IMG/VR virus record: IMGVR_UViG_3300027759_000046
Location: 124,001-188,000 of that record
Reading direction: 5' to 3' (one strand)
DNA length: 64,000 nt
The notes under the pieces were generated by a model. The model ran no database searches. It had not been told where the DNA came from and saw nothing but the letters and a program-made list of their open reading frames with translations. The translations under genes and the position numbers were made by a program. Below, one piece after another: positions 1 through 64,000 of the stretch (positions are counted from its first letter, which is position 1; each line of letters begins with the position of its first letter).

Positions 1-506
1 AATCCGCCAAGCTCGTTAAATATAGCTCTTCGCATTAGCATAAATCCGCCAATTGCGAATGGTCTGGTCTTGGACAGGTACCATGTAACAATTTCATTTA
101 GTAAAAATATTAGCACAGCGCGAATGTCTAGCTCACCTTTATACTTTGGATAAGTACCAAGCATTGCGTAATTGCCAGTATACAAAGAGGCAATTGACTC
201 TCTAATAACATCTCGGTGAGTGAATGTGACATCTGCATCCAAGAATAATAAGTATGGAGTATCTGCTAACTTCGCACCAGCATTTCGACCGACAGCTGGC
301 AAGCCACCTTTAATTACTTCAACGTTAAGGTCCAGCTGTTCTGATAACTCTTTAATTATGTTGAGAGTTGAATCAGTAGATCCAGCGTCTGCGATAATTA
401 CTCTAACTCCGTCTATTCCATTTTGTCGTTTAATATGTCTAAGAGTTCGGCCAATATAGGCTTCCTCATTGAGGCATGGAATTACAATAGTTAAAGATTC
501 TTTCAT
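1..506 (-). CDS. Glycosyltransferase family 2, C-terminus beyond window edge
   Basis: Manual translation from ATG at 506: MKESLTIVIPCLNEEAYIGRTL...VIIADAGSTD...GRNAGA...YLLFLDADV (GT-A motifs); ATG overlaps upstream stop (TAATG). Confidence 0.85.
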   Translation of the reverse strand, partial: MKESLTIVIPCLNEEAYIGRTLRHIKRQNGIDGVRVIIADAGSTDSTLNIIKELSEQLDLNVEVIKGGLPAVGRNAGAKLADTPYLLFLDADVTFTHRDVIRESIASLYTGNYAMLGTYPKYKGELDIRAVLIFLLNEIVTWYLSKTRPFAIGGFMLMRRAIFNELGG

Positions 507-1201
507 TACTTAATTAAAGTTAATTTTTGAGAGCTTAGATCAAAGCCAGTAGTCTCGTACACCACGTACGAAGTATTTTCAATCCAATCGCCAGTATTTA
601 AGTATCGGACACCGTCCACTTCCTTATCAGCTGGCGTATGAATGTGACCGCAGACAACAGTATGACAATTTCTTTTCTTTGCCTGTCGAACCATTTCATT
701 TTCAAAATCAGTTACGAAAGAGATCGCAGCCTTCACATTATCCTTTAGGTATTTCGATAAGCTTGTTTTCTTGTTGAACTTCTTTAGGAATCGGTCAATC
801 ACAATTGCCATATCATAACCAACTGATCCCAGGACTCCAAGCCAATGCATCTTTACAATACCGTCGTACTTATCTCCGTGGCAAAACCAAATACCTGCCT
901 CAGTGAATTCATCGACAACTCTAATTCCGCCAATCTCAACTGGCAAATATTCTCTAAGAAACTCATCATGATTTCCAGCAATCCAGATAACCTCGTGTTT
1001 CTTTGAAACTTTCAATAACTTTCGGATAAGTCGAGTATGTTCAACTGAGAATTTCTTGTATTTCTTAAAGAGCCAGCCGTCAATGATATCGCCGACCAAG
1101 ATCAAGCGATCGAATTCAGTATTCTTAAGTAGTTCAATTACCCCTTCAGTATTGCAGCCCTTTGAGCCAATATGAACGTCTGATATTACTAGAGTTTTCA
1201 T
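506..1201 (-). CDS. LpxH-like (UDP-2,3-diacylglucosamine hydrolase family) metallophosphoesterase
   Basis: SDVHIG, GDIID, GNHD, CHGD and GHIH calcineurin-like motifs; start moved to MKTLVISD (ATG 1201) to avoid overlap with the upstream stop. Confidence 0.8.
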   Translation of the reverse strand: MKTLVISDVHIGSKGCNTEGVIELLKNTEFDRLILVGDIIDGWLFKKYKKFSVEHTRLIRKLLKVSKKHEVIWIAGNHDEFLREYLPVEIGGIRVVDEFTEAGIWFCHGDKYDGIVKMHWLGVLGSVGYDMAIVIDRFLKKFNKKTSLSKYLKDNVKAAISFVTDFENEMVRQAKKRNCHTVVCGHIHTPADKEVDGVRYLNTGDWIENTSYVVYETTGFDLSSQKLTLIK

Positions 1202-1203
1202 AA

Positions 1204-1515
1204 TTAATCTTTTTCCCATCCGTCTACTTCATGATCGTATTCGCAACATGGGAACTGACGGCCCTGTTCGTCGACGTGAGTCCATACTTTGCCATCTTCA
1301 ATCCATACCCAAGGTTCATCCGCTTTTCCTGGAAGTTCAGGTCTTTCTAACGGCGGATGATACGCATTTACATCAGTGTGTCTGTGATTACAGTCGCATC
1401 CTCTTGGAACGCAATCATCGCACGAGTAAGAGTTCTCTTTACTCGAGTATCCGGGCATGTATACCCATGTTGCGATCTTGCCGCAATCACATAATTCTTT
1501 ACCAGCTATCAACAT
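1204..1515 (-). CDS. Cys-rich hypothetical protein
   Basis: ORF with CDC, CDDC and CC clusters, tightly packed with neighbours. Confidence 0.7.
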   Translation of the reverse strand: MLIAGKELCDCGKIATWVYMPGYSSKENSYSCDDCVPRGCDCNHRHTDVNAYHPPLERPELPGKADEPWVWIEDGKVWTHVDEQGRQFPCCEYDHEVDGWEKD

Positions 1516-1702
1516 CAGTTAAATCTATTTCAGTTCGGGTTAAATGACTAAAGACGCGTAATTCACTACCAATTCCGTTTGGTGTACATTTCCAAGTAAG
1601 CAGCCCAACCTCACCGTATATAGCCTTAATATGAGAAAGCCATTTATCAAACTTCTTCTGCTGTTTGTCATCTAGTTCTATTGTTATTTGTTTATTCGCC
1701 AT
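1499..1702 (-). CDS. Hypothetical protein
   Basis: 67-aa ORF in operon context. Confidence 0.65.
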   Translation of the reverse strand: MANKQITIELDDKQQKKFDKWLSHIKAIYGEVGLLTWKCTPNGIGSELRVFSHLTRTEIDLTDVDSW

Positions 1703-1718
1703 TTGATCTAATTAAAAA

Positions 1719-1794
1719 TTGAAGAGGGAGGAATCCAACCCACAGTCACGGCCGTTAAGGCTTGCTCTCATTAATGTCACTGAGCTACTCTTCC
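1719..1794 (-). pseudogene. Degenerate tRNA-like element
   Basis: GGAAGAG-TA-GCTC(14-nt loop)GAGC-A-AGCC TTAAC GGC-...-GTGGG TTGGATT CCTCC-CTCTTCA-A: acceptor, D and T arms present; anticodon arm shrunken; T-loop mutated. Confidence 0.6.
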
Positions 1795-1798
1795 TTTG

Positions 1799-1876
1799 TA
1801 CCCTCTGAGAGACTCGAACTCTCACCCTAAGACTAGATCCTAAGTCTAGCGCGTCTACCAATTCCGCCAAGAGGGC
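1799..1876 (-). tRNA. tRNA-Leu(TAG)
   Basis: Cloverleaf GCCCTCT...AGAGGGT-A, anticodon arm CTAGA CTTAGGA TCTAG, T-loop TTCGAGT; no encoded CCA. Confidence 0.95.
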
Positions 1877-1933
1877 AAATTGTGGATGATTCAGTCTAAC
1901 TGTACCTTGTTGGCTATCCACCTAGCCCATTTC

Positions 1934-2620
1934 TTATCTGATCTTCTTCAGCATCACTTTGATGTTTGAACCTGGCTGATAGTGATCGCCAATTATTTGC
2001 CATTCAGTTTCGCGTTGCTTAACCCAATGATAAACCAGTGCACCTTTACCTACCATCTCATACGTTACATCAATTCTTTCCTGTAAGCCAGTTTTTGCCC
2101 CGTCAACTGTCTGTAACCATTCAATCCAAGTACCTTTCATGTAGTTATCGTCGATAATACAGATTCCGCCAACTGGCATCTTGTCTTTGATTGCCATGAA
2201 CTCTAAGAATCCATGTAACATTGAGGCAACCGGATTAGTCATGTCTAAATCGTACGAGTCAAGATGCACTAAGTTCGGTGAACCTTGATAACCATTTAGA
2301 TAATCTACTGAATCTAATGCAGAGAACTCAATTGTTGATTGACCTAGATTCTCGTTAAAGAACTGCATTGATCTAGCAATACTTTCAACATTAATATCTA
2401 CAGTTGAAAATTTACCGCCCGACAGTTGGCATAGTTTTGCCAAGTACAGGCCGAAATTATCGTAATTGCCGTATGTACAGCCAGTTTCAATGCACTCAAT
2501 CTTATCGAACCTAAATTCGTCTCTGAGTATCCTATCTAGTAATTCAGCTTGTGCAACTCTTTCGGGTGCAGTTACTTTATCTCTGTAGAAATCTAATGCT
2601 TCTGTTATCATATTAGTCAA
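1934..2620 (-). CDS. Putative class I SAM-dependent methyltransferase
   Basis: IETGC...TVDI...LDS.DYL...LVHLDS...GGICIIDD pattern (Methyltransf_24-like). Confidence 0.55.
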   Translation of the reverse strand: MTNMITEALDFYRDKVTAPERVAQAELLDRILRDEFRFDKIECIETGCTYGNYDNFGLYLAKLCQLSGGKFSTVDINVESIARSMQFFNENLGQSTIEFSALDSVDYLNGYQGSPNLVHLDSYDLDMTNPVASMLHGFLEFMAIKDKMPVGGICIIDDNYMKGTWIEWLQTVDGAKTGLQERIDVTYEMVGKGALVYHWVKQRETEWQIIGDHYQPGSNIKVMLKKIR

Positions 2621-3056
2621 TTATTGTTTCCATTTTAAAAGGTACGATCCATCTGGTGCAATCTTGCGGCATGCGATTGATATGCTTGTAGTTGTTTATG
2701 TAACCCATCATGTTGGCAGAGCCAATTGCATTCGCTGAGTGTACCATTACTCTGCAAACTGGTGCACCGTCCATCCACTGTTCAACCAACCATTTGGTGC
2801 AGTCCATTCCAGTTTTCTCGGTAATATTATCGTAGTTCAACTCGTAGTTGTGATACACGTTGCTATGCCATTCGGCCATTGCACTGTCTCCCAAATCGTG
2901 GTCCAACGAAATTAAAGCAATATTTTCCAAACCCAACTCTGTAATCTTAGCAACAAATTCATCATAACTTCTTACCACAGTCCAGTTACGCTCATCGTGA
3001 GTTGACGGATTTGGATTAGGTGTTCTGACATCGTCTAAGTAGATATTGTATTTCAT
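2613..3056 (-). CDS. Cyclic-phosphate-processing receiver-domain protein
   Basis: IYLDDVR, ISLDHDLG, TGMDC and VHSAN motifs typical of this RNA-repair-associated receiver family. Confidence 0.75.
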   Translation of the reverse strand: MKYNIYLDDVRTPNPNPSTHDERNWTVVRSYDEFVAKITELGLENIALISLDHDLGDSAMAEWHSNVYHNYELNYDNITEKTGMDCTKWLVEQWMDGAPVCRVMVHSANAIGSANMMGYINNYKHINRMPQDCTRWIVPFKMETIID

Positions 3057-3063
3057 ATAGGCT

Positions 3064-3092
3064 ATTATACTAAGGTAACTCTAATTGGGTTT
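3064..3092 (-). promoter_or_regulatory. Class II (putative middle) promoter AAACCC-N17-TATAAT
   Basis: Same hexamers and spacing at 5029-5057; related WAACY-N16-18-TA(T/G)A(A/T)T sites upstream of the genes starting at 6123, 22481, 25946, 38740, 40002, 47565 and of the tRNA leader. Confidence 0.6.
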
Positions 3093-3093
3093 A

Positions 3094-3693
3094 TTATTTT
3101 TCTCCGATTAGCAAAAACGCTAGGATTTTTTCTTTAATTCCATTTTGTTTAATACCTTCTCTAGATCTCGGAGTCAAGACAAAGTTCTTAAGTCCCCAAT
3201 CTCGATCCATTTTGCCCCAATCTGGATCAGTGTAAGGTGCTCCCATATTGAGGTCATCTATTGCTACCCAATGCGTAACCTCAGGATGATCGATTAAATA
3301 TTGTCTAATCTCAATAGCTCGAGTTTGTTCTAGATCCCATCGTGGTGCCCACACAAATACCTTCTCGCTATACCATGTGCACTCACTTAAAGCCGGCGTG
3401 TATGCAATAGGCTTCTTACAAATTCCTTTGGATTCATAATATTCTCCCATCTCTTCACATGTTGCCCAGCGTTTCCAATCTGAACTTACGACAATTTCAG
3501 CGCCAGTTTGTTTGATAATATCATTAAGAATATCAACGGCCTTTGGATTGAAATTGTCAAACCGCAAATCAAGTGGCATATCTTTAGCATTAGCATCTTT
3601 CTTACATCCAGCCTTATGTCGCTTCTTGTGTCTGCCTCCCCATTCAGTTGCTAAACATATAACTCCATCATGGTCTAAAAATATTACTTTCAT
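3094..3693 (-). CDS. HAD-family phosphatase (Swiss-Army-Knife RNA repair type)
   Basis: FLDHDGV, IVVSSDWK and WVAIDD motifs. Confidence 0.8.
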   Translation of the reverse strand: MKVIFLDHDGVICLATEWGGRHKKRHKAGCKKDANAKDMPLDLRFDNFNPKAVDILNDIIKQTGAEIVVSSDWKRWATCEEMGEYYESKGICKKPIAYTPALSECTWYSEKVFVWAPRWDLEQTRAIEIRQYLIDHPEVTHWVAIDDLNMGAPYTDPDWGKMDRDWGLKNFVLTPRSREGIKQNGIKEKILAFLLIGEK

Positions 3694-4772
3694 TAGTCTC
3701 CGCCTTTTAGCAAAAATTTATTTGAGATTGCTTTGAATGAAATTGTACGAACCATGTTTCGGATCACAAGACCCTCACGTTCAGCAGTCTCACACAAGAC
3801 AGATTTGCCCTCCGCGAATTCAAGTAACTCTTCGATTGTATCAGGTAGAGAGAAGTGGTCCGCAACAAACGGCACAGTTTCAAGTCCAAGATTTTCGATT
3901 GTATTTAAGAACATGGCTTTAATGTAATACTGATGCTGATCAATATCGAATATATTAAAGAACTTCACAGTTTGACCCTTTAGCTTGTATGGGTTACCTT
4001 GAACACCTTCACCAATAATCTCTCCTTGTAAAGAGACATTCTTACCAAGACTGCGCATCTTTGTTTCAAGATCCAGTTCTCTAGCAACTTTCCACATGGT
4101 GTTGTCTTCAGTTTCAAGTAGTTCAAGATTTCTAGAACAAACTCCAAACTCGCCGTCTTTTATGTAGGCTGTGAATGATGATCCATCTAATTTTTCAGTA
4201 ACGTAGAAAGAGGTAGCTCGATATCCTAAGTACTCATTGGTTAAGTTCTGTACACGCTCTTCATCAGTTTTTGGAATGAATGACGGAAACAAACCCTTGG
4301 CTACACCAGCTAATGAAGCGGGCACAGGAGGTTCATACTTAACGATACCTAAGTGTTTACTAACATCAGCTCCTTCTTCAATCACCAGAGCATCATCGTA
4401 TGGCCCGAGCTGTAGCTGATCTCCCCACGGTTGCTTGCTGGTGCCAATCACCATCTCTTCTGCTCCATTCAAGGTTTCAATCGGTAATACTAAACCTTGC
4501 GATACTTGCCCGCGCAGTTTAATAGTTTTTAATCGAAATCCTTCAGAGCCATCTGCTAACTTCTTGTAAGAACTCTTGCGTAAGAATTCAAACTCGTCTT
4601 TCACAGGTAAGAAAGAATCGATCTCGCAATAGATACACAGGTCACCGGTCTTGTACTCTCCCTTTTTGGAAACGACATTCCAGTTATTGATCTGTACTAC
4701 TTCGATTGCATCAGCTCCCTCAATTGGCCTGACGTCCCTAACTCTCTGAATGCTTGCTAATTTTCTTTCCAT
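3693..4772 (-). CDS. ATP-dependent RNA ligase, DRB0094/Rnl2-like family
   Basis: Start MERKLASIQR (ATG 4772); N-terminal OB-like module; TEKLDGSS, LQGEIIG, EGLV and FKAIS nucleotidyltransferase motifs. Confidence 0.9.
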   Translation of the reverse strand: MERKLASIQRVRDVRPIEGADAIEVVQINNWNVVSKKGEYKTGDLCIYCEIDSFLPVKDEFEFLRKSSYKKLADGSEGFRLKTIKLRGQVSQGLVLPIETLNGAEEMVIGTSKQPWGDQLQLGPYDDALVIEEGADVSKHLGIVKYEPPVPASLAGVAKGLFPSFIPKTDEERVQNLTNEYLGYRATSFYVTEKLDGSSFTAYIKDGEFGVCSRNLELLETEDNTMWKVARELDLETKMRSLGKNVSLQGEIIGEGVQGNPYKLKGQTVKFFNIFDIDQHQYYIKAMFLNTIENLGLETVPFVADHFSLPDTIEELLEFAEGKSVLCETAEREGLVIRNMVRTISFKAISNKFLLKGGD

Positions 4773-4773
4773 T

Positions 4774-5022
4774 TTATCCGTTGTATATTTCAGCAATTTT
4801 TTTCTCGATTTCGCTACGCTTCTCAGCTGGGACGCCGTCTGCGTAAAAACGAAATGAGTTAAACTTGCTTTTGATTTGACTAAATTTAAAGTCTGGCAAT
4901 TTAGATAGTTGTTCAAATTCCTTGTCTAGGAACTCAACGACTTCGGGTTTATCTAGCGCTAGCCCATAGTGGCCTTCTTCCAGAAACTCTGCCCATTTTT
5001 TATTGAATTCTTGTGATGTCAT
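4774..5022 (-). CDS. Hypothetical protein
   Basis: 82-aa ORF directly downstream of a class II promoter. Confidence 0.7.
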   Translation of the reverse strand: MTSQEFNKKWAEFLEEGHYGLALDKPEVVEFLDKEFEQLSKLPDFKFSQIKSKFNSFRFYADGVPAEKRSEIEKKIAEIYNG

Positions 5023-5028
5023 GATCTT

Positions 5029-5057
5029 ATTATACTAAAAAGGTAAAGGTCGGGTTT
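5029..5057 (-). promoter_or_regulatory. Class II promoter AAACCC-N17-TATAAT
   Basis: Identical hexamers and spacing to 3064-3092. Confidence 0.6.
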
Positions 5058-5295
5058 CCCAGTCGGAGTACGAGGTCCATTCAACTAGATCGTCTACTTG
5101 ACCTTCTTCGATTGTGTGAGCTACCATGATCTCATGTTTCTCGTTCTTACCGACAGCGACCATTCGGCAGCCTTCACATAGAACTGGCATGTAAGTGTTA
5201 GGCTCAAGAGATTCAGCTATTTTCTGAACGTCTATTTCTGGTGGGAAATCTTCGCCCCACATTTCGTTTGCGCATCTGTTACAAAAGTCTGCCAT
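5035..5295 (-). CDS. Small Cys-containing hypothetical protein
   Basis: FCNRC...LCEGC possible metal-binding pairs. Confidence 0.7.
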   Translation of the reverse strand: MADFCNRCANEMWGEDFPPEIDVQKIAESLEPNTYMPVLCEGCRMVAVGKNEKHEIMVAHTIEEGQVDDLVEWTSYSDWETRPLPF

Positions 5296-5296
5296 A

Positions 5297-5800
5297 TTAT
5301 TTCTTGTTTAAAATTTTAAGAGCGTATCCATTAATCATTGGTCTGCCTGTATTATAACAGCCAAGTACCAGGCCCCAGTTCTCGTATTTTTTGTAGAGAG
5401 TTGAGAGCAATTTCATTGAGATCTTGACGTTTAATTCCAGGTCATTTAGCAATTGCTTTGAAGTAACCGCCTTGCCCCAAGTATATGAGGCAGTCGGCAC
5501 TTGTATTTGCATTGCACCATAGGCATGAGCGGATGATGTAAGTTTTGGATTGTAGTCCCAATCGAATGGGCCCTTATATCCACTTTCAGTCTCAGCAACG
5601 CCTAGCGCAATTTCAAACGGTACTCCATACTCTGCTGAATAGGTTTGCAGATAATCATAGAGTCTAATGCAGGGTGGGGCTTTTTGGATCGATACTTTGG
5701 AGCGATCAAGACAAAGGTCTTGAGTCAGGGCTGTTTCGTACGACCACACTGCGGCAAATAATAACAGCACTCCAAAGATTAGAGTTGAACGTGCTGACAT
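5297..5800 (-). CDS. Lytic transglycosylase (SLT domain) with signal peptide
   Basis: AETES catalytic Glu, AYGAMQI and GCYNTG motifs; hydrophobic N-terminus. Confidence 0.85.
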   Translation of the reverse strand: MSARSTLIFGVLLLFAAVWSYETALTQDLCLDRSKVSIQKAPPCIRLYDYLQTYSAEYGVPFEIALGVAETESGYKGPFDWDYNPKLTSSAHAYGAMQIQVPTASYTWGKAVTSKQLLNDLELNVKISMKLLSTLYKKYENWGLVLGCYNTGRPMINGYALKILNKK

Positions 5801-6123
5801 TACTTAACAATTTGCTCATACTTCTTAGAAGCATAAAGGTTAAAGATCATTAATCCAACTGAGTCTTGATAAACTGTGTAGGTACCGTTTGCTCGGTCTA
5901 TAACTAGTAACTCGTTGCGCTCATTGATTGCAACAGAGGTCTTAGCGAGCGGATTAATGTTTTTAAGCGGAGATGTTTTAGTTTGATTCATCATTACCCA
6001 GTAGTAATAACCGATGAAGAATCCAGCAATCATTGCGATCGCAACGATCAGCAAGTTACCTAATTTCTTTGCGAAGATATTCAATTTATCTAGCGCTGCC
6101 TTAATCATGAGTTTCTTGTCCAT
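5800..6123 (-). CDS. Single-TM membrane protein
   Basis: One hydrophobic helix; stop overlaps SLT start. Confidence 0.7.
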   Translation of the reverse strand: MDKKLMIKAALDKLNIFAKKLGNLLIVAIAMIAGFFIGYYYWVMMNQTKTSPLKNINPLAKTSVAINERNELLVIDRANGTYTVYQDSVGLMIFNLYASKKYEQIVK

Positions 6124-6208
6124 AAATTTATATTTGTTGGTTTAACTTAATATACCAAAAAATTAGGCCTGTGGTTATTGCTCGTTCTAGAAGCCGTTTG
6201 TTGTTGAA

Positions 6209-7300
6209 TTATAAACCAAATCGTGATTTAGTTGCGTTAAAATTAGTCAACACATTACTGCCAGTTAACGCCGTATTGTAGATTTGCATTCCGCCGAATC
6301 TCATGTTAGCATACGTTCCATCTCCAAGACTTGTACTGTCAATTGAAGCTACTGAGTAATGCAAGCCTACGCCGCTTCCGTTATTATAAGGAGTTTGTCT
6401 ACTTATTGTACCCGAAGTCACTGCCAATGAACCATTAACATATCCTCTTAAATTTGTTCCGTCATAAGTGAATCCAACATAGTACCAGTTATTTAAGGGT
6501 GTTGAAATAGACGATGATAAGTTTTGTACGGAACCAGACCAAACGGAAAATTTAATTGTTCCAGAAACCATCTCTATTTGAGAATCGTGCCATAAGGCAT
6601 TTGTAGTTGCCTGTCCTAATTCTGCTACGATAACACCATTATCCATAGGATATACCCAAACAAATATTGATAATACATTCGATGTATTTGCTGGTGACAA
6701 TTTAGAATTTAGCGAGGTGTTGGTAACAAAGTATTGATTGCTTCCGTTAAATGTTAAGTAGCCACCGCCTGAAGAAGTATAGGTTGGACTATTTGCTGTT
6801 GTAGCACTAGAATTTCCTTGTAAGTCGGTTATGGTAGCTCCGCTTCCTGAGTATGAGGATGAATTACTTATATCATAGTTTAAAATAAGGCCAGAGGTTA
6901 TTATAGTTGGCGCTGCAGTCGTAGTTGTTGTAGTCGGCGCAGAATATGAGGTCCAGTACCCGTTACTGGTTAACCACGCACTAGCAGCAGTCACATCAGC
7001 CAGAACACCGCCACCAAATTTCTTTGATAATTTATTTACAAGTTCCAAGAATGATGCATCAGTCTTTAATTTAGATCTCCAAAATCTAACTGTGCCAGTA
7101 TCGGCCGTTTGGTTTGGTTGACCTGCTCTAGGAGCGGAAATTACATAACCTGATGCGGTATCGGGTGACATCCACCAAGTTACTCCGCCGGGTTTAGTTG
7201 AATAGGCTTGGGCGCTGGTGCCGACCGCTAACTCCCCAACTTGTTGAGTTCCAGAAATCGCGGCAAGTGATGGATTGTATGCAATTGGCGTACTTGGCAT
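6209..7300 (-). CDS. LamG/concanavalin-like virion protein with Thr-rich linker
   Basis: N-terminal AYNP..ISGTQQVG module, TTTTTTAAP linker, C-terminal LILNYD...YLTFNG...W.YVGFTY...QIYNTALT fold; late-type promoter AATAAATAAC at 7321-7330. Confidence 0.8.
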   Translation of the reverse strand: MPSTPIAYNPSLAAISGTQQVGELAVGTSAQAYSTKPGGVTWWMSPDTASGYVISAPRAGQPNQTADTGTVRFWRSKLKTDASFLELVNKLSKKFGGGVLADVTAASAWLTSNGYWTSYSAPTTTTTTAAPTIITSGLILNYDISNSSSYSGSGATITDLQGNSSATTANSPTYTSSGGGYLTFNGSNQYFVTNTSLNSKLSPANTSNVLSIFVWVYPMDNGVIVAELGQATTNALWHDSQIEMVSGTIKFSVWSGSVQNLSSSISTPLNNWYYVGFTYDGTNLRGYVNGSLAVTSGTISRQTPYNNGSGVGLHYSVASIDSTSLGDGTYANMRFGGMQIYNTALTGSNVLTNFNATKSRFGL

Positions 7301-7325
7301 AAAATAATTAACTATTTCTAGTTAT

Positions 7326-8420
7326 TTATTCGTCCTTATTCCAGAAAGGTTTCTGATATTCGGGCTTAATCTGCTTCCAGATCTGTGAGCTTGGGTCTCG
7401 GTCGTTTAGCATTAAGAACATAATACTCCAGTAAGCCTGCGGAACTCTCTCCTGAATCCATAGAGCCTCGCTCTTTCGGCAAGTGAAGCCTTCTTCTGAA
7501 AGTTGATTGAGGTAATTTTGAGCATTCTTCATCCACATTACGTGCGCGACCTTAAGTGCAACTTCCCATTCTCTAACCCACTTATCAAATTCGTCAGGCA
7601 CCATTTCCAAGAACTGATCAAGCTCTTCGCCTCGGCTTAAGTGCTCCCAAATATCAACGTTTGAAAAATTTGTCAAGAGCCTGTGCAATCGAACGTAGTC
7701 TTCAAATTTAATCTTCATTCGGAAAGAGTCTGGTTGGAATCGTAGCACAAAACCTTCCGCGTTTCGGGTGTTCTGAGCCTTTAGGCTTTCGTAAAGTTCT
7801 GGACTAAATTTAAAATGTTGTTCAGTCTTAACAATATCTGATTTACGGATTCCGCTTGCACTAAAAAATGAACACGCAGTAGTCCAGTGTAGTTCTACAC
7901 CACGTGATATGACACTTAAGAAAACGATTCGAGGCTTTGACCCGTAATCAACGACGATTCTGTTCTTGGGATAGATGATCTCACATAGATACGATACACT
8001 ACGTTCAAATGCCAAGAGGTTATTGTACTTCTCCTTTAAGATCTTCAAGCCCTCTACTGCCTGGTCCGAATGAAATGATCCGCGAGTTGCCATGTGCCAT
8101 TCATCTGCATAATAGAATAAGATACCTAATGATCCGTCCATTTTCTCTTGCACATACACGTAGTCTCCTTTGATTGGAATTTTTCCTGAACCAGCCGCTT
8201 CTTCATAGTTAAAGAACTTATTGAAACCTCTAGCAACAATCTCGCCAGCGTCATCCATGATGAGACCTCTGCACTGTAACGTAACTTCATCCCATACTGA
8301 ATCGTATTGGCATGTTCTGGAATAATTGTAAATGGTTAACGGCAAGGACTGATGTCTATTTGCCAACACCAGTCCACGCTCCACGTATGAGTTTAATATT
8401 TCCTTAGTTATAGGTATCAT
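7326..8420 (-). CDS. rnlA: T4 Rnl1-like RNA ligase
   Basis: IYNY...CRGLI...GFNKFFN, QEKMDGS, EII, EGFVL and KIKF motifs; start moved to ATG 8420. Confidence 0.9.
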   Translation of the reverse strand: MIPITKEILNSYVERGLVLANRHQSLPLTIYNYSRTCQYDSVWDEVTLQCRGLIMDDAGEIVARGFNKFFNYEEAAGSGKIPIKGDYVYVQEKMDGSLGILFYYADEWHMATRGSFHSDQAVEGLKILKEKYNNLLAFERSVSYLCEIIYPKNRIVVDYGSKPRIVFLSVISRGVELHWTTACSFFSASGIRKSDIVKTEQHFKFSPELYESLKAQNTRNAEGFVLRFQPDSFRMKIKFEDYVRLHRLLTNFSNVDIWEHLSRGEELDQFLEMVPDEFDKWVREWEVALKVAHVMWMKNAQNYLNQLSEEGFTCRKSEALWIQERVPQAYWSIMFLMLNDRDPSSQIWKQIKPEYQKPFWNKDE

Positions 8421-8421
8421 A

Positions 8422-8835
8422 TTATAATTTGATTTCAAAACGGTCTTTCATTCTGGTTAGAGCTTCATCTGGAACTCCGTGTTGATTTACGCCACCGTGC
8501 CTGTTTTCAACAATTACGGTAAAGACCATGTAGCCATATTGTTTAGCTAAGTCAAAATAAGGTTGCATTTCCCATTCTTGAGTAAATGTGTTTGACACTG
8601 CAATTTCTCGGTAAAATTGATCATTGACTAAAGAATCTTTCATGTAAGTTTCTACGAGACTTCTGCATGATTCATGGGCTTCTTTTAATTTAGACCCATC
8701 AAACTTGTACTCACCGTCTTGCATAAAATACTTGTCAGCTTCACAAACTAAAAAGTCTGATCCAACTAAGTCTAGTGCAAATGTAGATTTCCCAGAGCCC
8801 GGCAGTCCACGCACAATGTATAATTTTTTTGCCAT
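8422..8835 (-). CDS. P-loop polynucleotide-kinase-like protein
   Basis: RGLPGSGKST Walker A, VSNT...E..PY and HGVP motifs; directly upstream of Rnl1. Confidence 0.8.
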   Translation of the reverse strand: MAKKLYIVRGLPGSGKSTFALDLVGSDFLVCEADKYFMQDGEYKFDGSKLKEAHESCRSLVETYMKDSLVNDQFYREIAVSNTFTQEWEMQPYFDLAKQYGYMVFTVIVENRHGGVNQHGVPDEALTRMKDRFEIKL

Positions 8836-8836
8836 A

Positions 8837-9019
8837 TTAGTTTAGTTTACTATTGAATAGTTTTTTTGCAGCTTCTACATCTCGTGGCTGACAACACTCG
8901 TAAATAATAAAGTCAGCCTCTTCAAGAGTACATCGATTTTCAATTACGTCAATATAAGTTTCAACGTCTACGCCTAACTCCCCAGCAATCATCGAATCCA
9001 TCAGACTAAATAGGTCCAT
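8837..9019 (-). CDS. Hypothetical protein
   Basis: 60-aa ORF in operon. Confidence 0.65.
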   Translation of the reverse strand: MDLFSLMDSMIAGELGVDVETYIDVIENRCTLEEADFIIYECCQPRDVEAAKKLFNSKLN

Positions 9020-9020
9020 G

Positions 9021-9692
9021 TTAATGTGATTTTTTAGATTTTACAATCTCATCAATGATTCCGTATTTCACGGCTTCTTCGGCATTAAGCCAAAAATCAC
9101 GAGTCGCATCCTTCTTTACCTGGTCAGGTTTTTTACCACAGTACTTACCAAGCAACACAAAGAGTTCGTGATTGACCTTTTGCCATTCTGCCCAATCAAC
9201 TTCTGCATCCTGGATATTTCCGCTGAAACCGCCTGATGATTGATGTAACATTGTAGTTGAATGTTTCAAGGAACTACGCTTGCCCTTTGCACCTGCTCCC
9301 AATAAGACGGATCCCATTGATGCAGCCATGCCAGTATTAACTGTTCGAATATCAGCGTTGATGTAGTCCATCACATCGACCATAGAAAGACCGGATTTTA
9401 CTGATCCACCTGGAGAATCAATGTGCATTGTAATATCTTGCCCATCAACTGAGTCCAAGAACATTAACTGGGCCTGCACGATAGTTGACATGTAATCGTT
9501 TACTGGACCAGCGACCCACAAGATGCGGTCACGCATTAACCTGGAGAAGATGTCCATTTGAGTAACTCGCATTTCACGCTCTTCTAAAATATAAGGTGTC
9601 ATAGACGCCTCAACTTGCTGATTATAGTAATGCAGCTTCAATGACGACACTCCGTGCTCGCTCATTGCGTACTTTTTAAATTCATTTTGCAT
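9021..9692 (-). CDS. clpP: ATP-dependent Clp protease proteolytic subunit
   Basis: DIFSRL, INSPGG-like IDSPGG, GMAASMG (Ser), MLHQ (His), RDFW (Asp). Confidence 0.95.
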   Translation of the reverse strand: MQNEFKKYAMSEHGVSSLKLHYYNQQVEASMTPYILEEREMRVTQMDIFSRLMRDRILWVAGPVNDYMSTIVQAQLMFLDSVDGQDITMHIDSPGGSVKSGLSMVDVMDYINADIRTVNTGMAASMGSVLLGAGAKGKRSSLKHSTTMLHQSSGGFSGNIQDAEVDWAEWQKVNHELFVLLGKYCGKKPDQVKKDATRDFWLNAEEAVKYGIIDEIVKSKKSH

Positions 9693-9707
9693 AGAGCTAT
9701 TATACTA

Positions 9708-9739
9708 AAAAAGCGGATCAACTAGGTCAATCCGCTTTT
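9708..9739. terminator. Bidirectional intrinsic terminator
   Basis: AAAAGCGGAT-N11-ATCCGCTTTT. Confidence 0.75.
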
Positions 9740-9762
9740 AAAATATTAACTAAGTAGTTCTA

Positions 9763-11100
9763 TTATGAAACTACTTTAGTGTAAGTACAGCCGTTAATCA
9801 CGAATGTGTAAGTACCGCTTCTTAAAACACCTACAGTAATTACTAAGCAACCGTTTTCGTCATACGAGATTGCATAGTCTACTCCTAGAGTCAGCTGACC
9901 GTCTAGATCAGTTACAGTTAACGTCAGTAATTCCGGTTCGGTTATGCAAATAGCGGAGAACGATTTATTTCCGCTATTCAACTCAATGATTATCTCTGGA
10001 CAGCAAGTCCAAACTCCTTCAACTAGGCTACATGCGTCGCCTTTCGTAACCACTAAATTGTTGTTAAGTATTTCAGAGTTTTCAGTGTCATAGCTTCTAG
10101 CACAGATCTGAGCAGAACCGTTTATTCCGTTACGTCTTCCTGGAATCTGTACTTCAACTGGCTCGCCGTTACAATTAGTGTAGCTTAAAGGTAATTGGTC
10201 AGGCGTTATATTCTCAATAGTGTAACAGTCACAATCATTGGCACCAGTCGTTGTAGTCGTCGTTGCGGCGGCAGTAGTTGTCGTAGTAGTTGGAGCGGCA
10301 GTAGTTGTCGTAGTTGCAGCTGCTCTAGTTGTTGTAGTTGTAGTTGGAGCTGCTGTCGTAGTCGTCGTTGCGGCGGCAGTAGTTGTCGTTGTCGTTGGAG
10401 CTGCAGTCGTTGTCGTTGTAGTTCCACCGCCTCCGCAACCAGTAAGATAATCATTTATGATTGCAACTGAGTTATTTGAGCACCAATTGCGAGCATTGGT
10501 TTCAAACTGAGATGCAGTTGACGCGCCGCCTAGTGCTCTGTCAAACGCTGGATAGGCATCGCTTGCAAGTAATAGATTATCAGAAATGTACTGTACCAGC
10601 TCAACCAACAGCATTGATATCTGGTTTCCTGATTTACCTGCAAAGTTTTGAGTCTTAAAGAATCTAGGTTCTCGACCATCATCTCCGTAAACTACGTGAC
10701 CATATCCAGGAGTTGCTCCTTCTTGGTGGAAAGGATTCCAGACATAAGCCGCCGAAAGATCTTCAAGCGACTCATTTGGCCCAGTTCGACCAAGCGCAAC
10801 AATCCAACGCTCATTACCGTCTTCACAAATTGATGGGCTCATCCACATGTGACTTGAACCTTCCGCTCCAACTAGGGCGCCAACTCCATCAATTAGACCG
10901 GCTTCCCATGGGCCTTCAGTTGGCTGTGCAATTAATATTGCTCCACGGCCTTCAGTAAAACCAGGATCTGCACTTACGTGAGGTCCATCTAATGGTCCAA
11001 CTGCGACTGTTCCTGGATGATAAACTCCTGAACCTAGATCGTAATTGTTTGGGCCTAAGTGCCATACTACAGGTACTTTATATCCTAATGCTAATTCCAT
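9763..11100 (-). CDS. Thr-rich putative virion surface protein
   Basis: Globular N-domain, ~60-aa T/A/P repeat linker, Cys-rich C-domain. Confidence 0.75.
   Translation of the reverse strand: MELALGYKVPVVWHLGPNNYDLGSGVYHPGTVAVGPLDGPHVSADPGFTEGRGAILIAQPTEGPWEAGLIDGVGALVGAEGSSHMWMSPSICEDGNERWIVALGRTGPNESLEDLSAAYVWNPFHQEGATPGYGHVVYGDDGREPRFFKTQNFAGKSGNQISMLLVELVQYISDNLLLASDAYPAFDRALGGASTASQFETNARNWCSNNSVAIINDYLTGCGGGGTTTTTTAAPTTTTTTAAATTTTTAAPTTTTTTRAAATTTTTAAPTTTTTTAAATTTTTTGANDCDCYTIENITPDQLPLSYTNCNGEPVEVQIPGRRNGINGSAQICARSYDTENSEILNNNLVVTKGDACSLVEGVWTCCPEIIIELNSGNKSFSAICITEPELLTLTVTDLDGQLTLGVDYAISYDENGCLVITVGVLRSGTYTFVINGCTYTKVVS
10250..10425 (-). repeat. Coding tandem repeat (T5-6-AAP/AAA) x7
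   Basis: Repeated gtagttgtcgt/gcggcggca units; the overlapping alternative-frame ORFs arise from it. Confidence 0.9.
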
Positions 11101-11155
11101 TTATAGTTAATTATTTTTTAGTGTTTGTATAATTTATCATAGCTTATTTATTTAT

Positions 11156-11284
11156 TTAGCAATCGTACCACGGATAATCCGAAGGAAGTAAATCATCGAA
11201 GCCAACTCCACCGCTTGTAATAAATTGCTCTGTGTCTGGAATTGCTGTTCCGGGATTGTATGCAAATGCTTTTGATATAGCTAT
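11156..11284 (-). pseudogene. Remnant of the AYNP-type virion-protein N-module
   Basis: Reads IAISKAFAYNPGTAIPDTEQFITSGG...WYDC* from ATA; resembles the N-terminus of 6209-7300; late promoter GATAAATAAC still present at 11304-11313. Confidence 0.55.
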
Positions 11285-11333
11285 CTAGATAAACTTATTT
11301 AGAGTTATTTATCAGAAGGTATGAAGGAGATAG

Positions 11334-11407
11334 TGGACCATTCAGGGCTCGAACCTGAGACCTTCGCATTATGAGTGCGCTGCTCTAACCAACTGAGCTA
11401 AAGGTCC
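11334..11407 (-). tRNA. tRNA-Ile2(CAT) (or Met)
   Basis: GGACCTT TAGCTCAGTTGGTTAGAGC; loop CTCATAA; body resembles lysidine-type Ile2. Confidence 0.85.
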
Positions 11408-11408
11408 T

Positions 11409-11493
11409 TGGTGGGAGTAGGTGGACTCGAACCACCGAACTCAGAAGAGGAGGGATTTACAGTCCCTTGCAATTGCCGCTATGCGATACTCCC
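11409..11493 (-). tRNA. tRNA-Tyr(GTA)
   Basis: AGGGA CTGTAAA TCCCT; long variable arm; CCA encoded. Confidence 0.95.
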
Positions 11494-11503
11494 AAATTAA
11501 AAT

Positions 11504-11578
11504 TGGCTGGGCGTCCAGGATTCGAACCTGGGACCGCTCGATTAACAGTCGAGAGCTCTACCGCTGAGCTAACACCCA
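11504..11578 (-). tRNA. tRNA-Asn(GTT)
   Basis: CTCGA CTGTTAA TCGAG; CCA encoded. Confidence 0.95.
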
Positions 11579-11585
11579 ATAAAAT

Positions 11586-11685
11586 AAAAGAACCTCGACC
11601 ACCATTTCAGCGCAAGCGCGTGCTTTCAACCTGGCATGAACGTTACGTCCAGATTGGTGGAGTCAGCCTCTACTAAGGTTCTTTT
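11586..11685 (-). ncRNA. Structured inter-tRNA RNA (10-bp closing stem, three-way junction)
   Basis: AAAAGAACCT/AGGTTCTTTT, CCACCA/TGGTGG, ATCTGG/CCAGGT. Confidence 0.5.
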
Positions 11686-11686
11686 G

Positions 11687-11760
11687 TCGGGGTGGCAGGA
11701 TTCGAACCTACGACCTCCACATCCCAAATGTGGCGCGATACCTGGCTACGCTACACCCCG
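11687..11760 (-). tRNA. tRNA-Pro(TGG)
   Basis: CCACA TTTGGGA TGTGG. Confidence 0.95.
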
Positions 11761-11765
11761 AAATT

Positions 11766-11841
11766 TGATACGCTTTCGCCACCTGTATGACGTATCACCG
11801 ATGCTTAAGGTCAGCCTTAACCATTAAGGGAGCCACAGGTT
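11766..11841 (-). ncRNA. Structured inter-tRNA RNA, possible pseudoknot, motif ATACGTCATAC
   Basis: ACCTGT/ACAGGT interleaved with GATACG/CGTATC; shares an 11-mer with 12242-12312. Confidence 0.5.
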
Positions 11842-11842
11842 G

Positions 11843-11915
11843 AGCGGATGGCGAGAATCGAACTCGCATCTCCAGCTTGGAAGGCTGGAGTAATAAGCCA
11901 TTATACGACATCCGC
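11843..11915 (-). tRNA. tRNA-Gly(TCC)
   Basis: CCAGC CTTCCAA GCTGG. Confidence 0.95.
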
Positions 11916-11919
11916 TTAT

Positions 11920-11995
11920 TGGAGCGGGAGACCGGGTTCGAACCGGCGACCTCAACCTTGGCAAGGTTGCGCTCTACCAACTGAGCTACTCCCGC
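11920..11995 (-). tRNA. tRNA-Gly(GCC)
   Basis: CAACC TTGCCAA GGTTG; CCA encoded. Confidence 0.95.
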
Positions 11996-11997
11996 AA

Positions 11998-12162
11998 GTG
12001 GGTGGGATCAGACGCGTTCTGCCCACCGGGACCTCGTCGTTAGCTTTCGCCAGAGCGTACCGAGACACTATCTAAATTTGACTTGAGGTAGTCACGGCCG
12101 CCTCTGATCCTCTCAAGTCTATTTCGTATCGTGGCAAAATGCGGCTCGACCCTGATACGCTG
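11998..12162 (-). ncRNA. Multi-hairpin inter-tRNA RNA
   Basis: CGTATC/GATACG, GACTTGAG/CTCAAGTC, TGGC-GAAA-GCTA, GGTGGG/CCCACC. Confidence 0.45.
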
Positions 12163-12164
12163 TG

Positions 12165-12237
12165 AGCCTCCTGCCGGGATCGAACCAGCGACCTACTGAT
12201 TACAAATCAGTTGCTCTACCATCTGAGCTAAGGAGGC
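12165..12237 (-). tRNA. tRNA-Thr(TGT)
   Basis: ACTGA TTTGTAA TCAGT. Confidence 0.95.
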
Positions 12238-12241
12238 AATT

Positions 12242-12312
12242 AAAATAGAGTATGACGTATGCCGAGTTATGGTGTTAGTGTGTCACCTCACTCAAACGGT
12301 TCTCTCTACTTT
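12242..12312 (-). ncRNA. Hairpin RNA with ATACGTCATAC internal loop
   Basis: AAAGTAGAG/CTCTATTTT, CCG/CGG, GAGT/ACTC, GGTG/CACC. Confidence 0.5.
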
Positions 12313-12313
12313 G

Positions 12314-12387
12314 TGGAGAATAACGGATTCGAACCGTTGACCCCCTGCGTGCAAGGCAGGTGCTCTAGCCAGCTGAGCTAATTCCCC
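12314..12387 (-). tRNA. tRNA-Ala(TGC)
   Basis: CCTGC CTTGCAC GCAGG; G3-U70. Confidence 0.95.
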
Positions 12388-12390
12388 ATT

Positions 12391-12532
12391 TAAGAACAAC
12401 TTTGGAGTACCCGTCTCGCTCCAATCTTAACAGCTTCATCAGAGTTTTCTCTGGGCCCAGGCTGAGGGTGGTGAACTCTTGATCCGACCGTGATTGTCGA
12501 CATCACATTGGCCGGAGAGACAGTTGTTCTTA
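12391..12532 (-). ncRNA. Multibranch structured RNA with 11-bp closing stem
   Basis: TAAGAACAACT/AGTTGTTCTTA; inner GTGAT/ATCAC, AGAGTT/AACTCT, TTGGAG/CTCCAA. Confidence 0.55.
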
Positions 12533-12533
12533 G

Positions 12534-12605
12534 TAGCCCGTACGAGAATCGAACTCGTATTTCACCCGTGAAAGGGGCGTGTCCTAACCGTTAGACGAAC
12601 GGGCC
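12534..12605 (-). tRNA. tRNA-Glu(TTC)
   Basis: CGCCC CTTTCAC GGGTG. Confidence 0.95.
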
Positions 12606-12609
12606 AAAT

Positions 12610-12735
12610 AAAACCATAACAACTACTCTTATCCCTACTGTTATTCACAAGCCCTAATTTGTGTCAGGAGATTCGAACTCCATCCCTAGTTGTCAAGTAC
12701 ATCTTTAGAGCATTTGATGCTTCCTCTATGGCTTT
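12610..12735 (-). ncRNA. T-arm-containing structured RNA
   Basis: Ends pair (AAAGCCATA/TATGGTTTT); GACAACTA/TAGTTGTT encloses GGAG TTCGAAT CTCC and CACAA/TTGTG. Confidence 0.55.
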
Positions 12736-12736
12736 G

Positions 12737-12808
12737 CGGTCCCACCGGGAATCGAACCCGGCACTTCGCCGTGACAGGGCGATATTATAGCCGATTAACT
12801 ACAGGACC
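12737..12808 (-). tRNA. tRNA-Asp(GTC)
   Basis: TCGCC CTGTCAC GGCGA. Confidence 0.95.
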
Positions 12809-12811
12809 GTT

Positions 12812-12915
12812 TCTCTCCAGTTCACTCCTACCCTGTGGGTATACCGTGACGGGTTGTTTATCCATGCAAATCTACCTGAAGAGCAATTTGGTTTGCGCTC
12901 GACGTGCATGGATCC
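12812..12915 (-). ncRNA. Hairpin-rich spacer RNA
   Basis: ATCCATGCA/TGCATGGAT 9-bp stem enclosing GAGC/GCTC; TACCC-ACA-GGGTA. Confidence 0.4.
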
Positions 12916-12917
12916 GG

Positions 12918-13025
12918 GTGATTAGAGCCGGACTCGAACCGGATACCGTGCTGGACGGAATAGACAACCTTACCTCTTTCGAGTTGGGGACTCGGGCACC
13001 ATCCCTCATTACGCCCATCTAATCA
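12918..13025 (-). ncRNA. 108-nt tRNA-shaped RNA with non-canonical anticodon region
   Basis: TGATTAGA/TCTAATCA acceptor, GGGCG/TGCCC D-like arm, CCGG TTCGAGT CCGG T arm, CCGT/ACGG variable hairpin, ~20 extra nt. Confidence 0.6.
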
Positions 13026-13026
13026 T

Positions 13027-13104
13027 TGGTAGCGGGGGCCGGATTCGAACCGGCGATCTCTAGGTTATGAGCCTAGCGGGCTGACCAACTGCCACCACCC
13101 CGCG
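13027..13104 (-). tRNA. tRNA-fMet-like (CAT)
   Basis: CGCGGGG...CCCCGCT-A-CCA with unpaired C1:U72; CTAGG CTCATAA CCTAG. Confidence 0.9.
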
Positions 13105-13117
13105 ATATATTTTTGCG

Positions 13118-13188
13118 TTGTCCCGCAAGGATTCGAACCTCGATTCTCTGGACCAAAACCAGATGTGCTGCCATTACACCACAGGACA
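13118..13188 (-). tRNA. tRNA-Gln(TTG)
   Basis: TCTGG TTTTGGT CCAGA. Confidence 0.95.
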
Positions 13189-13200
13189 ATTTAGTATTTC

Positions 13201-13217
13201 CAACATGTCAAAGAACC
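13201..13217 (-). promoter_or_regulatory. boxA-like antitermination site GGTTCTTTGACATGTTG
   Basis: Resembles rRNA-operon boxA (E. coli TGCTCTTTAACA; GTTCTTTGACA form in other phyla); lies inside the tRNA array in sense orientation. Confidence 0.5.
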
Positions 13218-13259
13218 TAACTCTCTAAGTATAGACTAATATACTATAGTTTAGAGCTT

Positions 13260-13333
13260 TGGCACGAGTGGAGAGATTCGAACTCCCATCAACGGTTTTG
13301 GAGACCGGCATGCTACCATTGCACCACACACGT
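13260..13333 (-). tRNA. tRNA-Trp(CCA)
   Basis: CCGGT CTCCAAA ACCGT; CCA end encoded. Confidence 0.9.
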
Positions 13334-13341
13334 GTATTTTT

Positions 13342-13419
13342 TGGTTGCGGGACCCGGACTCGAACCGGGAACTTCAGCTTATGAGACTGACGAGATGACC
13401 ACTTTCTACGCATCCCGCA
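13342..13419 (-). tRNA. tRNA-Met(CAT)
   Basis: TGCGGGA/TCCCGCA fully paired; TCAGT CTCATAA GCTGA; CCA encoded. Confidence 0.9.
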
Positions 13420-13424
13420 ATGTT

Positions 13425-13501
13425 TGGTTGGAATAATAGGACTCGAACCTATAACCTTTCGCGTATCAGGCGAGCGCTCTAACCAATTGAGCTATATTCC
13501 A
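13425..13501 (-). tRNA. tRNA-Ile(GAT)
   Basis: TCGC CTGATAC GCGA; CCA encoded. Confidence 0.9.
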
Positions 13502-13506
13502 GTATG

Positions 13507-13580
13507 TGTCCCCGACAGGACTCGAACCTGTGACTCCCTCATTAAAAGTGAGGTGCTCTAACCAACTGAGCTACGAAGAC
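13507..13580 (-). tRNA. tRNA-Lys(TTT)
   Basis: CCTCA CTTTTAA TGAGG. Confidence 0.95.
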
Positions 13581-13659
13581 ATATTGTTTTGCCTGTAACC
13601 CATATTGGTTAGCAGGTCTTTATCGTTTTCGTTTCATATCTTTATACATTTTTTTTCTG

Positions 13660-13732
13660 TGGTGAGGGGCGGGATCGAACCGCCGACACCAGGATTTTCA
13701 GTCCTGTGCTCTACCTTCTGAGCTACCTCACC
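13660..13732 (-). tRNA. tRNA-Phe(GAA)
   Basis: CAGGA CTGAAAA TCCTG; first tRNA of the array in transcription order. Confidence 0.95.
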
Positions 13733-13737
13733 CTGCT

Positions 13738-13773
13738 AAAACAAAAAACCTCGAATTTTTTAGGTTCGAGGTT
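13738..13773 (-). terminator. Intrinsic terminator immediately 5' of the tRNA array
   Basis: AACCTCGAA-N9-TTCGAGGTT followed by TTTTGTTTT, ending ~5 nt before tRNA-Phe. Confidence 0.85.
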
Positions 13774-13797
13774 CTGTGTTTCATAGTTAATATTTCC

Positions 13798-13929
13798 TTA
13801 ACTTAATCCGCTTGAACCTCGCAATACCCCAAAATCTTTAATCGTCTCCATTGCATTCACAGTAGCTGTGCCTGCCGGATACTGATTCCAGTTCTGAGAA
13901 ATTTTTGATATGTTCGCGTAGTTTTGCAC
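13798..13929 (-). CDS. Putative 43-aa leader peptide (MQNYANISKISQNWNQYPAGTATVNAMETIKDFGVLRGSSGLS)
   Basis: GTG start after A-rich AAAAAACTTAAAAC; its 3' codons contain CGAGGTTC (13814-13821), complementary to the terminator 5' arm. Confidence 0.6.
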   Translation of the reverse strand: MQNYANISKISQNWNQYPAGTATVNAMETIKDFGVLRGSSGLS

Positions 13930-13948
13930 GTTTTAAGTTTTTTGTTTA

Positions 13949-13991
13949 GTTATTTATAAATCTATTATACCAACTTTTTGAAAAAAGGTTT
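13949..13991 (-). promoter_or_regulatory. Tandem promoters for the tRNA operon: class II (AAACC-N17-TATAAT) and T4-late-like TATAAATA
   Basis: TATAAT at 13964-13969; TATAAATAAC at 13949-13958. Confidence 0.65.
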
Positions 13992-14577
13992 AGCTATTTT
14001 TTTCAATGATGTAAATTACATCAGAATAAATTTGTTCCATGTCTAATTCGCTTGCTCCCAAATGTTCAAGTGAAAATCCGTGATCTGGTACCAATTCATT
14101 GAATTCTCTAGACGGTCCACTACGCTCAAAAAATTCGCCATGGACCATGATTTCGCCAGATCTTAGAATTTCAAGCCTGAGTTGTGCATAAATTTGCTCC
14201 CAGTTGTATTCCATTTGTTGACGGCATGCATCTTCGTATTCGTAATCAGTCATTTGACCGTCTTCATTGTCGATTAGACTCTCTTGACCAAGCATCTCAA
14301 TTGCATCAGCTTGCGAACCTGTACTCAATACTTCTTCGTCAAACGTAGTTGAAAACCAATTCGCTAAATCGTAATCGTAATCAAAACCAGATTGAGCAGA
14401 CGTCAACAAGTCATCTTGTGATATCCAGATTGAAGACTCGCCGCTCTCTTGTGCAAGCTTAGCAGCTCGATGCGTTAGTCTAACTAGATCAGACGTCAAT
14501 CCCAAATCAGCAAGACGCCCTAGTCGATCTTCGTTTTCGGTTATGAATTCGTTAAATCTTTTAAGGGACCTCTTCAT
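13990..14577 (-). CDS. Acidic protein with capsid-targeting-like N-terminus and RLxxLGL tag
   Basis: MKRSLKRFNEFITE-NEDRLGRLADLGL. Confidence 0.75.
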   Translation of the reverse strand: MKRSLKRFNEFITENEDRLGRLADLGLTSDLVRLTHRAAKLAQESGESSIWISQDDLLTSAQSGFDYDYDLANWFSTTFDEEVLSTGSQADAIEMLGQESLIDNEDGQMTDYEYEDACRQQMEYNWEQIYAQLRLEILRSGEIMVHGEFFERSGPSREFNELVPDHGFSLEHLGASELDMEQIYSDVIYIIEKNS

Positions 14578-15237
14578 TTAGTATCGGCGTAATTTGGCCA
14601 ATGCTCTCTTAGCCTCTTCACCGCGCTGACGAATTTGATCTTTCTCTTCTTGTGACATGTTCTTGTATTGAGCATGAGTCGGATCATCTCCCCAACGTTC
14701 TAAGTGCTCCATATCTCTAACCCATTGTGTGTAATTACTAACTAAATCTTCAATGCTATCTCCTTCTTCGTTACGACCGTTTCGGTATGGGTAGTTAGAG
14801 TAACTGCCTCTTTTACGAAAGCCGTACTCATACAATTCGTCGTTTGGCTCGTATTCGTCCTCGTCATAGTATATGTCGGCTGGATCAAATCGCTCTTGTA
14901 CTGCTCTAGTAAAGGCAGTATCCTTTTGTAAGAAATCAATCGCTGCATCAATTTCAGCCTGATCGTTTGTTTCAACGTATTCATCTCCTTCAGCTACCGC
15001 CAATTCAATGTCAACGATTGTAAAATCTGAAATTCCGTAGAAGTCTCCAAGTTCATGGAATCCATGGCCTTCTTCTCTTTGGGATGGTGTGTATTCTGTT
15101 TCGCCTTCTACTTCAGCCGTGCAAATGTAATCACGACCGTCCATTGTGAATTCAAACTCGCTAATTGTAATAGTGTGAGATCTGCCGTGTCTAGATTCGT
15201 TTACGAATTGGCCGAATTTTGCTACAAAGTTCTTCAT
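14578..15237 (-). CDS. Acidic protein with capsid-targeting-like N-terminus
   Basis: MKNFVAKFGQFVNE. Confidence 0.75.
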   Translation of the reverse strand: MKNFVAKFGQFVNESRHGRSHTITISEFEFTMDGRDYICTAEVEGETEYTPSQREEGHGFHELGDFYGISDFTIVDIELAVAEGDEYVETNDQAEIDAAIDFLQKDTAFTRAVQERFDPADIYYDEDEYEPNDELYEYGFRKRGSYSNYPYRNGRNEEGDSIEDLVSNYTQWVRDMEHLERWGDDPTHAQYKNMSQEEKDQIRQRGEEAKRALAKLRRY

Positions 15238-15255
15238 TAAATAGTATCTTTCTTG

Positions 15256-15516
15256 TTATTTATCCAAGACTCGGTTCACTACTTCGATAGAAACATGCCC
15301 GTCTGCTAAATCCTTTTTAATTTTAACAGTCATTTCGGAATGACCTCTAATGAATAGAACATCGTCAACTACATCCTGTAAATCGTCAGAGCATAATTTC
15401 GGATGTACTATTCCAGGTTGGTAAGGATCAGTCTCAATCTTCTCGGTGAATTCTGCCAGCAGTCTTTTTAATTCCGCTTGCTCAGCCTTGCTTCTTAATT
15501 CTGAACCCTTTAACAT
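15256..15516 (-). CDS. Hypothetical protein
   Basis: 86-aa ORF in operon. Confidence 0.7.
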   Translation of the reverse strand: MLKGSELRSKAEQAELKRLLAEFTEKIETDPYQPGIVHPKLCSDDLQDVVDDVLFIRGHSEMTVKIKKDLADGHVSIEVVNRVLDK

Positions 15517-15517
15517 A

Positions 15518-16171
15518 TTATCCTACGTATTTTGCAAAGTTAACGGCTGCTTCTTGAGCCTCTTCGTATGTCTTGATTGTTTTAGAACCGCGAAGCCTAA
15601 ACGGAATGTGACCTACTGCCCATTCATTTAGGGTCTGGCCTTCTGGGATTGTGTCCAAGTGTTTTGTGAAGTACCTTTCGTATTGCAATAGATCTTCGTC
15701 AGCTGGAACCCAGCTTGCATCAAATAATTTATCGCCCTTACCGAAAGCTTGTGCAGCTCGGTGTGAGTAGCCAACCCATTGTTTAGTTGCTTTCTTCCAG
15801 GCAGTATGCGTGTGTGTTCCCTTCTTGGCAATAAGGCCAGCTGTATAGTACCAGTGACCTCTTGCAAGATCACCAACGTATCCTCCGTCTGGGTGCATGC
15901 ATGAGTTAGGCAAAGTATATGAATCTCCTTCTGGTCCAAACACATGATCTTCAACCAAAAGGCCTGTTGTATTACGAATAGTCTCGATCACTTCAGGGTT
16001 TGGAATAAACTCAAAACCTTCTTCAGTTTTAGTTGAATAAACTCGACTTACTAATTTAGTAAAGCCTAGATTTATATGTACTCGATTTAATCTACTTGTA
16101 CCTGAGTACTCTGGATACTTTTCAAATTTTAACTTGATTTTGCCTAGATACGGCGTGTGATTTTTAATCAT
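15518..16171 (-). CDS. Hypothetical protein
   Basis: 217-aa ORF, WVGYSHRA motif. Confidence 0.75.
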   Translation of the reverse strand: MIKNHTPYLGKIKLKFEKYPEYSGTSRLNRVHINLGFTKLVSRVYSTKTEEGFEFIPNPEVIETIRNTTGLLVEDHVFGPEGDSYTLPNSCMHPDGGYVGDLARGHWYYTAGLIAKKGTHTHTAWKKATKQWVGYSHRAAQAFGKGDKLFDASWVPADEDLLQYERYFTKHLDTIPEGQTLNEWAVGHIPFRLRGSKTIKTYEEAQEAAVNFAKYVG

Positions 16172-16191
16172 CTCTTTTATTTGTTTTTAGT

Positions 16192-16279
16192 TGGCGGAAG
16201 ATGTAGGATTCGAACCTACGGTACCTTGCAGTACAACAGTTTTCAAGACTGCCGCGATCGACCACTCTGCCAATCTTCC
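16192..16279 (-). tRNA. tRNA-Ser(TGA)
   Basis: GCAGT CTTGAAA ACTGT; long variable arm; CCA encoded. Confidence 0.95.
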
Positions 16280-16295
16280 GGTAGTTTATTTAGTA

Positions 16296-16580
16296 TTAAT
16301 TAGTTGAGGCGGTTGTTGCTTTAGTATTACGAACCGACGCAATTGATTTGTTTTTAAACTCAGCCATCTCTTTTGAGCTTACCCAAAGAATTGTTGGACA
16401 AGTGCCGTCCCATTGTGGATCGCTCTTCCAAATCGAAAAAGTCAATTTTGAAAGCTGATCGTCTGTTACTAGATACAGAGTATCCTTTGTAGTTGTTGGC
16501 TGAGCAAAATCAGCGTATTCAGTAGTTTGCCCAAAACCTAGCAATGGACTAAACAATAATGCGAATAAGAATGTTTTCAT
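16296..16580 (-). CDS. Secreted hypothetical protein
   Basis: Signal peptide MKTFLFALLFSPLLGFG. Confidence 0.7.
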   Translation of the reverse strand: MKTFLFALLFSPLLGFGQTTEYADFAQPTTTKDTLYLVTDDQLSKLTFSIWKSDPQWDGTCPTILWVSSKEMAEFKNKSIASVRNTKATTASTN

Positions 16581-16612
16581 ATATTTATTATACTATAATA
16601 AGATGATTCGGT

Positions 16613-17596
16613 TTAGATCATGAAACTCATTCTCTTAAAGAGGTCGATCTGTTCCCGTGTTTCCAATTCAAAGATTCTACGAACCTTATCGTTTTCAATA
16701 ACGAGTATTTTCTGTACATCAGCGATGCTGCCAATATCAGTTAATCTCCATGAGCCTGAATGAGTTGTGCCGATGTTAATGATTTGAGAGTCATTAATTA
16801 TTAGTTGATGAGTCTTGCCAGAATTGGTCTCAGTATTCCAAACTACGAAACCTATACGGTCAGTTCGAGTATCATAAAAAGGAACTGCCCATGGAATCAT
16901 GTTCTGTGCCGATTGGCTGTCTATTGTGCCAAATGAATTACCGTGAGTTTTTAATTGAGCTCTGTCCTTTATTAGGACACTACCTTCTTGCAATACCTTT
17001 AATAGCATTGCCTCAGGCGATTTTGATAAGCTCTGGCGAATTGTCTCCTTGATAGCAGGCTCATCAAGATCTTTTAATAGGCTTGGTAGTTTTGATACTC
17101 GATACGATTGGCAACTGCCAAATAAAATATCATCAACGTTTTCCTGCCGACTCATATAGACTACGCTATCAAACTCTTCAAGTTTGTCCGAATTATCAAG
17201 AAATTCGGACACATTTTTAATGCAACAGTCGTATTCAATATGATGGACCTTATTGTATCCAAAGTGTCGAGCCATCACAAAACCATTTATCATTAATCTC
17301 CATACAGCTAAATGAGTATTTCCGTCTGATAAAAAAGCTGACATTATTCTACCGTTATCACCTGGGCTAAACCATGGCTGGTTGACTAGATCAGGATCAG
17401 TTAAGATTTCATTCTTTTTATCAAATAGACTTAGTACAACCATTTTCTGAATGTCCACCGGAATTGGCGTATGACTCGATATCATTATATCAAAGTCATC
17501 TTGAAAATCTTGCAAAGACTCGACTAGTCGCCTAAGAGTGGATTCGCGCCTATCGTCTGGGCAATACGCAGTAATTAAGATTAGGTCTTTCTGCAT
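16613..17596 (-). CDS. Putative glycosyltransferase-like protein
   Basis: LILITAY...ISSH...HHIEYD GT-A-like pattern; lies in a sugar-enzyme cluster. Confidence 0.5.
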   Translation of the reverse strand: MQKDLILITAYCPDDRRESTLRRLVESLQDFQDDFDIMISSHTPIPVDIQKMVVLSLFDKKNEILTDPDLVNQPWFSPGDNGRIMSAFLSDGNTHLAVWRLMINGFVMARHFGYNKVHHIEYDCCIKNVSEFLDNSDKLEEFDSVVYMSRQENVDDILFGSCQSYRVSKLPSLLKDLDEPAIKETIRQSLSKSPEAMLLKVLQEGSVLIKDRAQLKTHGNSFGTIDSQSAQNMIPWAVPFYDTRTDRIGFVVWNTETNSGKTHQLIINDSQIINIGTTHSGSWRLTDIGSIADVQKILVIENDKVRRIFELETREQIDLFKRMSFMI

Positions 17597-18159
17597 TAAT
17601 TGTATTTTAAGATTTGATCAAGGTCTAAGTGTTCCTCAACTCGCTTGCGATCCTTAATATATTTGGCGGGAATTCCGCCATATAATTTATAAGATTCGTA
17701 TTCTCCGTTAACTAGGCTTAGTGCTCCGAAACCACATCCTTCTGGAATAACTGATCCTGGTAAAACAACTGAATTGCAGCCAATGATTGCATATTTTCCA
17801 ATATAGACTGGGCGATGATCAACATCAGTAAATTCAACTGGAACAAGTGGACCAATTAATACTGCCCCTGAGTAATCATCACTTGACGAATACACTGAAC
17901 ATTTTCCTGAAATATTTGCAAAGTCCTCTACTGTAATTTTGCCTTGGCCAATCAGAGAAACTCCACATGAAATATGCACATAGTCGCCAATCTTGATTCC
18001 TTCTGATCCTGCGCTTAAAATACAAAAATCGTCAATTCGAGTGTTTGAACCAATTTCAATATTTTTTGCATTATAGATTGAGGCTTTGTCCGAGATTAAA
18101 ACATTTTTGCCTAACGCCTTAAATCCAATTTTTAATAGGTCTTCTCTTGTGTAAAACAT
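17596..18159 (-). CDS. Hexapeptide-repeat acetyltransferase (copy 1)
   Basis: Left-handed beta-helix repeats; SSSDDYSG; IGCNSVVLPG. Confidence 0.9.
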   Translation of the reverse strand: MFYTREDLLKIGFKALGKNVLISDKASIYNAKNIEIGSNTRIDDFCILSAGSEGIKIGDYVHISCGVSLIGQGKITVEDFANISGKCSVYSSSDDYSGAVLIGPLVPVEFTDVDHRPVYIGKYAIIGCNSVVLPGSVIPEGCGFGALSLVNGEYESYKLYGGIPAKYIKDRKRVEEHLDLDQILKYN

Positions 18160-18236
18160 ATTTTTTTATGTATTTTTTAGTTGTTATAATTACTTGATCG
18201 ATTTCCTTTTTATAATTAAGATTAAATCTTTCTGCA

Positions 18237-18803
18237 TTAATTGTATTTTGAGATTTGATCAATGTCTAGATGATCTTCAACACGTTTTCTATTCTTAATG
18301 AATTTCGCTGGAGTACCTGCGTAAAGAGTGTATGCGTCGTATTCGCCGTTTGCTAAACTTAGTGCTCCAAAACAACATCCTTCTTGGACAATTGTTCCAG
18401 GTAAAACGACTGAACCACTTCCAATTATAACGTATTTGCCTAATTCGACTGGACGATGGTCAGTGTTTGTAAATTCAGAAGGAATCGTTGGACCTAATAA
18501 GTAAGATCCTGAATAATCATCACTCGAAGAATATACGGATACTCTAGAAGAGAGTCCGCTGAAATCCCCCATTGTAATTTTACCTTTGCCGATTAGAGTT
18601 GCAAAGCATGCAATGTGAACATAGTTGCCTAGTTCGATACCTCCTTCTCCGGCGGATAGGATCGCAAAATCGTCAATTCTGCAGTTATCACCAATTGATA
18701 TGTTGGCAGAATTGTAGATTGAACACTTTTCTGATATTAAAACATTTTTTCCCAAATGTTTAAAATTCATTTTACTTAATTGTTCTGTACTGTAAAAGCT
18801 CAT
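18237..18803 (-). CDS. Hexapeptide-repeat acetyltransferase (copy 2)
   Basis: Close paralog of 17596-18159 with the same C-terminus D...KYN. Confidence 0.9.
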   Translation of the reverse strand: MSFYSTEQLSKMNFKHLGKNVLISEKCSIYNSANISIGDNCRIDDFAILSAGEGGIELGNYVHIACFATLIGKGKITMGDFSGLSSRVSVYSSSDDYSGSYLLGPTIPSEFTNTDHRPVELGKYVIIGSGSVVLPGTIVQEGCCFGALSLANGEYDAYTLYAGTPAKFIKNRKRVEDHLDIDQISKYN

Positions 18804-19438
18804 AATATACCTCCGTCTATTTTTATGTTTATTCCAGTTACGTATTCTGTTTCAATTATAAAATCGACAGTTCTGGATAACTCTTCGATTTCGCCGAATC
18901 TTTTTAATCCGATTGTTTCTTTTATTGCATTTAGATTTCCTTCAGGAATTCTGTATGTCATGCCACCGTCAAAATATCCCAATTGCAGAGTATTCGCAGT
19001 AATTCCCAATCCAATATTTTCAACTGAGATATTTTTAACGAATTTATCTAAAAAAGCTTTACAGCTAGAATAGATTGATGTTCCCATTACATTCTTTTCT
19101 GCAAGAACTGAGCTAATCAAGATGATTCGGCCAAATTTATTCTTTCGCATGTTCTTTAGACAGGCTGACACAACATTAATTGAGCCAGTTATGTTAACCC
19201 TAACGAGTGTTTCAACCTGTTCTTCAGTCAATTTATGTATGAAACCGTCTGCATTTGCGCCAGCTAAATTTACAACAACATCAAATTGATTATTTTCAAA
19301 GAAGAGCTCACATGCGCTCTTGTTCCTAATGTCTAGATCTTTCGATCCAATTGCACTAATATCGTATTTGTGAGATAGCGATTTAGCAAGCTGACTTCCA
19401 AGCCCGCCTGTGCCACCAATAATTAGAACTTTTCTCAT
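18800..19438 (-). CDS. SDR family oxidoreductase (FabG-like)
   Basis: IIGGTGGLG, NLAG, YSSCK, TG.NI.IDGG. Confidence 0.9.
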   Translation of the reverse strand: MRKVLIIGGTGGLGSQLAKSLSHKYDISAIGSKDLDIRNKSACELFFENNQFDVVVNLAGANADGFIHKLTEEQVETLVRVNITGSINVVSACLKNMRKNKFGRIILISSVLAEKNVMGTSIYSSCKAFLDKFVKNISVENIGLGITANTLQLGYFDGGMTYRIPEGNLNAIKETIGLKRFGEIEELSRTVDFIIETEYVTGINIKIDGGIL

Positions 19439-20064
19439 TTCTTATAGATATCAAATTTTGAAAGATCTGGATACGGTAGCTCAAGATCAGCATTTTGCTT
19501 TTTGGTTCCATCCGTATTATAGAATTGGCCCATTAGTAATAGTCCACGTGTTGCAAGTTCTGGCATCATGTAGAAATTCCAGCCTAGCATATCAAAGTTG
19601 TCATCGTGATACGAACACTCGCGTCGCCCAGAGTATCTAGCTCTTTTAAACCATAGGTAAGCTTCGTGATTATCAGTTAAGATTGCACCGCCTTTACTTA
19701 ATTTAAAATGCTTGTAAGGACCGGTAAATGAGATACACATGTGAGTTCCAGGTTTGTACATGTCTGCTGTAAAACTTAGAGCTGAATCCCAAACATTGGT
19801 TGGAGCCAATTGATATGCTCCTTTAATTGTTCGACCTTCGACTGGTGTAAATTTTACCTTTCCGCCAGCGTGAATGATTTCACAAGGAACTGATGGATAT
19901 GTACGGGCTGGAATCGTTATTTCCTGACCAGTAATCTTTTCGTAGTAGAGTGCAAGGAATAGAGCATTACTCTGATTATCCACAGTAATACAGTAAGGTG
20001 CACCAGTATAGTCACATAGAGCTTTTTCAAAGTCTTCGGTTATTTTATAAACACCATTTGCCAT
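19435..20064 (-). CDS. Compact DegT/DnrJ/EryC1/StrS aminotransferase-like protein
   Basis: FEKAL...TG...TY.SVP...DSA...SFTGPYK...GGAILT...GWNFYM; only 209 aa. Confidence 0.75.
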   Translation of the reverse strand: MANGVYKITEDFEKALCDYTGAPYCITVDNQSNALFLALYYEKITGQEITIPARTYPSVPCEIIHAGGKVKFTPVEGRTIKGAYQLAPTNVWDSALSFTADMYKPGTHMCISFTGPYKHFKLSKGGAILTDNHEAYLWFKRARYSGRRECSYHDDNFDMLGWNFYMMPELATRGLLLMGQFYNTDGTKKQNADLELPYPDLSKFDIYKK

Positions 20065-20113
20065 TGTTATTGATTATTATTTTATCTATTCTACTCTGAA
20101 TTGATCTTGAGTT

Positions 20114-20344
20114 TTAGAAAGGCTTCCTATTCTGAAGAGCTTCCCGTTGCCATAGTGGCGTTCGATATTGAATCATTTTGCCCGTCATTTCGTCAAGCGG
20201 CATGCCGAACTGTTGACAGCGATCGGATATTGGGCGATCGTCCTCGTCTTCCGGTTGTAACCATTCTTCGTAAAAAAATCCTAGTGCATGATCGTGACCG
20301 TACACTAGAAGTTTATCTGCAGCGCGTTTTGTGTATCTACTCAT
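20114..20344 (-). CDS. Hypothetical protein
   Basis: YGHDHALGFF motif; stop-start overlap with upstream gene. Confidence 0.7.
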   Translation of the reverse strand: MSRYTKRAADKLLVYGHDHALGFFYEEWLQPEDEDDRPISDRCQQFGMPLDEMTGKMIQYRTPLWQREALQNRKPF

Positions 20345-20997
20345 AGTTCTATTTCAATTGGATTTTGATAATATAATCTGTAACCTAAATCAACAGCCGA
20401 CGCATTAATGAATGTCGTACCGTCTTCTTCATGTACTCCTCTAGCTTCGTGAATGTGGCCAAAGACATGTACCTTAGGCTTTATCTCTTTTACCTTCTTT
20501 AATAGAAGAGGGCAACCGACATTCAAACCTTCTCTTACTGTTTCGTCCAAGATTCCATGAGGCGGGCCGTGTGTTATTAGAACATCGACTCCATCAGGTA
20601 TTAAATCCCAGTGCTGGCCTATCTCATTTGCCAATCGGTTAAATGCCCAATTATGGAACCATGGAGTTACTGGACTGCCCCAGAATTTGATTCCTTCTAT
20701 TGTAACTCCACTATCATTTAAGTAGGTAACTCCAGGATACTCGGCTAAAATTTTAGCCGCTGTGTCGGGCATTGTCTCAAAAAGAAAATCGTGGTTACCT
20801 GCAATTAATATCTTGTGCATGTACGGTAACTGGCTAAACCAGTCTAGGAAGTCTCTAATCTCACCAGCAGTTCCTCGACCTGATACATCACCTGCGTGTA
20901 CCAAGATTGGTCCGCCTGGCAACATGCTCGTAAGATCATCACGAGTATTCTTGTCTTTAATTAACCAGTGCGTGTCGCTAATGAATGTAATTTTCAT
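20341..20997 (-). CDS. Calcineurin-like metallophosphoesterase
   Basis: ISDTH, HAGD, AGNHD, ITHGPP, FGHIHE. Confidence 0.9.
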   Translation of the reverse strand: MKITFISDTHWLIKDKNTRDDLTSMLPGGPILVHAGDVSGRGTAGEIRDFLDWFSQLPYMHKILIAGNHDFLFETMPDTAAKILAEYPGVTYLNDSGVTIEGIKFWGSPVTPWFHNWAFNRLANEIGQHWDLIPDGVDVLITHGPPHGILDETVREGLNVGCPLLLKKVKEIKPKVHVFGHIHEARGVHEEDGTTFINASAVDLGYRLYYQNPIEIEL

Positions 20998-21002
20998 GGT
21001 TC

Positions 21003-21275
21003 TTATCTAAATTGATTAATAATTTCTGTGATAGCGGATTGAGGTTTTACGCCGCTTAGAGTCTTTACCACTTCACCATTCTTTTCAAAAATAATTGTTG
21101 GTATTGATCGTATGTTGTATTTTCGACATAGATCTGGGTCTTCGTCTGCGTTTACCTTTATGATCTCAACTTCGCTATCTGGTTTATTATACTCATTAGT
21201 GAGGCTCTCTAGCACAGGCATCATTGCCTTACATGGACCGCACCATGGAGCCCAAAAATCAATTACTTTTAACAT
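21003..21275 (-). CDS. trxA: Thioredoxin
   Basis: DFWAPWCGPCK; IRSIPT. Confidence 0.95.
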   Translation of the reverse strand: MLKVIDFWAPWCGPCKAMMPVLESLTNEYNKPDSEVEIIKVNADEDPDLCRKYNIRSIPTIIFEKNGEVVKTLSGVKPQSAITEIINQFR

Positions 21276-21284
21276 AGTTTCTTA

Positions 21285-21521
21285 TTATTTTATTAATGTG
21301 TCTGGTTTCTTGGGCTCCTTGATTTGAAACTGCTCGTTCACGTGTCCGCATTTTGTGCAAACGAATGTCGGAACTGGTACAATCATGTCCTCAGCTGAAC
21401 CAGTTAGCAGCCTTGATATTTTTCGTAAATAACTTGCTTCAGTAAATGTTGAGTTTCCACATGATTCGCAAACGATTGCAGTTGAATTTTCAAGGCCCAC
21501 TCGTACTTGTTGATTTTCCAT
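21285..21521 (-). CDS. Zn-ribbon hypothetical protein
   Basis: CESC...CTKC. Confidence 0.75.
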   Translation of the reverse strand: MENQQVRVGLENSTAIVCESCGNSTFTEASYLRKISRLLTGSAEDMIVPVPTFVCTKCGHVNEQFQIKEPKKPDTLIK

Positions 21522-21529
21522 ATCAGTTA

Positions 21530-22189
21530 TTATTTTCTATTGTCTATGTATATGTAAATTTCTTTATAATATTGAATAAAATGTTCGTTTTTTAAATCCC
21601 ACGTGATATCAGCCCCGTCCACTGAAAAGACTCTATAGTTATTGAAATTCGGTAATATGGTATCTCTAAAATGTCTAAATTTTTCCTTTAATATTCCACC
21701 ACTCAAATGAAATTCTCCCACAATTTTTGGAATGGTCTTTAAATAAGGAATATTTTCTTCTGAAAATATATCATACTCCCCACCTTCACACTCAAACTTA
21801 AAAAAATCTATATGTTCCAATCGATTTAATTTAATAAACTTGTTAAATGTTAAAGTATTAACTGACTCATCATACCCGTCCCAATTTATTTTACAATATT
21901 TGTCACTAGTGATTGCAGCATTTGTAAAAGACACAGGGTATCCATGTAAATTTTTTTTCAACGTATCAAAAAAAACCGATAAAGGTTCAACCGCATAACA
22001 ATGTTTTGGTTTTTTATCTAAAACTCTATAAGTAAATTCACCGACGGTTGCTCCAATGTCTACAACAATATCACCTTCTTCAACTTCGAAAAACTTTTCA
22101 TAATCATTTACTCCGTTAAATATTTCGTCTGTTACTTGTTTTTTGAAACTTTCTGAGGTTGGCCCCCAATTAAAATTATCTAAGTTCAT
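21530..22189 (-). CDS. FkbM-family methyltransferase
   Basis: VDIGATVG, AVEP, KFECEGGE. Confidence 0.8.
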   Translation of the reverse strand: MNLDNFNWGPTSESFKKQVTDEIFNGVNDYEKFFEVEEGDIVVDIGATVGEFTYRVLDKKPKHCYAVEPLSVFFDTLKKNLHGYPVSFTNAAITSDKYCKINWDGYDESVNTLTFNKFIKLNRLEHIDFFKFECEGGEYDIFSEENIPYLKTIPKIVGEFHLSGGILKEKFRHFRDTILPNFNNYRVFSVDGADITWDLKNEHFIQYYKEIYIYIDNRK

Positions 22190-22249
22190 GATTATCTTTA
22201 TTTAATATTATTTTACTCTAGTTTTATAATTAGTTTAGTCTAGTGAAAC

Positions 22250-22276
22250 AAAAAAGGGAGCTTACGGGCTCCCTTT
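22250..22276 (-). terminator. Intrinsic terminator
   Basis: GGGAGC-CCGTAA-GCTCCC followed by TTTTTT. Confidence 0.8.
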
Positions 22277-22298
22277 GAATTCAGCTGTTGTAATTAGA

Positions 22299-22481
22299 TT
22301 ACTTTACAGTTGAAGTGCTCGCAGCTGTGTCAGCATTAACGGCTGTTGTGTCTACTGCACAAGAATCAACGCAAACAGCGGTTGAGTCAGTTGAAGTAGA
22401 GGCAGCATCGGTTGTTCCTGAGTTACAGCTTGTTGCGATAACCATCATGGCAATTGCCATAGCAAAAATTGCTTTTTTCAT
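22299..22481 (-). CDS. Small lipoprotein
   Basis: MKK-hydrophobic-IATSC lipobox, then Thr/Asp/Ser-rich tail (Bacteroidota-style). Confidence 0.75.
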   Translation of the reverse strand: MKKAIFAMAIAMMVIATSCNSGTTDAASTSTDSTAVCVDSCAVDTTAVNADTAASTSTVK

Positions 22482-22523
22482 AGATATTTGTTTTTTTGTA
22501 GAGTTATTATACCACCTAGTGTA

Positions 22524-22928
22524 TCAAAGTTTCCCACTCTTCTTATTTAATTCGCGAATTTGTTTGAGAACCCAGCGCTGAGCCGCATCAGCGTCTCGAT
22601 CTGATTTATTACACGCAGTAATCTCGTATGGATGGTTCTCATAGTTTCGACCGTACTGGTCAAAGTACTGATCGTATTTCTCGTGAATCGGTTGTCTAAA
22701 GTGAGTGTACTCATGTATCACAGTTTTAACCCAGTCCTTAAGGGTCGCATGTTTTTTAGGATTAAGCGTAATTATATTACTCACTTCATCGTACTCGCCA
22801 AAGTAACAGAAGTTAGAATTAATACGCAGCTTAAGAGTATCTAATTTTGCAAACCTGCTTGGGCCGTACTTTTGAATACACCAGTCCAGTGCAAGCAGAG
22901 CACTCTTTCTGGAGACAAGGTTGACCAT
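22524..22928 (-). CDS. HExxH zincin-like metallopeptidase
   Basis: VIHEYTH and PYE motif. Confidence 0.7.
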   Translation of the reverse strand: MVNLVSRKSALLALDWCIQKYGPSRFAKLDTLKLRINSNFCYFGEYDEVSNIITLNPKKHATLKDWVKTVIHEYTHFRQPIHEKYDQYFDQYGRNYENHPYEITACNKSDRDADAAQRWVLKQIRELNKKSGKL

Positions 22929-22984
22929 GATGATAGTTAAAGATTTCTGTATTATTTATCTTATCATTTTTAGGTAACCTGGTT

Positions 22985-22994
22985 TATAAATAAC
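22985..22994 (+). promoter_or_regulatory. T4-late-like promoter TATAAATAAC for the lysis cassette
   Basis: 20 nt before the ATG at 23015; the same motif precedes many virion-type genes (7321, 11304, 34667, 39407, 42557, 45811, 49477, 49999, 51057). Confidence 0.7.
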
Positions 22995-23014
22995 CTAAAT
23001 TACGTTTTTTAACA

Positions 23015-23626
23015 ATGAGTCTAAAAGTATTACAGGAAAAGATCGGGGTGACTCCGGATGGAGCTTTCGGTCCTGGAACAATGAAAGCTGCAATGGCTTA
23101 CTTTAAATTAACCCCAGTTAGAGCTGCACACTTCTTTGCACAAACAGCCCACGAGACTGGCGATTATCAACTATTCACCGAGAACCTAAACTATTCAGCG
23201 CAAGGTCTTCAAACGACGTTTGGCAAGTATTTTCCAGGTAATCTTGAAGAGTCCTATGCTCGTCAGCCTGAAAAAATAGCCAGTCGAGTTTACGCTGACC
23301 GAATGGGTAACGGTAACGAAGCCTCAAAGGAAGGCTATACGTTTAGAGGTCGTGGTGCTTTGCAAACAACTGGCAAATCGAATTATGCAGCATTCTCTAA
23401 GTACCTAAATAAACCAGAGATCATGGCAAACCCTGATCTTGTTGCAACAACTTATGCATTCGAGTCAGCTATGTACTTCTTTGATAAGAACAAGTTATGG
23501 GATATTTGCGATAAAGGTGTCAATGACGCCGCTATCTTGGAATTAACTAAGAGAATTAATGGCGGAACAAATGGTCTAGCTGATCGATCGGCTAAGACTT
23601 ACAAATATTATGCCTACGTAAAATAA
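23015..23626 (+). CDS. GH19 chitinase-like endolysin
   Basis: AHFFAQTAHETG, FRGRGALQTTG, INGG.NG. Confidence 0.9.
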   Translation: MSLKVLQEKIGVTPDGAFGPGTMKAAMAYFKLTPVRAAHFFAQTAHETGDYQLFTENLNYSAQGLQTTFGKYFPGNLEESYARQPEKIASRVYADRMGNGNEASKEGYTFRGRGALQTTGKSNYAAFSKYLNKPEIMANPDLVATTYAFESAMYFFDKNKLWDICDKGVNDAAILELTKRINGGTNGLADRSAKTYKYYAYVK

Positions 23627-23635
23627 TTAAATTCA

Positions 23636-23914
23636 ATGGAAAATCAATCGCCAGTTAGCGGATTCTTTGAAGTATTTCTTTCAAAATTAAAGGAGCAATC
23701 CTTTGTAATTATCCTGATGCTTGGGGTAATTTACTACCAGCACAGATTAATGGAAGAGCGCGTTGCCTTTTGGCAAGAACAATACGAGAAAAAGGACGCA
23801 TACATTGAACAAACAGTCAAAGACGACAAGGCTGCTGCCCTGGGCCGAATAGAATATCTTCAAACTCAAAGAGATAAGTACGTCGATGAGGCTTTGGAAG
23901 AGTTAAGGAAATAA
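23636..23914 (+). CDS. Putative holin/membrane protein
   Basis: One TM helix plus coiled-coil tail, between two wall-enzyme genes. Confidence 0.5.
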   Translation: MENQSPVSGFFEVFLSKLKEQSFVIILMLGVIYYQHRLMEERVAFWQEQYEKKDAYIEQTVKDDKAAALGRIEYLQTQRDKYVDEALEELRK

Positions 23915-23931
23915 TAAAATAACAGGTAAGT

Positions 23932-24525
23932 ATGTATACTAAAGAACAACTCGAGAAGGCAGTAAAGGCCAAAGGCTATGCTTGGTTTGAAGGAGCCAAA
24001 GACTATGATGTAAATCTAGTAGGTATCAGAAATTCAGCAGTTGGAAAGACTGTAACCAATGTGTTTGACGATTGGATGACTCTAACTTTTAAAGTAGACG
24101 GGCAATGGCAATCTTATTGCTGGGCAATCACAACCGATCCTGGCACAAAAGCCGTTAAGGAATATCATAATCCAAATGGTGTTGCTCGAGTGGTACCAGG
24201 CCAATACAGAGGTATGTGGGCTATTGGTCTACACCAAGGTAAGTACAAAGCAATGACTCAAGTAAAACCAGTTAAGGTGTATCGAGATAAGAATAAGGAC
24301 ATGACCTTTGACGAAGTCATTATTCAAGAAGGTCTATTTGGAATTAACGGACACCGGTCAAATCCTACCACTGAATCAGCATACGTTGAGAATTGGTCTG
24401 AAGGTTGTCAAGTATTTAAGAGAGTAAAAGACTTTAATGTATTCATGGAGCTTTGCGAAAAGGCTAGAGCAATTCATGGAAACTCTTTCACATACACTCT
24501 ACTAGAGTCAAAGGACCTAGTTTAA
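23932..24525 (+). CDS. Putative YkuD-like cell-wall enzyme
   Basis: GINGHRS...NWSEGCQV (H...SxGC arrangement). Confidence 0.55.
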   Translation: MYTKEQLEKAVKAKGYAWFEGAKDYDVNLVGIRNSAVGKTVTNVFDDWMTLTFKVDGQWQSYCWAITTDPGTKAVKEYHNPNGVARVVPGQYRGMWAIGLHQGKYKAMTQVKPVKVYRDKNKDMTFDEVIIQEGLFGINGHRSNPTTESAYVENWSEGCQVFKRVKDFNVFMELCEKARAIHGNSFTYTLLESKDLV

Positions 24526-24528
24526 AAG

Positions 24529-25479
24529 TTAGACCTTTTCAAAATGTGAATCCATTGAGTATGAATTTACAATCGCGCTGATTGCGACAGCAATTGAAGA
24601 AGCGCAGCTTACCACCTGAATCTTGGGATTCTCAGTCTGTTCAATTGAATCGGTTATAACCAATTCGTCCAACCACTCTGAATCCTGAATACGCTGATGA
24701 CCTGCACCAGATAGAACACCATGACAGATTACTGCAGTTACGCGGCTTGCACCGTTCTCTTTTAAGATACGTGCAGCATTAGTTAAGGTTCCGCCAGTAT
24801 CAATCATATCGTCTACTATAATTACGTGACGTCCTTTAACATCGCCGATTAGATCCATACGCTCAATTGAATTGGGCTTGTCTCTAAGCTTTGAAAGCAT
24901 TGTAAAGTGGGTATCAGGAAAGCTCTTTAAGAATCTTTGATAGAATTTAGAAGCTCTCTTAACTCCACCAGCGTCTGGCGAACAGACCACATAATCGTCT
25001 TGAGGTAAAGACTTTGCGAATCGGCTAAATGCTACATGACCAGGAATCATGTTAACTGGAATATTAAAGAATCCTTGAATTTGTTCAGAGTGTAGATCAA
25101 TAGAGATCAGTCTGTTTGCACCGGCTGTTTGTAACATGTCTGCCATTAACTTGGCTCCAATTGCGCCACGGGCTCCTTCTCTTCGGTCTTGTCTAGAGTA
25201 TCCAAAATACGGAATGACTGCAATTACCTCTGACGCTGATGCACGTTTCGCTGCATCGATTGCCAATAGGAGAGTCATAATCTTTTCAGGACTGGTTGTG
25301 CTTGAAACCAAGAAGACCTTTTTGTCTCGGATTGATTCCATGAATTGCGGACTAAGTTCGCCGTCTGAGAATCGGTCTACTTTAAATTCGCCTAGTACTT
25401 TTCCGTAAGCATCTTCAAGATGCATTGCAATTCGTTCAGCTAATTTAGAGCCGTCTACTGAGAAGATTTTATAGTTCAT
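24529..25479 (-). CDS. prs: Ribose-phosphate pyrophosphokinase
   Basis: FSDGE, PYFGYSRQDR, DLHS.QIQGFF, SPDAGG, VDDMIDTGGT. Confidence 0.95.
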   Translation of the reverse strand: MNYKIFSVDGSKLAERIAMHLEDAYGKVLGEFKVDRFSDGELSPQFMESIRDKKVFLVSSTTSPEKIMTLLLAIDAAKRASASEVIAVIPYFGYSRQDRREGARGAIGAKLMADMLQTAGANRLISIDLHSEQIQGFFNIPVNMIPGHVAFSRFAKSLPQDDYVVCSPDAGGVKRASKFYQRFLKSFPDTHFTMLSKLRDKPNSIERMDLIGDVKGRHVIIVDDMIDTGGTLTNAARILKENGASRVTAVICHGVLSGAGHQRIQDSEWLDELVITDSIEQTENPKIQVVSCASSIAVAISAIVNSYSMDSHFEKV

Positions 25480-25946
25480 ATTTGTTTAGGTGATTTCTTT
25501 GAGGTTCGGATGATTGCCATTTCTTCTGGCGTAAGTAGTGCTCGACCGTATTCTTTAACTCTCTCAGAGTATCGAGACTTAACTCTCTCGCTTATCGCTA
25601 GCGAATTACCTTCATCGTCTATTCTGACAAATTTCATGTTCGTATGAGTTACGACGGTCTGAACACCAGTGTAGACGTTATGCTTACGAACTTCTATATA
25701 GAGAGTAACTGATGTTGTGCCGAATGCTTTAACACAGCCGTATAACTTTAGGATATTACCTGATTTGACAGGCAATTTAAAAACAAGCTCGTCAATTTTC
25801 AAGGTAACAACTCGTTGAGTATCGCAGATTTGAGCTGCATATCCAGCCGCAGCATCGTCAATGAGTCCCAAAATAATTCCGCCGAACATATTGTTATGAA
25901 CTCCAATATCTCCTTGCTTGCAAATGTAGGTGCTAATTAATTCCAT
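25476..25946 (-). CDS. Acyl-CoA thioesterase (HotDog fold)
   Basis: HNNMFGG...IDDAA...F..PV..G. Confidence 0.85.
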   Translation of the reverse strand: MELISTYICKQGDIGVHNNMFGGIILGLIDDAAAGYAAQICDTQRVVTLKIDELVFKLPVKSGNILKLYGCVKAFGTTSVTLYIEVRKHNVYTGVQTVVTHTNMKFVRIDDEGNSLAISERVKSRYSERVKEYGRALLTPEEMAIIRTSKKSPKQI

Positions 25947-25957
25947 TCTAGACTATT

Positions 25958-27319
25958 CTACTTAATGGTTGTCTTTAAGTTCTTCTTTAATTCAGATAAA
26001 TCTTCGCGATACATATCGGTTGGATCTTTCTTTTTGATCTCAGCCAATAGAGCTCTCTTCTCAGCAACTTCTTTCAATAACTGCTCGTAAGTTTCTTTAG
26101 TCAATGAATGAATTGGCATTGATAACAAGTAGTTATAAGAGTCATTCACCATATCGAACCCATTCGCAACTAGATCCTTAATGATATCTGCTTTAGGTCG
26201 ATTGTTTACCTTTAACTTGCCTTCAATAATCATCTTAACGAATCTTGCACGATTTGACAAGTACATCAGCTCTTCGCCGTATTTCTTAATCAAGTATGCC
26301 TTACGTTTTGAATAGAATCCTAATCTAAAATTTGTAAAGTACTCTACAACTTGCGGAACATTATCAAAGATGATTAGTTTACCTCTCTCGTCCAAGCAGG
26401 TTAAGTTCTCAGTTTCCGTCTCAACCATCTTAAGTGTTTGGTCAAGGCGACCCTTTGCAATTAGATCAGCTAATGTTGCTCTTGCGAATTTAAGAGTGTA
26501 GTTGATTCCGTTTGAAGAATTATCTTCGTATGAAAAGATTATGCCTCGATCCTGTAGAGAATTAAGATGAGCCTCGTATTTTTGGAAAGTAATTGATGGA
26601 GGTAATTCAGAGATCTCGACAGTTGTTGTGTTTGCAACTCGGTACTGACCTCGCATAACATATTGATTTGTTCCAGTAACTTGCTCAACTGGACCCTTGT
26701 ACTCGTTCCACCAAGGAAGAAGCTTGCCAACTTTCTTGCCGTCTAATACTTTTACACATGCATCAACTAGGTCTAATGGATTACGGTTTAGGATATTGGT
26801 TGCAAAGCCCACCGCAATACCTGAACTTCCATTCAATAAGACAGTCGGAATAATTGGTAAGAAGTATTTTGGCTCAATCACATTACCCTCTTCAACTTGA
26901 TTCTCAAGCAATTCAAAATCTTTATATAAGAGTCTGAAATTCTTGGTCAATTTAGTTGAGATATAACGAGCTGCTCCAGCTTCAGGCGATCTTAATGATC
27001 CGAACTGGCCAATCTCTTCTAAGAGAGGTAGGGAATTCTTGAAGGACTGTGCCATACCAATGATTGCACCATTTAGAGAACCGTCACCATGATGGTAGTG
27101 GGCCTCAGATGCGATCCGACCACCTAACTGGAATATCTTTAATGGTTTCTCAGATCCATTACGCCAAACTCGGTCTGCGATAAAGATAATCTTACGAGCA
27201 GTAGGTTTAAAACCGTCTATCACTGATGGTATTGCTCGATTCTCTAGCGTGTACATTCCGTACATCGCATAGTCTTGATCGAGATATTCTGTTACTGTTT
27301 TATTTTGTAGCTGATTCAT
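25958..27319 (-). CDS. gp52: DNA topoisomerase II medium subunit (T4 gp52-like)
   Basis: DGFKPTAR, YHHGD, AARYI catalytic Tyr, NGSSGIAVG. Confidence 0.95.
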   Translation of the reverse strand: MNQLQNKTVTEYLDQDYAMYGMYTLENRAIPSVIDGFKPTARKIIFIADRVWRNGSEKPLKIFQLGGRIASEAHYHHGDGSLNGAIIGMAQSFKNSLPLLEEIGQFGSLRSPEAGAARYISTKLTKNFRLLYKDFELLENQVEEGNVIEPKYFLPIIPTVLLNGSSGIAVGFATNILNRNPLDLVDACVKVLDGKKVGKLLPWWNEYKGPVEQVTGTNQYVMRGQYRVANTTTVEISELPPSITFQKYEAHLNSLQDRGIIFSYEDNSSNGINYTLKFARATLADLIAKGRLDQTLKMVETETENLTCLDERGKLIIFDNVPQVVEYFTNFRLGFYSKRKAYLIKKYGEELMYLSNRARFVKMIIEGKLKVNNRPKADIIKDLVANGFDMVNDSYNYLLSMPIHSLTKETYEQLLKEVAEKRALLAEIKKKDPTDMYREDLSELKKNLKTTIK

Positions 27320-27334
27320 TCGGTATTATTATAC

Positions 27335-27715
27335 TTAAATTAAGTCTAAACAGACGGTAGTTAGAAACCTATGGTCTTCGGGTAAAGTTAAGAGCTCTTT
27401 AATGTGTTCGTCACATGCTGTCTGAAATTTCTCAGGCTCACTGTTACCCCAAAGAGTTGCTTGATCGAAATGATTTAACTTAGCCAATCTAATCAGCTCT
27501 GCATAATCCTTATCTCGTAAGTGTCCTTTTAGTGGCATCAATCCGCCGACGCAAGTATTCCACTTAAGTTTGCGACCATTATAGGTTATCCAATAATAAT
27601 CCATATCGTCTTCGCCAACGGCAATGAGTCTCTCAATATCCCAGCTTGCATTGATTACGAATTGGCCTTTAAGCTTTTCAAACTCGGCAAGGATTAGTGT
27701 TTTATTGTCTGTCAT
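27335..27715 (-). CDS. Hypothetical protein between the topoisomerase subunits
   Basis: 126-aa ORF. Confidence 0.7.
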   Translation of the reverse strand: MTDNKTLILAEFEKLKGQFVINASWDIERLIAVGEDDMDYYWITYNGRKLKWNTCVGGLMPLKGHLRDKDYAELIRLAKLNHFDQATLWGNSEPEKFQTACDEHIKELLTLPEDHRFLTTVCLDLI

Positions 27716-29550
27716 TATACTGAAAGTTTAAGAAGTTTCTCTTTACGCATTGCTGAATCTGTGCCGAACCAGTCGTTAAGACTGTCCTTGTACCTTTTGT
27801 CATTCTGCATTTTAACTAGAACTGGATTGTGAATAATATCTCGGTACTCAACGTCTTCCAAAGCGGCAAGACCTTTTTTGTATTCGACATCCCAACCTTT
27901 TGCACCAGTCTTCTTTTCCCAAGCCGAATACTCTTCGTTAGAATAGAACGGTTTGACCTCCTTGCCTTTCTTTGCAACGACTAACGGTGTCATTACTTTA
28001 AAGATTCGACCTTGTTCAAATAGTTCCGGCCAGTACTTATTAAAGAAGTTCATTAGGAGTCCAGCAATAGAGTCTCCGTCTGGATCTGCATCAGTATAGA
28101 TGTACACGCTGCCATATCTCAGATCACCAGGTTCCTCTCCTAATTTGATTCCTAATGATGCCATAAGCTGGACAGCTTCGTCATTCTGAATGACTCCAGA
28201 GTTTGCCATCTCACTAACATTCAGGAACTTACCCTTTAACGGAAAGGCTCCGAACGTCTGTGGATCTCTGAATTTTCGAACGGCTGAGAGAGCTGACATT
28301 CCTTCAAATATTCCAAGCACGCATTTCTTACGATCCTTACCTTTTGCATCAATTAACTTAAGTACTTTAGTTGTCGCCAAAGACTTGTTTAATTTTCTAA
28401 GTTCAGCTCTTTCTTCTGCTGCTTTCTTCTGCTCAATCCAATCAAGTAGAGACGAGACAACCTCAGATGCAAAGACTGATTTAATAAACTTCTCTGATAC
28501 TTGGTGAGAGGTACCAAAGTCTTTAGGTTCAGTAATTAACTTCTCTTTGGTTTGAGAAGAGAATGCTGGATTGATTACAGTTGAGTTAATGAAAAGAAAA
28601 ACGTGATTACGAATCTCAGAAGGCTTAACCTCAACCTTATGTTTCTTTTTAATTAGACCACGTAAGCCTTCGATTACCTGATTTAGGATATAGTTCTCAT
28701 GAGTACCTCCGTCCTTTGTGCCAATTGAATTGACAAATGATACTGATTGGAATCCGTCTTTGGAAACTCCGAACGCAATCTCCCAATCGTTTGATCTTTC
28801 CCATATTGAATTTTGAGTATAGAGATCAACGTACTCTTTAAATGTTTTGAATCGGTATTTCTCGCCGCAGAATTCTAATTTAAGACCAGGATTTGCTGCT
28901 GCAATATCAATGACACGCTTACGCATCATCTTCCAATGAGAGTCATCGATCTCGGTCATTTCGAATTTTGCAAGATCCGGTACATAACTGATTTCAGTAA
29001 AGCCTTGACCTGTCTTGCTAATCTTTGGAGTGCTACGACTTGACATGTTATTGCTGAAAACTTGCAAGAATCGGTTCTTGCCGTCCGCTGTATCAATCGT
29101 AAATTTCTTAGAGAAGATATTAACGAGCGAAGCTCCAACTCCATTTGTTCCTGCAACAGTTCGGCCTTCATCATCGTTAAAGTTTGAACCTGCTCGCAAG
29201 TTAGAGAAGATTAATTCTGGAATCCAGACTTTATGGTCGGGGTGTTGTAACACCGGAATCCCGCCGTTATCCCATACCGTAATTGTATCGTGAGTTACGC
29301 CAACTTTAATTGTATTGATTTTGCCTGATCGTTTATGCTCATCGACTGAGTTTGAGATGATCTCATCAAACAGTTTAAGAAAACCTGGATTATAGGTTAA
29401 CTCTTCTTTCTCATAGACTCCATCTTGTAGAATCCATTCGTTTGACGTGTGAGGTTTTGTAGAACCAATATACATACCTGGACGTTTAAGCACGTGCTCA
29501 ATCTCGTCTAACAACTGGTACTTCTTGCTTATTTCTTTATTAGATGCCAT
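27715..29550 (-). CDS. gp39: DNA topoisomerase II large subunit (fused gp39+gp60-like)
   Basis: Start MASNKEISKKY (ATG 29550); LKRPGMYIG, EIISNS.DE, GTNGVG, EGMSA, PLKGKFLN, DAD.DG, YKKGL; uninterrupted frame. Confidence 0.95.
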   Translation of the reverse strand: MASNKEISKKYQLLDEIEHVLKRPGMYIGSTKPHTSNEWILQDGVYEKEELTYNPGFLKLFDEIISNSVDEHKRSGKINTIKVGVTHDTITVWDNGGIPVLQHPDHKVWIPELIFSNLRAGSNFNDDEGRTVAGTNGVGASLVNIFSKKFTIDTADGKNRFLQVFSNNMSSRSTPKISKTGQGFTEISYVPDLAKFEMTEIDDSHWKMMRKRVIDIAAANPGLKLEFCGEKYRFKTFKEYVDLYTQNSIWERSNDWEIAFGVSKDGFQSVSFVNSIGTKDGGTHENYILNQVIEGLRGLIKKKHKVEVKPSEIRNHVFLFINSTVINPAFSSQTKEKLITEPKDFGTSHQVSEKFIKSVFASEVVSSLLDWIEQKKAAEERAELRKLNKSLATTKVLKLIDAKGKDRKKCVLGIFEGMSALSAVRKFRDPQTFGAFPLKGKFLNVSEMANSGVIQNDEAVQLMASLGIKLGEEPGDLRYGSVYIYTDADPDGDSIAGLLMNFFNKYWPELFEQGRIFKVMTPLVVAKKGKEVKPFYSNEEYSAWEKKTGAKGWDVEYKKGLAALEDVEYRDIIHNPVLVKMQNDKRYKDSLNDWFGTDSAMRKEKLLKLSV

Positions 29551-29651
29551 ATCGTTTATTGTATTTGCTATAATCACAAAGGTTTTAGCGTAGCCCAGCT
29601 GAGGTACGCCGATTAAGAATATTATACTAAAGGTATGGAGTAATGGTCGAC

Positions 29652-31340
29652 TTAGTAACCGTAGTCGTCTTCGTCGTCTTCTGAATAGTTCTTGTTGTCC
29701 CAAGTGTATTCAAGATCGTCAGTATCGTGGTTGCGAGTAATACCGTATTCTCTTTCATATTCACGAGCGTTCTCTGAATAGAAATCCCATAGACCCATTG
29801 CATCGTCTTCATGATGAATCGAATCCATGTAATCTTTGTATTCTGCTCTAAGCATCCTCATGAATTCGGAGAGAGTTGTTGCCTTTGGATCGTCAACCAA
29901 TCCCAATTGCTTAAGGCGTCCAATATTGTTTTGACGATTCTCTTTTAACATCTGTGAAAGTCTTTCAACCTCTTTAAAGTCTCTAGCATCGAGTGCTTGA
30001 TCAATTAGATCTTGGATCTCAGTCTGACTAAGTTCTCTATCTTCCGGCTCTTCAGCTTGGAAGCTTGGGAAATCCTGATCTTCAGGTTCTTCAGCATACT
30101 GATCTTCAGCATACGGATCTTCGTAATTAGCAGAGTCAACTGAGTCTTGCCAATCCTGAAGTTCTTGTTTAATTATTTGAATCAGCTTACGAACTTTGAC
30201 TTGAGCCTTTGGCATAGCCTCTTCAGCCGCAGTGATTTCAGCCTCAGTGTATTGAGGCTCTCTTTCGCCTGGCGTTCTGTATAATGGAGCCGCTGTAAAT
30301 ATTAAATTCATTAGCTCAAGGAATTCTTTGTCAGGTATTAGATTTGCATCAATCATTTTACCCCAAACGTATTCACGACCATTTTCAATATCATCAACTT
30401 CCGAAAAAGACTGGATAAAATCTCTAAGATCTGCTGCGGTTAATTTAGCACGCTTTAGGTCTTGAACCTCGTCTTGTGCAGTATCAGTATTCATAAATAC
30501 TTTAGCAATAACTTCATCACTAAGATGTGCAAGACCTCGCTGATTAATTATTCCGTAAATTGCCTTGATTGCCTCGTGGAATAGCATTGCCTGGTCTAGA
30601 CCCAAAATGGTTAAAGTTGGAGAAGTTTGAACCTCCTCAGCGGAGTCTTCAGTCTCTTCAGACTCTTGCTCTTCTTCTTGCTCTTCCTTTGCTTTAATTG
30701 GTTTCCATTCAATCTTAGATATTCCGCTTAATCCATCGCCCATTTCAATCATGCGAGCGCCTACCTCTTCTGGGATTCTCCAGTCGCGAGCATTACAAAT
30801 ATCAGTAATCATAACCAATAGCTCAACCATCTTGTTGGCATTGGCTTCGCCGAATAGTTGAGTTAATCCATTTACGTTAGTATCGCCCATTAACATCTTC
30901 TTGGAATTAATGGCCTCGCCTTGCGCAATCATGTTCATGATCTTACGCTTGTAAATTGCATTCTTTGTATCTTCGTCTTCAATATCTTTAAACGATGGCA
31001 TCTCCGGTTTTTCATCAGATTTTTCCTGATCCATCTTTTGTTTCATTTCACGTTGGTCGGTCGGGATTCTGATGTCTAATTCGGTGCCTTCTAAAATTAG
31101 TCCGTATTTTTCCATGATAACTTCTCGAGTTAGATCCTCAATCTGTTTCTCTTTACCGCGTTGCATCATCTGTACTTGACCAACGGCTCTCATTAAAGAG
31201 CCCATGTCGCGACCGTATTTGGCCTCAACCTCTCTTGCGCTCTGTTCAGCACGTTGATTTAAGGAATTTAAGTATTCTGGCGAAATCGCGGGATTACCCT
31301 TGATATCCGCTTCGTTTAAGAATTGTTTAAAGCTCTTCAT
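29652..31340 (-). CDS. Large acidic protein with capsid-targeting-like N-terminus
   Basis: MKSFKQFLNE; internal LKE-NRQNNIGRLKQLGLVDD. Confidence 0.8.
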   Translation of the reverse strand: MKSFKQFLNEADIKGNPAISPEYLNSLNQRAEQSAREVEAKYGRDMGSLMRAVGQVQMMQRGKEKQIEDLTREVIMEKYGLILEGTELDIRIPTDQREMKQKMDQEKSDEKPEMPSFKDIEDEDTKNAIYKRKIMNMIAQGEAINSKKMLMGDTNVNGLTQLFGEANANKMVELLVMITDICNARDWRIPEEVGARMIEMGDGLSGISKIEWKPIKAKEEQEEEQESEETEDSAEEVQTSPTLTILGLDQAMLFHEAIKAIYGIINQRGLAHLSDEVIAKVFMNTDTAQDEVQDLKRAKLTAADLRDFIQSFSEVDDIENGREYVWGKMIDANLIPDKEFLELMNLIFTAAPLYRTPGEREPQYTEAEITAAEEAMPKAQVKVRKLIQIIKQELQDWQDSVDSANYEDPYAEDQYAEEPEDQDFPSFQAEEPEDRELSQTEIQDLIDQALDARDFKEVERLSQMLKENRQNNIGRLKQLGLVDDPKATTLSEFMRMLRAEYKDYMDSIHHEDDAMGLWDFYSENAREYEREYGITRNHDTDDLEYTWDNKNYSEDDEDDYGY

Positions 31341-33012
31341 TTGTTAGCATTTTAAGTCTTTTTATTACGTCGTCTGCTTCAGCCTTTGCTGGTTCAGGTT
31401 GTTTGAATGGTTGTTTGGTTGGGATTGGACTCGGTCTGCTTGGTGTAGAAGGACGAGTCGCTGGTTTGGTTGGAGCAGGTTTAGTAGTTGGCTTAACTGC
31501 AGGCTCTGCTGCCCAATACTCAACGATCTGATCAAAATCTTCTGGTTCAATTGACTCCATTACGGCATCAACGTCTCCTCGGTTTAGACCAAGTTCTCTG
31601 AGTACATCGTTTTCCTGCGCCAAGATATTTCTAACTTGCGGGAATACTAGACTTGGATCCTCCTTTGCAATCAAGTTTACCTCAGCGAAAATTGAAAGAG
31701 TTGAGTCGATAATTGCCTGAATATCTTGATCACTAGCCTCAGCTAAGAGCATCTTAACTAATTGAGCAGAGAATTTAGAGAGAACTCCTTGATCCTTGTA
31801 CATTTTCAAGACCTGATCTTGAGTTAAGTTTTCTTTAATACGAGTATCAACAATATGTAAAACAATATTTAAGGAATCTTGGTTTGCAGCTGGATCAACT
31901 AGATAACTCTGTTTAATAATATTAAATAGGAGCTCAACTGGTTTTGTTTTATCTAATTTAAGATCGTAAACTACTTTCTTAACCATCATTTCAGTTGCAA
32001 GCTCTTGCACAACATTTGACACCAAAGCTTGTGGATATCCCAATTGAGTAAGGTGCTCAGTTGGATCGCTTGATTTCATAATGTGTCTGTCGTTAATGTC
32101 ATGAGAGGTTCTAACTTTACCATTATAGTAAACAGTTGTTCCTGTCAAGAAGAGAGGATCGCTTGGATCTGTACCGAAATTAAAAATATTTAATTGAACT
32201 GCATCACTTGCATAACTTGAGAAAGAACCACGGTTAATACACCAGTTTGCAACTGCGCATAATTTCTTTTGTGCATTCTCTGTACGCATGCTCATTACCA
32301 AGTACTGTTCGTCTGAATAGATTACTCCAGCCTCAGGTTCAAGCTCTTCAAGCTCTTTAACCTTTTTGCTTAGGCCAAGGTTTGCGAATCCTTTAACGTA
32401 GTTTGCAGTGTATTCTAAAACTTGTTCAATTGTCCAAGATGACATTGCCTTGATCTTTGCAAAGAGTCGACCGATTGCGCTTTCACCAAGCTCTTTTAAT
32501 TGAATAGCTAGAGTAATTGCCTCCTTCTTTCTCTCTCCGTCTAGTGCACGATATTGATCTCTTAAAGTTCTTGGCAGAGATTCCATAAACCATTTCGCGT
32601 CTTTTGCTCGCTCCATTGTTCGAAGTTCGTCCATTAACTGTTCAAAACCTTGGATACCATTAACTGGTTCAAGGTTTGCCCATTGATCAATTGGAATCGT
32701 TAACTGCTGTATCAAGTGTTTTTTAGTCTTTACGATCTCCAATAATGAGGTTAGGTCTTGGATCGTTGCTCCATGATCGAAATGGAATTTGATAAATGGC
32801 ATTGCATATCCTGGATAAGCCTTAACTAGATTAAGTATTTGTAGATAAGCTGGCTCAGTTAAAGCCTTGTCTCTCTCCTCTGGAGTTAACGCATTTGGGT
32901 CTTTACGCAATCTTTTCGCGTATCTCTTTTGCATATAGATCTTGGCTGCAGAGATGTTCTCATTAAGAGAGTGTCCAGCCAACCAGTTACTAAATGATTC
33001 TACTATTCTCAT
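31327..33012 (-). CDS. Large protein with CTS-like N-terminus and Pro/Thr-rich tail
   Basis: MRIVESFSNWL...LNE; KPAPTKPATRPSTPSRP. Confidence 0.8.
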   Translation of the reverse strand: MRIVESFSNWLAGHSLNENISAAKIYMQKRYAKRLRKDPNALTPEERDKALTEPAYLQILNLVKAYPGYAMPFIKFHFDHGATIQDLTSLLEIVKTKKHLIQQLTIPIDQWANLEPVNGIQGFEQLMDELRTMERAKDAKWFMESLPRTLRDQYRALDGERKKEAITLAIQLKELGESAIGRLFAKIKAMSSWTIEQVLEYTANYVKGFANLGLSKKVKELEELEPEAGVIYSDEQYLVMSMRTENAQKKLCAVANWCINRGSFSSYASDAVQLNIFNFGTDPSDPLFLTGTTVYYNGKVRTSHDINDRHIMKSSDPTEHLTQLGYPQALVSNVVQELATEMMVKKVVYDLKLDKTKPVELLFNIIKQSYLVDPAANQDSLNIVLHIVDTRIKENLTQDQVLKMYKDQGVLSKFSAQLVKMLLAEASDQDIQAIIDSTLSIFAEVNLIAKEDPSLVFPQVRNILAQENDVLRELGLNRGDVDAVMESIEPEDFDQIVEYWAAEPAVKPTTKPAPTKPATRPSTPSRPSPIPTKQPFKQPEPAKAEADDVIKRLKMLTNEEL

Positions 33013-33014
33013 CT

Positions 33015-33893
33015 TTATTGTTGTAGCTTTTTTATGTGGTCATTAATTTGGTCAATGGCAGATTGAGTATCAAATTTTAATCGAGTGTCCATCTTTAAAT
33101 CAGCTGCTCTTAATTTTAAAGTATACGATTTAAGCATTAAATTAAGATACTCAAGCCTATTCATTCTATAAAGCGGCTGTGCTTGATTTGATAATTCCTT
33201 TGCCTGTATAAGTAGGTTGTCCGCTTCAGTACGAGTAGGTGCAGTCTTCTTCTTTACATTGTACTTCCATTCAGTCGGTTCAGGATAGAGAGTAGCATGT
33301 TCAAAGTCTATTTTTTCTGAAGCCCATAGCATTGCAGTATTAAAGAAATCTGCAGTTGAGGTCACTTCTCTAAACTTTTTGATCTCAATATTCATTGATC
33401 CTAATCCGCCTCTTCTACTCCATATACCGACATTAATTCCTTTAGGCGTCATACGTCTAATTACTTTAGGGCCAGGAAAGAATCCAATACCCCAACCGTC
33501 TTTGACACGATAGTTTGGGTCTAACGAAAATACTACAGTTCCATTCATCAACTGTCTTGGACTTGAAACCATGTGTAGACCTTTGGCGAAAAGAGCCTTT
33601 GCTCCATCAGAGCCAAGGCCAGCTAAAGTATTAATACCTGATAATTCACCAAGGTTTTTTAAGATTTCCAAATCTTCCTGTTCTTTATAATTAAGCTTGA
33701 GCCCTTTAACTAATCGCTGATATGCGCTAACGATCTTTTTAAATTCGTCTTTATAACCTGAATCGTCAATTAAGCCCAAGTCAACAAGTCGTTTAAGATT
33801 AATAGCTGTCTTGCCAAGACCGGTCGCTTGAGACTCAGCGTCTGTGATATCTCTATTCTCGGAAATGTATTGAGCAAATTTAAGTAGTTTCAT
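33015..33893 (-). CDS. Protein with CTS-like N-terminus and RLxxLGL tag
   Basis: MKLLKFAQYISE...KRLVDLGLIDD. Confidence 0.8.
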   Translation of the reverse strand: MKLLKFAQYISENRDITDAESQATGLGKTAINLKRLVDLGLIDDSGYKDEFKKIVSAYQRLVKGLKLNYKEQEDLEILKNLGELSGINTLAGLGSDGAKALFAKGLHMVSSPRQLMNGTVVFSLDPNYRVKDGWGIGFFPGPKVIRRMTPKGINVGIWSRRGGLGSMNIEIKKFREVTSTADFFNTAMLWASEKIDFEHATLYPEPTEWKYNVKKKTAPTRTEADNLLIQAKELSNQAQPLYRMNRLEYLNLMLKSYTLKLRAADLKMDTRLKFDTQSAIDQINDHIKKLQQ

Positions 33894-33895
33894 AA

Positions 33896-34663
33896 TTAAA
33901 AATCTTCGCTTCCCATTTTTGTTTGCGGGTCAGAATAGATTGCGGAATAGGCATTTGAACCTGCGTCTATCAATCTTTCTAACCAACCTGTATTTCTGAG
34001 TCTCTTGAAAACAAGATTCTCTATTGAGAACTCGCCGTCTTTTGCAAGACCGTCTTTACGAGCTTTCATAATTTTTTCTTTTAAGACTTTGACACGATCG
34101 GCTAAGCCTCTAGCATCTTCAGAATCAGATCGCTTGATCATCTTCTCAATCTCTTCGATCTCAGTCATAAATGCTTCAGCTTTTCTAGATACATCTTGCG
34201 GATCAACGGTTGGCGGATTCCATTTAGGTTTTACAATCCATTCAGCTTTGAGTAGAGAATAGAGACCTGATGCAATGTGGGGTTCATTCACGTCCTGCGC
34301 ATAGAGCTCAACGTCATGTCTGCGAATCACGACTGGGTGTCGCAAGTTCCAAACGAAACGCTGACCGTCCAGCCCTTTCTTTACTAGCTCTGTGTCCTCG
34401 CTAATCTGCGAGAAGTCTAGTAGCACGTGAACGTCTAAGTCCGAGTTCTCGGTCCAAGTGTAGTTCGCAATTGAGCCAGTTAATTGAATATCGGAGATTG
34501 GAACTTCAATCTTAAGATCTGTGTAGAAATCGTCTGCAATCTGCAGAAGTTTCGTTCTAACCTCCGGATTAAACTCTTCACCGTTCCAAAATGCTGGATG
34601 CAAGCCCTTTTGATAGAACTCGCTCTCATTTATAAAATCTGTAAATTTGTTTAAATATCTCAT
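33896..34663 (-). CDS. Pol-beta-superfamily nucleotidyltransferase with CTS-like N-terminus
   Basis: MRYLNKFTDFINE; LTGSIAN...SDLDVH (GS-DxD); VELY. Confidence 0.8.
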   Translation of the reverse strand: MRYLNKFTDFINESEFYQKGLHPAFWNGEEFNPEVRTKLLQIADDFYTDLKIEVPISDIQLTGSIANYTWTENSDLDVHVLLDFSQISEDTELVKKGLDGQRFVWNLRHPVVIRRHDVELYAQDVNEPHIASGLYSLLKAEWIVKPKWNPPTVDPQDVSRKAEAFMTEIEEIEKMIKRSDSEDARGLADRVKVLKEKIMKARKDGLAKDGEFSIENLVFKRLRNTGWLERLIDAGSNAYSAIYSDPQTKMGSEDF

Positions 34664-34687
34664 CAGGTTTATTTATTCCAGAAAATC

Positions 34688-35383
34688 TTAAATATTAAGA
34701 TACTTATTTTTGTACACAGTTCCTTCCAAGATTCCGTAATTGACTCTAAATTTTTGAAGCAAGTACGGAAGACTAAGTTGATCCTGTACAGACCAGATGC
34801 AATTATGATAAAACCAGTCCTTAAATAAGTTTAGATCAGGATTCTGCACGGCTCTATTTGAATAGACAAAGGCTCCACATTCAAATAGGGAATCGTCTAT
34901 AAATTTTGGGTCAGCTAGATATGAGGAGACTTGGCCTGCCATATCTTCTCCAGCATATCTGTCAATAATGTATTGTGAATCATTGTTTAGGCGATCGATC
35001 ACGTATTCAAGCTCTAGTTGGATTGACTCTCGAGCAGAGTGCCTAAAGAAACAGGCATCTTTATCTGAACAGGCTTCAACTAGAGACTCTGCTGCTTTTG
35101 GATTGTCAATTCTTAATTTTGAGTCTACCCAAATGTAATAGTCGTAACCTGGAAATTCGGCCCATTGTAGCATCTTTGGCATCTTTGCTCTAAGTCGTGG
35201 ATGCATTGCATTAAGCCGATCCGCTTGATTAACTGTCTTAACTTGATCAGTTGAGGTTAGTGTTGCCAAGTTATCCGAAATCCGGTTAACCGTTATGTCA
35301 AGAGCATTAGACTCCTGTTGAACAATGTTATCGGGCAATGAACTACCAAATGAAGCGCTAGTTATTAATACTCGAGGTCTCAT
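34688..35383 (-). CDS. Putative glycosyltransferase (DUF616-like)
   Basis: AKMPK...YIWVDS...FRHSARESI...QDQLSLPY. Confidence 0.7.
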   Translation of the reverse strand: MRPRVLITSASFGSSLPDNIVQQESNALDITVNRISDNLATLTSTDQVKTVNQADRLNAMHPRLRAKMPKMLQWAEFPGYDYYIWVDSKLRIDNPKAAESLVEACSDKDACFFRHSARESIQLELEYVIDRLNNDSQYIIDRYAGEDMAGQVSSYLADPKFIDDSLFECGAFVYSNRAVQNPDLNLFKDWFYHNCIWSVQDQLSLPYLLQKFRVNYGILEGTVYKNKYLNI

Positions 35384-35937
35384 CTTAGTGCCATGTGCCA
35401 GCCGTATGGCCCGATATTTCTGATTGTAAAGCCGTTGCTGTTTATCAAATGGAACGATGCTTCAGTTAAAGACTTCCAGGCAGGATTCAGCCAATCATGG
35501 AAGCTTACAATTAGCTGATCAATCTTTGCAAAATCTTCAGTATCCATTGAGTGTAGTAACGGAAACTCGGCACCTTCAATATTCATTTTTAAGATTGAGA
35601 TCCTGTCTATTTCAAATTGCTTACAAAAACTCTTCCAGCTTAAAGAAGGAGTCCATTCTCCAGAGCTATCGCCGGTTGCAATGCTAGATGCGTCATTATC
35701 GAAATTCATTTTAACTTGGCCGTCAAAACTGCCAACTATTCCTTTAAATAGTTCAGCTCCTTCCGGCATAGTTTTTTCGAATGGATCTGCTCCGATTACT
35801 CTCTTTTTACCAATAAATGGTGCTGACCAATTCCAGTGAACGCAACCTAAATCAATGATGCAGCCATCGTGTTCAAAGGCCCTAGGGTCTATTCTTGAGT
35901 AATTTTCGCCAGGAATAGTTTGAATTAAATTGTCCAA
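35380..35937 (-). CDS. FkbM-like methyltransferase
   Basis: IDLG...GADP...LKMNIEGAE...Q...SFH. Confidence 0.65.
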   Translation of the reverse strand: MDNLIQTIPGENYSRIDPRAFEHDGCIIDLGCVHWNWSAPFIGKKRVIGADPFEKTMPEGAELFKGIVGSFDGQVKMNFDNDASSIATGDSSGEWTPSLSWKSFCKQFEIDRISILKMNIEGAEFPLLHSMDTEDFAKIDQLIVSFHDWLNPAWKSLTEASFHLINSNGFTIRNIGPYGWHMALR

Positions 35938-35941
35938 TTAG

Positions 35942-36694
35942 TTAGCTATTATTTTTAATAAACTCTCGCAATAGGAGAGAATAGTCTTTTTTCCAATTAG
36001 GTCTAAGTGTAACTTGACCGGTTGGAATTTGGCCAGCGGCTCTCAATGATTCAACATGGTCCGAGTGTCTTGTTATAACATTAGGTCTCTCGTCATTGTC
36101 TGTTCCCAGTCCGCTCATGTGATATCCTCGACCACCCCACATGTAGAACCAGCTAACTTCATTGTCGGCTGGGCTGGCTAATACAATATTACGGCTTGCG
36201 TTCTTGATTGCAATAACAAATGTCATATCATAACCTGCATTTTCAAGAGGATGGCCACCTAATTGTTCCCAAATTCTTTTGCTGTACACAATACCTGAGT
36301 TTCCAAGACCGGTGATTGCGCTAATATTTGGTTCGTTGAATAGGACTCCACGTTCCCAGTGTAATAGGTCAGAGCCTTCAGTAAAGAACTTGGCAATGTT
36401 TGTGAGATGGTTAGGCATAGCAACATCATCATCATCCCAAACAGCAATGATATCAGCTGAACACTTAGAGACTGCAAAGTTCTCCTTTTCGCCAATCGTT
36501 TCAAACGTTTGATCTAAATTGTAGATCTTCACATCGGGATGATCGTACTCTAATTTTTGTAGAGGATAGTCATTTACAATAATGAGTTCCTTTTTACCAG
36601 GATACTCTTGTTTAATAAATGATTCTATGCTCTCTTCTAATAAATTAACACGACCGTAAGTAATACACTTACACGAAATAAAAGGATACTCCAT
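35942..36694 (-). CDS. Glycosyltransferase family 2
   Basis: ITYGR...F..Q.Y...ELIIVND...WDDDD. Confidence 0.85.
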   Translation of the reverse strand: MEYPFISCKCITYGRVNLLEESIESFIKQEYPGKKELIIVNDYPLQKLEYDHPDVKIYNLDQTFETIGEKENFAVSKCSADIIAVWDDDDVAMPNHLTNIAKFFTEGSDLLHWERGVLFNEPNISAITGLGNSGIVYSKRIWEQLGGHPLENAGYDMTFVIAIKNASRNIVLASPADNEVSWFYMWGGRGYHMSGLGTDNDERPNVITRHSDHVESLRAAGQIPTGQVTLRPNWKKDYSLLLREFIKNNS

Positions 36695-36716
36695 TAAGTT
36701 GATTTGTTTATTTTAT

Positions 36717-36944
36717 TTATAGGGGCTCAACTACCTCACCATTAACTAGAAATCCCTTAACATCTGGAGTTGTCTCAAGAACTCGGTTAATGTAGGCTTG
36801 TGGATTCTTGATGTTTGTGTACACAATGTTTGAGCCATTCGCGGTGATCACCGTTACCTCCGATCCGCCTGGTGTCAGACTTAGTTGATTGACTCTGAAT
36901 TCTGGTTTTACTCGTATTTCGTTTAAGTTATTATGCTGTTCCAT
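36717..36944 (-). CDS. Hypothetical protein
   Basis: 75-aa ORF. Confidence 0.7.
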   Translation of the reverse strand: MEQHNNLNEIRVKPEFRVNQLSLTPGGSEVTVITANGSNIVYTNIKNPQAYINRVLETTPDVKGFLVNGEVVEPL

Positions 36945-37125
36945 TTGGTGGTCGGTTATTTAGTAGGTATGAAATAATAAAGACGGTTAGCATAATTGGC
37001 CATAGCACAACCAAGATTACTCGAGCCAATACATCGGTATCTGCAAGAGATTTAACTGGGGCTTGGTTATCAAGCCATTCAAAAAGGGCTCCCCATAGGA
37101 GCCCTATTATAAAGTATATAAGCAT
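36931..37125 (-). CDS. Two-TM membrane protein
   Basis: Two hydrophobic helices. Confidence 0.65.
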   Translation of the reverse strand: MLIYFIIGLLWGALFEWLDNQAPVKSLADTDVLARVILVVLWPIMLTVFIISYLLNNRPPNGTA

Positions 37126-37133
37126 GTAATTTA

Positions 37134-37724
37134 TTATGGTGCGTAAAGAATTGTTGGATTGTCCTTATGAACATCAACGTACGCGCATTCTGATTTGAAT
37201 TTCTGTAAGTTGAATGGAGACGTTATAAGATGCTTACCGTTTGGTGTTGGGATCTCCGCATATATCATTCCACCCATATCGTTTTGTTCCCATAAGTCTA
37301 GGATAATTGACTTAATGAACTGTTCGTCATTGTCAGTAGTTCCATCTAAATCGATTAACCATTTCTTTTCTGGATCAGAATGAAATTCTCCGCAAACTGA
37401 TGGGTAGATATTACGAGCAGCTTTAGTATCGCCGCTAATCAGCAAGTCAGTTAATCGCTTCATCATCATTAACGCGATCTTATCAGTATGCCTAACGTTC
37501 AGACGAATGTAGGCTCTAGCATTATAGGCTTCGCAATCCTTGATGATACATTCTTCAAGTCGAGCCAAATCGTTTTGAGAGTACAGATAATAATCACGAA
37601 TGACTTTCATATCCACTTCCATATCAGGATTGTCTTTACGACGCTGATATATCTGAATAAAATAGAAGTTGCCAGGTTCATTGAACCTTAAAAACTCCTG
37701 TATTTGTTGAAAGTTATTTGTCAT
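37134..37724 (-). CDS. Putative AEP (primase-polymerase superfamily)-like protein
   Basis: WLIDLD (DxD) and IPTPNGKHL (TxxGxH) motifs. Confidence 0.5.
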   Translation of the reverse strand: MTNNFQQIQEFLRFNEPGNFYFIQIYQRRKDNPDMEVDMKVIRDYYLYSQNDLARLEECIIKDCEAYNARAYIRLNVRHTDKIALMMMKRLTDLLISGDTKAARNIYPSVCGEFHSDPEKKWLIDLDGTTDNDEQFIKSIILDLWEQNDMGGMIYAEIPTPNGKHLITSPFNLQKFKSECAYVDVHKDNPTILYAP

Positions 37725-37767
37725 GATCTATTTTTATTATATTATACTCTCTTCTGCTTGAATTTGG

Positions 37768-37971
37768 TTATCCAAATTTTGCAATGCTTTTGTACTTCTT
37801 CTTGATATCTTCAATCTCTCGCATTGCCTCGTTAAACTTGCCCTTGATCTCATCGTTCACTGTGAAGTCTAATATGGTTTGACAGCTTGGGCAAACTGAA
37901 ACCGGGTGTTTCATTATGAATTGCAGGTCTATGCCTAATGGGGTTCTACATGCTGGACAAGGTAATGGCAT
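37768..37971 (-). CDS. Double CxxC Zn-finger protein
   Basis: CPAC...CPSC. Confidence 0.7.
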   Translation of the reverse strand: MPLPCPACRTPLGIDLQFIMKHPVSVCPSCQTILDFTVNDEIKGKFNEAMREIEDIKKKYKSIAKFG

Positions 37972-37972
37972 G

Positions 37973-38740
37973 CTATATTGTTTTGTCAGTATGACTCACG
38001 TCATCTAATTTTTGAATTAGCATCTCAACTAGTCTGGAAACTGCTTCAGGTTTTTCGTCCTTTTTGAATTTAACTTTAACGGTTGCCATGCCAGCTTTGT
38101 TATCCGAGTTTGGCGAATTACTGTCAACCGAAATATTTGTTACAGTATGAGTGTAGTCAGATGCAGTTGCAACTCCTAGTAGTTTACACGTTGCATCGTC
38201 AGCTTCGCCAGTCTGTGGAATCTTGTGCTTCAATTGATATAACATTAGAGCCTCTCTAGCCTTGGGCCCAATAACTCCATCGACTCCATTCTTTTTGGCG
38301 CCAGTTTTTCCAAGCATAGTCTTATATGGATCGCCTAACTTAACTAAGGCTTCTTGAACTCCACGAATTGTCTGATCTTCAATCTTCTTAAAGATCGGCA
38401 AAACATTTTCCTTAAGACTAGACGGAGTTCTATCATCGGATGCGAGCAATCGGATATCGAAATTAATATCTAATTCTTCTAGCCCCATTGAAGAATGGTC
38501 TGCTAAAATATAGAGCGGAATTTCCAAGGTCTTGTCGCCAAGCAGGAATGTTTTAGTAAGAGGTTCGCCATCTGGGGTAAAGTACTTTGCAATAGTATTG
38601 ATGTGCTGTCTTTCCTGAATACCTAGAACTATCAGTGCTGCTTCTTGTAGACCGCCCAATAATTCTTCTAGATTGATTTTAGCCATAATTATGTGATTTG
38701 TATTAATAATTATACTACTTAAGCTGAATCGGTTTAACAA
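37973..38740 (-). CDS. DUF2589-like protein with inserted peptidoglycan-binding domain
   Basis: L.ELL.GLQEA...P...LADHSS..L.EL; insert VQEALVKLG...DGVIGPKAREAL..YQ...PQTG.AD..T. Confidence 0.65.
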   Translation of the reverse strand: MLNRFSLSSIIINTNHIIMAKINLEELLGGLQEAALIVLGIQERQHINTIAKYFTPDGEPLTKTFLLGDKTLEIPLYILADHSSMGLEELDINFDIRLLASDDRTPSSLKENVLPIFKKIEDQTIRGVQEALVKLGDPYKTMLGKTGAKKNGVDGVIGPKAREALMLYQLKHKIPQTGEADDATCKLLGVATASDYTHTVTNISVDSNSPNSDNKAGMATVKVKFKKDEKPEAVSRLVEMLIQKLDDVSHTDKTI

Positions 38741-38742
38741 AA

Positions 38743-38768
38743 AAAGAGACCAGTTAACTGGTCTCTTT
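38743..38768. terminator. Bidirectional intrinsic terminator
   Basis: AAAGAGACCAG-TTAA-CTGGTCTCTTT. Confidence 0.8.
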
Positions 38769-38791
38769 AAGGTCTATTGTCCGAGTACTGA

Positions 38792-39388
38792 TTACTTGTT
38801 TGGATCAGCAGTAAGAGGAATCAAAGAAGGCTCTAACATTTGAGTCAAATAGTCAGAAAGCTTTAACATACCTTCAGTTGCAGGCAATTGCTCAGCGTGT
38901 ACTTTTACATTGTACTTTGCAGAGTTATCTGTGCTACGAGTGTTCTCTTTATGAGTCGCAACTTTACCAGCCATGCTCACCGAGTACTTCATTCCCCAGA
39001 ATCCGCCAGAAGCAGAAGCTTGAATTGAAGATTCAGTATCAGTACTTGATTTGTCTACTTCAGAAGTTTTTACTTCCATTGTGAATTCAATATCAGCTGA
39101 TGTAATAGCCAATGAAGGAAGTGGAACTAAAGGTAACATAGGAACCTTTGAGTATAGGGTTTGAACTTTTTGTTCGCCAGTAGTACCGTCAGTAACAACT
39201 CTGTTCATTTCAACATCTAAAGAGCGAGCTTGAGTTTTGCCGTCTTTGTCTGTTACGAATGCAACTTCAGAAATATATTTCCAAGTTACATCGTTTAATT
39301 TTGCTTGTCCTTTTGCCATACCAATAATAGGAGACACAATAAGGTCTTCAATTGGTAATCCAGCAAATTGTTGTGCGATGTCTGCCAT
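38792..39388 (-). CDS. DUF2589-like protein
   Basis: FAGLP.EDLI..P...AK.Q..L; VP.LPLVPLP.L.I...I.F.MEV; AKYNVKVHA.Q.P..EG...L.D. Confidence 0.7.
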   Translation of the reverse strand: MADIAQQFAGLPIEDLIVSPIIGMAKGQAKLNDVTWKYISEVAFVTDKDGKTQARSLDVEMNRVVTDGTTGEQKVQTLYSKVPMLPLVPLPSLAITSADIEFTMEVKTSEVDKSSTDTESSIQASASGGFWGMKYSVSMAGKVATHKENTRSTDNSAKYNVKVHAEQLPATEGMLKLSDYLTQMLEPSLIPLTADPNK

Positions 39389-39430
39389 TTTTAATCTGGT
39401 TTTCTAGTTATTTATCTGGCTGGAGTGTCA

Positions 39431-39769
39431 CTATTTCCACACCAATTGAATAACTAGAATCGCTAGACCGAGCAGTAGGCAAACCCAAGTCTTGGTGTTT
39501 AGACCTTCAGCGAATAGAAATTGAGCCATCACAGTGAAGACAAAGATACCAATTGTGAACCCAATTAATCGACTGGGCCAAATTGTACCATCGAATGCAA
39601 TAACGAAATGCTTAACCGAATTCATGAAGAGCCACGAAATCGGAATACCCATTAGGATAAGCCAATTGCGATTCTCTTTAAATGATTCCCATTTTAGCGG
39701 GCCCTGTAGTTGAATGAATGTTAGCGACTGAGCGATCAATCCATAAAGAAACCCCAAAAATAGATTCAT
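39431..39769 (-). CDS. Four-TM membrane protein
   Basis: Four hydrophobic helices (small multidrug/DMT-like size). Confidence 0.7.
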   Translation of the reverse strand: MNLFLGFLYGLIAQSLTFIQLQGPLKWESFKENRNWLILMGIPISWLFMNSVKHFVIAFDGTIWPSRLIGFTIGIFVFTVMAQFLFAEGLNTKTWVCLLLGLAILVIQLVWK

Positions 39770-39770
39770 G

Positions 39771-39908
39771 TTAAAATAACTTAGAGATTAGGTAGACAAC
39801 ACCGAAACCAATTCCGAATGCTATCATAATGAATGTTGCGGCATGTGCGTAATCGACCTGGTCTTTACGCTTTCCTTGCCAATCGTTTGGATCAAACTGC
39901 TTATCCAT
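39771..39908 (-). CDS. Small membrane protein (45 aa, not in ORF track)
   Basis: MDKQFDPNDWQGKRKDQVDYAHAATFIMIAFGIGFGVVYLISKLF. Confidence 0.65.
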   Translation of the reverse strand: MDKQFDPNDWQGKRKDQVDYAHAATFIMIAFGIGFGVVYLISKLF

Positions 39909-40002
39909 AAATTACAGCGATCATAGTTATGCCACTAAACCATATTAATGCAGCGACTGCTGCGATCCAATCTTGCTTGGACCAATGTCTTATACTTTTC
40001 AT
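39901..40002 (-). CDS. Small membrane peptide (33 aa, not in ORF track)
   Basis: MKSIRHWSKQDWIAAVAALIWFSGITMIAVIYG; follows a class II promoter. Confidence 0.55.
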   Translation of the reverse strand: MKSIRHWSKQDWIAAVAALIWFSGITMIAVIYG

Positions 40003-40030
40003 ATTAAATCTTGTTTATAGACTTAATATA

Positions 40031-41380
40031 CTAAAGGTCAGATAGATTGGTCTCGGCCCATTCGGCCCAATTGCTGAATACGGTAGTTGGTTGCTGTTCT
40101 CTATTTTTGTAGATCAGCTCTACTTTTATGTCGATCTCGTCGTTCTGGTTGAGCTCAGAAAGTTTTGCGTTAATTTCAGGCTCAAGAATATCAAGGCTCT
40201 CAACTGGCCCACGGCAGCTGAATTTAACGTGATTTACTGGATCCGTATATCGTAGGCTGTACGGCATAAACACGGTTAAATAGACACCAAGTTCTTTGGC
40301 TCTCTCCTTGATTTCGGTGTACATTCCCTTGAGCACTGTCAAGTATTTTAAACGGCCCTTACGTAGTTGGGAGATAGGGCCATCTACTACAACAGACAAT
40401 GCATTAATCTCAAACCCAGTTGGGTCCATTAGCCCTAGTCTAAATAGTCTAAGCTTTTGGTTAATTGAAGTAGATTCGTTTATCGGCTCTTCATCAATTA
40501 CCTCTCTAAGCCATGGATACCAAATTGAATCTGCTTGATACGGATATGCTTTGATTGGTGAAATGCCTGACATTGCAAGCTCAGGTAAATTACTGAATAC
40601 TTGAGCTGACCACTCAGGCATGTGCCATAGCCGGGAGCTAACTGTTTGATCGTCAGTTGACTTGCCGGCATAGGGCTTGGATTGTATTGACCTGCCAGCA
40701 TAGGAATTGGATTGTATTACTCCAAACCTCTTAACGAATTTTTTAAACTCTTTAAATTTAGCAGTATTGGTATGAGCCGGGAATCCCAGATCAGGATCAG
40801 TGGGCTCGCTCTGAGTTTCAATCTGAACCAGGTTAATTCGGCCAGTTAGACCCAATCTGTCAAGTCTTTTCCACCTATTGAATTTTTCAATTGCGTCTTC
40901 TATTGAAGTTGCCTGCGTAGCGTGCTCAACTGACTCGTTAAGCTTGGGCTTCTGCATTGAGCCTGTACCGACCAGTTCACGAGTATATGGATCGTAGAAC
41001 TGACCCTCTTCTCGTAAGTGTAATAGATCCCATCTGCCAGCACGGGCCTCGCGAATTAGGTGATCAAATATTTCGTCAGAGTCTCCTTCTTGACCAAACC
41101 ACTCTTTCCAATCTGACCAAATATCGTCAATACTCTCCTGCCAACCATCATGGTTGTCGCTAACTGGCCAGTTATCGTAATCGTACAGAGTAAATAGTGG
41201 ACCCTGTGCTACGTAATGATCTTTGTGCTTGGTGTCTGCGAAATCATCTAATGATTCCCAGTGTACAGTAACGCTCAGCACTTTTAAACCTGAGTCAGAG
41301 AGACCTAACTGTACCAGTCTAAACTTCTTCTTTGCAGTAGACGGCTGATGTAGATCTTCGTATAGTTTAAGGTACTTCAA
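40031..41380 (-). CDS. Three-module protein with CTS-like start and three RLxxLGL tags
   Basis: TTG start; LYE...RLVQLGL; LNE...RLDRLGL; INE...RLFRLGL. Confidence 0.75.
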   Translation of the reverse strand: MKYLKLYEDLHQPSTAKKKFRLVQLGLSDSGLKVLSVTVHWESLDDFADTKHKDHYVAQGPLFTLYDYDNWPVSDNHDGWQESIDDIWSDWKEWFGQEGDSDEIFDHLIREARAGRWDLLHLREEGQFYDPYTRELVGTGSMQKPKLNESVEHATQATSIEDAIEKFNRWKRLDRLGLTGRINLVQIETQSEPTDPDLGFPAHTNTAKFKEFKKFVKRFGVIQSNSYAGRSIQSKPYAGKSTDDQTVSSRLWHMPEWSAQVFSNLPELAMSGISPIKAYPYQADSIWYPWLREVIDEEPINESTSINQKLRLFRLGLMDPTGFEINALSVVVDGPISQLRKGRLKYLTVLKGMYTEIKERAKELGVYLTVFMPYSLRYTDPVNHVKFSCRGPVESLDILEPEINAKLSELNQNDEIDIKVELIYKNREQQPTTVFSNWAEWAETNLSDL

Positions 41381-41390
41381 GTTAACCAGA

Positions 41391-41768
41391 TTATATTTTA
41401 TAGAAATGAATGCCTGTTACTGGATTAATGTCCGCAACTCCTTTTGCTGCTTTTTGTAAAATATCGCTAACTTGCGAGAACGTGATTTTTTGTGGATCAA
41501 CACCGCCTTCAACATATCGGTTGAAGATTAGATCGCCATTTGGCTTCTTCACAAGATCTCTAAAATTTAGATCGTATGTCTGAACTAGCGCTGACCCAAC
41601 TACTCTGTATTTTCGAGTAGTATTGTTTGCAGTGATCGCAACAACGTTCTGCTTACCGCCCGATGTGTCCTTCTTCATGGTTGCATCAAGCGGATTTGAA
41701 TAGGTTATTGCGGTCGCCGTTGAAACTGATTCAGAGTCTTCGTATAGTTTAAGGTACTTCATAGTCAT
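41391..41768 (-). CDS. Protein with CTS-like N-terminus
   Basis: MKYLKLYE; shares the 23-nt DNA TGAAGTACCTTAAACTATACGAA with the 41380 gene. Confidence 0.75.
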   Translation of the reverse strand: MTMKYLKLYEDSESVSTATAITYSNPLDATMKKDTSGGKQNVVAITANNTTRKYRVVGSALVQTYDLNFRDLVKKPNGDLIFNRYVEGGVDPQKITFSQVSDILQKAAKGVADINPVTGIHFYKI

Positions 41769-41773
41769 TTTAA

Positions 41774-42529
41774 TTAGTTTGCAGGCTCAGCGATTCCGTC
41801 GATATGATATTGATTTCCGTTAGCGACTGTGAATGTCGGTAGAGTTATAGCTCCAGTTCCAGCAACAGTATCTAATGGATCAGTGCCGGTAGCGCCGCCA
41901 CTAAGATCAATCGTCTTAAGAATCGTGGTTGTTCCGGTTATTAGAGCGTAAACTGTATCGCCAGCTGAGACCGTAATTGTGCCGCTTGCTGATACTCCAG
42001 TATTTGCAACGATTGAACTGTTTTTATAAACCCTAAAGCTTGCTGCAACTGAGCTAGATTTAGAGTAAGACCAGTGCAGAGTCGCTGGAAATAGAGTGGT
42101 TGTCGTCGTTAAGCCGCTATCTGTCGTAGTAGTGGTTGTACCGGACGAGGTCGTTGAAGTAGTTGTGGTCGCAGGAGCCTCAGTCGTTGTTGATGTCGTT
42201 GTTGCTGAGGTCTGGATGTTAGAGCTCAATATGAATACTCCGTCGGTTCCTTCGGCTGGCGTAATTAGTCCGCCTGATCCAAAATCGTATTCGTAATAGA
42301 TTCCAGTAATTCCCATGGTTAGCAGATCTCTAAAGATTTTCTTGTCTGCACTTGATGGAAACTGAATTATGAGCGGGCTCTTTGGCCAGTCTCTAATCCA
42401 TAATTCAATTTCATCTGATCCGCTAACATAATCGTACAAGAGTATGTTATTCGCTGGGTCTGGAATAAAGTAAACGGTAGGTTGACCGTTTACGTAGTTA
42501 ATAATTTGTATTACTTTAGCTGCCGCCAT
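41774..42529 (-). CDS. Thr-rich putative virion surface protein
   Basis: TTTSTTTEAPATTTT linker between globular domains; late promoter at 42557-42566. Confidence 0.75.
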   Translation of the reverse strand: MAAAKVIQIINYVNGQPTVYFIPDPANNILLYDYVSGSDEIELWIRDWPKSPLIIQFPSSADKKIFRDLLTMGITGIYYEYDFGSGGLITPAEGTDGVFILSSNIQTSATTTSTTTEAPATTTTSTTSSGTTTTTTDSGLTTTTTLFPATLHWSYSKSSSVAASFRVYKNSSIVANTGVSASGTITVSAGDTVYALITGTTTILKTIDLSGGATGTDPLDTVAGTGAITLPTFTVANGNQYHIDGIAEPAN

Positions 42530-42571
42530 TATCTGTATTATTTAAAATCGTATAGAGTTATTTATCTAACC

Positions 42572-42814
42572 TTATACTTGTTGAACTGTCCAGTCTGATC
42601 CGCTTAGGATGCCTAGCATCTCAGCATGGGTGTAAGGGCCTTGTGCCGTAGTCAAGTCTGCAATACACGCCGGCGTGTCGCCTTCCCACTTAACGAAAGT
42701 ATTGGTTCCATTTGCGGATTTGCGTAAAGTCTCAGCCGAGGATTCGAGTACTTCAGCGAAATTAATTAGCTGGAGCTCGCTCACGTTAAAGATTAAGTAA
42801 TTTCGGTTTTCCAT
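42572..42814 (-). CDS. Small putative structural protein
   Basis: 80-aa ORF in LamG locus. Confidence 0.7.
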   Translation of the reverse strand: MENRNYLIFNVSELQLINFAEVLESSAETLRKSANGTNTFVKWEGDTPACIADLTTAQGPYTHAEMLGILSGSDWTVQQV

Positions 42815-42832
42815 ATTAAAAAGGTTTTGTTG

Positions 42833-43846
42833 TTATCTAGCAGATTGTGCATTATAATTTTGAAGTATTTCGGCAGCAGTTAGAACTCGATTGTATGCTA
42901 GCACATTACCAATATTCCCATTAAGATAACCCAACGGACTTGCACTTCCAATTCGACCAGCACCAATTGCTAGAGCCTGAGTACTCGAAGAGTTTTCGCT
43001 AATACCTGCATTTGATGAGCTTGAGTTAAGCGATCCGTTTATGTAGAACGCAGCAGTCTTTGTTGAATAGTTATAGGTTACTGCAATATGAGTCCATACA
43101 TTGGTACCAATCGTAGCTGAGCCAGTATCTCTAATATCTTGGTTCGACGTATTCCACCACCAAAGTTTACGATCAGATCCAACCCAAAAGGCCCAACCTC
43201 CGTAGCTTCCGCCTGGATTATCAAATTCCTTGTCAATGATTGCGGTTGGACTAGCAAGAGTTGCACCAAGTTTAACCCATGCACAAAATGTTTTACTTGA
43301 GCCGTCTAGCCCCAAATTCTGATTACCAAAGGTCACGTAATCGTTTGAACCATCAAATACAAGTGATCCTCCTTTTTCAGTACGGTAGGTTGGACCGTTT
43401 GTTAGGGTTCCGGTAGCTGCTGTGTTGCTTACATCGTACCACGAGTTACCTGAGTTGGGATAAGATGCTGTAAACCCTGCATCAACATTTAATACTAGAC
43501 CGTTTGTTACGATCGCTTCGTAATCTCTATTGACGCAGATCTTATCGTTTAGACCGGCATAGTATGCCAAACAGGCAGCGGCCGTTGCATAACCGGCAGG
43601 AGAGGCAACTGAGCCAGCAACATCTCTATTTGTCATGGAGATCAATTGAGAGTCTGACGTTGGACAGTAAATACTTGGACCACCACTTATTTTATTCTGA
43701 TAGATTGTGTAACCTCCGTTTGGTGGAGTTATGCCAGAATAGAATGATGTTCCAAAATCCGCTGATCCTACTCCAATTAGCATGTTTCCCTTTCGAATGC
43801 AGGTGGTTGGCGTAGAACCAGTTGAATATTTTATTAAGTTAGGCAT
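42833..43846 (-). CDS. LamG/concanavalin-like virion protein
   Basis: IKYST...GGYTIY N-module; LVFDGSNDY, WTHIAVT, YNRVLT. Confidence 0.85.
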   Translation of the reverse strand: MPNLIKYSTGSTPTTCIRKGNMLIGVGSADFGTSFYSGITPPNGGYTIYQNKISGGPSIYCPTSDSQLISMTNRDVAGSVASPAGYATAAACLAYYAGLNDKICVNRDYEAIVTNGLVLNVDAGFTASYPNSGNSWYDVSNTAATGTLTNGPTYRTEKGGSLVFDGSNDYVTFGNQNLGLDGSSKTFCAWVKLGATLASPTAIIDKEFDNPGGSYGGWAFWVGSDRKLWWWNTSNQDIRDTGSATIGTNVWTHIAVTYNYSTKTAAFYINGSLNSSSSNAGISENSSSTQALAIGAGRIGSASPLGYLNGNIGNVLAYNRVLTAAEILQNYNAQSAR

Positions 43847-43861
43847 TCATGCTTAATTATT

Positions 43862-44848
43862 TTATAGTCCGTATCTCGCCTTTTGCGCATCAAAATTCTG
43901 CTTGATCTCGTTTGCTGTCAGTTCTCGATTATAGACCTGAAATGTTCCAATGTCTAGGCGATTCGTGTAGTTAGTCGAGTTCATCCAACCGCTGATCCTC
44001 ATTGTGCTGCCAAATCCTGGAGCTGAACCAGTTGAACTGTACTGTTGACTTAGGTTTTGTTGATTGGCGTTAATATAGATTTTGTTACTACTTGGAATAT
44101 TGGCATTAGCAGTCATTACGAATGCATAGTGAGCATAGCTACCGCTTAAACCTAGAGCTGAGACCTGTCCAGCTGAGATACCGTAAACGTCTCCATTACC
44201 AGTATTAAAGCCCAATGAATTGCCTTGCGTCCAAACATCGTAAGTCGTAAAGCCAAAGAACATGCCGCTCGTGAAAGAGGCCCATCTTATAAAGCCGGTT
44301 ACTGTTATTGTAGAAGCAGTGATGTGGCTTACGTTGACGTCTGCATAATCGTCAACTCCGTCAAAGTTAAGAAAACTTGCAGAAACCGATTGTGTGAATG
44401 TTGGACCGTTAATCATGCCTGCAGTCTTTGCGGCTGGGCTAACGTCGTACCATGTGCTACCGTTTCGTGGATAAGACGGGGCAAACGATGCATCAAAATT
44501 TAAGATTAGGTCGGTGGTAACAATCGCCTCATAATCTCTGTCGAGAGCCATCTTATCGGATTGAGTGTTAAACCAGTTAAGGCAGTCGGTTACAGTTGAG
44601 TAGTTTGTGCCTGCAATCTTATTGGTTATACGATAGAGACCGGCATCGTTGGCCGCAACATTAATACTTGGACCGCTGCTCGCCTTGTTTTGATAGACTG
44701 TGTAACCGTTTGTAGGTGGGGCAATTGCCGACCAGTAATCAGTTGTAACCGTTGGGCCCTTTGCAACATCGCCAACTCCAATCCAATAATTAGATTTTCT
44801 TAAAGCTTGAGTCTGTGCACTAGTACTGTATTTAATTGAATTAGCCAT
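43862..44848 (-). CDS. LamG-like virion protein, tandem paralog
   Basis: Same N-module and RDYEAIVT..L.LN.DA.F..SYP..G..WYD junction; FDGVDDY; YNRELT. Confidence 0.85.
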   Translation of the reverse strand: MANSIKYSTSAQTQALRKSNYWIGVGDVAKGPTVTTDYWSAIAPPTNGYTVYQNKASSGPSINVAANDAGLYRITNKIAGTNYSTVTDCLNWFNTQSDKMALDRDYEAIVTTDLILNFDASFAPSYPRNGSTWYDVSPAAKTAGMINGPTFTQSVSASFLNFDGVDDYADVNVSHITASTITVTGFIRWASFTSGMFFGFTTYDVWTQGNSLGFNTGNGDVYGISAGQVSALGLSGSYAHYAFVMTANANIPSSNKIYINANQQNLSQQYSSTGSAPGFGSTMRISGWMNSTNYTNRLDIGTFQVYNRELTANEIKQNFDAQKARYGL

Positions 44849-44860
44849 TCATGATTGGCG

Positions 44861-45319
44861 TTATTTTGTCTTCTTCACATTGGCCCAAGACTTGCTTGGA
44901 CTTGCCGCATTTACTCTGGCCATTGCCCATTGGTGAGCCGTCATACCAGGTCTTGAACCTGAAGAATAGAACGCGCCCAGTCCCTTGGCATATTCCCGTT
45001 TAAGATCTGCAAACGAGTAACCTTTCTTGGTTGCAACCTTTCTGATCTTAGCAAGAGTCTCTTTGCTTAGCTTGGCCTCATTAACTTGACTGTCCTTGCG
45101 TGGAGTGTTCTTCCAACCCGATTTACTACGCTCCTGTTTTTCCATCTCATCTCTAAGACGGTACGCCGCCTGAGCATCTCCCTTCTTAAGTAGATCCTTG
45201 GCCTTGTCCAGCTTCTTGTCTCGTGAGCTGCCTTCCGGTGCTTTGTAGATTGCAGGATTCTCTGACTTCTTTTCGGTAATCGGTAACTGCCAGTTTTCAA
45301 ATAGTTTAATGTGCTTCAC
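44861..45319 (-). CDS. Basic protein with CTS-like N-terminus (DUF5824-like C-domain)
   Basis: MKHIKLFENW; KGLGAFYSSGSRPG...QWAMARVN. Confidence 0.65.
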   Translation of the reverse strand: MKHIKLFENWQLPITEKKSENPAIYKAPEGSSRDKKLDKAKDLLKKGDAQAAYRLRDEMEKQERSKSGWKNTPRKDSQVNEAKLSKETLAKIRKVATKKGYSFADLKREYAKGLGAFYSSGSRPGMTAHQWAMARVNAASPSKSWANVKKTK

Positions 45320-45334
45320 TTAGCGTAGATAATT

Positions 45335-45787
45335 TTATTGGCGGCTTGGCCATACTCCTTCTACACAGATAATGTAGTTAATTCCTGCATAAGGTTGGCG
45401 GTTATTAACTGGTGTCCATTGCTCAGACACTCCAACGTTAGTCACAACGCTAGGAACGCCGTCTCTACCAGTTTCTTTGGTATCAAGCTTCTTCATCTCA
45501 ACATTAAGGTTAACATGATGGCCTGTGATAACGTTTGCTTCAGTACCGCCAGTCTCGCCGATATTAACTGGAGTTAAACCGCGACCTGAACCTGCTCCAA
45601 CTGGAACACGACCTCTAAGATCAGGCAGACAGAAAGTAGAGACACCGTCTCCTCCGTATAGGGTTCCGATTATCGCGTAAAGCGGGGTGTAATTTTTAAT
45701 TGATAGGGTTCGGCCGTCGCAATACATCCAACCGATTGGTTCGTAAGATCCAGCAAAAAGCTTGATCATTCCCATGAATTCTTCCAT
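45335..45787 (-). CDS. Tail-collar domain protein
   Basis: GMIKLFAG...GW..CDG..L.I.....LYAIIGT.YGGDG...F.LPDLRGR. Confidence 0.9.
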   Translation of the reverse strand: MEEFMGMIKLFAGSYEPIGWMYCDGRTLSIKNYTPLYAIIGTLYGGDGVSTFCLPDLRGRVPVGAGSGRGLTPVNIGETGGTEANVITGHHVNLNVEMKKLDTKETGRDGVPSVVTNVGVSEQWTPVNNRQPYAGINYIICVEGVWPSRQ

Positions 45788-45811
45788 TGTATTTAAAGTT
45801 TTTTTATAGGG

Positions 45812-46060
45812 TTATTTATCGTCGAGCCACGCAGATAATAGGCACACGGCAAACCAGATTCCATTGACCGCTAGAATAATCCAGAGTAGGGGCCATGCGA
45901 AACTCCAGCCTGCATAGGCTTCTGAATTTGATCGCCAATCATCGTCGTCTTGCTGCCCGTCATAGACATCAATACCTAGCGGGCTCTTGAACCTGTGTAG
46001 TAGAAATAGGGTTATTAGGTAGCCGACTGAATAGACAGCTAAGATATTGAATGCTGTCAT
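45812..46060 (-). CDS. Two-TM membrane protein
   Basis: Hydrophobic helices; WPL motif. Confidence 0.65.
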   Translation of the reverse strand: MTAFNILAVYSVGYLITLFLLHRFKSPLGIDVYDGQQDDDDWRSNSEAYAGWSFAWPLLWIILAVNGIWFAVCLLSAWLDDK

Positions 46061-46063
46061 GGT

Positions 46064-46471
46064 CTACTTGTGTTTTGTGCTCGTGAAACCCCTAATTACT
46101 TGACCGACTCTGTACCTGTTATCTGAATAGAACATGATGCCGCATTCAGTTACGTAGGCATACGGTGGCATCTCTCTGGTACCAATCACTTCGGCTATTG
46201 TACAGTCAAAGTGTTTCTCAGTCGTATCGATGGGCGGCGCGATGGTCTCCTCATAGGTTGACTTGCCGTTTGGTTGGCTCGTGATCGTTGTGCCTTGACT
46301 CGTGAAGTAATGGGAATTGCCGTCATTGAACCTGTACATGCGAATGCCATCGTATTCAAACAGGAACTCGATCTTGATATCGTTGCCGACCGTTGTTGTG
46401 GATTGCGGATCATGGTAGCACGAACTCAAGAGGCTCAGTGCGAGTAGAGAAAAGATTAGAGTATTTTTCAT
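46064..46471 (-). CDS. Lipoprotein (DUF4884-like)
   Basis: Start MKNTLIF (ATG 46471), LLSSC lipobox, EFLFEYDG.RMYRF.DG. Confidence 0.7.
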   Translation of the reverse strand: MKNTLIFSLLALSLLSSCYHDPQSTTTVGNDIKIEFLFEYDGIRMYRFNDGNSHYFTSQGTTITSQPNGKSTYEETIAPPIDTTEKHFDCTIAEVIGTREMPPYAYVTECGIMFYSDNRYRVGQVIRGFTSTKHK

Positions 46472-46481
46472 TGTGCTTGGA

Positions 46482-46748
46482 TTACGAATTAAGTTGTACT
46501 GAGACCCAAATACCAAGATAGGAACCAATCACGGAGCCGGTAACGTAACCGATCCATTGGTGTAGAGCCTCCTCGCTGCGGGCGATCTTGCGGATAATAA
46601 AGAAAGACAGCGTGGCCAACATGAAATCAGTTAGTGCAGCTGAATGGTATTGAGTTGTTGCAACTGCTCGGTAATTAATACACAAGAGCGAGTAACTAAC
46701 GATCTGTATTGCGGCCAGTAACAAGGCCTCTTTGATTTTTTGTTTCAT
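46482..46748 (-). CDS. Three-TM membrane protein
   Basis: Hydrophobic profile. Confidence 0.7.
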   Translation of the reverse strand: MKQKIKEALLLAAIQIVSYSLLCINYRAVATTQYHSAALTDFMLATLSFFIIRKIARSEEALHQWIGYVTGSVIGSYLGIWVSVQLNS

Positions 46749-46749
46749 C

Positions 46750-46944
46750 TTATTTTGATTTAAGTTTAATTAATCCGTCTTTCTGAATGACTACTTTGCT
46801 CTTGTCTATGATTTTAACTTCACTTAATAAGATCTTACTCGGCTCATCTAAATAATAAATGTAGTCCTTATCATTTTCCATAATCATTCCCACTTCACAA
46901 TATAGTGGACTTATGCCGGGTGGCTGAAAATATATTGCGGTCAT
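46750..46944 (-). CDS. Hypothetical protein
   Basis: 64-aa ORF. Confidence 0.6.
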   Translation of the reverse strand: MTAIYFQPPGISPLYCEVGMIMENDKDYIYYLDEPSKILLSEVKIIDKSKVVIQKDGLIKLKSK

Positions 46945-47120
46945 TCTAGTCTTGTTTGTTTACGTTTATTAAAAATGTTGTGTTGATAGCTCAGGTCCCA
47001 GATAAATCGGGTTCGACACGTCCATACCCACCGCTTGACTCTCCACCAACGTTTGAGCTTGACCGGCCACGGATCGTTCTCCATTTCCTTAAGCAGTCTC
47101 TCTACTACTTTACTTCTCAT
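46941..47120 (-). CDS. Small Trp/Arg-rich protein (59 aa, not in ORF track)
   Basis: MRSKVVERLLKEMENDPWPVKLKRWWRVKRWVW...; overlaps both neighbours as in an operon. Confidence 0.6.
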   Translation of the reverse strand: MRSKVVERLLKEMENDPWPVKLKRWWRVKRWVWTCRTRFIWDLSYQHNIFNKRKQTRLE

Positions 47121-47565
47121 CTGACTTAGGTTTAGTAGTTATGTCAAAGGTTGCATAGATCTTTCGGGCCGCAATCTCGTGCCAGTCAGGAATGTTGCGT
47201 TCGTGTTTCTTCTGTTCCTCCTTGAGCCGTTGAGTAATTGCCTTTATGATCTGTTCTTTATCAGCAGACTCTGCCGATCCCGGCCAGTCCGTGTACCTAA
47301 GACCCCACTGCACATTGGTCCACAGCATCTGCCGTTCGGCCATGGCCTTGCGCATTTTCAGGTGCTTACGTAGGTAGGCAACGCCCCATGCCTTCCATTC
47401 CTCTGCCTGTTCAACCGTCATGGTCCAGTCCCGATACCACGCGTCCTTGCGATCCTTGATGTCTTCATAGGTTACGGGGTGGCCTGCAATCTCAAACATC
47501 TTGTTAAGGATATCGACGACTGACTGGTCTTGCTTCTGTTCTCGGGTTAGTCTGACAGTTTTCAT
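47110..47565 (-). CDS. Hypothetical protein
   Basis: 151-aa ORF; class II promoter upstream. Confidence 0.75.
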   Translation of the reverse strand: MKTVRLTREQKQDQSVVDILNKMFEIAGHPVTYEDIKDRKDAWYRDWTMTVEQAEEWKAWGVAYLRKHLKMRKAMAERQMLWTNVQWGLRYTDWPGSAESADKEQIIKAITQRLKEEQKKHERNIPDWHEIAARKIYATFDITTKPKSDEK

Positions 47566-47609
47566 GGTAAGTCTATTATACCAAATATTGGGGAAAAGGT
47601 TATTGCAGA

Positions 47610-48434
47610 CTAGGCAGTCTTAACGATATCAGCTAGGGTCTTGGCTCTAGCGCCGACCTGTTTCGCCCAGTCCGAGTTTAGCATCTCCGATGAGGCAGCA
47701 CTGAAATTTTGTTGTTTGATTTGGGCTAGAAAGTTCGTGAAGGCCGAGAGACCCTTTTTACCAAGATTGAAAACCATTTCGGTTATAACTCCCTGCACGG
47801 CAGGCGGTAGAGAAGGTAGAGTTGGCACAAGCTCCTGTGCATCAGCCTTGGCCTGACCAAGATCGGTCAGTAGCAGCGAGTCTATTTGGGCCTGAGTTAA
47901 TGATGAGGTTCCGGCCTTGATCTTTTCGGGATTGGCTCCAACCTTTTTTAGTTGGGCAACAGCGTCTTCACGGTTAAGATTGAAACCTACACCAACTGTT
48001 GGAATCTGCCTGGAGTCTAGATACTTAACGGGCTTGGAACCCTCATGACGGATAACTCGGTCCTTGATTGAGGCAATGATTGGGTCGGTCGTTGGCGGCG
48101 GTGCAGTAAACGAATTCAGGTACCGTTCGGCCCCAATGGTCTTGACGTGGGTCATGATCTGATTACGGAAGCCAGAGTCCAGGATTCCAAGCTCGCCGTT
48201 GACCGCGTCGCCCACACTTGGATAGGCCCATGCTCTCTGCTGATCGTCATGCCCTGCCTTTAGGGCCTGATTGACCTTGACAAAAGAGGCAGCATCCGGA
48301 ATCTGGCGGATTGCCGAGACCAGACTCTCCTCGTCCGTGCCGAGTCCTGAGACTGCGGTCTGAATCTGTGCTGCCAGCTGGTCAGCAGTCGCGGCCTCGT
48401 TTAGCCAGCTCTCAAATAGGTTAATGTGTTTCAT
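47610..48434 (-). CDS. CTS-like peptide + annexin-like repeat + T4-type (GH24) lysozyme
   Basis: MKHINLFESWLNE; AVSGLGTDEESLV...SVGDAVNGELG; RHEG...YLD...PTVGVGFN...EMVFNLG...SDWAKQVGARA. Confidence 0.85.
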   Translation of the reverse strand: MKHINLFESWLNEAATADQLAAQIQTAVSGLGTDEESLVSAIRQIPDAASFVKVNQALKAGHDDQQRAWAYPSVGDAVNGELGILDSGFRNQIMTHVKTIGAERYLNSFTAPPPTTDPIIASIKDRVIRHEGSKPVKYLDSRQIPTVGVGFNLNREDAVAQLKKVGANPEKIKAGTSSLTQAQIDSLLLTDLGQAKADAQELVPTLPSLPPAVQGVITEMVFNLGKKGLSAFTNFLAQIKQQNFSAASSEMLNSDWAKQVGARAKTLADIVKTA

Positions 48435-48453
48435 TGTTAATAGTTGTCTGTGA

Positions 48454-48918
48454 TTAGCGAGCGTATCGCTTCAAGGTCTGTGCTGCCGCAGCTGGCGTCA
48501 CGTTGCGCCAAGTAACTCGGTTTGAAATCTCCTGTGCCAAGTCGTCGATCGTCATGCTCTGATCTTGCATGAATCTGTCAACAAGCTCTGCAACCTCTTC
48601 GCTGCCACGGTTGAAGTACTCGTCTGCTAGCACCATCTCCAAATTATCTGGACGGTTGCGGTACTTTGCTGCGGTCTGAGCATTACGACCTCCGTTAACA
48701 TCAGCCTCGCGCCAGTCTCTAGTACGAGCCGAGACCCTGTCAAAACGATCGCGATCAGCGGGTTTCATGGCCTCGTAATCGTCCACTATATCTAGCAGGT
48801 CCTGGTACGAGCCATCGTCCGCGCCACTACTATGGCTGTGGGCTCTACGCAGTAGGTCATGGGCTGGGTTGCTGCCCTCGGCTAGGAATTCGGTAAAGCG
48901 TTTAACTTGTGTCTTCAT
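48454..48918 (-). CDS. Protein with CTS-like N-terminus
   Basis: MKTQVKRFTEFLAE (compare T4 IPIII MKTYQEFIAE). Confidence 0.8.
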   Translation of the reverse strand: MKTQVKRFTEFLAEGSNPAHDLLRRAHSHSSGADDGSYQDLLDIVDDYEAMKPADRDRFDRVSARTRDWREADVNGGRNAQTAAKYRNRPDNLEMVLADEYFNRGSEEVAELVDRFMQDQSMTIDDLAQEISNRVTWRNVTPAAAAQTLKRYAR

Positions 48919-48942
48919 CTGTTAATATTTGTTTTTATCTGA

Positions 48943-49473
48943 TTATTTATCTAAATCTGAGTCCAGCATATAGGCTGCATCGTGGTCTTCGCCTCTCCAC
49001 CAGACTGCACGGGCTCCGCTGCGTTGGTCAAGCCAAACCTCAAGGTCAATCGAGCCAAAGTTCTCTTGCGCAATGATCTCAGCGGACTCGGCCTGCACAA
49101 GATCTTGCTGGTCATCGAGCGCAAAGAGACCGGGTAACGAGCGCACGAGCGCCTTGAATCTGGGCATGTCGTGCCAGGTCGTTGCAGTTGTATTGAAGAC
49201 CTCGACCACCTGTTCCAGAGGTAGAACCTGCAGTACGGCGGCCTGATCCGCCAAGCCAAGCGCCTGCAGTCGAGCCGCAGCCGGGCCAAGCTCAAGGCCC
49301 AGCACCTTGCACGCCCACAGAGCGGAGTCAACCGTGTCCAGATAGTAGTTGACATCGTTGTCCAGCTGGACGGCCATCAGCTCTTCCGAAAAGTTATCCG
49401 GATTGACGACATCTCGGAGCGTTGCAATATCGTGCTCACGCGCGTAGTTCTCAAATAGTTTAAGGTGCTTCAT
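48943..49473 (-). CDS. Protein with CTS-like N-terminus and RLxxLGL tag
   Basis: MKHLKLFENY; ARLQALGLAD; late promoter at 49477-49486. Confidence 0.75.
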   Translation of the reverse strand: MKHLKLFENYAREHDIATLRDVVNPDNFSEELMAVQLDNDVNYYLDTVDSALWACKVLGLELGPAAARLQALGLADQAAVLQVLPLEQVVEVFNTTATTWHDMPRFKALVRSLPGLFALDDQQDLVQAESAEIIAQENFGSIDLEVWLDQRSGARAVWWRGEDHDAAYMLDSDLDK

Positions 49474-49573
49474 GCTTTTATTTATTCGATAGGTAGACCC
49501 GGTTCCAGGCCTTTTCGAGCCTCAAGACTCCGGTGCGCGCCCTACAACAATTAGGTAAAGATACCCAGTCTAC

Positions 49574-49666
49574 TTATACTAGAAAAAAGATAAAGATACA
49601 AGACAACACTACAGCCAGACCTATAGGCCAGACCCAACTCCATTCTATCTTACAAGTTCTTTTCAT
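49574..49666 (-). CDS. 30-aa membrane peptide (not in ORF track)
   Basis: MKRTCKIEWSWVWPIGLAVVLSCIFIFFLV after GAGTATATTAG. Confidence 0.45.
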   Translation of the reverse strand: MKRTCKIEWSWVWPIGLAVVLSCIFIFFLV

Positions 49667-49698
49667 AAGCCTAATATACTCTATACCCGGTAACCGGG

Positions 49699-49879
49699 AC
49701 TAGGGAGTACCTGGCAACCTGACCAGCCTCCAGACCCTATAGACCCAGACACGGGACTAGGGAGTAACCCCGAACCCTGAGCCAGACCCCAGACTCGCCT
49801 GACCCCGATGGGACTAGGGAGTGCCGGGCAGCCAGCCGCCCTTGGGGTACCTGCTCGGCCTGCTTAAACACTAGGGAGT
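49699..49879 (+). repeat. Array of four ACTAGGGAGT sites at exact 57-bp period
   Basis: Starts at 49699, 49756, 49813, 49870; 47-bp intervening sequences diverged. Confidence 0.95.
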
Positions 49880-50013
49880 ACGGTGACCCCCTCGGCCTCG
49901 CCGGAAACTCTGGACTCCAGGGTCTCGCGGGGCCGGGGATGCCGAGACTATAGGGACTGGACGGGACATGGGGATCCGCGGAGTCTCGGCAGACCGGGTA
50001 TAAATAAGTCTAT

Positions 50014-50682
50014 ATGGAAACACGCGATACACAAGACGGAGCCGAGGATAACAGAGATTACCTTGCGCCCGGCCACGGACCTACTGGCAATCTGGTCTAT
50101 AAGAAAGATGCAGCTCGGTACCTAGGTATAAGCCTTAAGACTCTAGAGCGCTATGTGAAACAGGGTCTGGTCAAGCCCTTTAAGAACGAGGTAAACGGCC
50201 GAACCTACTTTGACCAGCTGGATCTACTAGCCTTACTAGGGAGTAGACTACCCCAAGAACGAGAGGTTGTGCTGTACTGCCGGGCTGCGGGGATTCCGGA
50301 TCAGGGTAAAGCCGGCGTATCCAGCCAGGCCAGACTGCGAGACCAGGTAGACCGCTGTACCGAGTACTGTACCAAGGCTGGGGTCCGGGTCGATCGTATA
50401 ATCCAAGAGATTGGAAAGGGGCACACCCTGAATGGTCGCAGCGGGATTGACCAATTGCTGGATTTAGTGTTCCGAAAGAAGGTATCAATGATCGTGATCG
50501 AGTGCCCGGATCGTCTGGCTCGTTGGGGCATGGGCGAGGTCTTGGAGAGATTCCTGACCTGGCACGGTGTAGAGCTGCATGTTATAAACAAGGGCTGGTC
50601 ACGTGCCGAATTCCGCGAAGAGGTAAAAGAAGATCTTGCGGGAATCCTATTCGAGGCGAAACGCCTGCTAGGAGAAGCTTAA
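50014..50682 (+). CDS. IS607 TnpA-like serine recombinase (HTH + resolvase fold), catalytic Ser apparently lost
   Basis: AARYLGIS.KTL.RY...G HTH; YCRAA in place of YxRVS; EIGKG...GR; DRLARWG; no adjacent tnpB; promoter TATAAATA at 49999-50006. Confidence 0.85.
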   Translation: METRDTQDGAEDNRDYLAPGHGPTGNLVYKKDAARYLGISLKTLERYVKQGLVKPFKNEVNGRTYFDQLDLLALLGSRLPQEREVVLYCRAAGIPDQGKAGVSSQARLRDQVDRCTEYCTKAGVRVDRIIQEIGKGHTLNGRSGIDQLLDLVFRKKVSMIVIECPDRLARWGMGEVLERFLTWHGVELHVINKGWSRAEFREEVKEDLAGILFEAKRLLGEA

Positions 50683-51053
50683 CTAAATATTGTTGGATTA
50701 CGGCGGCCCCATTCTCTGAGCAAGACGCCAGCCTGGGAGTTTGCCTCGTTCTCTATGTCAGATCCGTCGGCACCGTCCAAGACCTTGCCGCTGTCGCGCT
50801 GATGATGGTGTACCAATTCATGGGCCAAGGTTCTGTACCAGTCTGCACGGACTCTGGTTCCGCGAAGAACCCAGATCTCATTGGACTGTGGATTAAAGTA
50901 TCCCATTGACTTATTTAACATAGCCTCCCTATGGTCATCAGAAATGTGGATCGTTGGGGTGCTGGTCCAGCCTAACTGCTGACGACAGAAGTGTACGAAC
51001 TCCTCTAATTCGGAGTCTTCCTGCCATTCACGGGATTCTTTAATGTATTTCAT
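50679..51053 (-). CDS. HExxH metallopeptidase-like protein with CTS-like start
   Basis: MKYIKE; TLAHELVHH...E.EAN..AG; late promoter at 51057-51066. Confidence 0.75.
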   Translation of the reverse strand: MKYIKESREWQEDSELEEFVHFCRQQLGWTSTPTIHISDDHREAMLNKSMGYFNPQSNEIWVLRGTRVRADWYRTLAHELVHHHQRDSGKVLDGADGSDIENEANSQAGVLLREWGRRNPTIFS

Positions 51054-51249
51054 ATAGTTATTTATTCATGGAGTTCTCAGCGAACCCCAGAAATGTGACC
51101 TTTGTACCTGTCTCGGGGTTTCCCCCAGCACGGGGCGAGCTCCAGAGCCCATGCCAGGTCGGCACGGCCCCGGGGCTTTGGGCGCCTTATTCTAATATAC
51201 CATTTTGCCCATCATTCGGCAATTAAATAATAAAAAAATAAGATACGTT

Positions 51250-51384
51250 ATGGCTAAACAGATTATTGCAAGACTCCACCTTGCTAAACCCAAAGTAAAG
51301 AAACCCGGCGTACACGCCAAGTCCGGTTCCTCTCGCAACAAGAGATCCAAGAACTACAAGAAGCCCAACGTTGGACAGGGCTAA
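51250..51384 (+). CDS. Small highly basic protein (44 aa, not in ORF track)
   Basis: MAKQIIARLHLAKPKVKKPGVHAKSGSSRNKRSKNYKKPNVGQG. Confidence 0.65.
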   Translation: MAKQIIARLHLAKPKVKKPGVHAKSGSSRNKRSKNYKKPNVGQG

Positions 51385-51389
51385 ACCCA

Positions 51390-51421
51390 AAAAAGGGACT
51401 CCACTAGGGAGTCCCTCTCTT
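51390..51421. terminator. Bidirectional terminator containing an ACTAGGGAGT copy
   Basis: AAAAAAGGGACTCC-ACTAG-GGAGTCCCT. Confidence 0.75.
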
Positions 51422-51441
51422 CATTAACCAATTAACCTTTC

Positions 51442-52560
51442 CTAGATAGCAGCTAGGTCTGCGTGTTGTAGATCCCAAGTCTTAGCGAATAGATTTCCAC
51501 CGTCGACCTTGAAACGTTTTGAGTTCTCGAAGTTGAAGATCGACTGGTGACTTCCAATCCATGTCAACTCGTTAACTACATCCCATACAGTAGCATCAGT
51601 CTTGATAAACTTCTTCTGTGCGTCTGTTAGGGTCAATGGGTTGTGGCCCTTACGGAAGATACGTTTTGTTGCCGCATCGTATTCTGGAAAGAACTGTTGT
51701 TCTGCTGCCTTGATTAGGTGAGCCTTCATGTCAGGATTTTCTTCCTTGATCTGGCCAGTTACTGAGTACATCGCTCGCTCTAATTCTCCGTAGCTTGCAC
51801 GTGTTGTCATCGCTGTTTCCAATCTGTCTTGGAAAGTTCTTGGTACAAATCCTACCTTTGCCCAACCGTTCATGCTCGTTAAGAGTTCGCGGAAAGCGTC
51901 TTGGCCTTTACCAAACTCGAATGCTGTATTCAAGTTTCTGGCTACTGCACCGTTTGCGCAGCTTAGGCGTAAGAAGAAGTCGTCTACTCTTGAGTTGATA
52001 TTGGAGTTTACTAGGGAGATCCCGAAGCGGAACACCTCGTCCTTACCGATCTTCTCAAAGCCTACTTGACTGCCGTGGATGAGGTTGATACTTAAGCCGT
52101 TCTTGCCGCCATGGTCGATTGACTCTACATGCATGTCGGGGATCTCGTTAAGGATCGTCTCCGCCGTGTTGAATAGGGTCTCATTGCTTAGACGATGGTA
52201 ACGATCTGCCTTTACGATATCGCCAACTTCGCGTTTGTCCGCATCGCCGATAAGTAAGAACTCTTTTGAACCGTCACGCGTTTCTGAATAGGCTTTAACT
52301 GCCTGTAATAGTTTGGTCGCGACAGCTCTGTCCTCGTTCTTGTCCATGCGGCTAAGCAACGTGGATTGGATATTGACTGCCTGTCCCAAGCGGTTGAAGA
52401 ACCTGTTAGAGACTGGGATACGTGCGCCATCGATAAAGATGCATCCGTTCTTGATTGAACTATCGTCGATCTGAATATCAGATAACTTAACTCGCTTTGT
52501 TAGCGGATCCTGTCCTGCGAGATTTGCTTTGCTTTCGCTAAATTGACTTTGATTAATCAT
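51442..52560 (-). CDS. DUF932/DUF945-like protein
   Basis: Y.RLSN, FGISLVNS and LRLSCANG motifs. Confidence 0.6.
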   Translation of the reverse strand: MINQSQFSESKANLAGQDPLTKRVKLSDIQIDDSSIKNGCIFIDGARIPVSNRFFNRLGQAVNIQSTLLSRMDKNEDRAVATKLLQAVKAYSETRDGSKEFLLIGDADKREVGDIVKADRYHRLSNETLFNTAETILNEIPDMHVESIDHGGKNGLSINLIHGSQVGFEKIGKDEVFRFGISLVNSNINSRVDDFFLRLSCANGAVARNLNTAFEFGKGQDAFRELLTSMNGWAKVGFVPRTFQDRLETAMTTRASYGELERAMYSVTGQIKEENPDMKAHLIKAAEQQFFPEYDAATKRIFRKGHNPLTLTDAQKKFIKTDATVWDVVNELTWIGSHQSIFNFENSKRFKVDGGNLFAKTWDLQHADLAAI

Positions 52561-52588
52561 GTGGTATATGGTTTTTTGGTTTATATTA

Positions 52589-53689
52589 TTATACTAAATT
52601 GTCTGTAGCTTCGTCCGTTTGCGGAGCAATAGTTTCCTCTTCAGTTGGGGTCTTAACTGATAAGAAGAGATCGTTGAACTTGTGTTCCAACTCCTGACGA
52701 CGAGCTGACTCCTCATCCGCAAGTTTAGCAACCTCGGTCTCCTGTCTCCATGAGGTCTCGTCCCACTTGACTTCACCGTTTACTAGGGAGTAGTATAGAC
52801 GCTTACCGACTAGGCTTCCTCCACGTCTGTTCTTTGAGAACTCTACGAAACGTCTGCCTGACTCGTCGAACTTGATCTCCATCATGGATGTGGTCGCATG
52901 TTTAAGATAGGTAGATCCTACATACTGTCCGCCTTTCGTCATGTGCTGAATTGCAAAGATTGTTTTGCCGTGTTTGTCAGCAGCTTCGATGATGAGGTTG
53001 GTCAGCCATGTCTGGGCTCTCGTAGATTTCCAGCCTAGGATATCCGCAAGCTTTACAATAATATCCTGATGAGAGTCAATCAAGATTACGTCGTGATCCC
53101 CTTTGATTGTGTCTTCCAACACCTTGTCGAAACGACCCATCACGTAGTCCATAACCAATAAGGTCGGAACGTTCGCAATGATTGGGGTTTTTTGGAAGTA
53201 GAAGTAGAGATCGTTACGAGTCATCTCACTTGAGATGTAGAGGATCTTGGCCTCGGGCTGTACTCGCTTGATCTTAGAGATAAGATCCAATGTCACGGTT
53301 GATTTACCTACGCCCGACTCGCCGATTACAATATTAGCAGTTCCCGAAAAGATACCACCGTCTTCCGTATGGTCCGAGAAAAGCTTGTCAATAATACCGC
53401 CCGTCTTGTAGGCTTTAAACTCTGGGAAATCCATCTCACCGATCTCGATAATCTCGGCCACCATGTCTTGGGGTACCTCGATGGTAGGGGTTACTAGGGA
53501 GTCCGTCGTGATACCGGCTCTGAGCTTCTTTATTACTCCATTGAAGAGACCGTAACTCACATTGGCATCTGCACCTGTGGTCATGAACTCTGTGTAGAGC
53601 TGCTGTACTGTCTTGTCCGTTGGGACCTCGCCGTTATGGCTTTGTTCGAAGAAGGTTCGAACCGTAAGTTCTTTTTTTCCGATCTGCAT
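52589..53689 (-). CDS. RecA/RadA(Sms)-like ATPase
   Basis: GGIFSG...GESGVGKST, YISSEM, ILIDS, H.TK.G...G...LKH, KNRRG; lacks Zn finger and Lon-like domain. Confidence 0.8.
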   Translation of the reverse strand: MQIGKKELTVRTFFEQSHNGEVPTDKTVQQLYTEFMTTGADANVSYGLFNGVIKKLRAGITTDSLVTPTIEVPQDMVAEIIEIGEMDFPEFKAYKTGGIIDKLFSDHTEDGGIFSGTANIVIGESGVGKSTVTLDLISKIKRVQPEAKILYISSEMTRNDLYFYFQKTPIIANVPTLLVMDYVMGRFDKVLEDTIKGDHDVILIDSHQDIIVKLADILGWKSTRAQTWLTNLIIEAADKHGKTIFAIQHMTKGGQYVGSTYLKHATTSMMEIKFDESGRRFVEFSKNRRGGSLVGKRLYYSLVNGEVKWDETSWRQETEVAKLADEESARRQELEHKFNDLFLSVKTPTEEETIAPQTDEATDNLV

Positions 53690-53805
53690 ATTTTATTTGG
53701 GGTTAATTGGTTTATAATATTATACTACAGTTCTGCAGTTTTGGCTTCAGTTCTTCAGTTTTTTATTATTTATTTAGACTGAAGAACCGGCCGGACTAGG
53801 GAGTA

Positions 53806-53979
53806 CTACTCATCAAAGTACAGGAACTCAACCGCTTCCGCGCATTCAAACATTCCAAGGTCTTCGAACATGGTGTAGGCTCCGTCAGCATCGCTCATCG
53901 CGACCACCTCCATTGCCTGGTACACGGCGTCCTCGCCGAACTGGGCTATTGCTGCATCTATTTTTTCTTGTGTTACCAT
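53806..53979 (-). CDS. Small acidic protein (57 aa, not in ORF track)
   Basis: MVTQEKIDAAIAQFGEDAVYQAMEVVAMSDADGAYTMFEDLG...FDE. Confidence 0.7.
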   Translation of the reverse strand: MVTQEKIDAAIAQFGEDAVYQAMEVVAMSDADGAYTMFEDLGMFECAEAVEFLYFDE

Positions 53980-53984
53980 AGTTT

Positions 53985-54122
53985 CTATTTTATAATGATT
54001 GTAAATTCTGAACCGAAAGCCATTTGATATTCGCGCTCCAACTCTCTGGCCTCTTTAAGAGTTTTGGCGGTGTCAACTACCTCGCGACCGTAGCGCGATA
54101 CTGCTATGATTTTATATGTCAT
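53985..54122 (-). CDS. Small protein (45 aa, not in ORF track)
   Basis: MTYKIIAVSRYGREVVDTAKTLKEARELEREYQMAFGSEFTIIIK. Confidence 0.7.
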   Translation of the reverse strand: MTYKIIAVSRYGREVVDTAKTLKEARELEREYQMAFGSEFTIIIK

Positions 54123-54124
54123 GA

Positions 54125-54538
54125 TTAGATTGATTTTAAAAGTTGAGTAAATGTTTGAGCTTCAGCAAGTGGCTTATCAAAACCAGTTGCTCGTGAAAAT
54201 GCTTCGGCCTTGCCGTTGTGGCCAGATTTACCGGTTACCCAGAAGAGTACCTCACCGGATTCGCGATCGCAGATTGAGAAGGAATCGTATAGAGGTCCGC
54301 TCATTGGGCAATTGTTCTTGAAGAACACATAGGTCTTTGTACAATCGATAGCACGACCTGATTCGCGAAGCGCATTGACGAACTTGATTACTTGACCCTG
54401 TAGTTTCTTTGCTCTCATGGGTAGAGATGAGTCCTTACAGAACCAATCATAGAAGTCATGGCAATGTGGATAAAGAGCTGATTGGCCTTGGGCCCATGCG
54501 TACATTTGGTCTGCGATTGATACTTGATTTTCTGTCAT
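54125..54538 (-). CDS. Early hypothetical protein
   Basis: DWFCKD...FKNNCP...LYD.F.ICD. Confidence 0.75.
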   Translation of the reverse strand: MTENQVSIADQMYAWAQGQSALYPHCHDFYDWFCKDSSLPMRAKKLQGQVIKFVNALRESGRAIDCTKTYVFFKNNCPMSGPLYDSFSICDRESGEVLFWVTGKSGHNGKAEAFSRATGFDKPLAEAQTFTQLLKSI

Positions 54539-54575
54539 ACGTTAAAGGTTTAATGGTTTAAGAATTAATTGATAT

Positions 54576-54660
54576 GTAAATATAATACATTAGTTTGACA
54601 CTAAAAAACTTTTTATGACTTATTTTCAAAAAAGTTATTAACATTGGATTGTTAATAACT
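54576..54660 (-). promoter_or_regulatory. Early promoter cassette with phased GTTATTAACA box (inverted pair here)
   Basis: TGTTAATAAC-TTTTTTGAAAATAAGTCATAAAAAGTTTT...TATATTTAC. Confidence 0.8.
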
Positions 54661-54736
54661 CGCAGAGTCTGAGGCAGGTCGGAGTATACCTCCCGCTTCC
54701 TTGTTCCGAACCGTCCCGTCTAGATTGATTGACATA

Positions 54737-54804
54737 GTAAATATAATAAAAAACCCTGAATCTAAAAAATCCAGGGTCATTTATTTTCAGGAAAGTTATT
54801 AACA
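54737..54804 (-). promoter_or_regulatory. Early promoter cassette
   Basis: Box 58 bp from the TATATTTAC element; drives a ~75-nt non-coding stretch. Confidence 0.75.
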
Positions 54805-54808
54805 ATTT

Positions 54809-55033
54809 CTAGTGTTCAGGAATCTCTAATTCTAGGTCTCCGATCTTTACTGTCTTGCCGATGAGGTCTCGACTGCTTGCCGCTTTGGCATGGCCGCGGT
54901 GGTCATGGTAATCAAGGTCTATTTCTTCAGTCGCGTTCGCAAGTAGGTTAAACATCTGTTCCGGTTCTTTTACACAAACCTCCCTGCCGTTTTCATAAAG
55001 GTATAGTCGTACTATCTCGTTCATGGTGGTCAT
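54809..55033 (-). CDS. Early hypothetical protein
   Basis: 74-aa ORF. Confidence 0.7.
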   Translation of the reverse strand: MTTMNEIVRLYLYENGREVCVKEPEQMFNLLANATEEIDLDYHDHRGHAKAASSRDLIGKTVKIGDLELEIPEH

Positions 55034-55065
55034 GGGTTTTTTGTTATTTAATAAAAAGAAAGGGG

Positions 55066-55446
55066 TTATAAACCCCTTTGCAATATTTCCTTTTCTCTTT
55101 GAGTTAGGGACTCAACTCCCGATCTCGAAATTTTATCAAGGATTTCGTCCACCGTTAAATCCGGTGTTGCAGTTTGCGCTGCCGTTTTGAGTACCGCATT
55201 GATCGCTTGCATCAACGCCTCAGGAAGATTTAGGTTCACCTTAGTTTCTTCCATTAAGAAGAATGTGGCTCCTGTTTCCTTCACATCCTGGGTGATCTCT
55301 TCCTCTGATGATTGAGTATTAAAGACCGACAGGATTGCGCCCGGAATTGGTGCGGCGAATGCGGGTCCTACAATGTGGGGTTTCAACGCTTGTGAAACCG
55401 CTGGGTTCGGAGCTGAGCCGAATCGAACTAAGAATAATTTTTTCAT
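55066..55446 (-). CDS. Protein with C-terminal DUF6576-like domain
   Basis: VDEILDKISRSGVESLTQREKEIL. Confidence 0.7.
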   Translation of the reverse strand: MKKLFLVRFGSAPNPAVSQALKPHIVGPAFAAPIPGAILSVFNTQSSEEEITQDVKETGATFFLMEETKVNLNLPEALMQAINAVLKTAAQTATPDLTVDEILDKISRSGVESLTQREKEILQRGL

Positions 55447-55469
55447 ATTTGGTTAGATTGATTTATAAA

Positions 55470-55537
55470 GCTAATATACAACAAAACTTTTAAATAAAAA
55501 AACTTTTGATGAATTATTTTCAGAAAAGTTATTAACA
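55470..55537 (-). promoter_or_regulatory. Early promoter cassette
   Basis: TGTATATTAGC element with box at 58 bp. Confidence 0.8.
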
Positions 55538-55589
55538 AAAAAGGGAGCCACATGGACTCCCGATCTTGTCAATAAACCAATTTTACCAA

Positions 55590-55886
55590 TTATACCAAAT
55601 GTAGTATCTCAGCTAGAGCGCGATCAGTTACTCGTCGGCTCATACCTCCAATATGCCATTCAATAGTTTCTTCTTTCGAGATGCGACGGTATTCTTTCCA
55701 GTCGTAGATGGTAAATACATCTCCTTCTTCCGTTTCGCAAATCCATTCGAAATTTACTTTATCTTCTCCAGTATTATCTTCAATCGTGGGTTCTCCAAGG
55801 ATTGCGATAAGGTCATTCACTGAACACTTTAATACTGTATCGTGGAACGAGGTTCCGCCTGCACGCTTTTCGGTTTTTCTAGCCAT
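55590..55886 (-). CDS. Early hypothetical protein
   Basis: DKVNFEW...FTIYDWK...WHIGG; promoter TGTATATTAGC at 55913-55923. Confidence 0.75.
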   Translation of the reverse strand: MARKTEKRAGGTSFHDTVLKCSVNDLIAILGEPTIEDNTGEDKVNFEWICETEEGDVFTIYDWKEYRRISKEETIEWHIGGMSRRVTDRALAEILHLV

Positions 55887-55950
55887 GGTTATTTTTTTAG
55901 TTGGTTGATAAAGCTAATATACAACAAAAACCTGATACTGGAAAATCTTT

Positions 55951-56274
55951 TTAAATATTTTTTACAGGTATTTTCTCGATCAAGGCTAGGCTGCCAAGCG
56001 GAGACCACATAGCCTCTTCATAGCTTTCAAACCGGGACCGGTCCCATAGCCAGACCAGACCGTGCTTCTTCCATTCCTCTCGCGCTGCACGCTCTGTCCT
56101 GCTTGCTTCGGCGATCTGCATCTGAAACAAGGCAATTGCATACACGGCTTTAAATGTTCCGCAGACACAGACAGGTTTTTCTTCTTCCCCTACACGAGAG
56201 GTTAGCAACCAGACTTCTTTATTTTTCCGGGTTGGACTAGGCATGTTAATCTCTTTTTTCTGGTACGAATACAC
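55951..56274 (-). CDS. Hypothetical protein
   Basis: 107-aa ORF. Confidence 0.6.
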   Translation of the reverse strand: MYSYQKKEINMPSPTRKNKEVWLLTSRVGEEEKPVCVCGTFKAVYAIALFQMQIAEASRTERAAREEWKKHGLVWLWDRSRFESYEEAMWSPLGSLALIEKIPVKNI

Positions 56275-56353
56275 AGTAGATACAGAATGCTACACTTACT
56301 AGGATTGCTATTGCGCACATGGTTGAATGGATTAAGGGGTTAATAATATTATC

Positions 56354-56602
56354 TTACCCAAGTTCTTCACTTAACTTCTTGAGGTCAGCACATTTCTCGT
56401 ACTGCTCTTTCTTTTCAAAATGCAAGATCATGGTCCAGATAGCCTGTTTCTTTTCTTCCATTGGGGTTCCATCGTGCACGACATCTCTGAATTCGCCGGC
56501 CAGTGCTTCATAGAGTCTGTCCATGAATCCATCGTAATCTGATTCGCGCAGCCGGATAAGTTCCAGCAGGATATCGTTGTATGTTCTGGTTTTCTTTGCC
56601 AT
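56354..56602 (-). CDS. Hypothetical protein with UVR-like C-terminus
   Basis: FEKKEQYEKCADLKKL. Confidence 0.65.
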   Translation of the reverse strand: MAKKTRTYNDILLELIRLRESDYDGFMDRLYEALAGEFRDVVHDGTPMEEKKQAIWTMILHFEKKEQYEKCADLKKLSEELG

Positions 56603-56721
56603 ATCTTTATTATTTATTCTTGTTTATTTAGAGTCACTCAGCGTGAATCTTAGCTTGTCTATAATATAGTACTAAAAAAGGGTCTTCGGAACACCGAGAC
56701 CCTTAATAATAATTTGGATTA

Positions 56722-57048
56722 CTAGATAAATTGGGTTAGGTAGCCGGTCGGCCAGCCCTCATCGTCCTGTTCAAAGTCCATGTCTGTCTGAATCAGGTCC
56801 GAGTAAATGCTTAGCTTCTCGCGTGGTTCCAGCCCGGCAAAGCAGTTAGAGATTAGGGTATCTACTGATTCGTCTGGTACAAACTCATCGTCCAACCTGA
56901 CTGAACCATCTTCTAACATGAAGATGTCTACTGCTAAGTTCTCTCGCATTATGTCTATTGCATCTGCTGCATTTAACTCTGCAAGGTAAGCGTCTACTTG
57001 TTCGAACGCTTCTTCAATTGGAACTCTTAATAGGTCTGGATTTCTCAT
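56722..57048 (-). CDS. Acidic hypothetical protein
   Basis: 108-aa ORF. Confidence 0.7.
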   Translation of the reverse strand: MRNPDLLRVPIEEAFEQVDAYLAELNAADAIDIMRENLAVDIFMLEDGSVRLDDEFVPDESVDTLISNCFAGLEPREKLSIYSDLIQTDMDFEQDDEGWPTGYLTQFI

Positions 57049-57061
57049 TGTTAAATCTTGG

Positions 57062-57187
57062 TTAGGGTTGATAAAAGAATAGAATACACGTTGCTACTAC
57101 TGCGAGAGCAATGATAATCAATGCTCCATTAATTAGAGAATCTCTTCTCATCATTTTAACTTCTTTTTCTGAAAATTTCTTTGCCAT
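57062..57187 (-). CDS. Small membrane protein (41 aa, not in ORF track)
   Basis: MAKKFSEKEVKMMRRDSLINGALIIIALAVVATCILFFYQP. Confidence 0.6.
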   Translation of the reverse strand: MAKKFSEKEVKMMRRDSLINGALIIIALAVVATCILFFYQP

Positions 57188-57223
57188 CTTTTTTATATTT
57201 TAATTGATTAATAATTTAGGTAA

Positions 57224-57679
57224 TTAGGCGGCGTTCTTTACGAACGCCTTGTCTGCCCATGTCTTAGCTCCAGCCATCCTATAATTATTCTGACTGTATA
57301 GATTAGTATTAGACCAGTCTTGATTGATGTCGCCCACTTCCATTGCCAGGAACATGTCCGAATCCATTAACTTGATCTTGTTACCTGACCTTGCGAATAC
57401 AGTGATGAAGGTTTCTGATCCTTCTGCTCTGAACTCGATTGTCTGCAACGCGCCTTTTTTAAATCCTCTGAATACATCCATTGCAGAGTTCCAAGACTGT
57501 CTTCCCCAATTTGCTCTAATGCCATGGTCTTCAACGACTGTCATGAAGCCTGCCTGTACTCGAACGATTGCGCGGTATTCGCCTTTACGGCCTTGGATAA
57601 AATCCACTTGGCTGATTCTCTCCGCATTGAAGATTTCAACTGATGGTTTGTAGTCTGGATTAAATTGTTTCTTTTTCAT
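57224..57679 (-). CDS. Early hypothetical protein
   Basis: 151-aa ORF; partial promoter cassette at 57704-57755. Confidence 0.75.
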   Translation of the reverse strand: MKKKQFNPDYKPSVEIFNAERISQVDFIQGRKGEYRAIVRVQAGFMTVVEDHGIRANWGRQSWNSAMDVFRGFKKGALQTIEFRAEGSETFITVFARSGNKIKLMDSDMFLAMEVGDINQDWSNTNLYSQNNYRMAGAKTWADKAFVKNAA

Positions 57680-57754
57680 GGTTGATTGATTTGGTTTATA
57701 ATAGTAAATATAATACTTATTCTTGACAGTAAAAAACTTTTTATGAATTATTTT

Positions 57755-58063
57755 TTAAAATCTTTCTGAACCTAAATGAGAGCAGGCAGAAGAGTATCTC
57801 TCGAGAAGGTTGCTGCCGGCTAGCAGAAGAAAGCTTGAACCTGCAATTCCACGGATCTTATAATCTTCAGGTACTATAACACTGCCAAGTCTGCTGCCGC
57901 CTGAATCCAGTGTCATAATGAATCTACCTTCTCGAACCACTATGAATTCGGAAGAGAAGCCTTCCATCGTAGAGCCCGACGCAATTTGAGTCCAGCCAAT
58001 TTCTTGACCAGACTCGTTTAAGATTTGGAGGCTTGAACCTCGTTGTATAACATTACCTATCAT
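57755..58063 (-). CDS. Hypothetical beta-rich protein
   Basis: 102-aa ORF with a two-fold internal repeat-like pattern. Confidence 0.65.
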   Translation of the reverse strand: MIGNVIQRGSSLQILNESGQEIGWTQIASGSTMEGFSSEFIVVREGRFIMTLDSGGSRLGSVIVPEDYKIRGIAGSSFLLLAGSNLLERYSSACSHLGSERF

Positions 58064-58278
58064 GCTGTTGTCTTTGAATTTTTAATACACTCTTGAAATT
58101 CTTCTTCCGTCAGGTCAGGTATATCCTGAGTTACAAGCTTTAGCAGGGTTGCTGCTTCTATCTCTGTTACTAGGGAGTCCTTATTGACTTTGCCCTTAAA
58201 AGGATCTCCTTCAGAGAATAGAATCTCGACTGCGGTCTCTGCCCAGAAGCGGGCTTCTAATTGAGTTGTCATTATCAT
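58060..58278 (-). CDS. Hypothetical protein
   Basis: 72-aa ORF. Confidence 0.65.
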   Translation of the reverse strand: MIMTTQLEARFWAETAVEILFSEGDPFKGKVNKDSLVTEIEAATLLKLVTQDIPDLTEEEFQECIKNSKTTA

Positions 58279-58994
58279 ACGCCTACCTCCTTTCTCATTT
58301 TAGCACGAGCAACCTTAAGGGCACGGTTAACTTCGACTGGGGTTTTACCTACTGCATCCGCAACTTCCTTGGTAGAGAGACCGTCTCCAACGAGACCGTA
58401 GAACAACTCGACGATTTGACGTTCAGTTGGTTTAAGAACGTTAAGTACTCTACGGAGTATTCGGGTTTGGTCCTCACTATCGAATGGGTCTTGGAAATCT
58501 TCTCTTAACAAGAGATCGCCTACTGTATCGTCGCCATCCTCGCCGATTGGACGATCCAATTGGATGTTACGCATGTTAATGCTTTCGCCTGCCATCTTAC
58601 GTTTGTAAAGATCGTATTCCTGATTTACTGGAATTCGGACAGTACGACCGACTTCGCAAAGAGCAAGGTTTAATCTCTTACGAATCCAGAACTGAGCGTA
58701 AGTAATAAACTTTACGTCTTTATCTGGGGTAAAACGACGAGCAGCTTCGATAAGACCCGCATTACCTTCTTGGATTAAGTCATCGATGGAAAGACCCATA
58801 CCGATAAACTTGTTTGCAAGAGTAACAACGAACTTAAGATTCGCTTGTACTAATTGATGCATTGCTCGCTCATCTCCTTTCTGGATGCGGACTGCTAATT
58901 GAAGTTCTTCAGCCTTGCTGAGCGGAACTGCTACGGGCGCGATATCTTTGAAATATTGCGGTAGACTTTCTGATGTTTCGAATCTTTTCGACAT
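58275..58994 (-). CDS. RNA polymerase sigma-70 family factor (regions 1.2-4)
   Basis: PLSKAEE..LA..I..GD..A...LV.ANL.FV, DLIQEGN.GL..AA..F, KFITYA.FWIR, C-terminal HTH. Confidence 0.95.
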   Translation of the reverse strand: MSKRFETSESLPQYFKDIAPVAVPLSKAEELQLAVRIQKGDERAMHQLVQANLKFVVTLANKFIGMGLSIDDLIQEGNAGLIEAARRFTPDKDVKFITYAQFWIRKRLNLALCEVGRTVRIPVNQEYDLYKRKMAGESINMRNIQLDRPIGEDGDDTVGDLLLREDFQDPFDSEDQTRILRRVLNVLKPTERQIVELFYGLVGDGLSTKEVADAVGKTPVEVNRALKVARAKMRKEVGV

Positions 58995-59024
58995 AGTTGG
59001 TTTGGTTTAATTGATTATTATAAT

Positions 59025-59092
59025 GTAAATATAAACAAAATTTCTGACAAGTAAAAACTTTTTATGACTTATTTTCAAAAAAGTTATTAACA
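59025..59092 (-). promoter_or_regulatory. Early promoter cassette driving the sigma factor
   Basis: TATATTTAC element with GTTATTAACA box at 58 bp. Confidence 0.8.
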
Positions 59093-59096
59093 ATTG

Positions 59097-59207
59097 TTAG
59101 TTAACAACTTGACCGCAATCGCAGCATTTTACAAGTTTGATTCCTGAAACGTGGCGAACTGCTACGTAAGTTCTGATGTGTTGGCATTTGGCTGATTGGT
59201 TATTCAT
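59097..59207 (-). CDS. 36-aa Cys/His peptide (not in ORF track)
   Basis: MNNQSAKCQHIRTYVAVRHVSGIKLVKCCDCGQVVN; own partial promoter cassette at 59211-59265. Confidence 0.6.
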   Translation of the reverse strand: MNNQSAKCQHIRTYVAVRHVSGIKLVKCCDCGQVVN

Positions 59208-59329
59208 AATGTAAATATAACTATAATACTTGACAGTAAAAAACTTTTTGTGAATTATTTTCAAATTATTTTATACGCGAAAAGGGGTCCAACCACGGAC
59301 CCCAATTCTATCAATCAACCAATAGTATT

Positions 59330-59611
59330 TTAATTTAAGCAGATTCCTGTTTCTCGTAACAGGTTCTCTAATTGTATATCTTCTTCAGACATGCCTGATT
59401 CTCTCTTAACCTGTTTAATACAGAACTGCATAAGCAATCGTTGAAGCTCTTGCGTACTGCGCTCGTCCTGTGTTGCGGCCAATAGGGTTATTAATCCATT
59501 ACCGATTAAGATAAGTTCTGAATCAGATGTCTTGATTCCGCCCGCGATTAGGCTATTCGCCAAGGTCTCTAGCTCGGCTCTTGTTTTTTCTCTAATTTCT
59601 TTCTTATTCAT
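59330..59611 (-). CDS. Hypothetical protein
   Basis: 93-aa ORF. Confidence 0.7.
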   Translation of the reverse strand: MNKKEIREKTRAELETLANSLIAGGIKTSDSELILIGNGLITLLAATQDERSTQELQRLLMQFCIKQVKRESGMSEEDIQLENLLRETGICLN

Positions 59612-59639
59612 GGTAGTTGATTATTGATTTAATCTTATA

Positions 59640-59834
59640 TTACTCTTTTCCAAGCGCGATGGCCTTGTTCACTTCATAGATTCTTGACCAGAATTCGTTG
59701 TATTCAAGTTGATTGTCTGGCTTTACAGTTGACTGTACTCTCGCACCGCCGCCATAGGTTAAGTCAATGGGTTCTCCGATCGTTGGATCAATTCCCTGTA
59801 ATTTATAGATTAAGGCCTTAAGTATTTTCTTCAT
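59640..59834 (-). CDS. Hypothetical protein
   Basis: 64-aa ORF. Confidence 0.65.
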   Translation of the reverse strand: MKKILKALIYKLQGIDPTIGEPIDLTYGGGARVQSTVKPDNQLEYNEFWSRIYEVNKAIALGKE

Positions 59835-59949
59835 AGTTATTAGGTTTTACAGATTAAGTTTGTTTTTTAAGGGTCACGCGATTCCCCCAGTACTACTGCG
59901 TGGTCCAGGACCCATGCCTGGGAGGCACGGAAATCCAGGACTAGGTCTA

Positions 59950-60144
59950 TTAACAGATTCGATTGGCCACAAAGCCTTGTGCATCGCTTGCGCCATAGTA
60001 TTTCTTGATCGCGGCCGGTGCGGTAGGATTATCCATCAGCCAGCCATCCGCAATATCGAACGCCATTGAATCGTCTATGTCTCCGGCATCGATTGCGCCC
60101 AGTGCAAGCTCTCGTAATTCAGTATCTAATTTTTCTTTTGTCAT
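59950..60144 (-). CDS. Hypothetical protein
   Basis: 64-aa ORF. Confidence 0.65.
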   Translation of the reverse strand: MTKEKLDTELRELALGAIDAGDIDDSMAFDIADGWLMDNPTAPAAIKKYYGASDAQGFVANRIC

Positions 60145-60203
60145 AGGTATTAGTTTTAGGGTTTAGGGTTAGATTTATAATCAACTGTTACTAGGGAGTC
60201 CGG

Positions 60204-60671
60204 CTAGGCCAGACCCTTGTCTCGTAAAAACAGGCAGCGCTGAATCCTGGTATACAGGTCCGGCAAGGAGTCTGTCATCGCTAAGATCTTCTTTAGGTCA
60301 GGCTTGGGTAGGGTTGACGCAACCATCGCAACCGCAACATCGATTGGATTACCGAGCTTCAGCTGCTCCATGATCTGGCTCGAGCCGGTTGGGCTGATTG
60401 AGCCGGGAATCTTGCACTGTGCTCCGAACTCAAATTGATAGAAGGATTGACGTTCCGTCTGATCAACTAAACTTGCATCAAGCATCTGTCTCACGCGCTG
60501 GATATGCTTGCTTGTCGTGCGGCTGTACTTGCCCTTTGTCATGAGAACTGGTCTACGGCTCAGCTCCTTTGGATAGAACTGTAGGGTCGCGACATGGGTT
60601 TCGTAGCTTATTACCTTGTTCCCAACGAGGAATAGGTTCTGTGCAATCTGTAGAGATGGTTGGAATTTCAT
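60204..60671 (-). CDS. Early hypothetical protein
   Basis: VISY.THVA...KYSRTTSKH motif; shortened promoter cassette at 60675-60721. Confidence 0.7.
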   Translation of the reverse strand: MKFQPSLQIAQNLFLVGNKVISYETHVATLQFYPKELSRRPVLMTKGKYSRTTSKHIQRVRQMLDASLVDQTERQSFYQFEFGAQCKIPGSISPTGSSQIMEQLKLGNPIDVAVAMVASTLPKPDLKKILAMTDSLPDLYTRIQRCLFLRDKGLA

Positions 60672-60755
60672 AGGTTAAATATAAGCATTTTAATTGAGAT
60701 AAAACAATAAAGTTATTAACATAGCTACTAGGGAGTCCGACATAGCCGGTGAGTC

Positions 60756-61274
60756 CTATGACTCTACCGGCGAGAATACTTCGGCAAGGTTGAAGTTGCC
60801 AGCCTGACTGCTGTGAAGCATACGCTCTAAGCATACGGGACCGAGCGCTGTGTGAATCGATTCCGGATGGGTAAGCGGTAATCCGCAAGCGCAGCATCTG
60901 CCTTCGTGGAATAGACCTACACGACCGCGTAAGATCTCTGGATTCTTGATCGCTGATACGACCCAGCCTAGGGCGCGAGCTAAGCGGGAATCCGGTCTAA
61001 CGTTGCGGCCGAGCTTTACGTGCATGGTATCAGAGAATAGAGTTCCTGCGAACTGCGAGCTTTGACGGCCGTCGTTAAGCAAGGAGATGTCAATGTAATA
61101 GATCGGCAACTTGATCTTGCGATCCTGCTTATCGCGCAGCTGCTTGATCTTAACTGTCATGTGGGTTCCTTCCGCAAGGTTACGGAACGTAAGCACTGCA
61201 CGGCCTGCTAACGCGAGCTTTGGAAGAGCAAGCGGGTTGAGGTTTGGACGGGGGATGTTTCTGTGGTTTCTCAT
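60756..61274 (-). CDS. Protein with C-terminal DUF6011-like Zn-binding motif
   Basis: HEGRCCACG.PLT.PESI...LGPVC. Confidence 0.75.
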   Translation of the reverse strand: MRNHRNIPRPNLNPLALPKLALAGRAVLTFRNLAEGTHMTVKIKQLRDKQDRKIKLPIYYIDISLLNDGRQSSQFAGTLFSDTMHVKLGRNVRPDSRLARALGWVVSAIKNPEILRGRVGLFHEGRCCACGLPLTHPESIHTALGPVCLERMLHSSQAGNFNLAEVFSPVES

Positions 61275-61297
61275 GGTTGATTGGTTTAATTGATTAA

Positions 61298-61376
61298 GTA
61301 AATATAACCAATTACTTTCAAATAAAAAAACTTTTTATGATTTATTTTTCAGAAGTTATTAACAAAGTTATTAACA
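61298..61376 (-). promoter_or_regulatory. Early promoter cassette with tandem direct GTTATTAACA boxes
   Basis: Boxes at 61355-61364 and 61367-61376. Confidence 0.8.
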
Positions 61377-61437
61377 CTGGCGGACTGACGTGCAGGTCGG
61401 AGTCTACCCTCTGCGATCCGGTTAAAGATCGAACCTT

Positions 61438-61461
61438 AAAAAACCGGGCGAACCCGGTTCT
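61438..61461 (-). terminator. Intrinsic terminator
   Basis: AACCGGG-TTCG-CCCGGTT followed by TTTT. Confidence 0.85.
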
Positions 61462-61478
61462 CTGTGGTGGGTTGAGGT

Positions 61479-61622
61479 TTAGAACTCGAACGCGGTCGTT
61501 GAGGAGATATTACCGATTACGACATTTACGATTACGACAACGATTCCGATAATCGCGATTCCCGCTAGACACACGGTCCAAGTTTGCATTGCACGTAGTG
61601 CGATCATTTCTGTTTTGCTCAT
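61479..61622 (-). CDS. Small membrane protein (47 aa, not in ORF track)
   Basis: MSKTEMIALRAMQTWTVCLAGIAIIGIVVVIVNVVIGNISSTTAFEF; promoter cassette at 61652-61718. Confidence 0.65.
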   Translation of the reverse strand: MSKTEMIALRAMQTWTVCLAGIAIIGIVVVIVNVVIGNISSTTAFEF

Positions 61623-61695
61623 GGTTGATTTGGTTAATTGGTTAAACATAAGTAAATATAATAATTATCTTTGATATAAAAAAATTTCTGATGAA

Positions 61696-61932
61696 TTATT
61701 TTTCAGAAGTTATTAACAATTCCGGGTTAACGCTTTCGGATTCCGCATAGATCTTTAGACATTGCGGACAGCCTACCGTCTCGAGACCGGATATCCTGGC
61801 CCAGTTGTTGCTAAGCGCTGGCGTTCCGCACAGGTTTCCTGTTCCGCTTTTGTAGATGTGGGCCGTGTTGTTCCATACGTTGCCCTTGTTTCCGAAGATG
61901 GAGAAGTTTGGTTTGAGGTCTTTTGTTTGCAT
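61696..61932 (-). CDS. Small Cys/His protein
   Basis: AHI...LCG...GC..C; promoter TATATTTAC at 61955-61963. Confidence 0.7.
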   Translation of the reverse strand: MQTKDLKPNFSIFGNKGNVWNNTAHIYKSGTGNLCGTPALSNNWARISGLETVGCPQCLKIYAESESVNPELLITSEK

Positions 61933-62131
61933 TGCTTTCTTTTTTATTGGTTAAGTAAATATAACAAAAAAACCCCAAACAAAAAAATCTGGGGTCTTTT
62001 ATTTTCTTCTTTTTTTCTAGAGGCAATGGATAAGGATTCCGTAAAATCCTATTCCTGCCAAAAAGTAAATCAGGTTGTTCAACCACTTAGGGTATTTTTC
62101 CATGCTTCTCGTTTAGGGTTAATAATAGATT

Positions 62132-62293
62132 CTATTCTTCGGGTCCAATGAGGTCCCATGCGGTTTCGCCGGTTGGCTTGCCGTTGAAGGTGATGGAGTA
62201 GTTGGGGTCCATGCCGCTCTCGAGGACATCTGCTAAGAGAGCAGGAAGGGTTGGGAATTCCTTTTGGTAGTAGGCGCAGTCTAATGAATACAT
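62132..62293 (-). CDS. Small hypothetical protein
   Basis: Start moved to MYSLDCAYY because the track start overlaps the promoter TTATATTTG (62321-62329), an exact Bacteroidota -7 consensus. Confidence 0.65.
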   Translation of the reverse strand: MYSLDCAYYQKEFPTLPALLADVLESGMDPNYSITFNGKPTGETAWDLIGPEE

Positions 62294-62371
62294 ATCTTTT
62301 CTTTTTAATTGGTTAAGATACAAATATAACCAAAATACTTGATATTAAAAAATCCTGGTCAACTTATTTTC

Positions 62372-62899
62372 CTAGCTGAATACAAGTATTCCTTCATCCG
62401 CTGCGAGTTTAAACGCCTTAAGGAAATCTTCATACACTTCCAAGAACCAGCCATTATCCTCGTTTAGCGGATCGCCCACATATCCTTCCGCCTTGTGCCG
62501 GTACCGTACAAAATCCTGATATAGACTCTTCGCAACGGGACCGCCGATTGCACCATCACAATCCGAATGGTTGATAAGACCCACAAAGGGTTTATCCTTC
62601 CACTCGTCGGGATTGGTCCATACCCGTTCAGGACTTACCTCCAACATGGTCAGACACAGAACTTTGCGCCAGGCATTATATCCTGAATAGGAGCCAGCAC
62701 GGAAGTCATAGCTCTCGCTGCGGTCAGTTGCATAGTAGGTTCCCGGACTCAGACCCTTGTAGGAGTTGGCATCGAACGTTTCTATTCGGTATACTTCTTC
62801 GCCGCGCTCGGCAAGGCCAAGTTCTTCAAGACGTTTTTGACCTGCCGAGAACTCGGTCTCTTCTTGAATCTTTGAGTAGGCATAGATATCTAATCCCAT
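62372..62899 (-). CDS. Hypothetical protein with RLxxLGL segment
   Basis: MGLDIYAY...KRLEELGLAE...FRAGSYSGYN.WR...LI.HSDCDG. Confidence 0.75.
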   Translation of the reverse strand: MGLDIYAYSKIQEETEFSAGQKRLEELGLAERGEEVYRIETFDANSYKGLSPGTYYATDRSESYDFRAGSYSGYNAWRKVLCLTMLEVSPERVWTNPDEWKDKPFVGLINHSDCDGAIGGPVAKSLYQDFVRYRHKAEGYVGDPLNEDNGWFLEVYEDFLKAFKLAADEGILVFS

Positions 62900-63002
62900 A
62901 TAATAATCTTTTATCTGTTATATCTTATATTACCAAAAGGAGAAAGGGTCTACTCTCGCGGACCCTTTCTTTTGTTTAGATGGTTAGCTTAATTGTTTTG
63001 GA

Positions 63003-63242
63003 TTATCCAATCAGGCTTAGATTCGTCTTACGACCACGTGTCATGTCGAAAGCCTTGTTTACAATACGCTCGTTGCGATACAATCCGTTAAGGACTTCGC
63101 TTACGAAGTTAGGGGAGAAGCCTGTTCTGCTTGCAACTTCTGTTACATCGCCCATACGTTTGCGAGAATTGATTACTGCGATCTTAGCTGTGATCGGTAA
63201 TTTGCGGTACTTCATACCGACTTTACTTTGATTCTTTGTCAT
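63003..63242 (-). CDS. Small basic HTH-like DNA-binding protein
   Basis: GDVTEVASRTGFSPNFVSEVLNG. Confidence 0.7.
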   Translation of the reverse strand: MTKNQSKVGMKYRKLPITAKIAVINSRKRMGDVTEVASRTGFSPNFVSEVLNGLYRNERIVNKAFDMTRGRKTNLSLIG

Positions 63243-63313
63243 GTTACTTAAGTTAAGTTTGATTTGTTATAAGGATAACTTACCCATTACTCTAAGCTAT
63301 TGGCCTGTTATCT

Positions 63314-63547
63314 CTAATCTTTTTTCTCGGTCTTTGCAGAGTAGGGTTTAAGCAGCAGGCTCGAGAGCATGGTTAGACCCCATGCTTGTAGCACTGAGAT
63401 TACAGGTAGTCCGAATATTTCTGGACAGAGCCAGTTCCAGAGCCATTTGACCGGGAAGGCCATTACAATTGAAAGAACTCCTGCTACTAGGATTGCTGCG
63501 AGAGCAACACCTATCTTGGTTGCTATATCTAAATTGGGTTTTGTCAT
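63314..63547 (-). CDS. Membrane protein
   Basis: Hydrophobic helices; WLWNWL.P.IFGLP.I...QAWGL. Confidence 0.7.
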   Translation of the reverse strand: MTKPNLDIATKIGVALAAILVAGVLSIVMAFPVKWLWNWLCPEIFGLPVISVLQAWGLTMLSSLLLKPYSAKTEKKD

Positions 63548-63595
63548 GTTGTTTAAGTGTTTGTTTTGTATGTAATATAATATACTCTATTTCTT

Positions 63596-63871
63596 CTATA
63601 GGCTCCAATCCAATAGGAGTTCTTTCTGTCTCTTTAGACTCTCTGCCCATTCAAACTCTTCTCGAGCCACCGCTTCTTCTATGGCAGGATCCAACACAGA
63701 ATAGAAGTTCTGCATAAGGTACTCCTTGTATTCCGCGTTCCATTCTTCCTGTCCAGCCTGTCTAACAAGATGTTGTTTAAATTCCCAGATTACCCGGTCT
63801 ATCTTCTGCCAATCTCTACCTGCCCGCTCGAGAGCAGAGAGAACCTTGCCTAACATTAAGTCTGCTTGCAT
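63596..63871 (-). CDS. Hypothetical protein with UVR-like C-terminus
   Basis: IEEAVAREEFEWAESLK. Confidence 0.65.
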   Translation of the reverse strand: MQADLMLGKVLSALERAGRDWQKIDRVIWEFKQHLVRQAGQEEWNAEYKEYLMQNFYSVLDPAIEEAVAREEFEWAESLKRQKELLLDWSL

Positions 63872-64000
63872 CTTTCTAATTTATGGATTACAGAATACTA
63901 TACTCTACCGGACAGATAGGTTTCAAAACACAGGTCAGTATAGAGACATCTAAAACAACTCTCCGCTCTCGAGTCAGGCTAGCCAGGTCTATCGGCGGCA

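Follow-up and report, generated by a model that had tools for sequence, protein, structure and literature searches.

A T4-lysozyme-type muramidase with a single annexin repeat and a scaffold-like leader in a T4-like freshwater phage: a candidate virion-delivered peptidoglycan hydrolase

The 253 kb genome of a T4-like freshwater phage encodes a protein of 274 residues (P0001) that joins a short N-terminal tag, a single annexin repeat, a linker and a GH24 muramidase domain. The gene lies on the minus strand at positions 47610..48434 of the window, that is, of the whole stretch of 64,000 nucleotides that was analyzed, and its reading frame is intact. We tentatively propose, at slightly less than an even chance, that its product is a peptidoglycan hydrolase delivered by the virion, which would be packed into the head and would dock on the host envelope through an annexin repeat that binds Ca2+ and lipid. 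A preliminary description of this DNA had named the N-terminal tag, the GLGTDE annexin signature with a downstream S..D....E.G segment, the proline-rich linker and the GH24 domain with its E/D/T triad, all of which are present. The linker (aa 104-122; 48069..48125, minus strand), whose proline-rich character is read from the sequence (FTAPPPTTDP at aa 109-118), differs in length between relatives. Homologues of P0001 form around 75 full-length clusters, all of them metagenomic, with identities of 42-76%, and the public records of the family carry the label 'lysozyme' only. Searches found no cultured relative, and a near-identity search of the 40-50 kb DNA against cultured phages returned no match. 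When P0001 was compared with phages by tblastn, the GH24 half alone matched and no record reached a coverage of at least 80%.

The similarity of residues 14-103 (48126..48395, minus strand) to annexins goes far beyond chance, and by sequence profile and predicted fold this segment is a genuine single annexin repeat. We searched a profile of 17 N-domain sequences against 177,635 PDB sequences, and annexins accounted for 60 out of 60 among the matches listed, including annexin VI (E 5.4e-13), annexin XII (E 5.9e-8) and annexin III (E 1e-7). The AF2 model of the N-domain (pLDDT 85.6, falling to about 71 at its end) has five helices, and the helix of the tag continues into helix A. In structural alignments of this model with VIA-align, alpha-14 giardin was the best match (Z 8.6, 2.3 Å over 76 residues), together with annexin VI (Z 8.5) and domain 1 of annexin I (Z 7.3, with all 73 of its residues covered). 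A Z value of about 8 does not by itself decide the matter for a helical domain. Profile and model together bear out the annexin-repeat reading of the preliminary description, at the level of a predicted fold. The Foldseek check that it had proposed agreed in the identity of the matches and not in their significance: the top matches on PDB are annexins with a probability of 0.97, but their E is around 0.5, nothing was returned at E ≤ 0.001, and the weak rows are mostly annexin. The Pfam Annexin family (PF00191) matched 3 of the 17 relatives directly (best E 1.9e-4), and gave no match to the N-domain of P0001 itself up to E 10. An Atlas feature search of the N-module returned leads only (best 0.83, annexin cluster 0.76). 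Annexin repeats are textbook Ca2+ and membrane modules of eukaryotes and are rare in bacteria. P0001 has one repeat only, without the four-repeat core of eukaryotic annexins, and single-domain annexins are known to exist in bacteria (PMC3894181).

The GxGT(D)E loop is retained in residues 14-103, as are two acids further downstream that are invariant; on alignment, these positions are candidate Ca2+ ligands. The endonexin motif of the AB loop, G30-L-G32-T33-D-E35 (GLGTDE, aa 30-35; 48330..48347, minus strand), was aligned by HMMER to the GxGTDE of annexin repeats. Across 76 sequences G32, T33 and E35 do not vary and G30 hardly does, and in 54 out of 70 the x of GxGT is one of L, I and M. The downstream S..D....E.G segment corresponds to S73, D76, E81 and G83. 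The candidate Ca2+-capping acids lie at the end of helix D and in the DE loop (E81-L-G-I-L-D86; 48177..48194, minus strand), where both E81 and D86 are invariant across relatives and E81 aligns to the AIENE glutamate of annexin XII repeat 3. The spacing between T33 and E81 is 42-48 residues in the family, mostly 43, while in canonical annexins the capping acid follows GT by about 38-39 residues. A different role of the repeat could be considered on these grounds. P0001 could be virion-associated and the repeat a helical adaptor without Ca2+ or lipid binding, which attaches to peptidoglycan, lipopolysaccharide or a virion or scaffold protein. Its divergence, the missing Pfam Annexin match of P0001, the 4-9 residue insertion ahead of the capping acid and the one convex face that a single repeat offers would all agree with such an adaptor, as would the fact that the N-terminal domains of known large-phage endolysins bind peptidoglycan. 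We nevertheless consider it unlikely, because the most conserved positions are precisely those of the annexin Ca2+ site (GxGT(D)E, E81 and D86) and the x of GxGT is mostly hydrophobic, as in bacterial annexins (PMC3894181). Moreover, the partners of the repeat, a putative α/β-hydrolase or esterase in this genome and a lipase in bacterial annexins (PMC3894181), fit a lipid surface.

The C-terminal domain (aa 123-274; 47613..48068, minus strand) is a GH24 (T4-lysozyme-type) muramidase with an intact Glu/Asp/Thr triad and predicted activity. It matches PF00959 over aa 129-267 (E 4e-10, 40.5 bits against a cut-off of 22.3), and in the search of the whole 253-kb genome P0001 was the sole protein to match this family (41.8 bits). 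The triad E131, D140 and T146 has spacings of 9 and 6, as do E11, D20 and T26 of T4 lysozyme. In the BLASTP alignment with T4 gpe (26% identity, E 1e-11), D140 aligns to D20 and T146 to T26, and E131 is taken as the equivalent of E11 because the spacing is identical. All relatives have E131 and D140, and at least 90% of them have T146. The best PHROG matches of P0001 are endolysin families; it also matches a baseplate hub and tail lysozyme family, and a family described as 'internal virion lysozyme motif' (E 5.7e-6).

Residues 1-13 of P0001 (MKHINLFESWLNE; 48396..48434, minus strand) are, as conservation and motif enrichment indicate, a member of a leader family found on approximately 22 otherwise unrelated proteins, and the repeats of the scaffold share its core 7-mer. 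This tag contains two L-x-E sites, L6-F-E8 and L11-N-E13, and the 7-mer F7-E-S-W-L-N-E13. In relatives M1 and F7 are invariant, and E8 and W10 are conserved in at least 90%. The 7-mer pattern [FYW]xx[FYW][LIV]xE starts within the first 10 residues in 22 of the 315 proteins of the genome, compared to 0.45 expected, and a stricter regular expression for the tag matches 16 of the 315 N-termini as opposed to 2 out of 1446 internal Met positions (shuffle mean 0.08); both patterns were defined after the data had been seen. The enrichment of the tag at N-termini is beyond chance. The tags differ from one another in synonymous codons, which suggests selection at the protein level. The same 7-mer occurs seven times, with a period of 14 residues, in the open reading frame adjoining the capsid gene, where a T4-type prohead protease (S77; PF03420, E 1.1e-9, above the cut-off) is fused with a scaffold region. 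The capsid protein encoded in the genome is likewise of T4 (gp23) type (PF07068, E 9.2e-43). The scaffold repeat seems to have been copied into the leader, which suggests a capsid-targeting mechanism. Tagged proteins of the genome are mostly acidic (pI 4-5), and Pfam and PHROG scans found no function for most of them.

In its form, the leader resembles the capsid-targeting sequence of T4, in which residues 4 and 7 serve for targeting and cleavage is directed by residues 8 and 10 (PMC9026906). Compared with the criteria for such leaders (10-19 residues, targeting aromatics and an [LI]-x-E site; PMC9026906), F7, W10, L11-N-E13 and L6-F-E8 all fit, and the N-terminus of T4 IPII and IPIII, MKTYQEFIAE, matches the same 7-mer. 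The T4 internal proteins IPI, IPII and IPIII, as well as Alt, share with the tagged proteins a short leader composed of an aromatic residue, a second aromatic, [LIV], x and E (Y-Q-E-F-I-A-E in T4, F-E-S-W-L-N-E here). In both cases the leader is carried by many unrelated cargo proteins and goes together with a T4-type prohead protease and capsid protein. The genes for internal proteins are also likewise clustered in variable regions, and in T4 ipII and ipIII adjoin the lysozyme gene e. There are also differences: the leader has 13 residues here and 10 in T4, the tagged proteins are mostly acidic whereas T4 internal proteins are basic, and protease and scaffold form one open reading frame, unlike in T4. 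Furthermore, none of the T4 internal proteins is a wall hydrolase, while here the presumed cargo combines a muramidase and an annexin repeat. By analogy, the tag behaves like a T4 capsid-targeting sequence and would direct packaging. Since the tag would thus derive from the scaffold, it is probable that the lysozyme is loaded into the head for delivery to the host envelope and is not an ordinary lysis enzyme.

The genomic context of the gene bears on this distinction. In 11 related phage loci the lysozyme gene lies among tagged genes, and neither holin or spanin neighbors nor conserved membrane-protein neighbors were found in these loci. P0001 could instead be an ordinary cytoplasmic endolysin, released to the wall through a holin when infection ends, with a leader that is incidental or diverts a minor share of the enzyme into capsids. 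In favor of this, it holds the only GH24 domain of the genome, finds its best PHROG matches among endolysins, belongs to a late-type transcription unit, has small membrane proteins and a lipoprotein 1-2 kb downstream in this window, and shows the arrangement of N-terminal binding and C-terminal catalytic domains that is common in large phages of Gram-negative hosts. We give this explanation a low probability, because it is the tagged genes rather than the membrane-protein neighbors that are conserved in the 11 loci, and because the strongly conserved leader is common to the scaffold repeats. In addition, the genome offers a better candidate for lysis. A separate SLT enzyme has a hydrophobic N-terminus, either a signal or SAR-like, and the gene directly ahead of it encodes a protein with one transmembrane segment; the exported enzyme and this partner (5297..6123) look like a lysis pair. 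A canonical endolysin would have holin or spanin genes as conserved neighbors or be the sole wall hydrolase; P0001 shows neither feature, as SLT and CHAP enzymes are also encoded in the genome. Amidase_2 was absent from the genome search, and Peptidase_M15_4 gave a sub-threshold match only. A possible lysis cassette formed with the downstream 3-TM protein, lipoprotein and 2-TM protein (45812..46748) was dropped because these have no family matches and are not conserved neighbors. The modular endolysins of large phages that infect Gram-negative bacteria, such as KZ144 with its N-terminal PG_binding_1 domain, display the same succession of binding module, linker and C-terminal catalytic domain. 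In P0001, by contrast, the binding module is an annexin repeat, a capsid-type leader is present and there is no conserved holin or spanin context.

Two tagged genes lie upstream of the lysozyme gene on the same strand, both recognized through tag matches. The first (48454..48918, minus strand; 154 residues, N-terminus MKTQVKRFTEFLAE) is 19 nucleotides from the lysozyme start, is likely part of one transcription unit with it and has no Pfam or PHROG family match. The second (48943..49473, minus strand; 176 residues, N-terminus MKHLKLFENYARE) has homologues in the same clusters of related phages. The late-promoter-like motif ATAAATAA occurs on the minus strand 24 nucleotides ahead of the ATG of the first gene (48943..48950) and 4 nucleotides ahead of the ATG of the second (49478..49485). 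It is found in 82 copies compared to approximately 31 expected, 63 of which touch non-coding DNA, and it also precedes tail sheath, baseplate wedge and head-closure genes. The lysozyme gene would thus belong to a late-type transcription unit with a motif common to structural genes, a placement that fits an endolysin as well. In a lake metatranscriptome library, identical contigs extend across 48056..48872 and span the lysozyme start, which is no proof of transcription or of a single transcript. Tail fibre and virion structural genes are located 2-5 kb from the lysozyme gene.

This vicinity is one of the points in favor of a further explanation, in which the leader serves as a tag for the tail or baseplate, or only as a protease site or a context for translation initiation, and the lysozyme is associated with the tail like T4 gp5. 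The match with the PHROG baseplate hub and tail lysozyme family points in the same direction, and no gp5-type lysozyme was found elsewhere in the genome. The Gp5_OB search is uninformative in this respect, as it gave no match in the controls either. On the other hand, the PHROG tail-lysozyme matches are restricted to the GH24 domain, the motif is repeated in the protease-scaffold open reading frame, which is a head component, and the leader has the form of the T4 head-targeting sequence. The synonymous variation also speaks against a signal at the nucleotide level. Overall, a tail-associated lysozyme seems to us quite improbable.

The tagged annexin module is not confined to lysozymes of one type. 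In a relative, the tag and the annexin repeat are fused to a second lysozyme-fold domain (P0088), and in this genome they are part of a paralogue, P0226, which taken alone matches annexin V (E 1.4e-3). The C-terminal domain of P0226 has no Pfam match, and Atlas features alone mark it as a putative α/β-hydrolase or esterase. The genome also encodes a tagged CHAP peptidase.

According to the head-packed reading that we favor, the leader would dock P0001 onto the scaffold core during prohead assembly, and the prohead protease would remove it after an L-x-E site. The mature annexin-lysozyme would be kept in the head and, on infection, exit by way of the tail. Once outside the cytoplasm, which is poor in Ca2+, the annexin repeat would bind Ca2+ and anchor the enzyme to the anionic surface of the host-envelope membrane, so that the basic muramidase domain could open the cell wall locally. 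The tagged CHAP peptidase and the tagged protein with annexin and putative α/β-hydrolase domains may act alongside it. This functional proposal, which the preliminary description had made in outline (an ejected enzyme that docks on a membrane and opens peptidoglycan locally at DNA entry), is consistent with the T4-type protease and capsid protein, the scaffold motif, the absence of holin or spanin neighbors in the 11 related loci, the SLT enzyme and the reuse of the module. Its weakest step is access to the periplasm by a head-packed protein of a contractile-tailed phage. In T4, the internal proteins reach the cytoplasm along with the DNA, and a muramidase would be of no use there. An extended version, in which the scaffold-mimicking leader of large T4-like phages of freshwater bacteria loads a whole envelope-attack set into the head (annexin-muramidase, annexin-esterase and CHAP) and annexin serves as a Ca2+ switch, is speculative and in our view doubtful. 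Annexin would in this case be silent in the cytoplasm of the producer cell and clamp the ejected enzymes to the host membrane at periplasmic Ca2+.

Wall-degrading domains that travel with the particle and act at entry are also found in T7 gp16, phiKMV gp36 and other virion-associated peptidoglycan hydrolases, and P0001 may be a new variant among them, its packaging being suggested by the sequence. The combination of a glycosidase and a CHAP peptidase in one phage adds to this likeness. However, the similarity to T7 gp16 and phiKMV gp36 is limited to the catalytic domain. These domains belong to very large core or tail proteins in podoviruses or siphoviruses and have no annexin repeat, whereas P0001 is a stand-alone protein of 274 residues in a T4-like myovirus. 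A single annexin domain ahead of an enzymatic domain has been described in the toxins of the phage-tail-like PVC systems (PMC3482391). Like P0001, these toxins have one repeat N-terminal to the enzyme, and they are delivered by a phage-tail-like machine, as is proposed for P0001. Bacterial annexins likewise have a hydrophobic x in GxGTD, and they occur as fusions to lipid-active enzymes (PMC3894181). In contrast to the PVC toxins, P0001 would be structural cargo of a phage, its enzyme is a lysozyme and its presumed target is the bacterial envelope instead of a eukaryotic membrane. Its repeat is also more divergent than those of bacterial and PVC annexins, and its capping acid lies at +42 to +48.

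Our literature search found no report of an annexin domain in any bacteriophage or as part of a lysozyme. Provided that it does bind Ca2+ and lipid, the repeat would represent a new type of module that targets wall hydrolases and could be of use for engineered lysins. Should the Ca2+-switch reading be true, this would be the first case of an annexin functioning in a virus, and a counterpart, acting on the bacterial envelope, of the annexin toxins that PVC systems carry as cargo. The result on the leader would carry the capsid-targeting principle of T4 over to huge uncultured phages from a very distant clade. In addition, it yields a rule by which injected proteins can be predicted from sequence in phage genomes of metagenomic origin; in the present genome, this rule flags approximately 7% of the genes.

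The lysozyme gene is an intact ORF under table 11 (47610..48434, minus strand; 274 aa), hosted in a single virus record of 253,137 bp that is approximately 94% complete and has 39% G+C. Its translation contains the elements listed in the preliminary description, namely GLGTDE at aa 30-35, the segment S73..D76....E81.G83, a proline-rich linker (FTAPPPTTDP, aa 109-118) and a C-terminal lysozyme domain. PF00959 matches aa 129-267 (E 4e-10, 40.5 bits against a cut-off of 22.3), and the same region matches PHROG families of endolysins, of tail lysozymes and of an 'internal virion lysozyme motif'. T4 gpe, taken from NC_000866, shares 26% identity with the protein (BLASTP, E 1e-11); D140 pairs with D20 and T146 with T26, while E131 lies nine residues N-terminal of D140, the same spacing as T4 E11 and D20. 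All 25 relatives compared share E131 and D140, and almost all share T146. The proposed GH24 domain with its E/D/T triad is therefore upheld, and the C-terminal domain can safely be predicted to be a muramidase. A word search yielded approximately 75 full-length clusters of homologues, all metagenomic and labelled 'lysozyme' at most; the whole stretch is present in freshwater and lake metagenomes of several studies. The phage is only distantly related to T4. Because its capsid protein is closest to those of uncultured huge phages (39.6% identity) and of Lak phages of Prevotella (33%), the sequence hints at, but does not establish, a Bacteroidota host.

Since a Pfam scan of the window protein returned no PF00191 match in its N-domain, we examined the annexin idea at the level of the family. 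Conservation across the homologue clusters is equally high in the N-domain and in the enzyme domain, and all 76 sequences share A21, G32, T33, E35, N55, Y71, E81 and D86. We compared a profile of the N-domain only (17 sequences, taken by reference from viral loci) with all PDB sequences. The best 60 matches listed were annexins only, with the lowest E-values for annexins VI (5.4e-13), XII (5.9e-8) and III (1e-7), and GxGTDE aligned to the annexin AB loop. Three of the 17 relatives also match PF00191 directly (best E 1.9e-4). The AlphaFold2 model of aa 1-116, based on 76 aligned sequences, consists of five helices with a mean pLDDT of 85.6. In Foldseek, annexins III, IV, XII, V and VI head its list of matches (probability 0.97, E ~0.5), and in an independent all-against-all aligner annexin-family chains fill nine of the 11 top places. 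The matches include alpha-14 giardin (Z 8.6, 2.3 Å over 76 aa, 25% identity), annexin VI and an annexin A2 fusion (Z 8.5 each), and domain 1 of annexin I over all of its 73 residues (Z 7.3). A Z of approximately 8 for a helical domain is insufficient to decide by itself, but is decisive in combination with the sequence statistics. Residues ~14-103 thus form an annexin repeat, in agreement with the signature and fold originally proposed.

The repeat nevertheless departs from canonical annexins, in which the cap lies 39 residues past GT. In the lysozyme family it lies 42-48 residues downstream, most commonly 43, and there is one repeat only. In repeat 3 of annexin XII, it is the glutamate of the AIENE stretch that HMMER aligns with E81. 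By comparison with E72 and E78 of annexin V repeat 1, we take E81 to correspond to the type II cap and D86 to the acid of the DE loop. At the x position of GxGT, 54 of 70 sequences have L, I or M, a hydrophobic preference shared with bacterial annexins, where it has been noted (PMC3894181). The annexin repeat is acidic (pI 4.7), whereas the enzyme domain is basic (pI 9.6).

When aa 1-112 alone were scored against proteins of comparable length, we retrieved the GH24 family and one further architecture, represented by P0088, a protein of a relative. The C-terminal domain of P0088 (aa 125-316) has no Pfam family. It belongs to a group of more than 700 proteins that carries an invariant EGGY.HP..M motif and is frequently fused to PG_binding_1, VanY or Amidase_2. 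Its confident model (pLDDT 94.6) has lysozyme-superfamily and related chitosanase folds throughout its list of structural matches, among them DLP12 endolysin (Z 8.5), SagA (8.2), P22 lysozyme (8.1) and VgrG3 (8.0); we consider the group a probable, hitherto undescribed family of muramidases. A second protein of the lysozyme's own genome, P0226 (305 aa; positions 204439..205356 of the whole virus record G000, locus L106, plus strand, outside the window), was detected with the N-domain HMM (E 2.3e-17). It starts with MKHLLEYKIFES, contains GAGTDEESLV and GELGVFD, and its module is 32% identical to that of the lysozyme. Searched alone against the PDB, it matches annexins (annexin V at E 1.4e-3) and, apart from one chance row, nothing else. 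Its C-terminal domain has no match in Pfam, and Atlas features alone offer a lead towards an α/β-hydrolase or esterase. The P0226 gene converges tail to tail with that of P0106, a tagged CHAP protein (205353..205979 of the whole record, locus L087, minus strand, outside the window; N-terminus MKLIKDFNQFITE; PF05257, E 9.5e-8). Because tag and annexin repeat recur in P0088 and P0226 besides the GH24 family, they form a portable module placed ahead of enzymes predicted to act on the envelope. The literature that we searched holds no annexin fusion with a phage protein, endolysin or lysozyme, and the survey of bacterial annexins mentions neither phages nor lysozymes (PMC3894181). As far as this literature goes, the annexin repeat is new both to wall hydrolases associated with virions and to cargo of T4-type capsids.

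The N-terminal 13 residues of the lysozyme (MKHINLFESWLNE, which includes L6-F-E8) had been interpreted as a packaging tag, and they do belong to a shared leader. The two genes directly upstream start with MKTQVKRFTEFLAE and MKHLKLFENYARE. Relatives keep M1 and F7 without exception, and conservation of E8 and W10 is at least 90%. Codon differences between tags are synonymous, which argues for selection on the leader peptide. A strict leader pattern, defined without the scaffold repeats or the T4 match, occurs at 16 of 315 predicted N-termini and at 2 of 1446 internal Met positions (shuffle mean 0.08). A simpler 7-mer, [FYW]xx[FYW][LIV]xE, has 50 occurrences in the whole proteome as compared to 10.8 in shuffles; 22 of them start at one of the ten N-terminal residues, where shuffles give a mean of 0.45 and a maximum of 3. 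Both patterns were set after inspection of the data, which somewhat inflates these statistics. One frame (64429..66450 of the whole record, loci L001 and L003, minus strand, outside the window), which immediately precedes the gp23-type capsid gene, joins a T4 gp21-type Peptidase_S77 domain to a C-terminal part with seven tandem [YF]xxY[LIV]xE repeats of period 14 aa. We therefore regard it as a combined protease-scaffold ORF; the scaffold has a nested start of its own, which is preceded by the motif ATAAATAA. With the 7-mer repeated in the scaffold, it appears improbable that the leader marks proteins for a destination other than the head, such as the tail. This scaffold-mimicking leader is a useful by-product of the analysis.

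The N-termini of T4 IPII and IPIII (MKTYQEFIAE in the T4 record) conform to the 7-mer through Y-Q-E-F-I-A-E. Two tagged proteins of the phage (MKSFKQFLNE and MKTFSQFINE) agree with them at each position, while the leader of the lysozyme is three residues longer. The ten-residue T4 leader suffices for packing into the scaffold core, with residues 4 and 7 serving in targeting and 8 and 10 in gp21 cleavage, and foreign proteins that bear it are packaged and then delivered into cells (PMC9026906, PMC3012670, PMC10229621). The protein starting MKSFKQFLNEA is very acidic (562 aa; 29652..31340, minus strand); it adjoins the lysozyme in several related loci, where it is conserved, and among phage records only two uncultured phages, 630-640 kb in size, have it. 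Another tagged protein (33896..34663, minus strand; N-terminus MRYLNKFTDFINE) has a nucleotidyltransferase domain (NTP_transf_2, E 1.3e-4) and is a candidate injected enzyme.

The motif ATAAATAA, similar to the T4 late promoter TATAAATA, is found in 82 copies versus ~31 expected, 63 of which touch non-coding DNA (7% of the genome). It precedes 60 of the 315 genes, mostly by 15-25 nt from the start codon, including those of the tail sheath, baseplate wedge and head closure; nine of the 16 genes that carry the strict tag are also among them. Promoter-like copies precede both genes upstream of the lysozyme (48943..48950 and 49478..49485, minus strand). No copy precedes the lysozyme itself, which starts only 19 nt past the end of its upstream neighbour; the gene therefore probably ranks third in a late transcription unit. 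Contigs of a lake-water metatranscriptomic library are identical over 48056..48872, that is, the 5' half of the lysozyme and the upstream gene, and one of them crosses the junction between the two, which suggests expression but falls short of proving it.

Each of 11 related viral loci has the lysozyme within arrays of genes whose products start with MK[YH][IL]KLFE or MKSFKQFMNEs, while the small membrane proteins downstream of it in the window are not conserved as neighbours. In locus L026 of a related phage (1392..9238), the lysozyme gene is flanked by more than ten consecutive paralogues with products starting MKYIKLYE or MKYLQLYE, an enlarged family of tagged proteins. The conserved leader and this synteny with tagged genes both speak against an ordinary endolysin with a binding domain, as does the presence of another likely lysis system. 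An SLT transglycosylase (167 aa; 5297..5800, minus strand; PF01464, E 4e-14) has a hydrophobic N-terminus typical of exported or signal-anchor-release (SAR-like) enzymes and directly follows, with stop/start overlap, the gene of a 107-aa single-TM protein (both within 5297..6123, minus strand). This is likely the phage's real lysis pair. We thus regard the endolysin reading as unlikely, although unpackaged lysozyme copies may act as an endolysin in a second role.

If the lysozyme behaves as T4 cargo does, its leader would bind the scaffold core and be cut off by the prohead protease behind an L-x-E site, and the mature enzyme would be retained in the head and exit via the tail. By analogy with other annexins, the repeat would then form a Ca2+-dependent bridge to anionic lipid. 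Because such bridging requires Ca2+, it would be inactive in the cytoplasm and set in only in the periplasm, where it would hold the basic enzyme at a membrane surface beside the wall. A variant of this scheme, in which the packaged lysozyme's repeat binds something other than Ca2+ and lipid, we consider unlikely. T4 internal proteins enter the cytoplasm along with DNA, and the passage to the periplasm of a protein packed in the head of a phage with a contractile tail is the least supported step of the proposed mechanism. The closest published parallel is the cargo of PVC phage-tail-like injection systems, in which a single annexin domain likewise precedes enzymatic toxin domains and has been proposed to aid in breaching target membranes (PMC3482391).

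The tagged-gene cluster adjoins an IS607-type serine recombinase/transposase (50014..50682, plus strand; phrog_6620, E 1e-29), and two related loci (L026 and L034) also have homologues of it close to their lysozyme cluster. G+C in the region 48000..52000 is 49-55%, compared to the genome average of 39%. The region may possibly be a mobile or recently gained island. Elsewhere, the window hosts 19 tRNA genes (1798..16279, minus strand), 17 of which form one array at 11333..13732.

What the first reader, a model, noticed from the sequence alone, without database searches (positions are those of the whole stretch)
49686..49926. Four ACTAGGGAGT sites at exact 57-bp period with divergent spacers
Seen: cores start at 49699, 49756, 49813 and 49870; the first three are preceded by GGG; units 1 and 2 share CCAGAC-rich traces while units 3 and 4 do not; a CCCGG-TAA-CCGGG hairpin abuts the first core. 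Length is conserved while sequence is not. Inference: a phased protein-binding platform (57 bp is about 5.4 turns), such as an origin iteron set, a packaging/terminus signal, a synapsis site, or an injection-stop-like element at the boundary between the early region and the rest of the genome.
Basis: partly seen in the sequence, partly recalled or inferred. Interest (0 to 1): 0.8.

Follow-up and report, generated by a model that had tools for sequence, protein, structure and literature searches.

The report
Phased docking sites, dead recombinase
The four evenly spaced copies of a 10-base word are the densest part of a one-strand network of that word, which a family of uncultured giant phages keeps letter-perfect next to a transposase-like DNA-binding protein that has lost its catalytic serine; the array is most likely that protein's docking platform, an arrangement not described before.

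Summary
ACTAGGGAGT (M) starts at 49699, 49756, 49813 and 49870, with 47-bp spacers that are unrelated in sequence. M is the commonest 10-mer in the window.

The window is part of an uncultured ~250-kb phage. Across 20 non-redundant related loci, M or its variant ACTACGGAGT lies on one strand 151 times and on the other twice. Partner copies are enriched only at 56-58 bp. No site lies more than 500 bp upstream of gene 50014-50682, density peaks at that gene's 5' end, and sites then thin out over about 13 kb.

The gene encodes an IS607-TnpA-like protein with a MerR-type HTH and a resolvase fold, but no conserved nucleophile serine. Relatives with only 29% identity carry the same architecture using the variant word. 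Inside a RadA-like ATPase gene, M is held in place by frozen synonymous codons.

Best reading (confidence ~0.5): M is the binding site of this domesticated pseudo-recombinase, and the array is its nucleation platform. What binding achieves is unknown; silencing, looping or insulation of the early/middle gene block are the candidates. Rivals are a polar transcription signal, cassette recombination sites and an origin. This looks like a new variant of a known kind.

The parts
49686..49698 (.). Perfect palindrome CCCGG-TAA-CCGGG abutting core 1
   Evidence: A similar palindrome is present only in L026 among the relatives, so it is not a general feature.
49699..49708 (+). M core 1 (ACTAGGGAGT), preceded by GGG
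49756..49765 (+). M core 2, preceded by GGG
49813..49822 (+). M core 3, preceded by GGG
49870..49879 (+). M core 4 (preceded by AAC)
   Evidence: The last two units are the best conserved across relatives.
49729..49742 (.). Left arm of inverted repeat TCCAGACCCTATAG; the partner arm is 49948-49961 (93% complementary). The pair brackets units 2-4.
   Evidence: I4. Function unknown.
50000..50007 (+). ATAAATAA box 6 nt before the ATG of the recombinase-like gene; probable middle/late promoter
   Evidence: conserved before this gene in all relatives, with 17 copies on the - strand and 2 on the + strand in the window, each before a start codon.
50014..50682 (+). REC: IS607-TnpA-like protein with an N-terminal MerR/Xis-type HTH and a resolvase fold, lacking a conserved nucleophile Ser. 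Proposed binder of M.
50235..50244 (+). M inside REC (codes LLGS). In one sublineage a second copy lies 57 bp downstream, inside the variable loop.
50679..51053 (-). Small metalloprotease-like gene, convergent with REC and always next to it
51394..51416 (.). Hairpin containing M (51403-51412), followed on the - strand by a T run; terminator of the DUF932 gene
51442..52560 (-). DUF932-like protein gene, with a 1-mismatch M at 52010-52019
52589..53689 (-). RadA/RecA-like ATPase gene holding two M (52782-52791 and 53493-53502) in frame xAC TCC CTA GTx
53795..53804 (+). Intergenic M, 2 nt after the stop of the - strand gene 53806-53979
58169..58178 (+). M inside the small - strand gene 58060-58278, same reading frame as the other intragenic copies
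58275..58994 (-). Phage sigma-70-family factor. It holds a CTACGGAGT at 58450-58458 where relatives have an exact M.
60190..60199 (+). Intergenic M, 5 nt after the stop of 60204-60671
60727..60736 (+). Outermost M, 20 nt after the stop of the DUF6011 protein gene 60756-61274. This is the far edge of the domain in all relatives.

Best explanation
M (ACTAGGGAGT; minor variant ACTACGGAGT) is the DNA recognition word of the adjacent IS607-TnpA-like protein REC (50014-50682). REC keeps the MerR/Xis-type winged-helix DNA-binding domain and the resolvase-fold oligomerisation core, but has lost a conserved catalytic serine, so it behaves as a domesticated pseudo-recombinase. The four cores at a 57-bp period would be its high-density nucleation platform, by analogy with the way IS1535 TnpA dimers assemble cooperatively on directly repeated subterminal motifs and then capture a second DNA. 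The like-oriented single and paired M spread over the next ~11 kb would be secondary sites bridged to, or coated from, that platform. REC carries the ATAAATAA (probable middle/late) box. The inferred outcome is autoregulation plus silencing, looping or insulation of the early/middle gene block at its border with the late genes. What is shown: the motif network, its polarity, the 57-bp spacing, nucleotide-level selection, the sharp co-location with REC, and the degenerate active site. What is inferred: that REC is the binder, and what binding does.
For: (1) Co-location. In 20 non-redundant REC or REC-like loci there are 151 sites on the REC strand and 2 on the other. No site lies more than 500 bp upstream of the REC start in up to 8.5 kb. 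Density is 4.7 per kb in -500..0 and 2.2 per kb in 0..500, and lower for about 13 kb downstream.
(2) Independent test from protein to motif. Four contigs fetched only because they encode distant REC-like proteins (27-33% identity) all carry 1-4 exact ACTACGGAGT on the gene strand, within or next to the gene.
(3) Independent test from motif to protein. A scan for variant pairs recovered L084 and L090, with three copies at 57-bp spacing just before REC. It also recovered L086, an outgroup clade with REC 29%, ATPase 51% and sigma 48% identical, which has the same one-strand network.
(4) Every lineage keeps a pair or array at REC: upstream, inside the coding sequence, or just downstream as in L071.
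(5) Spacing. Partners are enriched only at 56-58 bp and its multiples, over 97 instances, while spacer sequence is free.
(6) Nucleotide-level selection. ATPase site 2 is TAC TCC CTA GTN in 15 of 15 orthologues (56-100% aa identity) while neighbouring codons vary synonymously.
(7) REC fold and domains: Pfam HTH_17/MerR plus Resolvase; PDB and Foldseek best hits are IS607-family TnpA catalytic domains, with RacA, BldC and Xis for the HTH. The DNA-binding-domain residues are invariant, matching an invariant word.
(8) IS607 TnpAs are known to bind short directly repeated motifs cooperatively and to synapse DNA as chemically inactive dimers (PMC6188088).
(9) The units have no RNA or ssDNA structure and no Rfam family matches, which favours duplex-DNA recognition.
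Against: There is no binding data. REC always travels with the metalloprotease, DUF932 and RadA-like genes, so the association with REC alone rests on the density peak rather than on independent assortment. A 57-bp spacing (5.4 turns) is unlike the 10-11 bp phasing of IS1535 motifs. Lineage-specific 12-13-bp phased short repeats lie beside some arrays and could be the true TnpA-type sites. A plain operator model does not need strict one-strand polarity over 10 kb. It also does not explain why intergenic copies sit 0-30 nt after stop codons. Metatranscriptome contigs give no timing or strand information.
Confidence: 0.5

Rival explanations
1. M is a compact polar transcription signal read on the + strand: a promoter/start site or a non-template-strand loading signal. 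It would drive rightward transcription from the array through REC and antisense into the early/middle genes, so each gene would carry its own antisense start just past its stop codon.
For: The 151:2 strand polarity, the razor-sharp start of the domain with highest density at its head, and intergenic copies 0-30 nt downstream of - strand stop codons pointing back into the gene. Long genes carry internal copies. The word resembles the -4..+6 part of T7-class promoters (own knowledge).
Against: Nothing is conserved upstream of the 10-mer. No phage RNA polymerase was found in the window. REC has its own ATAAATAA box. In one sublineage the pair lies inside REC, so it cannot be REC's promoter. RNA run X3 shows no cover over the array and little over REC (contigs only, unstranded).
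Confidence: 0.15
2. M is a site-specific recombination site marking gene-cassette boundaries in an integron-like or REP/RAYT-like manner. The array would be the capture platform, and recombination between direct copies would excise or insert cassettes.
For: All copies are direct. Single genes flanked by two M are the ones absent or relocated in relatives: f58 in L014/L017 versus one M in the window, f26 in W/L052, f21 in L061. L053 has an 'empty' M-46 nt-M at the same junction. IS607 exchanges at GG, and M contains GGG.
Against: REC lacks a conserved nucleophile. The canonical R+2 position is Ala in 75 of 84 sequences. The alternative Ser103 is Ser in only 48 of 84 (Gly in 16). 14 of 84 have no Ser anywhere in the loop, and outgroups read YxRVN/K/A. 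The S72G change abolishes IS607 transposition. M is conserved inside essential-looking genes. No joints at M appear in DNA contigs. In a hyperplastic region, genes followed by a 3' M will look flanked without M-mediated exchange.
Confidence: 0.1
3. M acts in the - strand (sense) transcript or during - strand transcription as a terminator, pause, processing or stability signal placed after each gene, with the tandem array as a strong stop at the end of the block.
For: Sense orientation throughout, and a position just after stop codons and next to hairpin terminators. Arrays lie at the distal end of the - strand block, including L071, where two gene blocks converge.
Against: Only one of 12 copies lies in a canonical terminator. 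The units have no structure (z about 0). RNA contig depth does not fall across the two intragenic M (11 then 17.7). Copies are conserved inside coding sequences. The density peak at REC, which is antisense to such transcripts, goes unexplained.
Confidence: 0.07
4. The array is a replication origin, with iterons beside an AT-richer stretch, and the dispersed M are loading sites for the neighbouring RadA/DnaB-like ATPase.
For: Phased repeats lie beside a 43% GC spacer. Repeats sit inside or next to the putative binder's own gene, as in lambda O or SPP1 G38P (own knowledge). A helicase-like ATPase always lies nearby.
Against: A 57-bp period and an 11-kb dispersal are atypical for iterons. The array itself is 64% GC. 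GC skew is dominated by coding strand and shows no turn here. No initiator-type domain was found.
Confidence: 0.07
5. M is a packaging or terminus signal, an injection stop, or a T5-type strand-specific nick site.
For: One-strand restriction, as with T5, phiKMV and LUZ24 nicks (own knowledge).
Against: The sites are confined to ~11 kb of a ~250-kb genome rather than genome-wide. No terminase lies nearby. Only assembled contigs were available, so read ends could not be examined.
Confidence: 0.05

Closest known systems
IS607-family TnpA and its subterminal repeats (IS1535 left end; PMC6188088)
   Same: The protein architecture matches: N-terminal MerR-like HTH plus a resolvase-fold domain. A short asymmetric word of 9-10 bp is directly repeated next to the gene. 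Cooperative multi-dimer assembly and capture of a second DNA by chemically inactive dimers provide a ready mechanism.
   Different: There is no conserved nucleophile Ser, no tnpB, and a single syntenic copy kept over deep divergence. The period is 57 bp rather than 10-11 bp. Copies on both sides of the gene are direct, not inverted, and the word is spread over ~11 kb, including inside other genes.
REP elements and RAYT (REPtron): domesticated IS200/IS605 Y1 transposase flanked by its cognate extragenic repeats
   Same: A transposase-derived gene sits amid the densest cluster of a short repeat that otherwise lies just after stop codons between genes.
   Different: RAYTs keep their catalytic residues and act on ssDNA hairpins. 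REPs are palindromic, occur in both orientations and are genome-wide. M is unstructured, one-stranded and confined to one domain.
RacA-ram, KorB-OB and N15 SopB dispersed sites
   Same: A wHTH protein (RacA is a structural hit for the REC HTH; NCBIfam hit) binds a cluster plus dispersed copies of one word over a defined genome region, to organise or silence it.
   Different: Those sites are palindromes without polarity, and the proteins have no recombinase fold.
BldC and Xis: MerR/Xis-type domains binding direct repeats head to tail
   Same: An asymmetric site with a uniform orientation within arrays and a variable number of repeats per locus. Both are structural hits for the HTH.
   Different: Their repeats abut at about 10 bp, not 57 bp.
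PeSL mobile regulatory cassettes of T4-type phages (Arbiol et al. 2010; own knowledge, paper not read here)
   Same: Repeated intergenic elements lie in a hyperplastic early region where genes shuffle.
   Different: The true PeSL-like elements of this phage are separate ~100-bp repeats. M is only 10 bp, and junctions that carry M lack them.

Membership tests
IS607-family insertion sequence | TnpA with an N-terminal MerR-like DNA-binding domain and a C-terminal serine-recombinase fold | tested here: met
   Pfam HTH_17/MerR plus Resolvase. NCBIfam IS607 transposase E = 2e-29, but 102 bits is below the 110-bit cut-off. PDB and Foldseek best hits are 3lhk, 6dgc, 3lhf, 3ilx and 6dgb.
IS607-family insertion sequence | Conserved active-site serine (and the YxRVS motif) | tested here: not met
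   The motif reads YCRAA. Position R+2 is Ala in 75 of 84. Ser103 is Ser in 48 of 84. 14 of 84 have no Ser in the loop, and outgroups read RVN/RVK/RVA.
IS607-family insertion sequence | Mobile: several copies or variable positions, usually with tnpB; ends related by an inverted repeat, with GG termini | tested here: not met
   There is one copy in conserved synteny across 20 non-redundant loci and no tnpB-like ORF nearby. Repeats on both sides of the gene are direct (L014, L077).
IS607-family insertion sequence | Short directly repeated motifs beside tnpA, bound by TnpA | tested here: inconclusive
   Repeats are present and peak at the gene, but binding was not testable with these tools.
CRISPR array | Near-identical repeats of about 23 nt or more, spacer turnover between strains, cas genes or a leader | tested here: not met
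   Only 10-13 nt repeat. Spacers are orthologous and diverge by point changes between relatives. Close relatives have identical arrays. No cas domain appears among the neighbours scanned.
Iteron-type replication origin | Clustered iterons (about 17-22 bp, period about 22 bp) next to an initiator gene and an AT-rich unwinding element | tested here: inconclusive
   The period is 57 bp, the core 10 bp, and copies are dispersed over 11 kb. A 43% GC spacer lies beside the array. No initiator domain was found.
Integron | Tyrosine integrase IntI, attI, and structured attC at cassette 3' ends | tested here: not met
   The neighbour has a serine-recombinase fold without a nucleophile. M has no secondary structure. 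Only the 3'-of-gene position is shared.
Intrinsic terminator | GC-rich hairpin followed by a U run | tested here: not met
   Only the copy at 51403 lies in such a hairpin.
T5/phiKMV-type strand-specific nick sites | Nicks at the word in virion DNA | not testable with these tools
   Only assembled contigs of public runs could be laid.

The most novel reading that the evidence does not exclude
A transposase-derived, catalytically dead DNA-bridging protein uses a phased array plus a strictly polar set of 10-bp sites to fold, mark or switch off a whole ~10-kb early/middle gene domain of a giant phage. This could work as a domain-wide timing switch, or as a directional loading track that also defines where gene cassettes can be swapped. 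Such a transposon-end synapse, re-used as a chromatin-like regulator, has no described counterpart in phages.
Probability: 0.25. Interest if true: 0.85.

Novelty: new variant of a known kind. Interest (0 to 1): 0.68.

Why it matters
The network is a clean, testable case of transposase domestication in viruses. One small protein, one exact 10-bp word, a fixed 57-bp geometry and a sharply bounded, polar domain are all conserved from about 100% down to 29% protein identity in uncultured ~250-kb freshwater phages (host probably Bacteroidota). If REC binds M, the system gives a handle on how giant phages partition and time their early genes. It would also offer a minimal natural model of IS607-type filament and synapse assembly uncoupled from catalysis. 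The frozen synonymous codons inside the ATPase gene show that an overlapping DNA code constrains protein-coding sequence here. The finding also cautions that 'integrase/resolvase' annotations in phage metagenomes can hide non-catalytic DNA organisers.

Tried and rejected
- **CRISPR-like mini-array.** Rejected: the repeat is too short and the spacers are orthologous between relatives.
- **Structured RNA or ssDNA unit.** Rejected: folding z-scores of -1.8 to +0.8 on both strands, and no Rfam hit even at E = 1.
- **T7-type promoter.** Nothing is conserved upstream of the core.
- **MotA-box-like -30 element.** An ATAAATAA box follows M at 7-10 nt in several junctions, but at 18 nt in the window's 53795 copy, and it is absent at intragenic copies.
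- **In-frame peptide or readthrough.** Intragenic copies all use frame xAC TCC CTA GTx, but post-stop copies use all three frames in relatives.
- **ACCCTAT x3 at a 12-bp period as a general second site.** It is present only in three lineages.
- **Known phage relatives.** No megablast hit. Protein hits to cultured phages are only genuine IS607 TnpAs at 28-35% identity.
- **Literature search for the word.** It returns only Widom-601 nucleosome papers.
- **Read laying.** Only Logan contigs were available. It showed that the DUF932 and ATPase genes are transcribed, but gave nothing on ends, nicks, strands or joints at M.
- **Genome-contig scan.** Mostly unrelated hits with scattered spacing. One 254-kb phage contig was binned with a Bacteroidetes MAG.
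- **L002, L012, L019 and 9 of the 12 variant-pair loci.** These are unrelated tandem repeats or chance matches.
- **Phage-encoded RNA polymerase in the window.** Not found.

Full report
**1. The observation**

ACTAGGGAGT (called M below) starts at 49699, 49756, 49813 and 49870, an exact 57-bp period. The first three cores are preceded by GGG. The palindrome CCCGGTAACCGGG abuts core 1, and CCAGACC occurs only in units 1 and 2.

The four 47-bp spacers are 28-40% identical in register, against 28-31% for shuffled spacers. They are therefore unrelated in sequence while identical in length. Tandem Repeats Finder does not report the array.

The window holds 12 exact M, all on the + strand and all between 49699 and 60736. 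About 0.02 per strand are expected, and M is the commonest 10-mer in the window. The extra copies lie as follows:
- inside the + strand gene 50014-50682 (at 50235);
- in the terminator hairpin after the gene 51442-52560 (at 51403);
- twice inside the gene 52589-53689 (at 52782 and 53493);
- inside 58060-58278 (at 58169);
- in three intergenic spacers (at 53795, 60190 and 60727), 2-20 nt after the stop codon of the upstream - strand gene.

**2. Context**

The window is part of an uncultured giant phage. It encodes T4-type topoisomerase II subunits, two RNA ligases, 19 tRNAs and virion proteins. The closest public phages share about 55% amino-acid identity in topoisomerase, and there is no nucleotide match among deposited phages. 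Near-identical contigs reach 253 kb. One 254-kb relative was binned with a Bacteroidetes MAG. Genes here lack Shine-Dalgarno sequences, which fits that host.

Almost all genes are on the - strand. To the right of the array lie early genes with an ~100-bp repeated promoter/stem-loop element, in 11 copies between 54.5 and 62.4 kb, and a sigma-70-family factor. To the left lie a lysozyme and structural genes preceded by an ATAAATAA box, which occurs 17 times on the - strand and twice on the + strand.

**3. The neighbouring gene**

The product of 50014-50682 (REC) has an HTH_17/MerR domain followed by a Resolvase domain. [quoted passage not shown] RacA, BldC and Xis match the HTH.

REC is not an ordinary transposase:
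- It is a single, syntenic gene in every relative. The order is array, REC (+), then a convergent small metalloprotease, a DUF932-like protein, a RadA/RecA-like ATPase and, further on, the sigma factor.
- Among 84 family members, Y88, R90, R107, Q111, D166, R167 and R170 are invariant, but no serine is conserved in the beta1-alphaA loop.
- The canonical R+2 position is Ala in 75 of 84. The serine that HMMER aligns with the nucleophile is Ser in only 48 of 84 (Gly in 16, Ala in 12). 14 of 84 have no serine anywhere in the loop.
- The nearest outgroups read YxRVN, RVK or RVA.
- In IS607 itself, Ser72Gly abolishes transposition, and catalytic residues are otherwise well conserved in the family (PMC6188088).

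The family is therefore best read as a domesticated DNA-binding protein that has kept the fold.

**4. The motif network in relatives**

A scan of viral contigs for two M separated by 40-70 nt gave 26 loci. 23 of them belong to this phage family, and their spacings fall at 56-58 bp (44 of 47 intervals) although 50-80 was allowed. Arrays hold 2 to 5 units. They are homologous and diverge by point changes, with cores and unit length kept. Over 97 non-redundant instances, a partner (at least 8 of 10 matches) is enriched only at +/-56-58 bp and at 114 and 171 bp. Nothing is enriched at 10-11 or 21 bp.

In 20 non-redundant REC or REC-like loci, M or its variant ACTACGGAGT lies 151 times on the REC strand and twice on the other. 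No site lies more than 500 bp upstream of the REC start (up to 8.5 kb examined). Density is 4.7 per kb in the 500 bp before REC and 2.2 per kb in its first 500 bp, then 0.1-1.5 per kb for about 13 kb downstream. The far edge is always just after the DUF6011 protein gene. More distant phages that share only the sigma factor (57% identity) have neither REC nor M within 10 kb.

Two reciprocal tests support the link between REC and the motif:
- **Protein to motif.** Four short contigs fetched solely through distant REC-like proteins (27-33% identity) each carry 1-4 exact ACTACGGAGT on the gene strand, inside or beside the gene. In L077 the copies form about 50-bp tandem units on both sides.
- **Motif to protein.** A scan for variant pairs recovered L084 and L090, with three variant cores at exactly 57 bp before REC. 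It also recovered L086, an outgroup phage with REC 29%, ATPase 51% and sigma 48% identical, which has the same one-strand network over at least 10.5 kb.

**5. Level of selection**

At the second ATPase site, all 15 orthologues (56-100% identical) read TAC TCC CTA GTN, while adjacent Leu, Arg, Tyr, Gly, Glu and Val codons vary synonymously. At the first site the surrounding peptide is poorly conserved, yet M is exact in 10 orthologues. It has decayed or been deleted in 4 others and is the variant word in 1. In one REC sublineage, a second M lies exactly 57 bp after the conserved internal one, inside the variable loop of REC itself.

The word is therefore selected as nucleic acid. The units have no predicted structure on either strand and match no Rfam family, which points to duplex DNA.

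**6. Best explanation**

M is most likely the recognition word of REC, and the array is the nucleation platform of a multi-subunit REC-DNA complex. IS1535 TnpA dimers bind four directly repeated 9-bp motifs cooperatively, spread along the DNA, and capture a second DNA segment while chemically inactive. A protein that has kept this behaviour but lost catalysis would be a DNA-bridging organiser. MerR/Xis-type domains that read asymmetric direct repeats head to tail (BldC, Xis), or that bind a cluster plus dispersed sites over a genome region (RacA-ram), are structural neighbours of the REC HTH.

REC carries the ATAAATAA box. A plausible outcome is therefore autoregulation plus silencing, looping or insulation of the early/middle block once later genes turn on. 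That last step is inference only.

**7. What this does not explain, and the rivals**

Three features are not required by a plain operator model: strict polarity over 10 kb, the 57-bp ruler, and the placement of intergenic copies 0-30 nt after stop codons (median about 15 nt, against about 55-80 nt to the next start).

- **Polar + strand transcription signal.** An antisense start placed just past each gene would explain the polarity, the sharp head of the domain and the post-stop positions. However, nothing upstream of the core is conserved, no phage polymerase was found, and RNA contigs do not cover the array.
- **Cassette recombination.** Single genes flanked by two M are the ones absent or moved in relatives, and one relative has an 'empty' M-46 nt-M at the same junction. 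Against it stand the missing nucleophile and the copies kept inside core genes.
- **- strand terminator or processing signal.** This is weakened because RNA depth does not fall across intragenic copies, and only one copy sits in a canonical terminator.
- **Origin, packaging, injection-stop or nick readings.** None has positive support, and nicks could not be tested.

**8. Comparison and novelty**

The system works like IS607 TnpA on its subterminal repeats, and it resembles the REP/RAYT arrangement in logic. It is not a member of either. The defining serine, mobility, tnpB and inverted ends are not met, and M is neither palindromic nor genome-wide. I found no paper describing the word or a domesticated IS607-type protein with such a network, and no cultured relative.

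I rate it a new variant of a known kind: a transposase-derived DNA-binding protein with its cognate repeats. It has unusual features, namely exact 10-mer conservation down to 29% protein identity, the 57-bp ruler, one-sided polarity and codon freezing.

**9. Verdict**

The function is not established. Confidence that REC binds M is about 0.5. Interest is 0.68.

Noticed in passing
window 54552-62371: An ~100-bp intergenic element in at least 11 copies on the - strand sense, combining a stem-loop or T-run part with a TTATATTTA-type box before small early genes. It looks like the PeSL-type repeated early regulatory cassette of T4-like phages. Junctions carry either this element or M, not both.
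   Followed up: partly
window, e.g. 50000, 51065, 49485, 48950, 45819, 42565, 39415, 36720: ATAAATAA box, 17 copies on the - strand and 2 on the + strand, 4-30 nt before start codons. It is a probable middle/late promoter, perhaps read by the phage sigma factor.
   Followed up: partly
window 58275-58994 (-): Sigma-70-family factor with regions 2 and 4, always followed by a 72-aa gene that overlaps its stop. Relatives L059, L060 and L061 carry a second, longer sigma paralogue upstream.
   Followed up: no
window 11333-13732, 16192-16279, 1798-1876: Nineteen tRNA genes, all on the - strand, most in one cluster that coincides with a local GC rise.
   Followed up: no
window 47000-51000: GC island (0.51-0.55, against about 0.40 elsewhere) covering the lysozyme gene, two unknown genes, the array (0.64), REC and the metalloprotease.
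   Followed up: no
L007 17-47; L026 12870-12900; L033 4839-4857; L075 147-218: Lineage-specific short direct repeats at a 12-13-bp period just outside the arrays: ACCCTAT x3, and ACCTAACCAGGC x4-5 between two variant cores. These are phased in the manner of IS1535 TnpA motifs and might be a second class of binding site.
   Followed up: partly
window 49729-49742 and 49948-49961: A 14-bp inverted repeat (13 of 14 complementary) brackets array units 2-4. The right arm reads ACTATAGGGACT, an M-like word with a TA insertion.
   Followed up: no
L066 (464,605-bp viral contig): Fifteen copies of a word of at least 17 nt (TGGAAACCTTGTGGGCC) within 15.6 kb near a sigma-factor homologue. This may be a phage-borne CRISPR array.
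   Followed up: no
window 10245-10423: Coding tandem repeats (27- and 51-nt periods) inside the 445-aa ORF 9763-11100.
   Followed up: no
window 51427 (runs X3 and X15): RNA contigs of two metatranscriptomes both end at 51427, about 12 nt before the M-containing terminator hairpin. This could be a real 3' end region or an assembly break at a strain indel (X22 has a 2-nt deletion at 51438).
   Followed up: no

Follow-up and report, generated by a model that had tools for sequence, protein, structure and literature searches.

Closest described systems and the window analysed

Serine transposases of the IS607 family combine an N-terminal MerR/excisionase-type winged helix with a serine-recombinase catalytic domain, in which the nucleophile serine lies in a conserved Y-x-R-V-S-(S/T)-x-x-Q motif. 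IS1535 TnpA nucleates cooperatively on four 9-bp, helically phased direct repeats, about 10-11 bp apart, in the end next to tnpA, then spreads and captures a second DNA segment (PMC6188088). A different kind of short polar DNA word is known from phages whose genomes carry localized single-strand interruptions, such as T5 and the phiKMV-like phages. Phage tf has 14 TACT/RTGMC sites, all on one strand, with near-cognates absent, positions shared among relatives and a one-base change of consensus between relatives (PMC3517423), while Rembedalsseter has exactly 13 WACTRTGAC sites on one strand, conserved in 61 phages with little nucleotide similarity, inside and outside genes and unevenly distributed (PMC11780129). 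DNA-binding modules of transposase origin and looping operators also serve regulation, as in the Mu repressor/MuA operators and gal OE-OI, with operators upstream of and inside a coding region flanking a promoter. Iteron origins such as R6K and P4 ori/crr join clusters of 17-22 bp direct repeats, spaced about 22 bp and next to an initiator gene, to isolated copies some kilobases away, with some copies lying within genes of the replication module. Chi and KOPS are strand-polarised words of 5-8 bp that are read by host enzymes and spread genome-wide with replication-related skew.

Here, we analysed a window of 64,000 bp (positions 124001-188000 of a 253,137-bp JGI contig, IMG/VR record IMGVR_UViG_3300027759_000046) from an uncultured freshwater jumbo phage, in which a 10-base word marks the early-gene region. 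A sequence-only reading had reported 13 copies of a strand-polarised word in 11 kb, and our analyses confirmed this observation. All 13 coordinates are exact + strand matches to ACTAGGGAG, spanning 49699-60735, with none on the - strand and none in 1-49698 or 60736-64000. Dinucleotide shuffles gave a mean of 0.35 copies and a maximum of 2, and the word is the most frequent 9-mer in the window. Twelve of the 13 copies extend to ACTAGGGAGT, whereas the copy at 52010 ends in A. A one-mismatch search added only two hits elsewhere (14515 on the - strand and 47609 on the + strand), below the chance expectation of 2.84. A 99.99% identical strain showed no further copy out to window-equivalent 73.9 kb; hence, the absence of the word elsewhere is shown for 74 kb only, roughly 70% of the genome lying outside the sequence read.

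Organisation and conservation of the sites

Four copies, at 49699, 49756, 49813 and 49870, form an array (49699-49879, +) in which they are spaced exactly 57 bp apart with unrelated spacers, in a GC-rich (51-72%) region between two divergent promoters. Homologous arrays of 3-5 copies with 57/58-bp spacing occur in relatives. The array lies upstream of TAGTATAAGT (49572-49581, -), a middle-type promoter-like box for the leftward operon that starts at 49473, which matches the TAGTATAATA boxes found 10 times in the window and is conserved in relatives. On the other side, a ATAAATAA box (50000-50007, +), a late-promoter-like element, lies 6 nt before the ATG of the recombinase-like gene, hereafter REC (50014-50682, +). 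The same GATAAATAA box lies 5-20 nt before the ATG in relatives of both clades, and before eight - strand genes of the window.

REC is a 222-aa IS607 TnpA-like protein that matched Pfam HTH_17 (residues 31-75), Resolvase (105-214) and phrog_6620 'transposase', and whose best PDB sequence hits were the IS607-family TnpA catalytic domains 3lhf, 3ilx, 6dgc and 6dgb. However, its active site is degenerate: the family motif is Y-C-R-A-A-G-I-P-D-Q-G, the canonical serine position is Ala in 76 of 86 sequences, and the alternative that HMMER aligns with the TnpA nucleophile (S103, present in the window's own protein) is Ser in only 49 of 86, i.e., absent in 43%, and is preceded by Gly instead of Arg. 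The 'dead recombinase' of the sequence-only reading thus needs a qualification. REC also keeps invariant Arg and Asp residues of the old active site (R90, D166, R167, R170). In contrast to a mobile element with tnpB, variable locations and several copies, REC is a single-copy gene without tnpB, in identical synteny (late block, array, REC, 124-aa gene, 44-aa ORF, 372-aa gene, RadA-like gene) in relatives down to 30% identity. Real IS607 transposases found in other phages, which are relatives of REC that keep the canonical motif (Y-[AS]-R-V-S-T), show no such cluster of sites.

The remaining nine copies are dispersed. As the sequence-only reading stated, five of the 13 are coding: the copy at 50235-50244, at +221 from the REC ATG, encodes LLGS in the + strand gene, while those at 52010 (ISLV), 52782 (YSLV), 53493 (DSLV) and 58169 (DSLV) lie antisense in - strand genes. 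REC is followed by a convergent conserved 124-aa gene (50679-51053, -), which overlaps it by 4 nt and has a weak metallopeptidase-like match, and by a conserved, very basic 44-aa ORF on the REC strand (51250-51384, +), which is called as a gene in the related genomes L002, L011 and L012 (here and below, L numbers denote relatives). The copy at 51403 forms the loop and one arm of the hairpin (GGGACTCC / GGAGTCCC) of an intrinsic terminator of the leftward early block (51389-51415, -), followed by a T-run on the - strand, and the same arrangement occurs in L056. The copy at 52010 lies at aa 181 of a conserved 372-aa protein of unknown fold (51442-52560, -), whose AF2 model (pLDDT 79) had no significant PDB match, and copies 52782 (aa 300) and 53493 (aa 63) lie in the gene for a RadA/Sms-like ATPase (52589-53689, -). 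The intergenic copy at 53795-53804 is 2 nt after the stop of gene 53806-53979 (-) and upstream of the promoter region of the ATPase gene. The copy at 58169-58178 lies inside a 72-aa gene (58060-58278, -) and is conserved at the same offset in L043 and L044. The copy at 60190-60199 is 5 nt after the stop of gene 60204-60671 (-), and that at 60727-60736 lies between the stop of gene 60756-61274 (-) and the -35-like element of an early promoter (60712-60721), a juxtaposition of motif and early promoter also seen in L010.

The word is neither a chance occurrence nor a coding by-product. ACTAGGGAG, or its variant ACTACGGAG, is the top or near-top 9-mer around the homologous locus in more than 25 related phage contigs whose proteins are only 30-77% identical; ACTAGGGAG itself takes this place in relatives whose REC is 45-66% identical, and ACTACGGAG in L055 and in the clade with about 30% identity. 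Both variants coexist within single genomes and even within one 57-bp pair. Pooled over 33 related loci, 242 copies lie on one strand and 3 on the other. Only position 5 (G or C), position 10 (T to A) and position 1 (A to T) vary, and information is confined to positions -3 to +11 around the word (KKT-ACTASGGAGT-MC, with weak flanks), i.e., to about 13 bp, the size of a single winged-helix footprint. Pairs and arrays are typically spaced 56-58 bp, and thirty-nine neighbour spacings fall at 55-58 bp, including pairs inside coding sequence. This fits a protein-DNA assembly rather than an RNA structure.

The sequence-only reading had named conditions under which its proposal would fail, and none of them refuted it: the motif is absent from the other strand and from the rest of the 74 kb read, and the coding copies are frozen at synonymous positions. 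In 13 ATPase orthologues, the only two of 89 invariant degenerate-amino-acid columns that use one codon throughout are the Ser and Leu of the motif at the YSLV site, and genomes lacking that site have other amino acids there. In the 372-aa protein, genomes without the site keep SLV but use other codons. The geometry around the REC start is likewise conserved, as three to five direct copies lie upstream of the gene in most relatives, and in most lineages of both clades the proximal upstream copy lies at -124 to -151 and an intragenic copy at +191 to +221 from the REC ATG. Among the main-clade genomes L050 has no intragenic copy and L013/L056 have theirs at +236 and +293, whereas in most distant-clade genomes the copy lies at +192 to +195, in a different reading frame and protein column.

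A putative role of REC in reading the sites

Given these results, we postulate that ACTASGGAGT is a cis-acting DNA site read by a phage-encoded, sequence-specific DNA-binding protein, most likely the adjacent REC, a domesticated IS607-type serine transposase that keeps its winged-helix DNA-binding domain and its dimer-forming resolvase fold. By analogy with IS607 transposases, REC would bind head to tail to the 57-bp phased array upstream of its gene and to the copy about 200 bp inside it, and would thereby loop out and autoregulate its own late-type promoter through sites at about -140 and +200. It would also bind the single and paired sites at transcription-unit boundaries and inside genes across the adjacent 11 kb of leftward early genes, possibly to shut off, insulate or compact that region once REC accumulates. 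We assign this reading a probability of only about 0.45. Our analyses establish that the site is real, strand-polarised, regionally confined, under selection at the DNA level and co-inherited with REC, with a fixed geometry around the REC start; that REC binds it, and what such binding achieves, is inferred from sequence alone, the proposed silencing, looping or insulation resting on site positions only. Moreover, no residue of the REC recognition helix tracks the G or C variant, and the site is far stricter than typical operator sets, such strictness being more typical of enzymes such as nickases or recombinases. The 57-bp spacing is unlike the phasing of IS1535 motifs, and, unlike the IS1535 repeats, the sites extend over 11 kb and into genes. 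Every relative found has both REC and the motif, so phyletic profiling cannot separate REC from any other conserved gene of the module, and the retained Arg and Asp residues could mean some residual chemistry rather than pure binding. The Mu and gal systems involve unrelated protein families, and the number, strictness and strand polarity of the sites described here are unusual for operators.

The interpretation offered by the sequence-only reading is supported in part. The motif is a selected, directional DNA-level signal confined to the early region in the sequence read, and a link to the adjacent recombinase-like gene is plausible, with looping or silencing remaining the preferred, though inferred, mechanism. 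The claim that polarity follows the DNA rather than transcription is weaker than stated, since the only sense-strand copies lie in the one gene that is itself inverted within a block that otherwise runs entirely leftward. The comparison with Chi or KOPS is not supported: the word is 10-13 bp long, specific to one phage lineage and locally clustered in 57-bp phased arrays, with two variants within single genomes and homologous positions kept across phages with proteins of only 30-77% identity, and it is absent from 60 kb of the same genome. A scan of 185,579 bacterial and archaeal genomes for the paired pattern gave only about chance-level or unrelated tandem-repeat hits, plus mis-binned phage contigs. 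A host-read polar signal, be it a Chi-like hotspot, a KOPS-like translocase guide or a restriction-evasion bias, is therefore very unlikely, despite the strict polarity and the proposal of the sequence-only reading that the sites cluster near a region that could enter the cell first.

The main rival, which we consider unlikely but not negligible, is that the sites are recognised by a phage nickase, with REC possibly as the enzyme or its targeting subunit, so that packaged DNA would carry localized single-strand interruptions at ACTASGGAGT. The signature closely matches that of tf and Rembedalsseter: 13 sites lie on one strand, the asymmetric consensus is extremely strict with one degenerate position, G/C drift occurs between clades, the sites lie inside and outside genes, are unevenly distributed and are conserved in relatives without nucleotide similarity, and the 5' part (T)ACTA resembles TACT/R, while REC retains invariant active-site Arg and Asp residues. 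However, known nick motifs are scattered over the genome, whereas these sites are confined to one 11-kb region, within the 74 kb read, of a genome of at least 253 kb, and neither tandem arrays at 57-bp spacing nor a conserved geometry around one promoter are described in the two nick-motif papers we read. A tblastn search of REC against GenBank phages found no homologue in tf-like, phiKMV-like or T5-like phages, no protein is shared with those phages, the nucleophile Ser is absent in 43% of REC homologues, no nickase was identified here, and nicks, which cannot be seen in assemblies, remain hypothetical. It is also improbable that the array is a replication origin, with the copies as iterons for an initiator encoded in the conserved module (REC, the 372-aa protein or the RadA-like ATPase) and the dispersed copies as auxiliary or handcuffing sites. 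The copies are indeed direct repeats in one orientation next to conserved DNA-metabolism genes, some lie inside those genes, recalling lambda ori inside gene O, arrays plus distant single copies resemble iteron plasmids, and an AT-rich stretch flanks the array. Nevertheless, this stretch is better explained as a conserved promoter box, the 57-bp spacing and 10-bp size are atypical for iterons, the ATPase is RadA-like rather than an initiator, the 372-aa protein has no recognisable fold, no initiator was recognised, and nearly all genes share one strand, which leaves no skew signal.

We regard two transcript-based readings as still less likely. The motif resembles T7-type initiation regions (the T7-group core ACTATAGGGAG) and could be a compact promoter, or its initiation region, for a phage RNA polymerase, driving rightward transcription of REC and antisense RNAs across the early genes, since arrays lie directly upstream of one of the few rightward genes and single copies sit at the 3' ends of leftward genes, where antisense RNAs could start. 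Yet single-subunit polymerase promoters need 15-23 bp, while conservation does not extend beyond about 3 bp upstream of the word; most copies point against the genes, those inside REC and just after the 44-aa ORF make no sense as promoters, and the 57-bp phasing is unexplained. REC has its own ATAAATAA box, no such polymerase was seen in the 74 kb read, and the phage encodes sigma factors. Alternatively, the signal could act in RNA, leftward transcripts carrying ACUCCSUAGU as a processing or regulatory site and arrays yielding about 57-nt RNAs, as all copies could lie in leftward transcripts, single copies cluster 0-30 nt after stop codons and next to terminators, and one copy is part of a terminator hairpin. 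However, consensus folding of the array region with RNAalifold gave only weak support (-13.6 kcal/mol, covariation term -0.33), there was no Rfam hit, the 57-nt spacing also holds inside the REC coding sequence, where the spacer is unrelated, and the geometry is conserved relative to the REC start on the opposite strand. A CRISPR array can also be set aside, as the conserved unit is only 10-13 nt instead of 23-47 nt, the last spacer is conserved among phages and no cas genes are present in the module.

Implications for uncultured jumbo phages

A further, unlikely possibility is that the REC family represents a serine-recombinase active site repurposed without its serine, which, together with the strictly specified sites, would place strand-specific marks (nicks or tightly paired nucleoprotein nodes) on the early region of these phages. 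Since the phage uses T4-like ATAAATAA late boxes and nearly all late genes lie leftward of the array, we speculate that such marks could serve as fixed, strand-polar entry or enhancer sites that couple late transcription or packaging to that position, or could act as a programmed switch that shuts down the early block.

Jumbo phages known only from metagenomes are almost unannotated, and their regulatory logic is unknown. The locus described here offers a concrete, testable cis/trans pair, a 10-bp word and a 222-aa protein conserved across a wide clade of freshwater phages, and points to an undescribed phage cis-regulatory or DNA-marking system. If REC reads the sites, this would be, as far as we could find, an undescribed case of an IS607-type serine transposase domesticated as a phage regulator or DNA organiser, and it would also show DNA-level selection strong enough to dictate amino acids in four other proteins and in the regulator's own former active site. 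If, instead, the sites are nicked, this would extend the 50-year-old puzzle of nicked phage genomes to jumbo phages and provide a candidate enzyme. Either way, the motif is a compact marker for recognising this phage clade and its early region in metagenomes.

The ACTASGGAGT word and its genomic setting

In the analyzed window, ACTAGGGAG occurs 13 times, and all copies lie on the + strand between 49699 and 60735, with none on the - strand and none elsewhere. Hence, the observation of the sequence-only reading held, with every copy at exactly the position it had given. One hundred dinucleotide-preserving shuffles yielded a mean of 0.35 copies and a maximum of 2, the word is the most frequent 9-mer in the window, and a one-mismatch search added only two hits elsewhere, fewer than the 2.8 expected by chance; thus, chance or low complexity was rejected as an explanation. 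Twelve copies extend to ACTAGGGAGT. The first four copies are exactly 57 bp apart and share only GGGACTAGGGAGT, while their spacers are unrelated. A tandem repeat or CRISPR-like array was also rejected, since Tandem Repeats Finder reported no 57-bp repeat in the array region and only 10-13 nt are shared between units. The array spacers (49600-49990; compare positions 9480-9760 of the related contig L043) are C-rich on the + strand and carry recurring CCAGACC and CTATAG words; the last spacer (consensus GCCCAAAGGGTACAAGCTGTGCAT) is conserved among phages, whereas the others are not.

The window belongs to a 253,137-bp JGI freshwater contig (Ga0209296_1000013, also IMG/VR UViG_3300027759_000046), in which, by our derivation, window position x corresponds to record position 124000 + x. 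The element is a jumbo phage, with T4-type topoisomerase II subunits whose best relatives lie in 630-640 kb uncultured phages, two RNA ligases, lysozymes and 19 tRNA genes, of which 18 form an array within 5 kb (11334-16279) and one lies at 1799-1876, all on the - strand. Nearly all genes are on the - strand. Imperfect 27/51-bp tandem repeats (10245-10423) were found inside the 445-aa ORF 9763-11100, which has no family match. A comparison with GenBank phages returned no nucleotide match. The motif region is the left three-quarters of a leftward block of small early genes spanning about 51.4-64 kb, which includes a sigma-70-type factor (58275-58994) and is bounded on the right by a switch in gene orientation. 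A 99.99% identical strain shows no further copy out to window-equivalent 73.9 kb; the cluster is therefore flanked by at least 49 kb and at least 13 kb of motif-free DNA, in an analysis that left out the other roughly 180 kb of the genome.

Three classes of promoter-like words recur on the - strand. The first is a roughly 70-nt early-promoter-like composite with eight copies at 54.6-61.7 kb (window 54576-61965), consisting of TGTTAATAACTT, then AAAAGTTTTTT, then TTATATTTAC, followed by a conserved AATCAATTAAACCA leader; relatives have equivalent but different early words, for example ATTTTTTCCT in the related contigs L075 and L076. The word TAGTATAATA (10 copies, at 3063, 5028, 9698, 16586, 21185, 27327, 29620, 37740, 52587 and 53718) lies 5-35 nt before ATGs. 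The word GATAAATAAC (8 copies, at 7321, 11304, 13949, 15255, 39407, 42557, 45811 and 51057) in several cases lies only a few nt before the ATG, is reminiscent of the T4 late box TATAAATA, and suggests leaderless or near-leaderless late mRNAs; no Shine-Dalgarno sequence is evident.

A transposase-like gene and a conserved synteny

The ORF adjacent to the array (50014-50682, + strand; here called REC) has an HTH_17/MerR-type winged helix followed by a resolvase catalytic domain, and matches a PHROG annotated as transposase. Its closest solved relatives are IS607-family TnpA catalytic domains, while in GenBank phages its only relatives are real IS607 transposases at about 30% identity. REC belongs to a family of at least 85 protein clusters (45-97% identity) from contigs of up to 293 kb. 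In this family the canonical Y-x-R-V-S-S-x-x-Q motif reads Y-C-R-A-A-G-I-P-D-Q-G, and the canonical serine position is Ala in 76 of 86 sequences. HMMER instead aligns S103 of the window protein with the TnpA nucleophile, but that position is Ser in only 49 of 86 sequences, follows an 11-residue insertion, and is preceded by Gly rather than Arg. Residues Y88, R90, R107, Q111, D166, R167 and R170 are invariant. Hence, as a family, recombinase chemistry is not conserved, though part of the phosphate-binding pocket is, and the term 'dead recombinase' used in the sequence-only reading is a fair description of the family and probable, but not proven, for this protein. One distant REC homologue (contig L090, 12451-13056) reads Y-S-R-V-D-S-S-S-Q, nearly the canonical serine motif, while its genome still carries 11-12 copies of ACTACGGAG spread over at least 20 kb at irregular spacing; possibly, it represents an intermediate between an active transposase and the domesticated form.

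Synteny is conserved in distant relatives, in the order late block, about 0.5-0.7 kb of intergenic DNA, REC (+), a 124-133 aa gene (-), a 44-aa ORF (+), a 372-aa gene (-) and a RadA-like ATPase (-), followed further on by a sigma factor. REC is therefore not a mobile element. In the window, the 124-aa gene (50679-51053, - strand) is convergent with REC, overlaps it by 4 nt, and has a weak match to putative metallopeptidase families (DUF6782, Tox-MPTase3), below the Pfam cut-offs. The conserved, very basic 44-aa ORF (51250-51384, + strand) lies on the REC strand, ends 18 nt before a terminator that contains a motif copy, is called as a gene in relatives, and has no Pfam hit. The AF2 model of the 372-aa protein (pLDDT 79) has no significant PDB fold match, and its profile finds no PDB sequence match.

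Conservation, selection and geometry of the sites

The word is conserved along with this locus. In the related contig L010 (REC 64% identical), ACTAGGGAG is the top 9-mer, with 9 copies on the + strand, none on the - strand, and a 57/58-bp array, whereas in L013 (47% identical) there are 6 + strand copies and 1 - strand copy. A scan of IMG/VR for two copies 46-50 bp apart found 24 contigs, and within each the copies lie on one strand. Loci retrieved through a REC alignment show the same pattern; in contig L055 (50% identity) and in a clade with about 30% identity, the word is ACTACGGAG(T) instead, with 7-11 copies and none on the other strand. Loci retrieved through the ATPase (47-77% identity) all carry one or the other variant, and have REC wherever the contig reaches that far; hence, phyletic profiling did not discriminate REC from other possible readers. 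Both variants coexist within genomes, even within a single 57-bp pair, and no covariation of the REC recognition helix with the G or C variant is evident. Pooled over 33 loci (0.5 Mb), 242 copies lie on the major strand and 3 on the minor strand. The only tolerated changes are G or C at position 5, T to A at position 10 (8 cases) and A to T at position 1 (4 cases), while every other one-mismatch variant is at background on both strands. Information content is confined to positions -3 to +11, giving KKT-ACTASGGAGT-MC.

We next asked whether the coding copies could be a by-product of conserved peptides, and the evidence rejected this possibility. In the ATPase, the YSLV site is TAC TCC CTA GTA/GTC in all 13 main-clade sequences (the Val third base varies), while neighbouring Arg, Leu and Tyr codons vary, and relatives without the site have SMA, KLD or TLD at that position. 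Among 89 invariant columns of degenerate amino acids in that alignment, the only two that use a single codon in every sequence are the motif's Ser and Leu. In the 372-aa protein, SLV is conserved as protein, but genomes that lack the DNA word encode it with other codons (TCT CTC GTC, TCA CTG GTA, TCC TTG GTA, TCT TTA GTG). In REC, the LLGS copy is (C/T)TA CTA GGG AGT in 13 of 14 main-clade genomes. The distant clade has LLGK without the word and instead carries it 19 codons further along in the protein alignment, in another reading frame (GGG ACT ACG GAG, encoding GTTE), at the former active-site position; at that same column four main-clade genomes have a second copy (GTA CTA GGG AGT, encoding VLGS). 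Free synonymous variation at coding copies, which had been set beforehand as a refuting condition, is therefore clearly not what we observed.

Neighbour spacings peak sharply at 55-58 bp (39 pairs); the next class is 63 bp (5 pairs), and the rest range from 87 bp to several kb. Pairs at 56-58 bp occur upstream of REC, inside REC and in early intergenic regions, with unrelated spacers. Around REC the layout is conserved in most lineages of both clades: a GATAAATAA box lies 5-20 nt before the ATG, the proximal upstream copy lies at -124 to -151, and an intragenic copy lies at +191 to +221 (+192 to +195 in the distant clade). Among the related contigs, L050, L096 and L097 lack the intragenic copy, whereas L013 and L056 lack upstream copies and carry two at +236 and +293. 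In L013, the lineage without an upstream ACTAGGGAG array, the same intergenic region (9680-9830) instead carries five copies of an unrelated 16-17 bp repeat beginning AAACTTGACCTTGCCG, at spacings of 65, 33, 17 and 17 bp, and the 57-bp motif pair lies inside the REC gene. Half of all copies are intergenic although only 17% of the DNA is. Single copies typically sit 0-30 nt after the stop codon of a leftward gene, just after or within an intrinsic terminator and before the next promoter; in the window these are 53795, 60190, 60727 and 51403, the last of which forms the loop and one arm of the terminator that closes the early block.

Candidate readers of the sites

A contiguous footprint of about 13 bp, strict orientation, fixed 57 ± 1 bp pairing regardless of what the spacer encodes, and a conserved arrangement around one promoter all point to recognition of double-stranded DNA by a protein assembly. 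The best candidate, put forward tentatively and on sequence evidence alone, is REC, since its ancestors bind exactly this kind of target: IS1535 TnpA nucleates cooperatively on four 9-bp direct repeats in the transposon end next to tnpA, spreads non-specifically, and captures a second DNA segment (PMC6188088). Moreover, real IS607 transposases in other phages, which retain the serine motif, have no such clusters. What the sequences themselves establish is the word, its polarity, its conservation across relatives and selection on it at the DNA level, whereas the binding of REC to the sites, and what such binding would achieve, are inferred. The interpretation offered in the sequence-only reading, of a directional signal or a set of loading sites marking the early region, is hence partly supported, but its comparison with Chi or KOPS is not supported.

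The main rival is that the sites are nick sites, because their statistical signature is almost the same as that of nick-associated motifs: phage tf has TACT/RTGMC at 14 sites on one strand, with near-cognates missing and a one-base change of consensus in relatives (PMC3517423), and Rembedalsseter has WACTRTGAC at exactly 13 sites on one strand, conserved in 61 phages (PMC11780129). The extreme strictness of the word and the retained Arg and Asp pocket of REC fit an enzyme better than an operator set. However, the local clustering, the phased arrays, the promoter-centred geometry and the absence of REC homologues in the known nicked phages speak against nicking, which assemblies cannot show and which would here be inferred from sequence alone. 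Locally GC-rich flanks, considered as a nick stabiliser, were found only for the array and not for the single copies (P = 0.31). Contig ends near the array were considered as a sign of physical ends or nicks, but in the one relative examined (L057) the break falls, by our reading, within local tandem repeats seen in L013. A search for mosaic boundaries at the sites among strains was uninformative, as the strains are 99.9% identical with no indels. The two readings are not exclusive.

Other possibilities are less likely. An iteron origin would have atypical size and spacing, and no initiator is recognisable, while a T7-like promoter is at odds with the lack of upstream conservation and with placements that make no sense for a promoter. 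A signal acting in RNA is disfavoured by a weak RNAalifold consensus (for the + strand, the only one folded), by the absence of any Rfam hit, and by the spacing being kept inside unrelated coding sequence. A host-read signal of the Chi or KOPS type does not fit a motif that is lineage-specific, clustered and positionally conserved. Consistently, scans of bacterial genomes and metagenomes with the paired pattern gave hits at about the level chance predicts, or unrelated tandem repeats and tRNA-end duplications, with the exception of phage contigs that appear mis-binned, such as CAIWBA010000291.1 (L156; 254,203 bp). This contig of the same phage type carries 8 motif copies on one strand, with a 57/58-bp array, and is deposited as part of a 'Bacteroidetes bacterium' MAG, which could be a weak host hint or a binning artefact. 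In the Bacteroidota contigs L132, L146 and L168, CTCCGTAGT, the reverse complement of the C variant, is also the start of a tRNA-like sequence (GGCTCCGTAGTTCAACTGG), beside which it is duplicated at 55-59 bp spacing; despite the resemblance to tRNA-end duplications at integration sites, this is probably a coincidence.

A literature search for the word returned only nucleosome-positioning sequences, and we found no description of this word or of a domesticated IS607 transposase in phages, although transposase-derived binding-site sets and phage nick motifs, to one of which the present sites would be related, are both known. Within the limits of incomplete genome coverage and without an experimental readout, the finding is real and conserved across a broad clade of uncultured freshwater jumbo phages. 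Sites on both sides of the REC promoter suggest autoregulation by looping and, given the sites at transcription-unit boundaries, we speculate that REC, which carries a late-type box, may insulate, shut off or compact the early block.
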